64,000 bases of DNA from Macrostomum lignano (taxonomy: Eukaryota), in contig NIVC01001620.1 of assembly GCA_002269645.1 (NCBI GenBank), positions 195,461 through 259,460 of the forward strand. The letters run 5' to 3'. Made by a program: the position numbers and the translations under genes. Position 1 is the stretch's first letter; every line of letters begins with the position of its first letter. The notes under the pieces were generated by a model. That model did not search any database, was not told the origin of the DNA, and was given only the letters and a program-made list of their open reading frames with translations. Shown in pieces: positions 1 through 64,000 of the stretch.

Positions 1-900
1 CGCGGCAACAGCTACCTGCTGGTGATGCAGGACCAGTTCTCCAAGTTCCTGACCGCTACGCCGATGCCAGACCAGACTGCCAAGACCATCGCGGACGCTG
101 CAGTCAAGGTTTTCTCGCTGTTCGGAGTCCCATCGGTCATCCACTCGGATCAGGGCGCGAACTTCGAGAGCGAGCTGTTCCAGGAGACGCTGCGAGCGCT
201 GGGCATCAGGAAGACGCGCACATCGCCCTACCATCCGCAGGGAAACGGCCTTGTGGAGCGCGGCAACAAGTCGCTGTTGCAACTGCTGCGGCTGTTCACC
301 GAGAGTGAGTCCAGCTGGGAGGAGCAGCTGCCGCTGGTGGTCCTGTCCTACAACTCCAGGGTCCACAGCTCAACCAAGGTGACGCCGCTGACTGTGATGA
401 CCGGCCGCGACCCGCAGCTTCCACCACAGGTGCAGGCTAGCGAGCAGCAGTATGACATCGGCACCTACTCGGCGCTGCTGGAGCGTCGGTTGGCCCGCAT
501 CCGCGAGTTCGTTGAGGAAAACCTGGTGGCCGCCGGGCAGCAACAGAAGGCGGCGCACGACAAGAAGGCGTCGGACCTGCCGCAGTTTCCGCAAGGCACC
601 GAGGTGTTGCTCAGCATCGAAATGCGGCGATCGAAGCTGGCGCCGTACTGGGAGCCGGGCTGGACGGTACTCGAGCAGCGCGGCCACTCGGTGCGCATCC
701 GCCGCTCCTTCGGCATTCGGCCGGTCCGCTGGGTGCACGTGAACCGGCTGCGCAGGCGGCTCGCAGCCCAGGCCGATGCGGAGCAGCTCCGCGAGCAGCC
801 GGTGACCCACGAGGTCGCCCCGGAGTCGAGCCAGGCCGAGCGGTGGTACCCGGCCAGGGTGCGGCGTCCTCCGGACTACCTCGGTGTGAGCGCTGAGTGA
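1..900 (+). CDS. Retrotransposon Pol, integrase core and C-terminus (partial)
   Basis: Frame open upstream of the ORF-track Met (RGNSYLLVMQDQFSKF). rve motifs IHSDQGANFES and TSPYHPQGNGLVER (D..D..E catalytic triad), GPY/F-like KLAPYWEPGWTV, and C-terminal RVRRPPDYL typical of Gypsy integrases. Confidence 0.95.
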   Translation, partial: RGNSYLLVMQDQFSKFLTATPMPDQTAKTIADAAVKVFSLFGVPSVIHSDQGANFESELFQETLRALGIRKTRTSPYHPQGNGLVERGNKSLLQLLRLFTESESSWEEQLPLVVLSYNSRVHSSTKVTPLTVMTGRDPQLPPQVQASEQQYDIGTYSALLERRLARIREFVEENLVAAGQQQKAAHDKKASDLPQFPQGTEVLLSIEMRRSKLAPYWEPGWTVLEQRGHSVRIRRSFGIRPVRWVHVNRLRRRLAAQADAEQLREQPVTHEVAPESSQAERWYPARVRRPPDYLGVSAE

Positions 901-1042
901 CTGAGGCCATGGACTGTCAGAGACTGTGATTGAAATGTATTTTACTGTCTGCGTTCCTCTTTTTACTCTACATTTCGCTAGCTGCGTTTCACTCTCATTT
1001 TTTTTATTCCCTGTCGCTATGCTCCTTTTGTGGGGAGAGAAA

Positions 1043-1267
1043 TGTAATATTTTATTCCTTGCCTTAGAGGCAGTCTAAACTGTTAGCAATCGTGACAAAT
1101 AATTAGCTGAATCATCGTATTCATCGTATATCATCGTAAACCAATTGATTTAATGTACGTTCGCTCTCTATGTACATCGCAGGCTTAACTTCAACTTGCA
1201 TAAATAAAGCGATCACGGCCTCACGGGGCCTTCGTGTTTTTGGTGCTGCCAAATACCGCGTGTTACA
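1043..1267 (+). repeat. 3' LTR (225 bp)
   Basis: TGTAA...TTACA inverted termini, directly 3' of the PPT, with an internal polyA signal. Confidence 0.85.
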
Positions 1268-1289
1268 TCAGTATTAGCAGTTAGGCTGC

Positions 1290-2506
1290 ATTGTCACTGC
1301 ACCAGTAAGCTGAGCCAGTCTTGATTGTCACTGCACCAGTAAGCTGAGCCGTTCTTAATTGTCACTGTCATCAATAAGCCAGCCTTGATTGTCACCAATA
1401 AGCCAGTCTTGATTGTCACCAATAAGCCAGTCTTGATTGTCACCAATAAGCCAGTCTTGATTGTCACCAATAAGCCTGTCTTGATTGTCATTAATAAGCC
1501 TGTCTTGATTGTCACCAATAAGCTGTCTTGATTGTCACCAATAAGCCAGCCTTGATTGTCACCAATAAGCCAGCCTTGATTGTCACCAATAAGCCAGCCT
1601 TGATTGTCACCAATAAGCCAGCCTTGATTGTCACCAATAAGCTGTCTTGATTGTCACCAATAAGCCAGTCTTGATTGTCACCAATAAGCCAGCCTTGATT
1701 GTCACCAATAAGCCTGTCTTGATTGTCACCAATAAGCCTGTCTTGATTGTCACCAATAAGCTGTCTTGATTGTCACCAATAAGCCAGCCTTGATTGTCAC
1801 CAATAAGCCAGCCTTGATTGTCACCAATAAGCCTGTCTTGATTGTCACCAATAAGCCAGTCTTGATTGTCACCAATAAGCCTGTCTTGATTGTCACCAAT
1901 AAGCCAGTCTTGATTGTCACCAATAAGCCAGCCTTGATTGTCACCAATAAGCCTGCTTTGATTGCCACCAATAAGCCAGCCTTGATTGTCACCAATAAGC
2001 CAGCCTTGATTGCCACCAATAAGCCAGTCTTGATTGTCACCAATAAGCCAGCCTTGATTGTCACCAATAAGCCAGTCTTGATTGTCACCAATAAGCCAGC
2101 CTTGATTGTCACCAATAAGCCAGTCTTGATTGTCACCAATAAGCCAGTCTTGATTGTCACCAATAAGCCAGCCTTGATTGTCACCAATAAGCCAGCCTTG
2201 ATTGTCACCAATAAGCCAGCCTTGATTGTCACCAATAAGCCAGCCTTGATTGTCACCAATAAGCCAGCCTTGATTGTCACCAATAAGCCTGTCTTGATTG
2301 TCACCAATAAGCCAGCCTTGATTGTCACCAATAAGCCAGCCTTGATTGTCACCAATAAGCCTGTCTTGATTGTCACCAATAAGCCAGCCTTGATTGTCAC
2401 CAATAAGCCAGCCTTGATTGTCACCAATAAGCCAGCCTTGATTGTCACCAATAAGCCAGCCTTGATTGTCACCAATAAGCCAGTCTTGATTGTCACCAAT
2501 AAGCCG
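1290..2506. repeat. 24-bp minisatellite (CTTGATTGTCACCAATAAGCCAGC), about 50 copies
   Basis: Visible tandem periodicity; source of the LIVTNKPA and VTIKAGLL pseudo-ORFs. Confidence 0.97.
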
Positions 2507-3513
2507 TGCTTTGGCGTTGATAAAAATCTACACCGAGAGAATCATAATCTTTGCAAAGCATGCCCGTACAAGTCACGGGTTATTCGTACAGGGGTGTGTT
2601 AAAGTGCTGGTAAAACTTCATTTGGGGTGCGGCTTTAGTACGTCGCTCGTATGCACGCAAAGCATACTCTAGCAACGTCTTAACTACATGTGGATTTCTA
2701 CCTGAGGCACTGTGCAATCAGCCTGTTTTAGTGTATTGAGATTCCGATCTAAGCACTCTGCGTTACAGAATGTTGCCAATTTCTTATTAAATTGCTCGTA
2801 TACAAGTACGAGTACTGTGCATTAACCGGGACTTGTACATTTTATGTTGACTGCATGTGTAGCGCGTTTGCGCTGACTTTTTGGCTGTCCGGGCCGCAGT
2901 TCGCCGCCACTATACAATCGGAAATGGGCTGGATTTCTCTCTCTCTCTCTGTTTTTCAAGCTTTTAACGCCTGCCTACTGACTTGTTATAGATATTCTCC
3001 TCTCTCTCTCTCTCTCTTATCTTTTCTCTCCGCACCCCTCTGCTGAGTGAAGCAGTTCGCACGCAGCCGTCACCGCGCCTGTCTTCAGGCTGCACAGCAA
3101 TAGACCAGTTATTATATAGTTGCTAAACAGATTGGAATTGATTGCAGGACCGCACCAAGCAGAGGCGTGCGCGCGCGCCCCGCCCCACACATTTTCTCTC
3201 TGTGTCCCCCACCTCCCCGTCCCATGCAATTTTGTTTTGTTATCTAACAAACGGTTTTAACTGCTAAAAGACGCGGCGTTTATTTCAGATTAAAAACTCT
3301 GCCGCCTACAGCCAGCGTGGTTGCTTGCGTCTCGCGGAGTTCTTATAGCTTAGCTTTTTAACTTTACTAAGCCCGCAACAGTTGGACTTGGTACTCTCCT
3401 CTCCTCTCTGTTTAGCAGCAGTCCTGCCAGCGCGAGCCGAGCCCCTGCACCACGCTTTAATAATAACGATTCCGCATTTTGACCGTTGGAGTTTGATCCA
3501 CAAGCAGACCCTG

Positions 3514-6500
3514 ATGGACACGTTTCAGTATGATACGGTCCACAGGCCGCCAGCAGGTAAGCGCGCATTTCTCTCCTCCTCCTCCGCCTCCTCCCCTTTT
3601 TATTGCGAAGCATAAATATCGGTCTTGAAGCCTTGAAAGAAATGCTGTCTTAGGCTAGCTATGGACGGAGACAATAAACTCTTTGTTGGCTTACCACTGA
3701 TTCAATTGCAGTGTCATTCGCTGCTTCTGGCATCGGGGTGCAGCAGCAGCAGCAGCAGCAGCTTCATGCTAACAGCTACACAACAATCGGAATGCCGCCA
3801 GTTCCCATGGATCAACAGCAGCAGCAGCAGCAGCAGCAGATGGACACCCAGATGTCGGACAGTCAGCAGCAGCTCTGCGGCATCTGCAGCGACCGCGCCA
3901 CCGGCAAGCATTACGGCGCCTACTCTTGCGACGGCTGCAAGGGCTTCTTCCGCCGGTCGGTTAGGAAAAGCCATCAGTACATCTGCCGGTTCAATAGGAA
4001 CTGCACGGTTGATAGGGACAAGCGGAACCAGTGCCGCTACTGCAGGCTGGACAAGTGCTTCAGGGCCGGCATGAGAAAGGAGGGTAAGCGCAGTAGTTCG
4101 TGTACTTGTAAAATGCCTTTCTACTGTATTGGTCTCTACAATATTTGCTACATTGTCTGGTACAGGAGGCGTACGGCAGTGCATTTTGTATTGTGGCCTG
4201 ACTTCGTGCGAATAGGAGACCCCTATAGCCAAGTGCTTAATCAGTGCTATGATACTGGAAGAGCTTACTGAAGACAAGTGCTTAATCAGTGCTATGATAC
4301 TGGAAGAGCTTACTGAAGACAAGTGCTTAATCAGTGCTATGATACTGGAAGAGCTTACTGAAGACAAGTGCTTAATCAGTGCTATGATACTGGAAGAGCT
4401 TACTGAAGACAATTGAGGCTTTGTGAAATGAAGACTGACAAATCATTAGAAACTCCGTTTCAATACAAAGTTTCTGAGTAAGGGTTGTTTAACTCGCTAT
4501 TCGTTTGATCTTACTCGCTTGTGCTTTTTATCTAATGCACTATCGGATTCAAAAAGATAAAAAGAGTAACTTCTGCTTCTTAGATTGCTGCCTATCATTG
4601 CTTGCAATCTAAGTTTTGAGGACTCTTTTAGTTTACTGAATTGTTTTGTTAAGTGGCAAGAAATCGGGCTGTTCAGAAGCAACCAAGGGGACTTGGAGTT
4701 CTAAAGGGATCTGGACGGGAAATAGAAGGGGTTCTAGAATAGGGGAACTGGGGTTCAATCCAATCGGATTTGAAATCTAGTCTAGTCTGCCGTAGTTCTA
4801 ATATAGTCTTAGTCTAGTTCTAATCTAGTCTAGTTTTTAATCTAGTCTAGTCTAGTCTAGTCTAGGCTAGTTCTAATCTAGTCCAGCATTGTCTACAGAC
4901 TGGATTTGACTGGAAATTCCGACTGCAAAGAGCCTGCAGGAAAACTTCCTACGGGAAATTCTCGTGCTCCCGCTTGGGAGGTCGGAAAGGTCGATGAACT
5001 TTAAAAGATTACTATTTTTCTATTACTATTACATTAAAGGAGTCCATAACTTTCACTATCGCTAAACACTACCTTAGCCGTTCAAAACGAACGCGACAAG
5101 ATCAGCTTCCGTAAGACGTCCTCCTACGATGACGGAGTTGCCGGAGGCGGCGGCGGCGGCGCCGCAGCTTCCGCCAACGCGGTTCCCTCCTCGGGAGGAG
5201 CGCTGAAAGCCGAGGTCCAGGAGTCGGTCGCCGCCGCCCCAGCCGCCTCGGCGCCGCTGCAGACAGCTTCCCAGCAGCAGCCGGACTTCAGCCTGAGCCG
5301 CATCGTGTCCGCCGAGGACCGGCACCAGCAGCGGCAGCTGCAGACCCAGCAGTCGGCCGCGGCAGTTCAAGTCGGTCGCCAGCAGGTCAGGAGCGAAGCC
5401 TCGGTCGCAACCATCTGCGACTCGATGCAGCACCAGCTGCTGCTGCTGGTGGAGTGGGCCAAATCGTTTCCCGCCTTTATCGAGCTCAACGTTGAGGAGC
5501 AGGTCGCCCTGCTGAGGGCGCACGCTGGCGAACTGCTCATCCTGGGTGTCACCTACAGATCCCGAGCTGAGACCGCTATGCTCATCCTTGGCAACTCGTT
5601 CCGCGTCAGTAGCAACAACCCGGACCTATCCATGGCCCAGGTTGCCGGCCGGGTTATCAACGAACTGGTGTCCCAATTCCGCGAGCTGGGGATCGACTTC
5701 ACCGAGTACGCCTGCCTCAAGGCTGTGGTCTTCTTTGACCCCGGTGAGCAGAGTAGATCCCGCCTCTATCCTAATCCCGCTTCCCGCCTCTATCCTAATC
5801 CCGCTTCCCGCCTCTATCCTAATCCCGCTTCCCGCCTCTATCCTAATCCCGCTTCCCGCCTCTATCCTAATCCCGCTTCCCTCCTCTATCCTAATCCCGC
5901 TTCCCGCCTCTATCCTAATCCCGCTTCCCTCCTCTATCCTAATCCCGCTTCCCGCCTCTATCCTAATCCCGCTTCCCGCCTCTATCAAAATCCCGCTTCC
6001 CTCCTCTATCCTAATCCCGCTTTCCACCCTTCCTGTCCCGCAGACGCGGTGCACCTGCCGCCCAGCGTGTCAACCCGAGTCCGTCGATGGCGACACTCGG
6101 TGCTGCAGCGAATGCAGGACTATATGAGCACCCAGCAGTACCGAAGCCGCAGCCGTTTCGGCGAACTGCTGCTGCTGCTGCCCAAGCTGCAGTCAATCAA
6201 TCATGAAATGATCCGCAAGGTCTACCGGACCAAGGTGGAGGGTCTCGCCCAGATCGACACCCTGCTGCAGGAGCTGCTTCTAGGAGGTGAGGCTGGATGC
6301 GGAGTCTGACTGTCTTGTGAGACATCAGCTTTGAAGTCTTATGCTTGATAGTTGATGGTGTGAATGAATTGGTAACTGTCTGTGTGAATGAATTGGTAAC
6401 TGTCTGTGTGAATTAATTGGTGACTATCTGTGTGAATGCATTAGTGAATGTCTGTGTGAATGCATTTGTGAATGTCTGTGTGAATGCATTTGTGAATGTC

Positions 6501-8340
6501 TGTGTGAATGCATTTGTGAATATCTGTGTAAATGAATTTGTGAATGTCTGTGTGAATGCATTTGTGAATGTCTGTGTGAATGCATTTGTGAATGTCTGTG
6601 TGAATGCATTTGTGAATGTCTGTGTGAATGCATTGGTGACTATCTGTGTGAATGCATTTGTGAATATCTGTGTAAATGAATTTGTGAATGTCTGTGTGAA
6701 TGCATTGGTGACTATCTGTGTGAATGCATTTGTGAATATCTGTGTAAATGAATTTGTGAATGTCTGTGTGAATGCATTTGTGAATGTCTGTGTGAATGCA
6801 TTTGTGAATGTCTGTGTAAATGCATTTTTGAATGTCTGTGTGAATGCATTTGTGAATGTCTGCATAAAGTCTCGTGCCTTAAAATTTTATAAACGAGTTA
6901 TTTAAAGATTCCGCACTCATACTTTAACACAGTTATTTAGTACAACACAAATTGTAATGGTTGCAATCAGACTTACTTTGCTTTAGCAAAACTTTGTTCG
7001 CGTGGCTGCGAGTGCGCCAGTACCCGGCGCTCCATCAAAGTGGCTTCTCCAGAGTCTGGGAAAGTCTGCTTGGGCCTTGATTATTATTCAGTCACTTCTC
7101 TTGACTTAGCGCAGCAACCGCTCGCGTTCACTTGGCTTCTGTGCGCGAGTACTTTGCTGTGTCTATTAGCTACTGACTTTACTACTGCTAGTAGGGAGCG
7201 CTACGGCTGTGTCTATTAGCTACTGACTTTACTACTGCTAGTAGGGAGCGCTACGGCTGTGTCTATTAGCTACTGACTTTACTACTGCTAGTAGGGAGCG
7301 CTACGGCTGTGTCTATTAGCGACTGACTTTACTACTGCTAGTAGGGAGCGCTACGGCTGTGTCTATTAGCTACTGACTTTACTACTGCTAGTAGGGAGCG
7401 CTACGGCTGTGTCTATTAGCGACTGACTTTACTACTGCTAGTAGGGAGCGCTACGGCTGTGTCTATTAGCTACTGACTTTACTACTGCTAGTAGGGAGCG
7501 CTACGGCTGTGTCTATTAGCGACTGACTTTACTACTGCTAGTAGGGAGCGCTACAGCTGTGTCTATTAGCGACTGACTTTACTACTGCTAGTAGGGAGCG
7601 CTACGGCTGTGTCTATTAGCGACTGACTTTACTACTGCTAGTAGGGAGCGCTACGGCTGTCTATTAGCGACTGACTTTACTACTGCTAGTAGGGAGTGCT
7701 ACGGCTGTGTCTATTAGCGACTGACTTTACTACTGCTAGTAGGGAGCGCTACAGCTGTGTCTATTAGCTACTGACTTTACTACTGCTAGTAGGGAGGAAA
7801 GGTTTGACTGCCATCTTTACATCTGTTGATGAACTCTTTGGCCCCACGGACCCCTGGTTCGATTCTGTGCGCGGTCGCAGCCATGATAGCCGACCCCCAG
7901 GGCACAGAGTGTACGACATGCCTGACGATTAGAAAGTCAGGGCCGCTGCACTCCCTGTGTGAGCGTGTGCATGAGTGCGTGAGTACGTGCTCAGGAGTCT
8001 GTGGAATGGGCAGAGTTGCCTTTACGGTGGTTGTTGTTGTAGTTTACGAGCTACTAAAGTTTTCCAGTGGGTTGCCATCCCCCCTCGCACCCCGCAGACA
8101 ACGCAGCGACCTCAGAAGCGGCCCAGCAGCCCATGGCTTCCTCCGGCGGCCAAATCAATGCTTCTAACACTGCTGATGACGGCTTCGATGACTCTGACAT
8201 CATGGCCCAGATGGAAGCGCAGGGGGTAATTCCCCAGCACTACCAGAACGGGACTGTTCAGGACACCTACGGAGGTCATTACGGTGTGTCAGTCATTACC
8301 GGATGTGCTAGCTAACTAACTGACTAACTAAGTAACTAAG

Positions 8341-8392
<52 letters not shown>

Positions 8393-8393
8393 G

Positions 8394-8429
<36 letters not shown>

Positions 8430-8480
8430 GACTAACTAACTAACTAACCTAAACTAACTGACTATCTAACTAACTAACTG

Positions 8481-8538
<58 letters not shown>

Positions 8539-8539
8539 G

Positions 8540-8574
<35 letters not shown>

Positions 8575-8575
8575 G

Positions 8576-8615
<40 letters not shown>

Positions 8616-8666
8616 GACTAACTAACTAACTAACCTAAACTAACTGACTATCTAACTAACTAACTG

Positions 8667-8716
<50 letters not shown>

Positions 8717-8717
8717 G

Positions 8718-8765
<48 letters not shown>

Positions 8766-8810
8766 GACTAACTAACTGACTAACTAACTGATTAACTAAC
8801 TAACTAACTG

Positions 8811-8857
<47 letters not shown>

Positions 8858-9294
8858 GACTGACTAACTATCTAAAAACAGACATAAAATAAACAAATAA
8901 ATAACTCCCCCGCATCTAACAGCAGCAGCCCAGCACGAGTTCTACCTGAACTATGGCGACAATGGCGGGCGTGCTAGCGTGAGCCAGGCCGCAACCAGCT
9001 CACATCAGTACGGCGGCGCGGACTCAATCGGTGAGACTTATTCAATTTCGAGTAGATATCGAGTCAAGTTCGATCAGCAAACCCTGATTTGGCTTCAAAT
9101 ATTTTCCTTCATCTTTCCTCCGCCTCTTTGCAGCCATGCCAGTTCCGGCATCAGCGGCGGCCGCTGCAGCTGCGGCGGCGGCGGCGGCGGCAGCGGTGGC
9201 GGCGGCAGCGTCCGGGGCCTCATCAACGGCGGCGGCATTCGACAGCGGCGGTGGATTTCGCGGCGGCTACTCAGTGTACAAGCAGGAGCCCTGA
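3514..9294 (+). CDS. HNF4: Hepatocyte nuclear factor 4 (NR2A) nuclear receptor, about 592 aa, 7 coding exons
   Basis: Hand-spliced exons 3514-3556, 3712-4083, 5078-5743, 6044-6286, 8098-8283, 8923-9030, 9134-9294; all GT-AG with consistent phase, 1779 nt. [31 protein letters not shown] (DGCKG P-box) and junction [21 protein letters not shown]...[15 protein letters not shown]|[17 protein letters not shown] and AF-2 LLQELLL. Exons 1 and 5-7 rest on splice signals and phase only. Confidence 0.95.
4230..4412. repeat. 45-bp tandem repeat x4 in HNF4 intron 2
   Basis: CAAGTGCTTAATCAGTGCTATGATACTGGAAGAGCTTACTGAAGA in four identical copies. Confidence 0.95.
4777..4885. repeat. (TCTAG)n degenerate microsatellite
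   Basis: Runs of TCTAGTCTAG in HNF4 intron 2. Confidence 0.85.
5758..6021. repeat. 24-bp minisatellite x11 filling HNF4 intron 3
   Basis: TCCCGCCTCTATCCTAATCCCGCT units lying between donor 5744 and acceptor 6043. Confidence 0.97.
6358..6863. repeat. 24-bp minisatellite (GTGAATGCATTTGTGAATGTCTGT) in HNF4 intron 4
   Basis: Tandem periodicity; source of the FTQTFTNA pseudo-ORFs. Confidence 0.95.
7157..7795. repeat. 50-bp minisatellite, about 13 copies, in HNF4 intron 4
   Basis: Units of CTGTGTCTATTAGCTACTGACTTTACTACTGCTAGTAGGGAGCGCTACGG. Confidence 0.96.
8311..8873. repeat. (CTAA)n microsatellite filling HNF4 intron 5
   Basis: CTAA tetramers with CTGA/CGAA variants and the interruption CCTAAACTAACTGACTATCT. 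Confidence 0.97.
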
Positions 9295-9454
9295 CTAGCG
9301 AGAGGGCGGGGAATTCCTGCTGTCACAGGTGTGCAGGACTCTGCTGGTAGCTGCTTGCGTACTTTGTAGACTTTAGCTCTTAGATTGCAGTCTTTGTTAT
9401 TTTATCGCTGCTGAAATTTCCATGCTTGCATGTGCTCTTCTTGTAATGCTCGAT

Positions 9455-9995
9455 TCCATGAATTTTCCGAATTTCCTGAATTTCCTGAATGTGTCCGAAT
9501 TTCCAGAATTTCTCGAATGTACTGAATTTCCTTAATTTTTTAAATTTCCTTTCCAATTTCATGGATTTCCTGAATGTTCCGAATTTCCTGAATTTCCCGA
9601 TTTCTTGAATTTCCTGGGTTTCCTGAATTTTCAGAAATTTCCGGCTCTTCTTCCCAATTTTCTGACCTGAATTTCCCAATTTTCTGAAATTTCCCGAATT
9701 TCCTGAATTTCCAATTTATTTTCAATTTCCTGAATTTCCCGATTTGCTGAATTTGCTGAATTTTCTGAGTTTACTTCCCAATTTTCTGAATTTCGTGAAA
9801 TTCGTGAATTTTCAAATTTTCTGAATTTTCTAAATCTCCCAATTTCCTGAATTTCCCAATTTTCTGAAATTTCTCTTGCATTTCCCAAATTTCCCGATTT
9901 CCGAATTCCCCAAATTCAGTCTGTCTTCATTTTCCTGATAATCTGAACTTCCTGAATTACCAAATTTACATAACATCCTGATTTTTCTGAATTTT
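9455..9995. repeat. Degenerate 9-10 bp repeat (GAATTTCCT-like)
   Basis: Repeated GAATTTCC/AATTTTCT motifs 3' of the HNF4 stop. Confidence 0.85.
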
Positions 9996-10340
9996 CCAAT
10001 AGAAAATTTTCTAAAGTCTCTTTTAGATTTCTTTATTTCTTAAAACAAAGGACAGTTCACTCATTTCTTCAACTATAACTGCCTGCATTAAAACTGCGGA
10101 CTAACCCGAGTTGCAGAATCGTCTCGAAAATGAACTTACGAAGCAAGGGGTTTGCCAGATCTTAGCGGCCTGTTCTGGTCCAGACTGCCTGATTTGAGTG
10201 ACTCTGGAGTACCAATTTGTTTCTGATTTTTATTTTTAACATTTGTAATTAAACTTGCAATATCTCTATGAAAGTCCGCTTGGCTTGAACGAATTACCAT
10301 TGAACTGCTTGCCGTTATCTCTGTACCTGCATGTATGTAT

Positions 10341-10745
10341 CTCTGCCACCCTCTGCCACCCTCTCTGCCACCCTCTACCACCCTCTCTGCCACCCTCTAC
10401 CACCCTCTCTGCCACCCTCTGCCACCCTCTGCCACCCTCTGCCACCCTCTGCCTCCCTCTGCCACCCTCTGCCACCCTCTGCCTCCCTCTGCCACCCTCT
10501 TCCACCCTCTGCCACCCTCTGCCTCCCTCTGCCACCCTCTGCCACCCTCTGCCTCCCTCTGCCTCCCTCTGCCACCCTCTGCCTCCCTCTGCCACCCTCT
10601 GCCTCCCTCTGCCACCCTCTGCCTCCCTCTGCCACCCTCTGCCTCCCTCTGCCACCCTCTGCCTCCCTCTGCCACCCTCTGCCTCCCTCTGCCACCCTCT
10701 GCCTCCCTCTGGCACCCTTTGCCACCCTCTGCCACCCTCTCTGCC
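10341..10745. repeat. 10-bp minisatellite (CTCTGCCACC / CTCTGCCTCC)
   Basis: Tandem periodicity. Confidence 0.96.
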
Positions 10746-11310
10746 TTCATAGTTTCCAATATCCCACATGCGTGCCATTTCCTACGAGTACATTACGCTT
10801 GCACGAGTACTATTAGTAGTAAAAACCAATATAACTCTGCCAAATTTTAAAGCCAATAAAGGCTGGCCGTTGCATCAACATTTTGCCAAAAATCTTTAAA
10901 TCACTGATAACAATTTCGAATTCTGTTGTTGTTGATTTTAGTTTTTTTCCTACAGGAAAAATGCTTATTCCCTGCATAAGTATCCCGTGAAATATGATAT
11001 TGAAACTCTGGTAATTTGATCATCTCAACTATCACTCAACGATTGCCTTCTTGGACTTCCGTTGGGTCATCGATTCACAGACTTGATTTAAGTGCGTCCG
11101 AGATACAGAAATCAGTAATTTAATTAGTGCTATTACATAATCGTATATGCCTTTGCGCTGCGATAGAGGCACAATCAATCTCAAGAGTTTGAAATCATAA
11201 AAAAACTTTAGTATGCATGCACTCGTCCTGCACTGGTGAACGGCAAAATGGAAAAATCGGCCTCCAAAAATATTTCCACTAATCACGAGTTTAGCGTCCT
11301 TATATACTTC

Positions 11311-12811
11311 CAGTGGTCCTTGGCTTACGTTCTGATTGCTACTAGTGGTCCTTGGCTCACGTCTTGATATACTGCTAGTGGTCCTTGGCTCACGTCTTGA
11401 TATACTGCTAGTGGTCCTTGGCTCAAGTGCTGATATATACTGCTAGTGGTCCTTGGCTCAAGTGCTGATATATACTGCTAGTGGTCCTTGGCTCAAGTGC
11501 TGATATATACTGCTAGTGGTCCTTGGCTCAAGTGCTGATATATACTGCTAGTGGTCCTTGGCTCACGTCTTGATATACTGCTAGTGGTCCTTGGCTCACG
11601 TCTTGATATACTGCTAGTGGTCCTTGGCTCAAGTGCTGATATATACTGCTAGTGGTCCTTGGCTCAAGTGCTGATATATACTGCTAGTGGTCCTTGGCTC
11701 AAGTGCTGATATATACTGCTAGTGGTCCTTGGCTCAAGTGCTGATATATACTGCTAGTGGTCCTTGGCTCAAGTGCTGATATATACTGCTAGTGGTCCTT
11801 GGCTCAAGTGCTGATATATACTGCTAGTGGTCCTTGGCTCAAGTGCTGATATATACTGCTAGTGGTCCTTGGCTCAAGTGCTGATATATACTACTAGTGG
11901 TCCTTGGCTCAAGTGCTGATATATACTGCTAGTGGTCCTTGGCTCAAGTGCTGATATATACTGCTAGTGGTCCTTGGCTCAAGTGCTGATATATACTGCT
12001 AGTGGTCCTTGGCTCAAGTGCTGATATATACTGCTAGTGGTCCTTGGCTCAAGTGCTGATATATACTGCTAGTGGTCCTTGGCTCAAGTGCTGATATATA
12101 CTGCTAGTGGTCCTTGGCTCAAGTGCTGATATATACTGCTAGTGGTCCTTGGCTCAAGTGCTGATATATACTGCTAGTGGTCCTTGGCTCAAGTGCTGAT
12201 ATATACTGCTAGTGGTCCTTGGCTCAAGTGCTGATATATACTGCTAGTGGTCCTTGGCTCAAGTGCTGATATATACTACTAGTGGTCCTTGGCTCAAGTG
12301 CTGATATATACTGCTAGTGGTCCTTGGCTCAAGTGCTGATATATACTGCTAGTGGTCCTTGGCTCAAGTGCTGATATATACTGCTAGTGGTCCTTGGCTC
12401 AAGTGCTGATATATACTGCTAGTGGTCCTTGGCTCAAGTGCTGATATATACTGCTAGTGGTCCTTGGCTCAAGTGCTGATATATACTGCTAGTGGTCCTT
12501 GGCTCAAGTGCTGATATATACTGCTAGTGGTCCTTGGCTCAAGTGCTGATATATACTGCTAGTGGTCCTTGGCTCAAGTGCTGATATATACTACTAGTGG
12601 TCCTTGGCTCAAGTGCTGATATATACTGCTAGTGGTCCTTGGCTCAAGTGCTGATATATACTGCTAGTGGTCCTTGGCCCAAGTCTCGATATACTGCTAG
12701 TGGTCCTTGGCTCAAGTCTCCATATACTGCTAGTGGTCCTTGGCTCAAGTCTCCATATACTGCTAGTGGTCCTTGGCTCAAGTCTCCATATACTGCTAGT
12801 GGTCCTTGGCT
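11311..12811. repeat. 35-bp minisatellite (33-bp variants at the ends), about 43 copies
   Basis: Units of CTGCTAGTGGTCCTTGGCTCAAGTGCTGATATATA. Confidence 0.97.
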
Positions 12812-13501
12812 CATCAAAGGAGGCGATCGCAGCCCCGTTGAACTCAAACGGCTGGCACCAACTGTCAAGTGAAGTCAGCGAAGGTCACCAAACTCGTATT
12901 TAGTTTAAATATTAGTCAGTAAAACGCAGTTTAAACTGTTTATTTGTTTTATTAACATAAGCCATTAACATTTTTTCCAAACAGGAATAATCTTGCAAAA
13001 TTCAGTGCATTGCGCAGTTGTTCACACCTTGACTTAATTACTCGGATCAATTAACTATCATTAGTAATAAAAATAGTTAGAGAGCTCAACAATTTACAAT
13101 TAAGGCCTCTCTGGAAATCAGTCAGTCAGATTTTATATTGCTGCAGCCGCAGCGGGTAAAATAAAAAATAAAGAGGCTTTGAAAACTAAAATCACTCACA
13201 CAAAAAAGCAGAGAAGGCACAACAAAAGAGCTTTGGTAAAACTGCCGAGAAAAAAACCAATTGAGCCAAAAAACACGAAGTGTTGTTCTCGCGTTTTTAT
13301 TTATCTGCGATTTTTCTTAATTTCAGCGATAGAAAATTTGACTGAAGAGAGAAAGAGTACAAAAATATTCGAGTTTTTAGTGCACTGTTTTCATAGAGAG
13401 AGAGAGAAGTTTTGAGACAACATTACTGTTAGGAGACAATGCCTTAGAAAGTAGACACAGAAAGCCAAGAGTCTCTGGGTTGTCGGTCTCGAACTCCCGG
13501 C

Positions 13502-16500
13502 TCAGGCAGCTTGCTCTGAAATTCAGCATCAAGTTTGCATTTGCGAATTCATCTCGGTAAAATGTGTCGTTTCCACTTCCCGCCCTTTAGACCGGCCATC
13601 TATTCCGCCCCTAAGATCCGCCCCCGATACTTCCTCAGAACCAACTTCCGCCCTTGCAATCCTCTCTCAGATCCGCTACCCAGATCTGCCTCTCAGATCC
13701 GTCCTTCAGATCCGCCCTTCAGACCTGCCGCTCCAATCCTCACTCAAATCCGCCCTTCAGCCCACCCTTCAGATCCGCCCTCAGAGCTGCCCTCAGATCC
13801 TCCCTCAGATCTGCCCCTCAGATCTGCCCCTCAGATCCGCCCTTCAGATCCGCCCCTCCAATCTCCAATCCTCTATCAGATCCGCCATTCAGATCCGCCC
13901 CTCCAATCCTCTATCAGATCCGCCATTCAGATCCGCCCCTCCAATCCTCTATCAGATCCGCCATTCAGATCCGCCCCTCCAATCCTCTATCAGATCCGCC
14001 CTTCCTTCAGATCTGATCTTCAGATCCGCCCTTCCTTCAGATCTGCTCTTCAGATCCGCCCTTCAGATCCGCTCCTCCAATCCTCTCTCAGATCCGCCCT
14101 TCAGATCCGCCCTTCAGATCCGCTCCTCCAATCCTCTCTCAAATCCGCCCTTCAGCCCACCCTTCAGATCCGCCCTCAGAGCTGCCCTCAGATCCTCCCT
14201 CAGATCTGCCCCTCAGATCTGCCCCTCAGATCCGCCCTTCAGATCCGCCCCTCCAATCTCCAATCCTCTATCAGATCCGCCATTCAGATCCGCCCCTCCA
14301 ATCCTCTATCAGATCCGCCATTCAGATCCGCCCCTCCAATCCTCTATCAGATCCGCCCTTCCTTCAGATCTGCTCTTCAGATCCGCCCTTCAGATCCGCT
14401 CCTCCAATCCTCTCTCAGATCCGCCCTTCAGATCCGCCCTTCAGATCCGCTCCTCCAATCCTCTCTCAGATCCGCCCTTCAGATCCGGCCTTCAGATCCG
14501 GCCTTCAGATCTGCCCACAGATCCGCCCCTCAGATCCGCCCTCAGATCCGCCCCCCAGATCCGCTCTCTGAACTCACGTTCCTCCGCGGCGGTCTCGCCG
14601 CCCTGAGCGGCGGCCTCTCCCTCGGCGGCCGGCGCCGGCGAAGCGGCATCTGGCGAGGCGTCACCGGCCGCCGGCGTCGCCGAAGCCTCGGATTGGTCTC
14701 CGGCCTCCGGCGCTGCCGCTGCCTCGTCCGCCGGCTTTTCTTCGCCCGCACCTTCGGCATTCTCGGCTGGCTGCGGCGTGGAACTACCGGCTGCGGCGGC
14801 GCCTGCCAGTTAAAAAAAGTGAACGGTCGTAATTAAATAGATTTCAAACTGGCCGGCTTCATCGCTTATTAAAATGTTTACCAGTCTCCCCGTTTGCCTC
14901 GGGGGCAGCGCCGTTCTCCTGCTTCTTGTCGGCGTTGTCGGCCGCGTTGGCCTGCTGCTGCTGCTGCTGCTGGCCCGCTGCCGGCTTGGAGGAGTTCGCG
15001 GCCGCGTTGCCGCTGGCCGCCGTCTGTCCGCCCGCCGGCTTATTGCCGTTCGCAACTGGATGGTGGGAAAGGGTGGGTGGGTTTTTATCGTTGCGGAAGT
15101 AAAGTTAGTCTGCTTGTAATGGCGGTGAGTCCCTCCTAACTCACTTCCCAACACGCATCCGCCCATCATCCGCCCATCATCCGCCCATCATCCGCCCCAT
15201 CGTCCGCTGTCTATCATCCGCCCATCATCCGCCCGTCAACCGCCCGTCAACCGCCCCATCATCCACTCTCTAACAACCGCTTCATTTATCCGCTCTCTAT
15301 CATCCGCCCCATCATCCGCCCATCAGCCGCCCCATTATCCGCCCCATCATCCGCCCCATCATCCGCTCTCCATCGTCCGCCTCATCATCTGTCTAATCAA
15401 CCAGTTATCAACCGCCCCATCACCTGCCCTAAAATATTCTTTGTTTGTCTTCAGTTCTCTATCATCCCTCATCCGCCCCCCCCCCATATCCGCCTCTCGT
15501 CAGGACTGTCTTTTTACAATCAGTTTAAACGGACCACCTGCGTCATTCAGCATCGTGGAAAAATTATAATGCGCAACTGAATTTTTTGTTATCGATGCCC
15601 TGTCGGATCTCCACCGCCTCCGCGTTGCTAGCCAAAATAGTCAGTTGAAACGGTGGGGGGGGGGGGTTATCGCATTTCCATTGTCCACCCCGCGGCCCTC
15701 ATGATTCCCAATTATCCATATCTGGTATGAGGAAGAGGGGAGGCGGGTTAGAGGGGATGGAACTTCCAGCCTCTTTAAAGCTGCGGCCCCCTGTCGCGTT
15801 GTTAGCCAAATGATTTCGCCGCGACCCTCTGTCTCTCTCTCTCTCTCTCTCTCGCTCTCTCTCTCTTCGCGTTTGTGTCCGGTAGCGAATGGGTTGGTGT
15901 GGATGGCTGGCGGGCTTGCCCACTAAAACAAACGAACGTTTAGTAAATACGTTGCCATGGTAACGCTGAGGACTGGGGGGGGGGGAAGAAGGAAATAGGA
16001 GAGTCGCCAGACGGGACAAGCTCTGTTTTCCATGCCCCAGTTCAACCCCCCCGGCTGCTGAAGTGTGCGGCAGGATTGTAGACGCCGACAAAAACAATTT
16101 TCCACCCCAATCCCCAGAGCGCTTCTACTAGAGGCAGGAGAGGGGAAGAGAGAGACGCCGGGTAGGGAAGGTAAAAAATGGCTCGCTGCGGTGTGAGTGG
16201 GGAATTGGGGAGTAAATAGATTCCCTATAGACCTGCCAGCTGCATTCTCTATTCCCTGTTCCCTGTTCCTACCCTGGTTGCCAGGGCCATGGACAGCTAA
16301 CTCTGTGGAGTTCTCAAGCGAGAGAAAGAGGAGAATGAGATGAGATTTCAATGCGATGTGGGCTTCCCCCCCCCTCGTTTCTCTATTTTTATTTTTGCAG
16401 CTGTTCGCTCCAACTCTGCACACGCTTAGCATTGGTTACCATGGCAACAGGTTTTTTACGAATACTATAGTCATTTCGCGTTTGCAGAGATTTGAAGGCC

Positions 16501-16832
16501 CCGTTTGACGATAACCGATGAAGAGAAAGGAGATTGGACATTTGAATGCTAAAATTCAATAATTTTGGTGTGCTGGGAAGATTTGAAGCATTTGTCTACT
16601 CAGAATCTTCGGATTGTGGGGTAGTAGCTAACGAAAAACCAGCATAGCTAGAAAACCAGCTGAAAGAGATGATGGCACTGAGGGCCTCAGTTCCATTCCT
16701 GACTTATGTTACGAGCATATACGTGACAATGATTTCGTTGATTACAATTGATTACATTCACAAGCTCTTTTATTAAAATACATGTACTTCGTTCTTACCC
16801 TGTTGCTGGCCTTTGCTGCTGTTGCAACCCAT
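13502..16832 (-). CDS. Orphan 148-aa intrinsically disordered Ala/Glu/Pro-rich protein with an N-terminal myristoylation/palmitoylation motif (MGCNSSK)
   Basis: Hand-spliced exons (minus strand) 16832-16799, 15055-14882, 14802-14578, 13515-13502; all GT-AG, all phase 1, 447 nt. Translation MGCNSSKGQQQVANGNKPAGGQTAASG...AENAEGAGEEKPADEAAAAPEAGDQ...GGETAAEEQQAA*. Exons 2-3 show GC-rich codon usage like the other genes. The last exon is the least certain. Confidence 0.82.
13610..14570. repeat. CAGATCCGCCC(C/T)T-type minisatellite in intron 3 of the MGCNSSK gene
   Basis: Repeating AGATCCGCCC core; source of the 433-aa QIRPSDP pseudo-ORF. Confidence 0.93.
15160..15425. repeat. CATCCGCCC(C) degenerate repeat
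   Basis: Repeated ATCATCCGCCC motifs in intron 1 of the MGCNSSK gene. Confidence 0.85.
15951..15964. promoter_or_regulatory. RFX X-box (GTTGCCATGGTAAC)
   Basis: Exact match to the established X-box consensus GTNRCC-N0-3-RGYAAC; one mismatch to the palindrome GTTGCCATGGCAAC. Confidence 0.7.
16435..16448. promoter_or_regulatory. RFX X-box (GTTACCATGGCAAC)
   Basis: Exact reverse complement of the site at 15951; matches the X-box consensus. Confidence 0.7.
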
Positions 16833-17174
16833 GCCGATATGTCAATCAGTTGGTTTTCCTGTCCTGTCGACTGTGTGTACACACGAAAGCGAAACCCGGT
16901 CAAGACTTTGTTATTTAACCGGCTTAAGGGAAGTCGAACTGCTTCTAGTCAAGAAAAAATCGATTTCTATAAGCTGGGGTAGAAGAACTATAATTTCAAA
17001 GCAAGCAAGATTAGAAGAGACTGGCGGCAGCTGCTGCAGAAGCAGAAGTGAGGACAAAGGAGGGACTGGCAAAGACAATGGGGCCGAGGCGAGGCGGGAG
17101 GTCTCTCTTGAGGGGGGGGGGGGCTGGCGACAGCATTTTTATTTGCACCCCAGGTTTTGCTTCAGGATATGCTC

Positions 17175-17188
17175 GTTGGCATGGCAAC
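17175..17188. promoter_or_regulatory. RFX X-box-like site (GTTGGCATGGCAAC)
   Basis: One mismatch to the X-box palindrome; about 340 nt upstream of the MGCNSSK ATG. Confidence 0.6.
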
Positions 17189-17685
17189 GGGCTCGGGGTT
17201 GGGATCGGGGTTGGAGTGGGGAAGCAGCAGGAAAACTGTCAGGCGTTTGGGAGGCTGGGTAGCGGGAGAGATGGAGCCACGGATTGGGGGAATTTGGGCA
17301 TAGGGAGAAGTTGCGCGATTATTTCTGCTGGGAATTATAGAGCTGGGCATGGAGGCGGGTTTTGGACAAGGCAAACAGATGAGGAGGGAGTTAGAGGGGT
17401 TGGGTTGAGCTGTTGCTGAGCAGGCCAGAGGGGAACAGCAGCGTGGGAACTGCCAAGCTCTACAATATTGAGCAGCCGTCTGAGCAGGGAATGAGCACCA
17501 ATTGGATCCGATTAGATCTTTGGAGAATTAAGACCAAACAAGACGTTGAAAGCAATTTGCAGTTGTCTGATTAACCAATTGATTAAAATCGAATTCTTGA
17601 CAGAATTTTCATGCATCACACTTTTGTAAATGTTTTTTCACACGTCCTGTTTCGTGGCGCTCTCACGGTCACTGCCACCGGCACT

Positions 17686-18665
17686 TTGGTTGTCACTGTC
17701 ACTGTCACTGCAACCCCTCACTGTCACTGCAACTCCGTCACTGTCACTGCAACCCCGTCAATGTCACTGCAACTCCTCTGTGTCACTGAAACCCCGTCAA
17801 TGTCACTGCAACCCGTCACTGTCACTGCAACCCCGTCACTGTCACTGCAACCCCGTCACTGTCACTGCAACTCCTCTGTGTCACTGAAACCCCGTCAATG
17901 TCACTGCAACCCGTCACTGTCACTGCAACCCCGTCACTGTCACTGCAACCCCGTCACTGTCACTGCAACCCCGTCACTGTCACTGCAACCCCGTCACTGT
18001 CACTGCAACCCCGTCACTGTCACTGCAACCCCGTCAATGTCACTGCAACTCCTTTGTGTCACTGCAACCCCGTCACTGTCACTGCAACCCCGTCACTGTC
18101 ACTGCAACCCCTCACTGTCTCTGCAACCCCTCACTGTCACTGAAACAGTCACTGTCACTGCAACCCCTCACTGTCACTGCAACCCCGTCACTGTCACTGC
18201 AACCCCGTCACTGTCACTGCAACCCCGTCACTGTCACTGCAACCCCGTCACTGTCACTGCAACCCCGTCACTGTCACTGCAACCCCGTCAATGTCACTGC
18301 AACTCCTTTGTGTCACTGCAACCCCGTCACTGTCACTGCAACCCCGTCACTGTCACTGCAACCCCTCACTGTCTCTGCAACCCCTCACTGTCACTGAAAC
18401 AGTCACTGTCACTGCAACCCCTCACTGTCACTGAAACAGTCACTGTCACTGAAACAGGCACTGTCACTGTAACCCCTCACTGTCACTGTAATCCAGTCAC
18501 TGTCACTGAAACAGTCACTGCAACCCCTCACTGTCACTGCAACCCCGTCACTGTCACTGAAACAGTCACTGTCACTGTAACCCCTCACTGTCACTGTAAT
18601 CCAGTCACTGTCACTGAAACAGTCACTGTAACCCCGTCACTGTCACTGCAACCCCGTCACTGTCA
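17686..18665. repeat. 20-bp minisatellite (GTCACTGTCACTGCAACCCC)
   Basis: Tandem periodicity; source of the VTVTATP pseudo-ORFs. Confidence 0.96.
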
Positions 18666-19010
18666 CGATACCAACTTATTAAACTAGTGGATTTACTGAT
18701 GAATGACTCCGAAAAAACTATTTAAAAAATTGAAGGTTTACCGATTGAATATTGATATTTCATCATTTATTCAATTGAAAACACACGGAAGCATCTCTTG
18801 ATGGAAAATGTTTTTGTTTATAGCTCATATTGTTAGTAATAAATAAAAACGCATATGAAGTATATAGAAGTCGGACGTTAACACGACGCATTAATAGACA
18901 AAGACAAAAAGTTACATAGTCACATGCAATCTTGCTACTTGCAGTAGCTAGTAATATTCATAGTCAGTTTAATTAGCCCGACACTCGACAACTGCTTGAC
19001 GCTCGAGTGC

Positions 19011-35382
<16,372 letters not shown>

Positions 35383-35654
35383 CCGAGCGACAAACAGCCA
35401 CAGAAGAAGAAGAAGCAGGAATTCTTTCGCAGAAATTATCGGTTGGAAGAAAACAAAAAGTTAAATGTCGGCTAGGGGGGGGGGATTTCTGCACGAAGAC
35501 AGCGTCAGCTGATGCGCTAACTTCCCAGACCCCCGGGACCCTAGCGCTGTGGATAATATAAGAGACTGCATGACCAGTTCAGGCTGCAGTATTGCGCGGC
35601 AGACACGCATTTGGAGACAATTTTTGAAGTTCTCGAAAGATAGATTTCAAAAAA

Positions 35655-37811
35655 ATGCAACGCGCGATTCGATACTTTGCTCTGATTGCCATGAGCTGGC
35701 TTGGTAATTGATTAACTATTGTTTTGTAACTTTTATAGTGAAATAGCATATATATGAGTATTGCTTTTTAGCCAGAGACTTATTAGCATATATGATGGGT
35801 ATTAAACCGTGAGCCACTGTCAAGGTTGAACAATGTGTTTCCTTAAAGTTACCTTTTTCTACATTAAACCATAATAAATAGCACTATTATAGTAATAAGT
35901 AACAAAAATTAAGACAGACTGTCCACCTATTAGAGTAGGGTGTCCACCTTTAGGGGTAAGGGTGTCCACCTTTAGGGGTAAGTGTGTCCACCTTTAGGGG
36001 TAAGGGTGTCCACCTTTAGGGGTAAGGGTGTCCACCTTTAGGGGTAAGGGTGTCCACCTTTAGGGGTAAGGGTGTCCACCTTTAGGGGTAAGGGTGTCCA
36101 CCTTTAGGGGTAAGGATGTCCACCTGTAGAGGTAAGGTGTCCACCTGTAGGGATAGAGTGTCCAGTGTCCACCTGTAGGGATAGGGTGTCCACCTGTAGG
36201 GATAGGCTGTCCACTTGTAAGGGTAAGGGTGTCCACCTGTAGGGATAGAGTGTCCACCTGTAGGGATAGGCCGTCCACCTGTAGGGATAGGGTGTCCACC
36301 TGTAGGGATAGGGTGTCCACCTGTAGGGGTAAGGGTGTCCATCTGTAGGGATAGGCTGTCCACCTGTAGGGATAGGGTGTCCACCTGTAGGGATAGGGTG
36401 TCCACCTGTAGGGGTAAGGGTGTCCATCTGTAGGGATAGGCTGTCCACCTGTAGGGATAGGGTGTCCACCTGTAGGGATAGGTTGTCTACCTGTAGGGGT
36501 AAGGGTGTCCATCTGTAGGGATAGGGTGTCCACCTGTAGGGATAGGGTGTCCACCTGTAGGGGTAGGTTGTCTACCTGTAGAGATAGTGTGTCCACCTGT
36601 AGGGATAGGGTGTCCAGGATAGGTTGTCCACCTGTAGAGATAGGGTGTCCATCTGTTAGAGTAGGGTGTCCACCTGTAAGGATAGGGTGTCCACCTGTGG
36701 AATAGGGTGTCTGCCTGCAAGGATAAGAGCGTCCACTAAAAGAGGGACTAAGTAGACACCACTAAAAGCTACGAGTCCAGTGGTACTTGAGAATAGGGTG
36801 TCCATGTGTAGGGAAATAGCCGAGATTGTCCCAGATTGACAGGTTCTGATAGCCAGAGCACATTGTTCAACCCTGAAGCCCATAGGATAAATTGAACAAT
36901 CGCCAGGATGAGAAGACCCGCTTCGAATCCCTTCGCCCGCAGGCCTCATTTCGCTGCCAACCGTAGACGCAGCCAAAAGGCCGAGGCCGACTCCCACGAC
37001 CGTCCCGATGCGCAAGCTGTGCCTGGAGCACGGCGGCGCCGACTGGATCTTCACCAAGAGCTTCTCCATAGGCGAGATGCTGCATTATTGCGAGACCCTG
37101 GCTGGCAACACGGCTACGCTGCAGCGAGTCGCCGAGCAGTGGCCGAGCATCTCCGACCAGCGCGGCGCCTGCTACAATCCTGACAGTTGGACTTTCCAGC
37201 CAGGCGCCTACAGCTTCCTGTTGCGAGCTATATTCCGTCATCATATCGATGTCAACCTGGACGGCAAGATGAGCTGGCGAGAGATGCGGCTCTACCTGGA
37301 GCCGGCGCTGCGCTACCGCCTGCTTCCGGGCCTCCTGGATGACGAATACCGCAGCCTGCTGGACGCTCACTTCCGCGGCTCTCGAACGCCCCGGATGCCG
37401 ATTAGCGAAGCGGAGTTCGTGTCGGCCGCGCTGCGGATGCTTCGAGCCGAGTGGCCGCTGCTGGTGAAGCGGACCATCCCGGATCTGGACGGCGACAACT
37501 GCGTGACCAGGGCGGAGTTCGCCAGGGCCGACTGTCGGCGCAGGATCAAGGAGGTGGACCTGTACTTCCGGGTGGCCGATCTGGACGGCAATCGGGCCGT
37601 GACGGGGCCGGAGCTGATGCACTTCCGGGACACGGTGCAGCCGCAACCGGGCGAGGAGAGCGGCGCGCAGGCGTTTAATGCGTTCTTCGGCGCAGTGCAG
37701 GGCATGATCGACAGCTACAAGGAGGACTATTATCATAAGACGTCGTACGCGCACGATCAGATGATCACGTTCAACGAGATCAATTTGTACATCTGCGATC
37801 GAGTCATTTAA
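35655..37811 (+). CDS. Secreted multi-EF-hand Ca-binding protein, about 305 aa, 2 exons
   Basis: Exon 1 35655-35703 (MQRAIRYFALIAMSWL, donor GTAATT) splices in phase 1 to exon 2 36943-37811 (GLISLPTVDA-AKRP...), giving a signal-peptide-like N-terminus. EF loops DVNLDGKMSWRE, DLDGDNCVTRAE and DLDGNRAVTGPE; 6 Cys; no KDEL/HDEL. Confidence 0.82.
35930..36725. repeat. 21-bp G-rich minisatellite (GGGTGTCCACCTGTAGGGATA; TTAGGGGTAA variant at the 5' end)
   Basis: Tandem array in intron 1 of the EF-hand gene. Confidence 0.95.
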
Positions 37812-38339
37812 AGTACAAAAACACTGCTAAATTCAATGTATAGTGTGCAGTATAAACTCTCGTATGAATACTTTCGATTAAAGTACAAAGCAGTTATTTA
37901 CAAAATAAGCAACATAGAGATTCTAAAAGTACATAGAAAAAGTGTACACTAGAGGCCTTACTAAGATATAGTCTCTCATCTCGAACCTCGCTAAGATCTC
38001 GAGACCATTTTCATCCGGACTCGAAAACAACTCGAGTATCGATGATTAAAAAACAACTTGCTCGTGAAGTTGGCTTTGTTCAATGATTTCTCTAACTTTT
38101 TTGTTGGCTAGATTCTTGGCCTACGTAAAGTGCTCAGGCTACTTGGAGTAGCATTGTGCGAATAAGTAAATTAATATTAATCCAATGCTGAAGCCCATTC
38201 AGTTTAGCTATATTTATTTAAAAGTACAAATTAACCAATTAATTAAAAGTTACTGCAGACAAGAATAAGCTTTGTTGCACACAGATGCATTACTACTGAC
38301 ATTAACAATGACTCTGCAGTCATATGCGTTACATCAGTA

Positions 38340-38747
38340 TCACACGGCCATCGGGGCTTTGAACTCGTGGCCGCTGAGCGTGGATAGGCACTTCTTTTCC
38401 CTGTCGCACAGGTATTCGCCAGCGCAGCGCAGCGCCAGTTTGATGTTGTCTATGGGCACTCGGCGCTCTCTCTCTTCGTCGGTAAGCGCGAACACGTGAT
38501 TCAGCACCTCGCTATAATAGAATCGCTCCTGGTTGCCTACGCAACAGATGCCAAAACAGGCTATTAATATTCTTGCCAGGGCCATCATGCTGACTATGGC
38601 AACGATCAGGTTGCCAGTGTAAACAAATAGAACTCGTTCGGTGCTGCTGATACGAAAAGTTGGCCGCTCGGTAGCAATTGGTGAGGCATGTCCAGGACAG
38701 GCCAGGAAAAGTAAAGACAGCGGAATTAGCGAGAGACAACTGCGCAT
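38340..38747 (-). CDS. Small signal-peptide protein (135 aa unspliced; 96 aa if the 38653-38537 intron is removed)
   Basis: N-terminus MRSCLSLIPLSLLFLACPGHA-SP is signal-peptide-like; three spaced Cys near the C-terminus; AATAAA on the minus strand at about 38213-38218. No recognisable family. Confidence 0.55.
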   Translation of the reverse strand: MRSCLSLIPLSLLFLACPGHASPIATERPTFRISSTERVLFVYTGNLIVAIVSMMALARILIACFGICCVGNQERFYYSEVLNHVFALTDEERERRVPIDNIKLALRCAGEYLCDREKKCLSTLSGHEFKAPMAV

Positions 38748-40592
38748 GGCACCTGACTAAAGCGAGTTCCTCATCATCTGCGCTTCATCTGAGCTTGCGC
38801 TCGCAAAAATTCAATCAATTAGCAGTAATGTATATGTACCACAGACGAAAAATAATCACATTAGAGTTATATATATATAATAATCGGGTTTCTTAAAAAA
38901 CATTTTATGATTGTCTCTGCAATGCTACGTTATGAAAGTGCATTCGTAGTAGCTTGTTCAAGCTAGTGTAGGATAGTATCCATATTACACTTACGAGTAG
39001 GTAGATTGCAAATATAGTCACCTAATGCTGTCTAATACACAAACGAGCTCTTTAGGCAAAAAAATTAACCCAAGTATAAATAAGCCTATTTAATCCTAGT
39101 ACTAATCCTTAGTTGAATAATATACTGCTTGAACATAAGTATATATATGAAGTACAGCTACAGTATATTAGGACTCCCTATTACTTATGGAGTTCAATTC
39201 TAGAAAAAAAAGCCTTGTTCATTTGAAAAAATCTAAAATTCATGTATCACCTTTGAATGAAATTTAATTCATAATTTATAAACATATTACAGTGCGCAAT
39301 AACTGTGTCTGTACATCTAATATAAAATAGCGGAATTTTCGACTATTTGCAGCCAAATCAGCCGCAGCTAAAGCATATTATATTATATGCAGGACAGGAA
39401 AGCATTACCAAGTTCTTTTTAGCCAAATAAGTTAGCAATGTTTCGCCATAAAAAATCCTATTATAAGTAACATCTTTACGATTTAAAAAAAGTCTCGCTA
39501 TACCAAAGGTGTATATGTACATACATCCCATACGTCTATACTAAAATATACTGGTATATCTAAATCGTTTATGTATACTATACTCTTCAAAGAAAATTTG
39601 GAAGTGCACAATGTTAAACGAGTTTTGGCTGTGACCTGCAGCAATTATGTCAATAAAATTTTCTACATTCGCATGTTAAATTAGCTTAGAATCATAAATA
39701 ATTGCTGCATATTATATCTGCTTTTTTTACAAAATATAAAGTAAAAAAACAATAAAACTGGGAAAAAGCTGAAAAACAAGTTTTAATCCCCAAATATAGA
39801 CCACAGAAGAATGGTTTGCTATAACGGGTATTTCTACGAAAATCCAAACAATAAAAATTTAACAGAATTCTTCACTTGAACTACTGGACAGCTACAGTTA
39901 GGAGGAACCAGTTAATTCGGCGGCAGGTTGATTCGGCGACAACCAATTCGGCGACAAGTCAATCCGGCGACAGTCAATTCGGCGATATATGAGGGGGCGG
40001 TTAAAATAGGGCGGTAATTTGTCATTCATTGCGTTAAGTTCGCTTGTTTACTCCGTTTCTAAAATAAGACAGTGGTAAAGTCACACGACTGCTGTACAAT
40101 GTACAAAGAATAATGAATAAAGGGAACATAAAATTAAGTTAGCTTTGTAAAATATAAATGTACAAAGCGAATATAAAAAGTAAAAATGAGCTATATTTGA
40201 GCGTGCAGTCTTGCCCATCTATCTAGTAAATTATTATTGGATTCAATCAATAGAGTTTTTTGTCTATTGTGTGGTGATACATATTAGATCAATATAAGAA
40301 GATAATAGTAGATAATATAAAGTAGATTAGTAAATAAATTTATCAGCATGCGGCATAGCCATAGCTAACATTCATTTATTCTTTCATAATAAATGAAAAT
40401 ACCAAATAATATAATAATGTGATTTTTATGTTGAGATTTTTGTGCCAATCCTACTTCAGATAACAAAATTCCCTATCATTTGAATCATGAGTAGCAGCTT
40501 AAAAATTGGCATCTCTTATACTAGTGTTGATGCACAAGCTTGGACCCCCTACCAAAATGAAATTCTAGATCCACCACTAAGCATATATATAT

Positions 40593-40973
40593 GGCAATGT
40601 CCTAGTTTCTCGCGTTAAATTATTTTGACCCAAAATTTGAAACTAAACCAAACAAACAAACAAGAGCAATTCTTCAAAAGCAAGTGTCAGCCTTCCTGAA
40701 AGTGGCTGCAGTTCTGTGAGTGAGTTGGCTATTAAATGATAAGATGCCAGCCAATGCATACAGCATAGTTGATTCAGCATCAATTGTTAACAGCACCAGA
40801 TCGCGGTGACTGATCTCAAGGTCACAGAGGTTGCCCGATGGCCACAAATTGGCAGGAGGTACAATAGGCCTATTTACAAGCACTTGAGGTCATCCAGCCA
40901 TGATTTAGGTCCTATGCTGGAAATACAAAAATTGGGTCAAAATAATTTAACGTGGGAAACTAGGACATTGCCC
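40593..40973. mobile_element. Non-autonomous DNA transposon (MITE-like, about 380 bp)
   Basis: About 45-bp terminal inverted repeats GGCAATGTCCTAGTTTC..CGTTAAATTATTTTGACCCA at both ends; inserted in a (TA)n context; no ORF. Confidence 0.8.
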
Positions 40974-42771
40974 ATATATACTATAGTTAGGAAGGTGACA
41001 CTGTCACACATAATTTTTAGATGACTATTGAGATAAAGTAGTAGTAGTATGCTTTAGAAAGCATATAGACTATATTCTACAAAATAAATGAAATTTCTAT
41101 GGGACTATGCACCTAGGCACCAAAAAAGCTAATAGGTCTACATTGCAGATTGGCTCAAAAAGAAGACAAATGCATATAGAAGCAAAAAAGGTAATAAACT
41201 AGGTTGCTCATTTTAGCTTTTAATAGGCCTATTAAAAATCTAAATTCTTAAAATTGACTCACATTATGCCATTTTATGGCATTATTTTACCCAAGTTTAA
41301 AGTATTATTAATTACTAAGGTATTACAATTTAAAGAAAAGCTACAAGATAGATATGCTTCCCTCCTAAACTTTTAATTAAATGATAAGAGAAATAAAAAT
41401 CAGATAGAATATAAATTAAAATTTGAATTAAAATAGGCTGATAAGCAAGTAAAATAACATAAAAAAATTATTATTTTTTTCTTTAAAATTTTGTTATACT
41501 ATTTTAATTTTAACAAATACAAATACATAAGTTTATTATTATTGAAATGCTTAATGACTTATAAAAATAAAGCTGATATAAATATGTCTACTTTTATAAC
41601 CATCATTTTCCTAATTAATTGCCATATTAATATATATATATTTCTTGTTTAATCTTCTAATTTCTATTTATTTATCATGTTATATTAGGGTTATACAAAA
41701 ATATTTGATAAAATAAATTGTTTTTCATTTGTTTTTTATTTATATTTTTTATAATGTTACTAAAATCATTATGTAAATATTTGCAATTATTTCAATAGAA
41801 TTTTTTTTGGTTGCTAGGTTAATAGCTCAATAAAGATCAGTTTCTATTTTTATATTTAAATTATAATTTAAATAAAAATATTCTATTCTATTCTATTTCT
41901 GTTCTATTCTATTTCTTAAATATTAATATTCTAAATACTTTTTTTATAATGTTTTTATTAAAAAATCTTATTTTATACTATCTTTAGTTTTTTAATTTTA
42001 ATAGGGGCTTATATACCAAAAGGAGAGGTTTGAGTTTGCAATATTATCAACAAGTTTCTTAGGCCTAGTATTCAATCTATCAGTAATTCTTAATTTCTAA
42101 GCTAGCTAGGATCTTATGTAATAGCTATTATACATATTCTAGATTTCTTTGAATGGTTAAAGTATAGTGTCACTTTTGTATCAACTAGGTTGCCAAATTA
42201 TAAAAATCATTGAATGAAAGCTGGCATCAACCAAAAAGTTCAAAATAAAATAAAATATTAGCATCTTTATTCCATTCCTTTACATTGCTAAGCCTTTGGC
42301 ACATAGAATGTACTGAAAGCTTCAAAGTCAATTTTTAACAAATTATTTAATTTTTATAATTGAAAAAGCTCATTCAGTCAAAAGAACCACTATAATTATA
42401 AAATTAGTGATTTATTCTACATAAAATAATTTTAGAACTTTAAATTTAATTAAATTAAATAATTAAAATATCCCAATTATATATTATGTAATAATATTGC
42501 TACATACTATGACAAAGAAATAAAACCTAGCATATATTCAATCATCTTTCAACTGCCAGTATATAACTATTGTCATTTTATGATACTTTGCTAATCTTTA
42601 GTAGGGTACTCATGATTTTCAGTCTATTGTATAGATCATTTTACATTTTTACATACATTTCAGCACTCTTCCCTGGCATCAGTGTGGAGAGGATTGCTAA
42701 GTGTGGACCTGGGACCCTGAGCTAAACAGATCCTAAGAGTGCAGTTTGGCACCCAGCCAACCCTTAGACCC

Positions 42772-44806
42772 ATGGACTGGCTTGTTCGCGAAGTGAGCGT
42801 CAGTTTCACTGGCAACCGCTATCCCGTTCACATTGGCTGGCTCATTGTTCAAGTGCTATGCGCCTCCTTATTCTGGCTATTCATGTACGCCGCCCTGTGC
42901 CTCTCCATGCCTAGATTCCGCTGCGAGTGGCACTGCCGCATTGTCACTGCAGTCCACGCCCTGATTGTGTCCGCTCTGGCCTTTCTGGACGTCTTCATTA
43001 TTGGCAGAATCCCGTTCTATCATAAGAATCAAGGTGAGGGATGTCAGGATCTAGGCCAGGGCCTGTTAGACATACTCGTTCGAATATCTGTTTCACTTGT
43101 TACTCCTTATTATGCAATCTTACTAAGGTGTTTAGTGAAAATTTTCAGATGTATTAGTAAAAGGTAAAAGCTTCAATAATAATAATAACAATAATTGATT
43201 ACAGATGCTCAGCCGCAGCTATTGCGCTGCGCATCTGAAGGCTGTGTACGGCTGTTCAGTCCAAGGACGGGGAGGGGGTCGCCACACACCCTCAATTACC
43301 CCAGCTAATGCTTGCACCCCATTTTACAGCTGGGTGAACTGAAGCAAAGCAGAGTTAAGTGTCTTGCTCAAGGACACAAATTGTTCCGAGTGGGGCAAGA
43401 ATCGAACCCTCGACCTTTCAGACATAAGTCTGACGCTCCAACCACTAGGCTGCAACCCCTCAAAAAGCTTTTAAATACATTTTAGGATTCTCTAAGTTTA
43501 GATAGTGAGCAGTATTTAGTTATGAATCTATTTAAAATCATTAATTTGCTGAATCATTCCACCATTAATCTTGTAGTCCTGCCTTACACGGAACTGGAAA
43601 GGCTAATATTCACGGCCAGCCTCGGCTATTTTATATTCGACATCTCCTGGTGCCTGTACTATCAAACTGAGGGCCCCTTCATGCTGTTCCATCACGCTAT
43701 GAGCATTCTGGGCCTGGCCGGCACCCTGCTGATGGGCAAATGCGGCGCTGAGATGGCCGCCACTGTTGGTGGGACGGAGGTCACCAATCCAGTGCTGCAG
43801 TTGCGATGGTTCCTGCGGGAACAGGTGGGTTTTGCTTGCTCAGCTTTTATTGCTGCTTGGCATTTTTGTGTGTCTGTATGGGGATTCCATTGTGTCTGTA
43901 TGGAGTTTTGTTTGATTATTCCATTGTGTCTGTATAGAGTTTTGTTTGGGGATTCCATTGTGTCTGAATGGGGATTCCATTGTGTCTGTATGGGGATTCC
44001 ATTGTGTCTGTATGGGGTTTTGTTTGGGGATTCCATTGTGTCTGTATGGGGTTTTGTTTGGGGATTCCATTGTGATTTGTGTCTGTATGGGGTTTTGTTT
44101 GGGGATTCCATTGTGTCTGTATGGGGTTTTGTTTGGGGATTCCATTGTGTCTGTAGGAGGCTCGGTTTGGGGATTCCATTGTGGCTCGGTTTGGGAATCC
44201 ATAGTTTCTATTTTTAGCTTTCTGTTTGTGACCGTGGTTTGAGACTCCACTGTTACTATATTTACTTTGGGGATCCACTATTTCTAGTATTAATTGGGTA
44301 TGTGCGAGCATTAAAAGTACATTGAGTGTACTCTAGAATCGAGCTCACAATTTGCTATAACTCGCTGGCAGGGCTTCACCGGCACCAGGCTGATGATGGG
44401 AGTTGAGGTGCTGTTCATGGTCAGCTTCGGAGTGATGCGCCTGCTGTTGGGCGGCGCTCTCATAATCTCATATTTTACCAATCCGCACACCGAACTGCTT
44501 GGCCGGCTGGCTGCTGTAGTGATCTACGGCATCGGCGTGATTTTCTACGCCCAGCTGTGCAGCTACTGCATGCACAGATTCCGCAGGCGCGCCCCAATTG
44601 TCGTCGCTTCAAATGGCACCGCCCATCATCATTTGGCGCAGTCGGTCTCGGATAGCTCGCTGGTGGCTGCCAGCCCAGCTGGCGGAGCCGGCGACAGTCC
44701 CATAGTGTCGCCAGCTGGAGTGGCAACTGTTCTGTCCTTCTCGGCTTCGTCTGGCGATTTAAATCGAGCATTGGACACTGCCGGCTCGAGTAGGAAGCAG
44801 CATTAG
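42772..44806 (+). CDS. TLCD5: TLC-domain membrane protein TLCD5/TMEM136, about 314 aa, 3 exons
   Basis: Exons 42772-43033, 43577-43824, 44372-44806; GT-AG, 945 nt. Motifs EWHCRIVTAVHA, SLGYFIFDISWCLYYQTEGPFMLFHHAMS and GTEVTNPVLQLRWFLRE match TMEM136/TLCD5. Confidence 0.9.
43174..43460 (-). mobile_element. tRNA-derived CORE-type (MIR-like) SINE in TLCD5 intron 1
   Basis: Minus strand has A-box CAGCCTAGTGGT (43452-43441), B-box GGTTCGATTC (43408-43399), the CORE-like segment GTGTCCTTGAGCAAGACACTTAAC...CACCCAGCTGTAAAATGGGG and a (TAT)n tail. Candidate TSD AAAAGCTT at 43166-43173 and 43463-43470. Confidence 0.8.
43865..44200. repeat. About 20-34 bp minisatellite (GGGGATTCCATTGTGTCTGTATGGGGTTTTGTTT) in TLCD5 intron 2
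   Basis: Tandem periodicity. Confidence 0.92.
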
Positions 44807-44993
44807 AGTGCGTAGTGCTGCCGAGTTTTGCTTCTAGTGAATGAATAGCGCACTGATTTCTGCTCAATAGTGTCCGCGCTTGTTCATGTTGCTTTTAACA
44901 ATCTTCTTAATATTTCAACACTTACACCTGAGATCAGGAGAGAGAATTTTCTGCTACTTTAAGTAGTATATAGTAAGATTTTAGCTGGTCAGA

Positions 44994-46155
44994 TGAATAG
45001 ATAGCAGCTCACTGAATAGATAGCAGCTCACTGAATAGATAGCAGCTCACTGAATAGATAGCAGCAGCTCACTGAATGGATAGCAGCTCACTGAATGGAT
45101 AGCAGCTCACTGAATAGATAGCAGCTCACTGAATAGATAGCAGCTCACTGAATAGATAGCAGCAGCTCACTGAATAGATAGCAGCTCACTGAATAGATAG
45201 CAGCTCACTGAATAGATAGCAGCTCACTGAATAGATAGCAGCTCACTGAATAGATAGCAGCTCACTGAATAGATAGCAGCAGCTCACTGAATAGCTAGCA
45301 GCTCACTGAATAGATAGCAGCAGCTCACTGAATGGATAGCAGCTCACTGAATGGATAGCAGCTCACTGAATGGATAGCAGCTCACTGAATGGATAGCAGC
45401 AGCTCACTGAATGGATAGCAGCTCACTAAATGGATAGCAGCAGCTCACTGAATAGATAGCAGCTCACTGAATGGATAGCAGCTCACTGAATGGATAGCAG
45501 CAGCTCACTGAATGGATAGCAGCTCACTGAATGGATAGCAGCAGCTCACTGAATGGATAGCAGCTCACTGAATGGATAGCAGCTCACTGAATGGATAGCA
45601 GCTCACTGAATGGATAGCAGCTCACTGAATGGATAGCAGCTCACTGAATGGATAGCAGCTCACTGAATGGATAGCAGCAGCTCACTGAATAGCTAGCAGC
45701 TCACTGAATAGATAGCAGCAGCTCACTGAATAGATAGCAGCTCACTGAATGGATAGCAGGTCACTGAATAGATAGCAGCTCACTGAATAGATAGCAGCAG
45801 CTCACTGAATGGATAGCAGCAGCTCACTGAATAGATAGCAGCTCACTGAATGGATAGCAGCTCACTGAATGGATAGCAGCAGCTCACTGAATGGATAGCA
45901 GCTCACTGAATGGATAGCAGCAGCTCACTGAATGGATAGCAGCTCACTGAATGGATAGCAGCAGCTCACTGAATGGATAGCAGCTCACTGAATGGATAGC
46001 AGCAGCTCACTGAATGGATAGCAGCTCACTGAATGGATAGCAGCAGCTCACTGAATGGATAGCAGCTCACTGAATGGATAGCAGCAGCTCATTGAATAGA
46101 TAGCAGCTCACTGAATAGATAGCAGCTACCTGAATGGATAGCAGGTCACTGAACC
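44994..46155. repeat. 19/22-bp minisatellite (GAATRGATAGCAGCTCACT)
   Basis: Tandem periodicity with an optional extra GCA. Confidence 0.96.
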
Positions 46156-47068
46156 ACTTGGTAGTCTAATCTAAGTACCTTGAAACCTGTACTACAACTT
46201 GATGGCTGGCATCACACATTTAATTTAGCGGTTATTTTTATTACCTTTTGAGCATATGACTTGCTTGCTACTCGTTAGTAGTTTTGACGCATATTTGTAG
46301 CCCGATATTTTTAGCCCTGACGACCAATCTTCTTACAGCTTGCCTGCGCCCAGCAATTGTTGGACGGTATTTTGTTGTCTCAAACTTATGTTTGAACTCA
46401 ATACTTTAGTTAGTAATTTTTACTAATTAATTTTTAGCGTTACTGCACAATTGCTTTGCTGTCTTGAACTCAATGAATACGAGCGGGTACATAGTGATAT
46501 GGTTATCAGTACATCTATTTTTCTAGGTTTGAGCTGAAATCCGTCCCGTTTTAAAGTTTTAGAATGATAGTAAGAATGCAAAAATTATCATTTTCTCTTA
46601 TTGCTACTGATTTCATTTGAGCCAGTAGTATGATTTGCTTTTCTTAAAATGATTTTAATTCGTTTTTTTCACCTTGATATTTATGTCGGTTTTCTTTATT
46701 TTCTCATGTGCTCTGCTGTGTTGACTAAATGCCTTTAAAGCGATATTTTTCTGACTGTTTGCTCTGTTTTGCACTGAACTTACACCAGGAGCCTTAATAC
46801 AGATATCGATTTTTAATTTGCACCTTTTCAGCTTTATCTTTTTGTCATGTAAAAAAAGTTTTTTCACGTCTACGTGGCCAGGCCCAGTGTCGGTTTATTT
46901 GTCTCAATTGTTGCTTTGTAGTTCGCGTAAATGTACATTCGGTTCTTCTCCTGACTGGCTTGTTGATTTTTCTGCTGCAGCTGACTTTTGCATTGACTTT
47001 TTCATTTGTTAGACCGGCCTTAAGGAGCTGTCCCTGATGCCTGACCCCTGACTCTTGTTGGCCCTGAA

Positions 47069-50000
47069 CTGTCCCAATCCGTGTACCACATCCCTCCAGA
47101 CTGTCCCAATTTGTGTCCCATCCCTCCAGACTGTCCCAATTTGTGTCCCACATCCCTCCAGACTGTCTCAACCCGTGTCCCATCCCTCCAGACTGTCCCA
47201 ATTTGTGTCCCACATCCCTCCAGACTGTCCCAATTTGTGTCCCACATCCCTCCAGACTGTCCCAATCCGTGTACCACATCCCTCCAGACTGTCCCAATTC
47301 GTGTCCCACATCCCTCCAGACTGTCCCAATTCGTGTCCCACATCCCTCCAGACTGTCCCAATTTGTGTCCCACATCCCTCCAGACTGTCCCAATTTGTGT
47401 CCCATCCCTCCAGACTGTCCCAATTTGTGTCCCACATCCCTCCAGACTGTCCCAATTTGTGTCCTACATCCCTCCAGACTGTCCCAATTTGTGTCCCACA
47501 TCCCTCCAGACTGTCCCAATCCGTGTCCCACATCCCTCCAGACTGTCCCAATTTGTGTCCCACATCCCTCCAGACTGTCCCAATTTGTGTCCCACATCCC
47601 TCCAGACTGTCCCAATTTGTGTCCCACATCCCTCCAGACTGTCCCAATCCGTGTCCCACATCCCTCCAGACTGTCCCAATTTGTGTCCCACATCCCTCCA
47701 GACTGTCCCAACCCGTGTCCCACATCCCTCCAGACTGTCCCAATTTGTGTCCCATCCCTCCAGACTGTCCCAATTTGTGTCCCACATCCCTCCAGACTGT
47801 CCCAATTTGTGTCCTACATCCCTCCAGACTGTCCCAATTTGTGTCCCACATCCCTCCAGACTGTCCCAATTCGTGTCCCACATCCCTCCAGACTGTCCCA
47901 ATTCGTGTCCCACATCCCTCCAGACTGTCCCAATTTGTGTCCCACATCCCTCCAGACTGTCCCAATTCGTGTCCCACATCCCTCCAGACTGTCCCAATTC
48001 GTGTCCCACATCCCTCCAGACTGTCCCAATTCGTGTCCCACATCCCTCCAGACTGTCCCAATTTGTGTCCCACATCCCTCCAGACTGTCCCAATTTGTGT
48101 CCCACATCCCTCCAGACTGTCCCAATTTGTGTCCCACATCCCTCCAGACTGTCCCAATTTGTGTCCTACATCCCTCCAGACTGTCCCAATTTGTGTCCCA
48201 CATCCCTCCAGACTGTCCCAATCCGTGTCCCACATCCCTCCAGACTGTCCCAATTCGTGTCCCACATCCCTCCAGACTGTCCCAATTCGTGTCCCACATC
48301 CCTCCAGACTGTCCCAATCCGTGTCCCACATCCCTCCAGACTGTCCCAATCCGTGTCCCACATCCCTCCAGACTGTCCCAATCCGTGTCCCACATCCCTC
48401 CAGACTGTCCCAATTTGTGTCCCACATCCCTCCAGACTGTCCCAATTTGTGTCCCACATCCCTCCAGACTGTCCCAATTTGTGTCCCACATCCCTCCAGA
48501 CTGTCCCAATTTGTGTCCCACATCCCTCCAGACTGTCCCAATTTGTGTCCTACATCCCTCCAGACTGTCCCAATTTGTGTCCCACATCCCTCCAGACTGT
48601 CCCAATTTGTGTCCCACATCCCTCCAGACTGTCCCAATTTGTGTCCCACATCCCTCCAGACTGTCCCAATTCGTGTCCCACATCCCTCCAGACTGTCCCA
48701 ATTTGTGTCCCACATCCCTCCAGACTGTCCCAATTTGTGTCCCACATCCCTCCAGACTGTCCCAATTTGTGTCCCACATCCCTCCAGACTGTCCCAATTT
48801 GTGTCCTACATCCCTCCAGACTGTCCCAATTTGTGTCCCACATCCCTCCAGACTGTCCCAATTTGTGTCCCACATCCCTCCAGACTGTCCCAATTTGTGT
48901 CCCACATCCCTCCAGACTGTCCCAATTTGTGTCCCACATCCCTCCAGACTGTCCCAATTTGTGTCCCACATCCCTCCAGACTGTCCCAATTTGTGTCCCA
49001 CATCCCTCCAGACTGTCCCAATTTGTGTCCCACATCCCTCCAGACTGTCCCAATTCGTGTCCCACATCCCTCCAGACTGTCCCAATTTGTGTCCCACATC
49101 CCTCCAGACTGTCCCAATTTGTGTCCCACATCCCTCCAGACTGTCCCAATTTGTGTCCCACATCCCTCCAGACTGTCCCAATTTGTGTCCCACATCCCTC
49201 CAGACTGTCCCAATTTGTGTCCCACATCCCTCCAGACTGTCCCAATTCGTGTCCCACATCCCTCCAGACTGTCCCAATTTGTGTCCCACATCCCTCCAGA
49301 CTGTCCCAATCCGTGTCCCACATCCCTCCAGACTGTCCCAATTTGTGTCCCACATCCCTCCAGACTGTCCCAATCCGTGTCCCACATCCCTCCAGACTGT
49401 CCCAATTTGTGTCCCACATCCCTCCAGACTGTCCCAATTTGTGTCCCACATCCCTCCAGACTGTCCCAATTCGTGTCCCACATCTCTCCAGACTGTCTCA
49501 ACCCGTGTCCCACATCCCTCCAGACTGTCCCAATCCGTATTCCACATCCCTCCAGACTGTCCCAACCCGTGTCGTCCCACATCTCTCCAGACTGTCCCAA
49601 TTCGTGTCCCACATCCCTCCAGACTGTCCCAACCCGTGTCCCACATCCCTCCAGACTGTCCCAATTCGTGTCCCACATCCCTCCAGACTGTCCCAATTCG
49701 TGTCCCACATCCCTCCAGACTGTCCCAACCCGTGTCGTCCAACATCTCTCCAGACTGTTCCAACCCGTGTCCCACATCTCTCCAGACTGTCCCAACCCGT
49801 TTCCCACATCTCTCCAGACTGTTCCAACCCGTGTCCCACATCTCTCCAGACTGTTCCAACCCGTGTCCCACATCTCTCCAGACTGTTCCAACCAGTGTCC
49901 CACATCTCTCCAGACTGTTCCAACCAGTGTCCCACATCTCTCCAGCTTGTTCCAACCCGTGTCCCACATCTCTCCAGACTGTTCCAACCCGTGTCCCACA

Positions 50001-52248
50001 TCTCTCCAGACTGTCCCAACCCGTTTCCCACATCCCTCCAGACTGTCCCAACCCGTTTCCCACATCTCTCCAGACTGTTCCAACCCTTGTCCCACATCCC
50101 TCCAGACTGTCCCAACCCGTGTCCCACATCTCTCCAGACTGTCCCAACCCGTTTCCCACATCTCTCCAGACTGTTCCAACCCGTGTCCCACATCTCTCCA
50201 GACTGTTCCAACCCGTGTCCCACATCTCTCCAGACTGTCCCAATTCGTGTCCCACATCTCTCCAGACTGTTCCAATTTGTGTCCCACATCCCTCCAGACT
50301 GTCCCAATTCGTGTCCCACATCCCTCCAGACTGTCCCAATTTGTGTCCCACATCCCTCCAGACTGTCCCAATTTGTGTCCTACATCCCTCCAGACTGTCC
50401 CAATTTGTGTCCCACATCCCTCCAGACTGTCCCAATTTGTGTCCCACATCCCTCCAGACTGTCCCAATTTGTGTCCCACATCCCTCCAGACTGTCCCAAT
50501 TTGTGTCCCACATCCCTCCAGACTGTCCCAATTTGTGTCCCACATCCCTCCAGACTGTCCCAATTTGTGTCCCACATCCCTCCAGACTGTCCCAATTTGT
50601 GTCCCACATCCCTCCAGACTGTCCCAATTCGTGTCCCACATCCCTCCAGACTGTCCCAATTTGTGTCCCACATCCCTCCAGACTGTCCCAATTTGTGTCC
50701 CACATCCCTCCAGACTGTCCCAATTTGTGTCCCACATCCCTCCAGACTGTCCCAATTTGTGTCCCACATCCCTCCAGACTGTCCCAATTTGTGTCCCACA
50801 TCCCTCCAGACTGTCCCAATTCGTGTCCCACATCCCTCCAGACTGTCCCAATTTGTGTCCCACATCCCTCCAGACTGTCCCAATCCGTGTCCCACATCCC
50901 TCCAGACTGTCCCAATTTGTGTCCCACATCCCTCCAGACTGTCCCAATCCGTGTCCCACATCCCTCCAGACTGTCCCAATTTGTGTCCCACATCCCTCCA
51001 GACTGTCCCAATTTGTGTCCCACATCCCTCCAGACTGTCCCAATTCGTGTCCCACATCTCTCCAGACTGTCTCAACCCGTGTCCCACATCCCTCCAGACT
51101 GTCCCAATCCGTATTCCACATCCCTCCAGACTGTCCCAACCCGTGTCGTCCCACATCTCTCCAGACTGTCCCAATTCGTGTCCCACATCCCTCCAGACTG
51201 TCCCAACCCGTGTCCCACATCCCTCCAGACTGTCCCAATTCGTGTCCCACATCCCTCCAGACTGTCCCAATTCGTGTCCCACATCCCTCCAGACTGTCCC
51301 AACCCGTGTCGTCCAACATCTCTCCAGACTGTTCCAACCCGTGTCCCACATCTCTCCAGACTGTCCCAACCCGTTTCCCACATCTCTCCAGACTGTTCCA
51401 ACCCGTGTCCCACATCTCTCCAGACTGTTCCAACCCGTGTCCCACATCTCTCCAGACTGTTCCAACCAGTGTCCCACATCTCTCCAGACTGTTCCAACCA
51501 GTGTCCCACAACTCTCCAGCTTGTTCCAACCCGTGTCCCACATCTCTCCAGACTGTTCCAACCCGTGTCCCACATCTCTCCAGACTGTCCCAACCCGTTT
51601 CCCACATCCCTCCAGACTGTCCCAACCCGTTTCCCACATCTCTCCAGACTGTTCCAACCCTTGTCCCACATCCCTCCAGACTGTTCCAACCCGTGTCCCA
51701 CATCTCTCCAGACTGTCCCAACCCGTTTCCCACATCTCTCCAGACTGTTCCAACCCGTGTCCCACATCTCTCCAGACTGTTCCAACCCGTGTCCCACATC
51801 TCTCCAGACTGTCCCAATTCGTGTCCCACATCTCTCCAGACTGTTCCAACCCGTGTCCCACATCTCTCCAGACTGTCCCAATTCGTGTCCCACATCTCTC
51901 CAGACTGTTCCAACCCGTGTCCCACATCTCTCCAGACTGTCCCAATTCGTGTCCCACATCTCTCCAGACTGTTCCAACCCGTGTCCCACATCTCTCCAGA
52001 CTGTCCCAATTCGTGTCCCACATCTCTCCAGACTGTTCCAACCCGTGTCCCACATCTCTCCAGACTGTCCCAATTCGTGTCCCACATCTCTCCAGACTGT
52101 TCCAACCCGTGTCCCACATCTCTCCAGACTGTTCCAACCCGTGTCCCACATCTCTCCAGACTGTCCCAACCCGTGTCCCACATCCCTCCAGACTGTTCAA
52201 CCCGTGTCCCACATCTCTCCAGACTGTCCCAACCCGTGTCCCACATCC
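47069..52248. repeat. 32-bp satellite (CCACATCCCTCCAGACTGTCCCAATTTGTGTC), about 160 copies, with a 1574-bp higher-order duplication
   Basis: Tandem periodicity; the unit has no stop codon in any of the six frames, which explains the 1700-aa pseudo-ORFs. Confidence 0.98.
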
Positions 52249-52834
52249 CTTATTATTTTGCACTGTTTTGTCAGTAGGCCAGTGTGTTCTGTTCTGCCGG
52301 CTTAAGTTGTCATTATTTCAAGTTTCACGTTTGTTCAATACTGTAGAATTTTCTAAACAAATTTCTATATGAAAACCGTGCCTGAATAAACAAAACTATT
52401 TCGAGTTTCCTGTCTTCGTTCCACACGGCGTTGTCTTTCCTAATTTCTTGGCTTTTTATCTGACAACTCGGTCTCGAAATATCTAGACCTAGACTGAGCA
52501 GTAAGCAGAATGTCTCCATGTCCTAACTTAGTGTCATACTTTAGCCATTGCGGTCTAATCTACATTACTTTTTAGTGTGAATGCACATGAGAATGACAAA
52601 AATCGATATTGATACACCCGCCGCAGGTGTTGCCACCGTGTACTTTCGGTGGCTAGCATTTTGTTTGACTTTATTCGGTTTTGATAAGTCTAATCTAAAT
52701 TTAATCTCTTAGGTGTAAAGCAAAGCAAAATTGTACGTGTGATCGTACTTGGTCTCTGTGCATTGAACTTCGAATGATCCACCTTACTCACACAGCTAAC
52801 CCTACCGAACACATTCCTGACTTACTACTGTTCG

Positions 52835-53790
52835 GAACTTCTCCCTGACACAGTTCATTCGATTTCTATCTGAGTCGCTTGACCTCCCTGACACAGTTCA
52901 TCCGATTCCTGTCTGAGTCCTTCTCCCTGACACAGTTCATCCGATTCCTGTCTGAGTCCTTCTCCCTGACACAGTTCATCCGATTCCTGTCTGAGTCCTT
53001 CTCCCTGACACAGTTCATCCGATTCTGTCTGAGTCGCTTGACCTTCTCCCTGACACAGTTCATCCGATTCTGTCTGAGTCCTTCTCCCTGACACAGTTCA
53101 TCCGATTCTGTCTGAGTCGCTTGACCTCCCTGACACAGTTCATCCGATTCCTGTCTGAGTCCTTCTCCCTGACACAGTTCATCCGATTCTGTCTGAGTCG
53201 CTTGACCTCCCTGACACAGTTCATCCGATTCCTGTCTGAGTCCTTCTCCCTGACACAGTTCATTCGATTTCTATCTGAGTCGCTTGACCTCCCTGACACA
53301 GTTCATCCGATTCCTGTCTGAGTCCTTCTCCCTGACACAGTTCATCCGATTCTGTCTGAGTCGCTTGACCTTCTCCCTGACACAGTTCATCCGATTCTGT
53401 CTGAGTCGCTTGACCTTCTCCCTGACAGTTCATCCGATTCCTGTCTGAGTCACTTGACCTTCTCCCTGGCACAGTTGGTCCGATTCCTGACTTACTACTG
53501 TTGGGAACTTCTCCCTGACACAGTTCATTCGATTTCTATCTGAGTCGCTTGACCTCCCTGACACAGTTCATCCGATTCCTGTCTGAGTCCTTCTCCCTGA
53601 CACAGTTCATCCCATTCTGTCGGAGTCGCTTGACCTTCTCCATGACACAGTTGGTCCGATTCCTGTCTGAGTCACTTGACCTTCCTGACACAGTTCATTC
53701 GATTTCTATCTGAGTCGCTTGACCTCCCTGACACAGTTCATCCGATTCCTGTCTGAGTCCTTCTCCCTGACACAGTTGGTCCGATTCCTG
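52835..53790. repeat. About 39-47 bp minisatellite (CTCCCTGACACAGTTCATCCGATTCCTGTCTGAGTCCTT)
   Basis: Tandem periodicity with variant tails. Confidence 0.94.
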
Positions 53791-54023
53791 ACACACAGAT
53801 GTGCTTTGCTGACTCACCTATTCCACTCTCTGGCACATGAATTGTACACCAGACTCATCTACATAACTTAAATGTATTTAAGCTCAATTGTCTCATTTGC
53901 TATAATCTGAAGCTTCATCCACCAAAATCTGTCAATTGCCTCACCGCTTCATGCATGCTTCCAGCCGCAGTTCGCGCCGCTCTGCAGCACTGAACTCCCG
54001 CCCAGCGCGCAGCACCCGTGTCA

Positions 54024-56695
54024 ATGGCTACAGCCGCGAAATCGGCCATTTCCGCCAAGGCGAATCTCTACTGCAAGAACAACTGCGGTTTCTATGGCAA
54101 CTCCAGTTGGCACGGTTACTGCTCCGTGTGCTACAGGGACGCCTATCTCAAGCCGAAATCCCGCACAGACGATGCCCGCGAACATCAGCAGCAGCAGCGT
54201 CAGTCATCCTCTGCCGCAGCCACCGCTGTGGCCTCCTCGGCCGCGGCCGCCGCCGCCGCCGGTCTGTCCGCCTCGTTCAACCAGTTCGAAGAGAAACGGC
54301 GCCAGGTGACCGGCCGCGGCGCCAGCACCATAAAAAACCTGCTGAAAAAGCCGACAGATTCGGCGGCCTCCGCGCGCAGTCGATCGCCGCCAGCCGCCGC
54401 AGTCTCCGACGATGACTCGGCATCGACAACCGGCCTATCGACTATCTCAGAGGTCGACAAGCACTCGAACTACGAGTACATGACGTTTGTGAAGTCCCTG
54501 CCCAGAGCGGCCGGGGTCGACCTGACCAAGCAGATTAAATCGGCCATCGCCAGGCTGAAAGTTCTGCCGGCTGCGACCGCCTCAGTCGAAGAGTTCAGCG
54601 ACGCGGCGCAGGAGTTCTACGCCAGCCTGGCCAAGCGGATCGGCGCGGAGCCGGCCTATCACCGCCTCACAGAGCAGCAGCGGACTGACGCTCTGTTCTG
54701 GGCTGAAACTTTCCTGACTAAACGAATCTACAGGACCGTGTTCAGCCAGGGCCCGGACGAGGAGGCTAAAGACATCGCTTTGCAGAAGAAGCTGCGCTCT
54801 TTGCACTGGGTGACCCCGGCTATCCTGGAGTCGCGAGTGTCTAATAATAGTCCGCACTTTTACGAGGCCGTAGCCTGCCTGCTGGCGCTGGACACTCTGG
54901 TGACTCCGCCAGCCAAGCTGGACAGCATCGTCCGCTGCGCCAATCACATCTTCAAAGCTTTGAACGAAGCCTCTGGCGATGCCGCGTCAGCCGACGACTT
55001 CTTGCCAGCCCTGATCTACGTACTGCTGAAAGGCAATCCACCTAGGCTGCAATCCAATATCGCTTTCATCACTAGGTTCGCCAATTCCGCCAGGCTTAAC
55101 ACCGGGGAACAGGTGAGGCTTATTATGGTCTTTGTGGAGTCCTGTTCCCCATCATCAACTGTGTGCACTGTGGAGTCCTGTTCCCCATCATCAACTGTGT
55201 GCACTGTGGAGTCCTGTTCCCCATCATCAACTGTGTGCACTGTGGAGTCCTATTCCCAATCATCAACTGTGTGCACTGTGGAGTCCTGTTCCCCATCATC
55301 AACTGTGTGCAGTGGAGTCCTGTTCCCCATCATCAACTGTGTGCACTGTGGAGTCCTGTTCCCCATCATCAACTGTGTGCACTGTGGAGTCCTGTTCCCC
55401 ATCATCAACTGTATGCACTGTGGAGTCCTGTTCCCCATCATCAACTGTGTGCACTGTGGAGTCCTGTTCCCCATCATCAACTGTATGCACTGTGGAGTCC
55501 TGTTCCCCATCATCAACTGTGTGCACTGTGGAGTCCTGTTCCCCATCATCAACTGTATGCACTGTGGAGTCCTGTTCCCCATCATCAACTGTGTGCACTG
55601 TGGAGTCCTGTTCCCCATCATCAACTGTATGCACTGTGGAGTCCTGTTCCCCATCATCAACTGTGTGCACTGTGGAGTCCTGTTCCCCATCATCAACTGT
55701 GTGCACTGTGGAGTCCTGTTCCCCATCATCAACTGTATGCACTGTGGAGTCCTGTTCCCCATCATCAACTGTATGCACTGTGGAGTCCTGTTCCCCATCA
55801 TCAACTGTGTGCACTGTGGAGTCCTGTTCCCCATCATCAACTGTGTGCACTGTGGAGTCCTGTTCCCCATCATCAACTGTATGCACTGTGGAGTCCTGTT
55901 CCCCATCATCAACTGTGTGCACTGTGGAGTCCTGTTCCCCATCATCAACTGTATGCACTGTGGAGTCCTGTTCCCCATCATCAACTGTGTGCACTGTGGA
56001 GTCCTGTTCCCCATCATCAACTGTGTGCACTGTGGAGTCCTATTCTCCAGCGTCAAACTCTAGGTTAGTCTACACCTAAGGGTTAAACGGATTTTTTCCC
56101 TGAGGATTAAACCATGGACTATATACCGGTAGATCCTACGTATCGTAGTTCAGCAATATCGTAGTGCACGCAGACGTCAAAGCCAGAAAAAAACTGTGTT
56201 TAAGAACCCTCCGGCACGCGGCGAAGGGGGGGGCGGAGGAGAGGTGGGCGAAGGGTGGCGTTAACACACTTAACACTGAGGCCCACGGAGCAGGCCTAGT
56301 GTAAAGTAGACATCAATTGAATTCCAAATTCTCAGGGCTATTACTTCACCAATCTGTGCTGCGCCGTGTCGTTTTTGGAGTCGTTGAATCACGAGTCGCT
56401 CAGCCTGCCCAAGGAGCTGTTCGACAAGTTCATGACCGGCCAATTGTCGCCGGCTACGCACGGCCTCAGCGTAGCCGAGCGGGTGGCGCAGTGCCTCGCC
56501 CTGCTAGACGCCGGATCTAGCAGGCTGAACGAGCTGGACGCCAAGGCTAAACAGCTGCGGACGGACATGGACTCCGTTGAGGCCGACATGGCCAAATGCG
56601 TAGCCGAGGTCCGCGACCAGGTTGCTAAGCACAGGGCGGAGCGGCCGCTGCGGCTGCCAATTAAGGAGGGCCGGGTGCACCAGCCGGCTGAGTGA
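54024..56695 (+). CDS. RABGEF1: Rab5 GDP/GTP exchange factor Rabex-5 (A20 zinc finger plus VPS9 domain), about 482 aa, 2 exons
   Basis: Exons 54024-55112 and 56336-56695 (GEQ|GYYFTNLCCAVSFLE). A20 zinc finger CKNNCGFYGNSSWHGYCSVC; VPS9 motifs ASADDFLPALIYVLLKGNPPRLQSNIAFITRF; C-terminal coiled coil. Confidence 0.94.
55133..56045. repeat. 36-bp minisatellite (TGTGGAGTCCTGTTCCCCATCATCAACTGTRTGCAC), about 25 copies, filling the RABGEF1 intron
   Basis: Tandem periodicity starting 20 nt after the donor. Confidence 0.97.
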
Positions 56696-58928
56696 GGTGG
56701 CTTAGAGGATTGTCTCATCTACCGCCGATGATTCCTCACTTAATCTGTGATAATAGCACGACTATTAGTGCATTGGTAGTACTGCATTGTTTTTATATCC
56801 CGTTGAAAAACGTTACTGGGATATTAGGTACAGCTAAAGAGTCATTGTCAACAACTTACTTGTGATTCTAGCGACTCTGAGCGCATCAGGTGAGTTGTAG
56901 AAAGTCGTTGTGCTAGCGCTTAAAAAGGTTATGAAAATGATTTTAATTCATAAAAGACTGCAGATGCGCTTAAAACGCAACTACGAGCTACGACTCTACG
57001 CTCGTATGGTCACAGAGTCATTATAAAATCACTCCATAGTCACGACTTGTACCGTGTAACGTCTCCTCGTTTTAGAGTCATCTAGTATAGTCACTTCGTT
57101 CCTATCTTACCTGTGTTACCTGCAGTGACTTTAGTACATCTTGCTTTAATATTTGGTATCATCTCATCTAATGACGTCGGGATCAGGATCATTCCTTCGA
57201 TAAATCGTGCACCAGCATTATAAAAGGCACATGCCACACGGTCTTCCAGTGTTTTTGTTTTATGCGTATTTTCTCGAACTATTACTAATTATACGTAGAT
57301 ATATATAGTATATTGTATGCATATATATTACTAAGCTGTTACTTTACTATGAGACAATAAGTTATGCGTATTGAGCAATAACTGTTGTCTGATGATATAT
57401 ATTAATTTGTAAATATACAAGCTTCAGTGTTACTCTTGATGTGTTACTTTCGTTCGTGGTCCTGTGTGCAACACATTTAAACAGAATTTTCTTTGTTTGC
57501 GAAGTGATTTCTAGTAAATTTATCTTTTTATTTAACTTAATCAACAGTTGTATGTTCATAACAAGATGTCACTCGCAAATAATGCGCTTATCTACTCTTT
57601 TATCTAAAGTTTTTGAAGCTGTACATGTAGCAATTGTCTCTGGCTTTCTGCAAACAATCTTCGCCCTGTTTACCGACTCCAGACTGCATAAGACTCGGAA
57701 TCATTAAAAAAATTAATTAAAACTGAAAAGCTTGAAAAACCCAAATCCAATACGTCTGCATAGATAGCACGACAGAAAGAGGGTTCCGTACTACTCTCTC
57801 ATTGGCTGAGCTGGATTGGTCACTTGTGTACATCTAGTCAAATGCTTGTTGTCCATTCTTACCACAGATGCTCCTGAGGCCGCAAGCCCCGGCCGAGGAA
57901 GAAAAGAAAATTTTTGCTGCCACAATCAATTTAAGTGACACTGCGCAGATGAACTACTGAAAAAAGACTTGACGCTGTAGTTTTTACGAGTTTATTTGCG
58001 AGTGGTACATCTAGTAGTTCTAGTATCTGTTGCCGTGATACAAGGTGTGCGGTGTAATACTGCACCTGCCATATTCGCACTTTACGCTTAAGGCGTACTT
58101 CAGTTCCGTGTCGACAGTCAGACATATTCTATTAACGAGTGTATATGTAATGTATGTCATTGTAAGATAGCACAGATCAGCATAAATTAGGATTCTCTTA
58201 GCTTTACATCAGCCAATTCCACACCGTCTTGGTTTGACTTTTGGCAGTGTTAAAACTCGTAATGCTGTTCGTGATGATCCACGTGTAAGTTGTATAAATT
58301 GACAGATCGCCACCAAATAAGTCGTGAGTCAGAAAAATTGGCAATAAAAACATTCTGACTAAGAGTCGTCACTTTTTAATCAGCGAAAAGTATTTAATTA
58401 ATGATTTTAATGCTTGGCTTACGAGCTGAAAAATCGCGATTGTCAGTTTTTATTGTAGCTAGTATCAATTTGCTCAAATTATTAATGGAGCTCAGAGATC
58501 CCGGATGTTTAAGAAAGTGCCACGCAATTGTGAAAAATGACAATAATTACTGTTATAGCCACTTCTTGCTTCTCTCATTGTCTCGCCTAATCTCAATAAT
58601 ATTAATGAATTAATACCTTGGTTTGTTGACTTGTTTGACTTGAAAAAATGATTTTTTAGCACACTAAAAACGCTGAAGCATGAAATGGCTTTCCATTATA
58701 GACAGCACTAGAGAGAAAAATGAAATAAATCATATTTGTGATGTGCATGATATCGTGAGGTGATAGACAATGCCCCTTAATTTCGCATTATTGCAGTCAA
58801 AAACATAATAGTTATTCAGTCGCGGGTAGTCGCAAGAACTGATTTCGATCAGCCAAAATAATGTTATGTAAGTTTTGTTTCGTTGTGCTTTACTGGTTCA
58901 GCTTTTGTCGCGCAAGTCTGCCGCAAGC

Positions 58929-61900
58929 CTACTTGCTTGGCGCGGCCATGACGCACATGCCGGCGTTCCACAGGCGCATATGGTCGCTAGCCGATCCGCC
59001 ATGCAGATCGTTGAATTGGTTCCCGTCCATGTTGCCGAATGCTCCGTTAATGCGGCCGTGGTACAGCGGGTGCACGTCGATCTTGATGTCGCCTGATTCG
59101 TAGCTGGATACCCTCAAGACACCTCTTATCTCGGTATCAATCTCAAGATCCAAGTTCTGCCTGTAGCTACGAGAAATAATGACCAATTTTGGATTGTCCA
59201 GCTCTATCCTTCCGCTCTCGGGAAGGTCTATTGATCCGTCCACCCTGACCTTTTTCGTGTTGGTGATGACGATTCGCCGATTTCCAATTCGAATCAGAAG
59301 ATCGCCTAGCCGCCTCCTGCTGCCGTTCCACGTGTAGGTCGCGTAAATTGAGAAGTCGCCATTAAGGAAGTCGTGAGCCAGTAAATATCTGCACGGAGAC
59401 AAGTTTCTCAGCATAATGCCACCAAAAGTCGAAATAGAATCCTCGCCAACTGTGGCGGTTCTGTGCGACGGCTGTAGCATTCTGAGCAACATGCCACTGA
59501 CGCTATACCTGCCGAAATACTTTTCCATAGTACCAGCTGCTCTAGCATTAAGATTATATTTAAGCTTTTGCCACCAAGGCGAATACGAGTAGAAAGGAGG
59601 TAGGTACCTTTCGTACTGATTAGACTGCTCAGGAAAAGCGATTGCCGGGAAGGGCAAGTAGACGGTGCCGTTGATGGCCGCAAACGAGCCGCCGTCCATG
59701 CACTTCTGGTCGCAGCTCAGTCTCCAGACTCGAATCTCGTTGGCGTCAGTGTTGAAAAACTGCTTGATGGCTCGACCGTAGTACCCATCTAGCAAAAAAA
59801 CAGCAGACTCGGCCAGATTCCTGCTGTAAGCCGTCTGGCTAGACATTTTCTGCTCGATGCTGTTACCATTGTTCCTGCACGCCTTGATAAGATCGCTGAC
59901 ATATCCGCGCCATTGGCTTCTTTCATAGGCCAAGTTGTCGAAGAAGTCGTACACTTTAGGCAGTGCTCCCAGGGTGTTCACGAGGATTGGTTGGACCACT
60001 TTGGCGAACTGGGAAATCAGCTCCTCAGCCGCCGTTTGAATGCATGTGGAGTACTCCTGAGCAACGCGACTCATCTTCTCATAGCGGTCACTCACTGGGA
60101 ATACTGAGGCAAGCGCGTTGTACATAACCGAGAAAACCGAGCTACTGCTGCTGCCGGTCAAGCTAGAAATTCTTGTCCGAATATAGTTGTCCAGCATTTC
60201 AACACAGGAAGAGAAATATGCTCCAATCTGGTCAGTGAAGTACTTTGTCACGGAGAGGACACTGCTCCAAATACGGGCTACAGGGATCCTACTCAACGCT
60301 CTTGATGCAGTATCAGAGAGCCAACTGATTCCAGAGCGGATTCCCGAGTCGATTGCTGGCAGTGCATTCGTGTATTGCGATGTTTGGATCATAGAAAGCC
60401 AGGCCTCCACACCGCCTTTACAGACGTAAAAGGCTGATACCATGGCCTTTCCAATTGTGTTGGACATAAACTCATTATTTTCTCGAGCCTTCAAGGCCCA
60501 CCGGTTCAAGGAGTCGATATCGTTGCTGGAGATAGAGGTGAGCATGTCGAGTACCACATCTGTATTAATGTTTTCGGCCTGGCTCTGCTTCACTGGTCTC
60601 ATCAGACTGTTGATTGTGTCAATGCTGATTGGTAGGTTTGTTGTCTTGGCCCATGGATCCACTAGAACTTCTTTGGCGACGGTGAAGGGCGACTTCTGAA
60701 ATTCGAAGCAATTTTTTTAGGGCTTGTTTTCGGATATCTGATCACTACCGTAGCTGTAGCAGTAGTTTCCGACAGCAGTGAGAAATGCGATTAAAACTCA
60801 CCTTGGTCTGCTGACGGATTCGCCAATGGGAGGCATAGCCCAGAGTGTTATCATTGTTCAGCTGGGCCCCCACGAAAAAGAAATCAATTTCAGCCGGAAT
60901 AGTCTCGGGCTTCCAAAGCTTCATCGAGCTATCCATAGCCATTTCTCCATTGAGCGCTCCGAAGTGGATCTTCTTCCGGTTGTTGGACAGACCGGCTGAC
61001 GCCTTGATCATCACCTTTGTCGGCTTGTAGAAAGGGAAGCTGAGCGGTGACTTGGGGTTCATGTAGCCCTTGCCGGTGTCCAGAGTGGCCTCCCAAACTG
61101 ACTTGACCCTGTCACACGTTACTGTGAGCTGTCCAGCATCCTTGTTGCTGTCAGAGACGAACAGCGATAGTCTGGAACGCTCGAATCCCTTGAAGTACCG
61201 ATAGGAGATCGTAGCGCCGTGGTTGCACTGGAAAAGCAAAGCATGATGATAAATTGCTGCACATAATTCCAATCACTACTTTTTTCAAATTCGAACCCAA
61301 TTTCCCATGACCATTTTCGCAATGCAACCTACCGCAAAGGTGAACTCTTCAAACGGAACAGAGCGGATGCGAAGATGAGAATCAATAGACTTTGTTGGCA
61401 CCGTTGCATAGATGTTCACCTCCGTCATGTACTTTGAGTTTGAGTAGACCTTAGAGTTGGACAGCTTCTTTGAGTTGATAATAATTCTAGCATTGGCCTT
61501 GACATCTCCCTTCTGCTGCGCGAATGAGATGTTCACTTCTCTCTGCATGGCCGAACGCACTGGGTCCCAGTTCTTCTGTCCATTCATCGCAATGATAACC
61601 GAGTCGCTCGATTCCTGAGCATGCGTTACTGAGAACTGGAACTCTTTGGCCGAGCGCTCATATCGCAGTTCTTTGGTGATCTTGTTTTTCAGGAATGGAG
61701 CGGCCATGCCCAGCTTATGATAGTAATAATAGCCTGATGCTCTTTGCTCCTTCTCTCTGTTGAACTGGATGGTAATCTTCTTCTCCAGATCTGTCTGCAT
61801 GTCCCAGAACACGGTCAGATTGTATCCAAGGCTGATTCCTTCAGTCTTCATTACTCTGTCGTAGCCGACTGTTCGAGTTGGTAGCGTGAGCCGAAGACTT

Positions 61901-64000
61901 CTCTTGTACACATTTGGCACAGTAAAGTCTTTGTTGAGGACAGCTGTGAAGCCCTCCATGTTCCGCTTGTTCAGATAGGCCTGAATCTCAGTCTGCACGG
62001 TACCATTTTCTAACAGCTTGCAGCTCTCGCTTAGGTACAGCTGTCGCCTGGGCGAGGAAATTTCTAGACTAAAATCTCGCCAGTAATTGCCAACATGTGC
62101 CGACGCATCCTTTGAACGATACTCCGCCAGGTAGCTGTTTCGGTTGCTGTAGAATTTGTCCAAAGAAAAGCGCACATAGGACTCAGGGTCGAAGCTGTAG
62201 CTAAAGTCGGCCAAAATGTAGCCCCCCACCGATGCCACCCTCAAAGTCGAAGGGAAGCGCTTCTCCTGACCTTTGAACACGGATTCGAGCTGGTAGTACA
62301 CAACACTGTCGGCAGTGAACGTTTCCTGATAGTTGATGGTGTAATTCTTGTTGGTGGGATCCTGTATGTAGGAGAATTTTATCACACTATTTGCAGATCG
62401 TAGTTTCTCAATCAGAGAAGAAGAAAGTCGAGTTGAAATATCCATTCCGAATTCATCAGACGTGTATTTGTAGTTCGTGACATCGCTAGCAACAGTGATA
62501 TCTTTTCCAGATTTCGCTTGGAACTGCAGCGCATATTGATAGCCTCCATCAATTTTCTGCCTCCATAGACGCAGGAAACTCGGAACGGTTCCAGGCCTTG
62601 GTCTCCATTCGCCTTTGACTCAATCATCTTCTTTTCAGTTGCTGCCTCCTCGGTGTAAGTTACGCCAGCAGTGAAAGCTCGGTTTACTTCTAGACTGATT
62701 TGCGTTTTAGAAATGACTAGCTTGTACACACCATCCATCAGTAGCTGGATATCCACTGTCTTGGCCGATGTGTCGTAGTTAATTATTTCATTCTCAGTTG
62801 GACGGCCTCTAAAGTTAATGACTCTCTTAAACTGCATTGCTGTGGGGAAGTTGCTCATATCGTACTCCTGTAGAAGCTCAATTGATTGAGACTCACTCGT
62901 AAAGCTAACATTTCCTTTTCTTTCTTCATTGTTGACATCCACAAAAGCATTGAATGGTATTTCTGAAAGAGTAGTCAGTGGTAACGACAGTCCAGGAAGA
63001 ACGTACAGCTTGGTGTTGGCTCCTGAATTCGTTTTATGTTCAATGGTGACTTGAACCTTGGCCTTGCTGATTTCCCAAAAGTCCGAAACCTGATAAGTCA
63101 ACTTGATGGTGTTGGGAGTATCGCAAGAGCCATACTGCACATCCACCTGTTGTCCCTGCCTGGTGTAGGATACGCAGCTTGATTTTTCGCCAATGGAGAA
63201 GCGAATTTGCAGGTTTCTCAGCACGTTTCCGTCTTTGCTACTAGTCCATGTAATCGTATTTGTGCCACCTTCAGATGCGACCGTCACTTGAATGGAGCCT
63301 TCAGCTGGGCTGGAAAACGTGACCGACTTGCCAAATATTTCTCCAGAGCCAGCCGTTACCCTACCATCGGCAAGAGTGACTGATGTCTCAGCCTTTGTAC
63401 TTTCAGACATGGCGAACTTCATCTTCCACTCTCCATTCGTGTTGTCTCCGGTTCTCAGCAAGTAGAACCTTGAGTTCGTGCTCAGAGACAAGTCAAAGCC
63501 CAAGTTTGCGCCCGGCACTCCCAGCCTACTAAGCTGCGGGTATGTGCTTCCGGATGTGATGTAAACCAAGTCGAATGCTGCGTACTTTAAGCCACCCTTG
63601 CGGAATTCCATTCCCAGGAGGTAGTCAGACCCGATCACTGCGTCCATGTTGATAGCCCTAATTTGAGATTGAGAAAATGGATTAAATAAAAAGGAAGTGT
63701 TAATCAATCTCGCTCCATTGTCGCTGACTCGCACATTGCGCTGGAAGTCGATAATCTTGTAGTCAACGTCGTTTCTTTTATACGAAAACACCAAGGTCTG
63801 TCGATCATTGTTGTATGTAGAGTCAGTCTGCATCCGCTGTGCAGAAGGGAACGGAGTTGTCACATTCATGGAGTATGTATAGTCGAACATGCTGCTACCC
63901 GTGACTTTAAGCGTCGATTTGATTCCATCAGAAGAAGCTGGCAGTAGGTGATCACTTGTTAGTTCGGCCTCGCTGTTTACTTCAAAAGTTTGTCCTTGTG
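58929..64000 (-). CDS. Large apolipophorin/vitellogenin-like lipid-transfer protein, C-terminal part with a vWD domain (5'-truncated; one apparent 1-nt deletion at about 62621)
   Basis: Exons (minus strand) beyond 64000-61333, 61227-60802, 60695-58929; GT-AG, phase 0. Long beta-rich region, then an amphipathic helical region, then vWD-like STFGG...PCRYLLAHDFLNGDFSIYA...INGAFGNMDGNQFND, as in apolipophorin C-termini. The diagnostic N-terminal LLT domain lies outside the window. Confidence 0.7.

Follow-up and report, generated by a model that had tools for sequence, protein, structure and literature searches.

Conservation of the RFX half-site GTTRCY and of the X-box extends from fungi to animals, where they lie near start sites (bioRxiv 10.1101/2022.11.11.515474), and true RFX targets are enriched for palindromic X-boxes (PMC2375033). 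Genes with more than one X-box are known, and the multi-X-box targets of RFX/DAF-19 typically combine one canonical site with one 'relaxed' site that has a degenerate half, near the 5' end; having several X-boxes is believed to adjust how strongly and where a gene is expressed (PMC3245922, PMC4168999, bioRxiv 10.1101/2021.02.03.429678). RFX also has non-ciliary targets (PMC3493443). On the protein side, dual acylation of Gly2 and Cys3 is required for the localization of calflagin, CePPEF, and RP2 to the cilium or flagellum and is insufficient for ciliary targeting (PMC6678300). Cystin and CIL-7 carry a myristoyl group only, the latter being a ciliary protein that lies downstream of an RFX isoform (PMC6678300; bioRxiv 10.1101/2021.02.03.429678). 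In Macrostomum lignano, 2 kb of sequence upstream of a gene suffices for tissue-specific expression (PMC5730564). We found no RFX target described in a flatworm in the literature.

Macrostomum lignano is an animal with a multiciliated epidermis. A preliminary description of one stretch of its DNA, 64,000 nucleotides long and referred to here in its entirety as the window, proposed that three near-perfect X-boxes cluster around exon 1 of an orphan gene for a lipid-anchored protein, that this gene follows the motile-cilium gene FBXL13/DRC6, and that its product is an RFX-controlled ciliary membrane protein. Here we compare this locus, called the MGC gene after its predicted N-terminus, with the described systems (Table 1).

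Results

Table 1. Sequence features of the X-box region, the modelled MGC gene, and its upstream neighbour (window coordinates)
Feature	Position	Strand	Remarks
F-box/LRR gene	19822..28061	-	upstream of and co-oriented with the MGC gene; 5' limit uncertain
F-box/LRR gene parts	F-box exon within 24590-24895; LRR exons 23863-24315 and 19822-20760	-	
X-box 3, GTTGGCATGGCAAC	17175..17188		343-356 nt upstream of the MGC exon ATG
TATA-like AAATAAAAAT, first	17135..17144	-	30 nt downstream of X-box 3 on the gene's strand
G:C homopolymer, 12 nt	17112..17123		adjoins the first TATA-like element
Exon 1, coding part	16799..16832	-	encodes MGCNSSKGQQQ; phase 1
X-box 2, GTTACCATGGCAAC	16435..16448		fits strict consensus; intron 1, 384 nt downstream of ATG
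TATA-like AAATAAAAAT, second	16385..16394	-	~40 nt downstream of X-box 2
G:C homopolymer, 9 nt	16366..16374		adjoins the second TATA-like element
Perfect isolated RFX half-site GTTGCC	16277..16282	+	within GTTGCCAGGGCCAT
X-box 1, GTTGCCATGGTAAC	15951..15964		fits strict consensus; intron 1
16-mer CGCGTTGTTAGCCAAA	15795..15810	+	degenerate, X-box-like: GTTGTT and degenerate second half
16-mer CGCGTTGCTAGCCAAA	15621..15636	+	RFX half-site GTTGCT and degenerate second half
Exon 2	14882..15055	-	phase 1 to phase 1; acceptor ccatccag/TT; encodes VANGNKPAGGQTAASGNAAANSSKPAAGQQQQQQQANAADNADKKQENGAAPEANGETG
Exon 3	14578..14802	-	after a 79-nt intron; acceptor ctggcag/GC, donor GAAC/gtgagt; Ala/Pro/Glu-rich

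All three 14-mers previously reported at 15951, 16435, and 17175 are present, and no other site in the 64 kb comes within one mismatch of the palindromic X-box GTTGCCATGGCAAC; the preliminary description had likewise seen no comparable site elsewhere in the window. The earlier figure of about 0.01 chance sites per 64 kb was also right, since the base frequencies of the window predict 0.0087 sites (Poisson P for at least three ~1e-7), and 100 dinucleotide-preserving shuffles yielded no site at this threshold against the three in the window. The reported X-boxes are genuine, and within the window they exceed chance by far; at the same chance rate, the 764 Mb genome would hold about 104 sites within one mismatch.

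The strict X-box consensus is GTNRCC-N2-RGYAAC, and a dimeric RFX binding site can be defined more broadly as GTNRCC N0-3 RGYAAC or two inverted GTTRCY half-sites. X-boxes 1 and 2 fit the strict consensus on both strands, but X-box 3 departs from it because its half GTTGGC is mismatched at a conserved position; with the other half being a perfect GTTGCC on the minus strand, the site is of the 'relaxed' type and the weakest of the three. X-boxes 1 and 2 are indeed perfect inverted copies of each other, as had been pointed out, but this carries little extra information, as the motif nearly equals its own reverse complement. The sole other X-box-like site in the window, GTTTCTATGGCAAC at 54088, was rejected as a regulatory element, as it is the coding sequence for GFYGN in the A20 zinc finger of a RABGEF1-like gene.

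The three X-boxes do flank exon 1, but only the weakest one is upstream of the ATG, whereas the other two and both 16-mers lie within intron 1. With its distance of 343-356 nt from the ATG, X-box 3 would therefore be the promoter-proximal site, although 343 nt is longer than is typical for well-studied RFX targets. On the gene's strand, both X-box 3 and X-box 2 precede a AAATAAAAAT by 30-40 nt, with a G/C homopolymer after it, and this repeated order suggests two promoter modules of the RFX-plus-TATA type. Judging by the first TATA-like element, transcription would start near 17105-17110, and the second AAATAAAAAT is a possible internal alternative promoter.

The 1.6 kb region contains eight GTTRCY half-sites, whereas their frequency in the remainder of the window predicts 2.05 (P ~0.001); the one at 16802, inside the coding sequence of exon 1, is probably incidental. 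The second motif of the preliminary description, the 16-mer CGCGTTG(C/T)TAGCCAAA, does occur twice, at 15621 and 15795, with 0.03 copies expected at up to two mismatches. A G12 run (15655-15666) lies 18 nt past CGCGTTGCTAGCCAAA, and a (CT)n tract (15827-15870) comes after CGCGTTGTTAGCCAAA. X-box 1 has a forkhead-like GTAAATA (15943), GTTTGTTT (15926, minus strand), and a G11 run (15975-15985) in its neighbourhood. Forkhead motifs are not enriched in the X-box region (2.2/kb vs 2.8/kb in the window) and occur only as single sites beside X-box 1. The region contains no CpG island, with a CpG observed/expected ratio of 0.68 vs 0.64 in the window, and the search for structured RNA or tRNA in it found none. 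Two minisatellites bound the region.

The exon described for the lipid-anchored start was recovered on the minus strand (ATG GGT TGC AAC AGC AGC AAA GGC CAG CAA CAG G, then gtaaga), with Gly2, Cys3, and Ser6 in place. Its start context ATCGGCATGG is good, its donor is the top-scoring phase-1 splice donor in the region, and exons 1-3 join in frame with consistent splice junctions and phases, intron 1 spanning 1.74 kb. Both alternative first exons, MMGGCVLG (15169-15145) and MGGGRMRDD... (15487-15424), were rejected for a weaker donor and a poorer myristoylation context than those of the MGC exon, and are retained merely as what an internal promoter might produce. Exons 2 and 3 are GC3-rich like the neighbouring genes (GC3 0.75-0.86), the GC content of exon 2 at codon positions 1, 2, and 3 being 0.70, 0.54, and 0.89. 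Of the three frames that are open in exon 3, the one modelled was set by splice phase, and read-through from this exon meets a stop at 14495. On the minus strand between 9.4 and 14.5 kb, no GC3-rich open segment convincing as a further 3' exon was found.

The modelled product of exons 1-3, with a provisional 3' end, has 144 residues and is acidic (pI 4.05), with 31% alanine and two hydrophobic residues. Since it begins with MGCNSSK (G2, C3, S5, S6, K7), which conforms to the dual acylation pattern MGCxxS/T, N-myristoylation of Gly2 and palmitoylation of Cys3 are expected, and the protein of this small unannotated gene is probably lipid-anchored. Its orphan status held: no homologue was returned by a word-indexed search or by an exhaustive HMMER search of 1.84 billion representative proteins, a library where any copy of 50% identity or more would reach E ≤ 1e-18, no Pfam family matched at E ≤ 10, the BASP1 family included, and no annotated protein matching the product was found. 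According to a control search, low complexity does not account for this empty result.

The MGC gene is downstream of and co-oriented with an F-box/LRR gene, as the preliminary description had it, but the identity of this neighbour as FBXL13/DRC6 was not supported. It encodes an F-box (Pfam E 6.9e-5) and then many LRR_6-type repeats (E 3.8e-18, plus further LRR exons). Its best solved-structure match, in repeat-wise stretches, is FBXL2 (E 1.6e-41); no FBXL13 chain is among the solved-structure matches, and the N-terminal exon has no match in the PDB. The protein search returned only LRR proteins at 28-35% identity, and a metagenome scan with the F-box/LRR exon gave no match. This real gene is absent from the annotated proteins searched, and the modelled MGC gene is possibly absent in the same way, probably because minisatellites fill the introns. 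An AATAAA for the F-box/LRR gene is located at 19757. The HNF4 encoded in the window is 98-100% identical to Macrostomum lignano entries, and a duplicated block elsewhere in this genome carries an HNF4 paralogue of 79% identity.

Discussion

We consider the chances evenly balanced that the whole explanation is right, i.e., that the 1.6 kb at about 15.6-17.2 kb is the RFX-responsive regulatory region of the small minus-strand gene. Judged from their sequence, the X-boxes are likely to be occupied by RFX, and for the MGC gene being an RFX target overall the balance is tipped very slightly in favour. Location of the modelled protein on the ciliary membrane is a tentative and somewhat doubtful proposal, and to regard the gene as a candidate cilium-related gene is reasonable but unproven.

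In the mechanism that we propose, an RFX dimer would bind the promoter-proximal X-box 3, 30 nt upstream of the TATA-like AAATAAAAAT, which itself precedes the ATG by about 300 nt, and RFX would also bind the two stronger palindromic X-boxes of intron 1 as intronic enhancers; alternatively, X-box 2, with its own AAATAAAAAT and homopolymer, could be a second, internal promoter. Degenerate matches at 15621, 15795, and 16277 would act as added low-affinity RFX half-sites, and the flanking G:C homopolymers may exclude nucleosomes from the region. With its acyl anchor and an acidic, alanine-rich, unstructured chain, the product would be a peripheral membrane protein in RFX-positive (ciliated) cells, with a composition and a membrane anchor like those of BASP1 or HASPB. 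It can be speculated further, with little expectation of being right, that a dually acylated, acidic, disordered protein specific to this lineage lines the ciliary membrane on its inner side, in sensory cells or the multiciliated epidermis, and that the two tandem RFX-plus-TATA modules give isoforms with and without the lipid anchor, so that the choice of RFX site would decide membrane binding.

The gene could also be RFX-regulated and not ciliary, being active in neurons or other differentiated cell types that are RFX-positive and encoding an acylated disordered cortical or plasma-membrane protein like BASP1, GAP-43, or HASPB, which we regard as unlikely. The composition and N-terminus of the product would suit such a role. 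Plasma-membrane proteins such as the Src-family kinases carry dual acylation too, and it does not suffice for ciliary entry (PMC6678300), RFX proteins control genes of many other processes (PMC3493443), and the product has no recognisable ciliary targeting motif, AxEGG being absent and only AAEGE present. However, strong palindromic promoter X-boxes mostly mark ciliated-cell genes in the invertebrates studied so far (PMC2375033, PMC1794439), and N-terminal dual lipidation can by itself send proteins into cilia (PMC6678300, citing Kumeta 2018).

Another reading, to which we assign a low probability, is that the X-box cluster serves the F-box/LRR gene, maybe FBXL13/DRC6 as a motile-cilium gene, in the manner of a downstream enhancer, or serves both genes, and that the MGC 'gene' is a minor or non-coding transcript. 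About 2.5 kb separate the end of the F-box/LRR gene from X-box 3 downstream of it, only degenerate matches and no good X-box were found at 28.0-30.8 kb, upstream of its first recognisable exon, and the MGC gene is an orphan lacking annotation and homologue. Just past that upstream region, there is a half-site at 30943. Nevertheless, RFX sites usually act near start sites (bioRxiv 10.1101/2022.11.11.515474) and M. lignano regulatory elements appear to be proximal (PMC5730564), while the X-boxes lie where the MGC gene begins and within its 5' part, the TATA-like elements are oriented for it, and the FBXL13 orthology of the neighbour is putative.

It is improbable that the X-boxes are functionless remnants of mobile or dispersed elements or of local duplication, for example with 15951 and 16448 as 14-nt inverted termini 484 bp apart, although X-boxes 1 and 2 are inverted copies, G/C homopolymers cluster with the X-boxes, the window is packed with minisatellites throughout, and more than half of this very repeat-rich genome is repetitive, with 15% simple and tandem repeats (PMC5730564): within the 64-kb window, the likeness between X-box or 16-mer copies ends exactly at the motif edges (14-17 nt), no longer repeat carries the X-boxes, the third X-box and the extra half-sites have only the RFX core in common, and any near-palindrome is automatically its own inverted repeat. 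Membership of the motifs in a repeat, which the preliminary description had named as grounds for abandoning its proposal, was thus not seen in the window, and a MITE with X-boxes 1 and 2 as inverted terminal repeats was rejected there because the arms stop at 14 nt and no target-site duplication or further copy was found.

If the proposed RFX control is true, the MGC gene would be the first described RFX target in a flatworm and its 5' region the first dissected RFX-responsive promoter in this group, and the M. lignano toolkit would gain a compact (<2 kb) ciliated-cell-specific promoter. Its product would be a taxon-restricted, lipid-anchored, disordered addition to the cilium-associated proteins that is invisible to homology-based ciliome searches. 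Since stable transgenesis is established in M. lignano, the three X-boxes can be mutated one by one in vivo, which makes the hypothesis directly testable.

Like the multi-X-box RFX/DAF-19 targets, namely C. elegans F25B4.2, the cwp-4 doublet, and the vertebrate HEATR2/DNAAF5 promoters, the modelled gene would have at least two X-boxes serving it. Unlike in those targets, three near-perfect and three degenerate sites, predicted from sequence, are spread over 1.6 kb, the two best X-boxes are intronic and not upstream, and the host is a flatworm. The MGCNSS start has the same Gly2/Cys3/Ser6 arrangement as calflagin/FCaBP, CePPEF, and RP2, which are myristoylated on Gly2 and palmitoylated on Cys3, and the modelled product is small and apparently unstructured like cystin. 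However, it has no sequence similarity to any of these proteins or to CIL-7, it lacks an EF-hand, phosphatase, or TBCC domain and an AxEGG motif, and its acylation is putative. Vertebrate BASP1/NAP-22 and Leishmania HASPB are acidic, alanine-rich, acylated disordered membrane proteins that, to our knowledge, are not cilium-specific. The modelled product shares with them an N-terminal acyl anchor, predicted here, and an Ala/Pro/Glu-rich chain that is hydrophilic, acidic, and nearly devoid of hydrophobic residues, but it has no basic effector patch after the anchor, and the likeness is thus one of composition only.

Results

The preliminary description reported three near-perfect X-boxes (RFX binding sites) and nothing comparable elsewhere, and both observations held: the three 14-mers in the table lie exactly at the positions originally given, and nowhere else in the 64 kb does a site come within one mismatch of the palindrome GTTGCCATGGCAAC. 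At the window's base frequencies 0.0087 such sites are expected per 64 kb (P for three or more ~1e-7), and 100 dinucleotide-preserving shuffles yielded none, thus three X-boxes in 1.24 kb are not due to chance; across the 764 Mb genome, chance would give about 100 sites. On either strand, sites 1 and 2 satisfy the strict consensus GTNRCC-NN-RGYAAC. In site 3 one half is perfect (GTTGCC, minus strand) and the other has a mismatch; X-boxes of this kind, with one good and one relaxed half, are reported for real RFX targets (PMC4168999). The X-box-like site in the RABGEF1/Rabex-5-like gene is probably incidental.

The described 16-mer CGCGTTG(C/T)TAGCCAAA indeed occurs twice in the window. The first copy carries the RFX half-site GTTGCT, the second GTTGTT, one base off, and the second half is degenerate in each. 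We read the copies as weak X-box-like elements, not as a separate motif. At 16277 there is another perfect half-site, and GTTRCY half-sites are about four-fold enriched in the region (8 observed versus 2.05 expected, P ~0.001).

The X-boxes had been placed around exon 1 of the modelled MGC gene, an orphan encoding a candidate lipid-anchored protein. The geometry is different: X-box 3 alone is upstream (343 nt before the ATG), and the 1,743-nt intron 1 contains X-box 2 (+384), X-box 1 (+868) and the two 16-mers. On the gene's strand, AAATAAAAAT comes 30-40 nt after X-box 3 and likewise after X-box 2, and in each case a G:C homopolymer of 9-12 nt follows after another 10-11 nt; the whole window has only five copies of AAATAAAAAT. 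The repeated order suggests a tandem pair of RFX-plus-TATA promoter modules: one ahead of the MGC exon, for which transcription is predicted to start near 17105, and an internal one with a predicted start near 16355, whose transcript would lack the lipid anchor. The 64 kb contain eight G or C homopolymers of at least 8 nt, and five of them fall in 15476-17123 (1.65 kb; ~0.2 expected), each 10-60 nt from an X-box or 16-mer; they could exclude nucleosomes or be polymerase slippage hot spots.

Features of the window (window coordinates)
Feature	Position	Strand	Remarks
LTR retrotransposon integrase core (rve)	1-900	+	Cut by window edge; GC3 0.87
HNF4 gene	3711-8315	+	98-100% identical to M. lignano UniRef HNF4 entries
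24-nt minisatellite	5758-6022		In frame within 334-codon ORF in the HNF4 gene; spliced out in annotated protein
MGC exon 3	14802-14578	-	After 79-nt intron; ends GAAC|GTGAGT
MGC exon 2	15055-14882	-	Good acceptor at 15056, ccatccag|TT
Possible alternative first exon	15145-15169	-	MMGGCVLG|gtgagt; in phase; 89 nt before exon 2; at edge of minisatellite 15156-15389
16-mers	15621, 15795
X-box 1	15951		GTTGCCATGGTAAC
AAATAAAAAT	16385-16394	-	Downstream of X-box 2
X-box 2	16435		GTTACCATGGCAAC
MGC exon 1	16832	-	ATGGGTTGC, start of MGCNSSKGQQQ; strong donor AGG|GTAAGA, phase 1
AAATAAAAAT	17135-17144	-	Downstream of X-box 3
X-box 3	17175		GTTGGCATGGCAAC
F-box/LRR gene	19822-28061	-	Kilobase minisatellites fill introns (20760-21753, 22052-23931, 26050-27721)
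DnaJ-type CxxCxGxG protein	31370-32741	+	Cysteine repeats; no Pfam match; presumably SSUH2-like
EF-hand protein	37008-37811	+
TLC-domain membrane protein	42739-44806	+
32-nt tandem array	47068-52250		5.2 kb; ~162 copies; 94% matches
Sole other X-box-like site	54088-54101		GTTTCTATGGCAAC; coding, GFYGN in A20 zinc finger of RABGEF1/Rabex-5-like gene (A20 and VPS9 domains)
Putative lipid-transfer gene	58929-63890	-	Near-continuous ORFs (577, 175, 386, 492 aa); C-terminal VWD domain; GC3 0.52-0.62, below other window genes

The donor of the MGC exon scores highest among all ATG-initiated phase-1 mini-exons in 15.06-17.7 kb, every junction of the model is in phase 1, with a single frame throughout, and the GC at the three codon positions of exon 2 (0.70/0.54/0.89) follows the pattern of neighbouring genes. 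One weak point of the model is exon 3, where three frames are open. A search for a further 3' exon found none; read-through to 14495 may end the protein, with AATAAA signals at 13301 and 12953. The predicted product (144 residues; 31% Ala, 12.5% Gly, 10% Gln, 10% Glu; pI 4.05; only two hydrophobic (V/I/L/M/F/W/Y) residues) is an acidic disordered chain behind a Gly2/Cys3/Ser6 N-terminus. The alternative MMGGCVLG exon, with its poor myristoylation context, could be used by an internal promoter.

Further weak points are that the MGC product had no Pfam match and no homologue in the protein search, and that not one of 1.84 billion representative proteins matched it in an exhaustive HMMER search. 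Since by a control even a 50% diverged copy would score E 1e-18, none of the annotated proteomes in that collection contains the model. The F-box/LRR neighbour, a clearly real gene, is missing as well; annotation of the stretch therefore seems poor, and the absence of the model does not weigh heavily against the gene.

This neighbour, upstream and co-oriented, has a Pfam F-box and many LRR_6 repeats and ends at an AATAAA at 19757. Among solved structures its best relative is FBXL2, the matches include no FBXL13 chain, and its N-terminal exon matches nothing; its earlier naming as FBXL13/DRC6 remains a plausible lead. As no counterpart turned up among the proteins retrieved, the available M. 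lignano proteomes appear to lack an annotation for it.

The near-identity of the HNF4 gene to M. lignano entries identifies this free-living flatworm as the source of the window. The GC3 of most window exons (0.75-0.89), the short 79-nt MGC intron and the very dense minisatellites fit M. lignano, in whose genome simple and tandem repeats make up 15% (PMC5730564). The 32-nt array leaves every plus-strand frame open over more than 1,700 codons; this is an ORF artefact that the repeat produces mechanically, not a gene. The ORFs at the window's end indicate a large vitellogenin/apolipophorin/APOB-like lipid-transfer protein, possibly a relative of the APOB gene that serves as gut promoter in M. 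lignano transgenics. No X-box lies near the genes for the CxxCxGxG, EF-hand and TLC-domain proteins.

Discussion

From fungi to animals, RFX recognises a conserved sequence, with sites clustered at ciliary-gene start sites (bioRxiv 10.1101/2022.11.11.515474), palindromic X-boxes are over-represented in true Drosophila targets while degenerate ones are not predictive (PMC2375033), and in a few genes several X-boxes tune expression (PMC3245922, PMC4168999). Given this literature, we consider that RFX probably binds the cluster. The MGC gene is its most probable target because the X-boxes sit at and inside its 5' end.

The M. lignano epidermis is multiciliated. Localisation of calflagin, CePPEF and RP2 to the cilium or flagellum requires Gly2/Cys3 dual acylation, which can direct proteins into primary cilia but is explicitly not sufficient for this localisation (PMC6678300). 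As non-ciliary RFX targets also exist (PMC3493443), a ciliary membrane role is a fair hypothesis and not a conclusion, and we rate it as less likely than not; the same evidence accommodates an RFX-driven but non-ciliary cortical protein. The cluster might instead be an enhancer for the F-box/LRR gene, whose own upstream region (28.0-30.8 kb) contains no good X-box; the position of the cluster points to the MGC gene. Its origin as a dispersed-repeat remnant is the least convincing explanation: within the window no longer repeat carries the X-boxes or 16-mers, and similarity between copies stops at the motif edges.

Our literature search turned up no report of RFX targets in Macrostomum or any other flatworm. 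Transgenesis is established in M. lignano (PMC5730564), and the main interest of the predicted RFX target is that it is thereby directly testable. The MGC locus behaves like known multi-X-box RFX targets. Its product resembles the acylated ciliary proteins cystin, CIL-7 and calflagin only in N-terminus and small size, and BASP1 and HASPB in composition, whereas its sequence places it with none of them.
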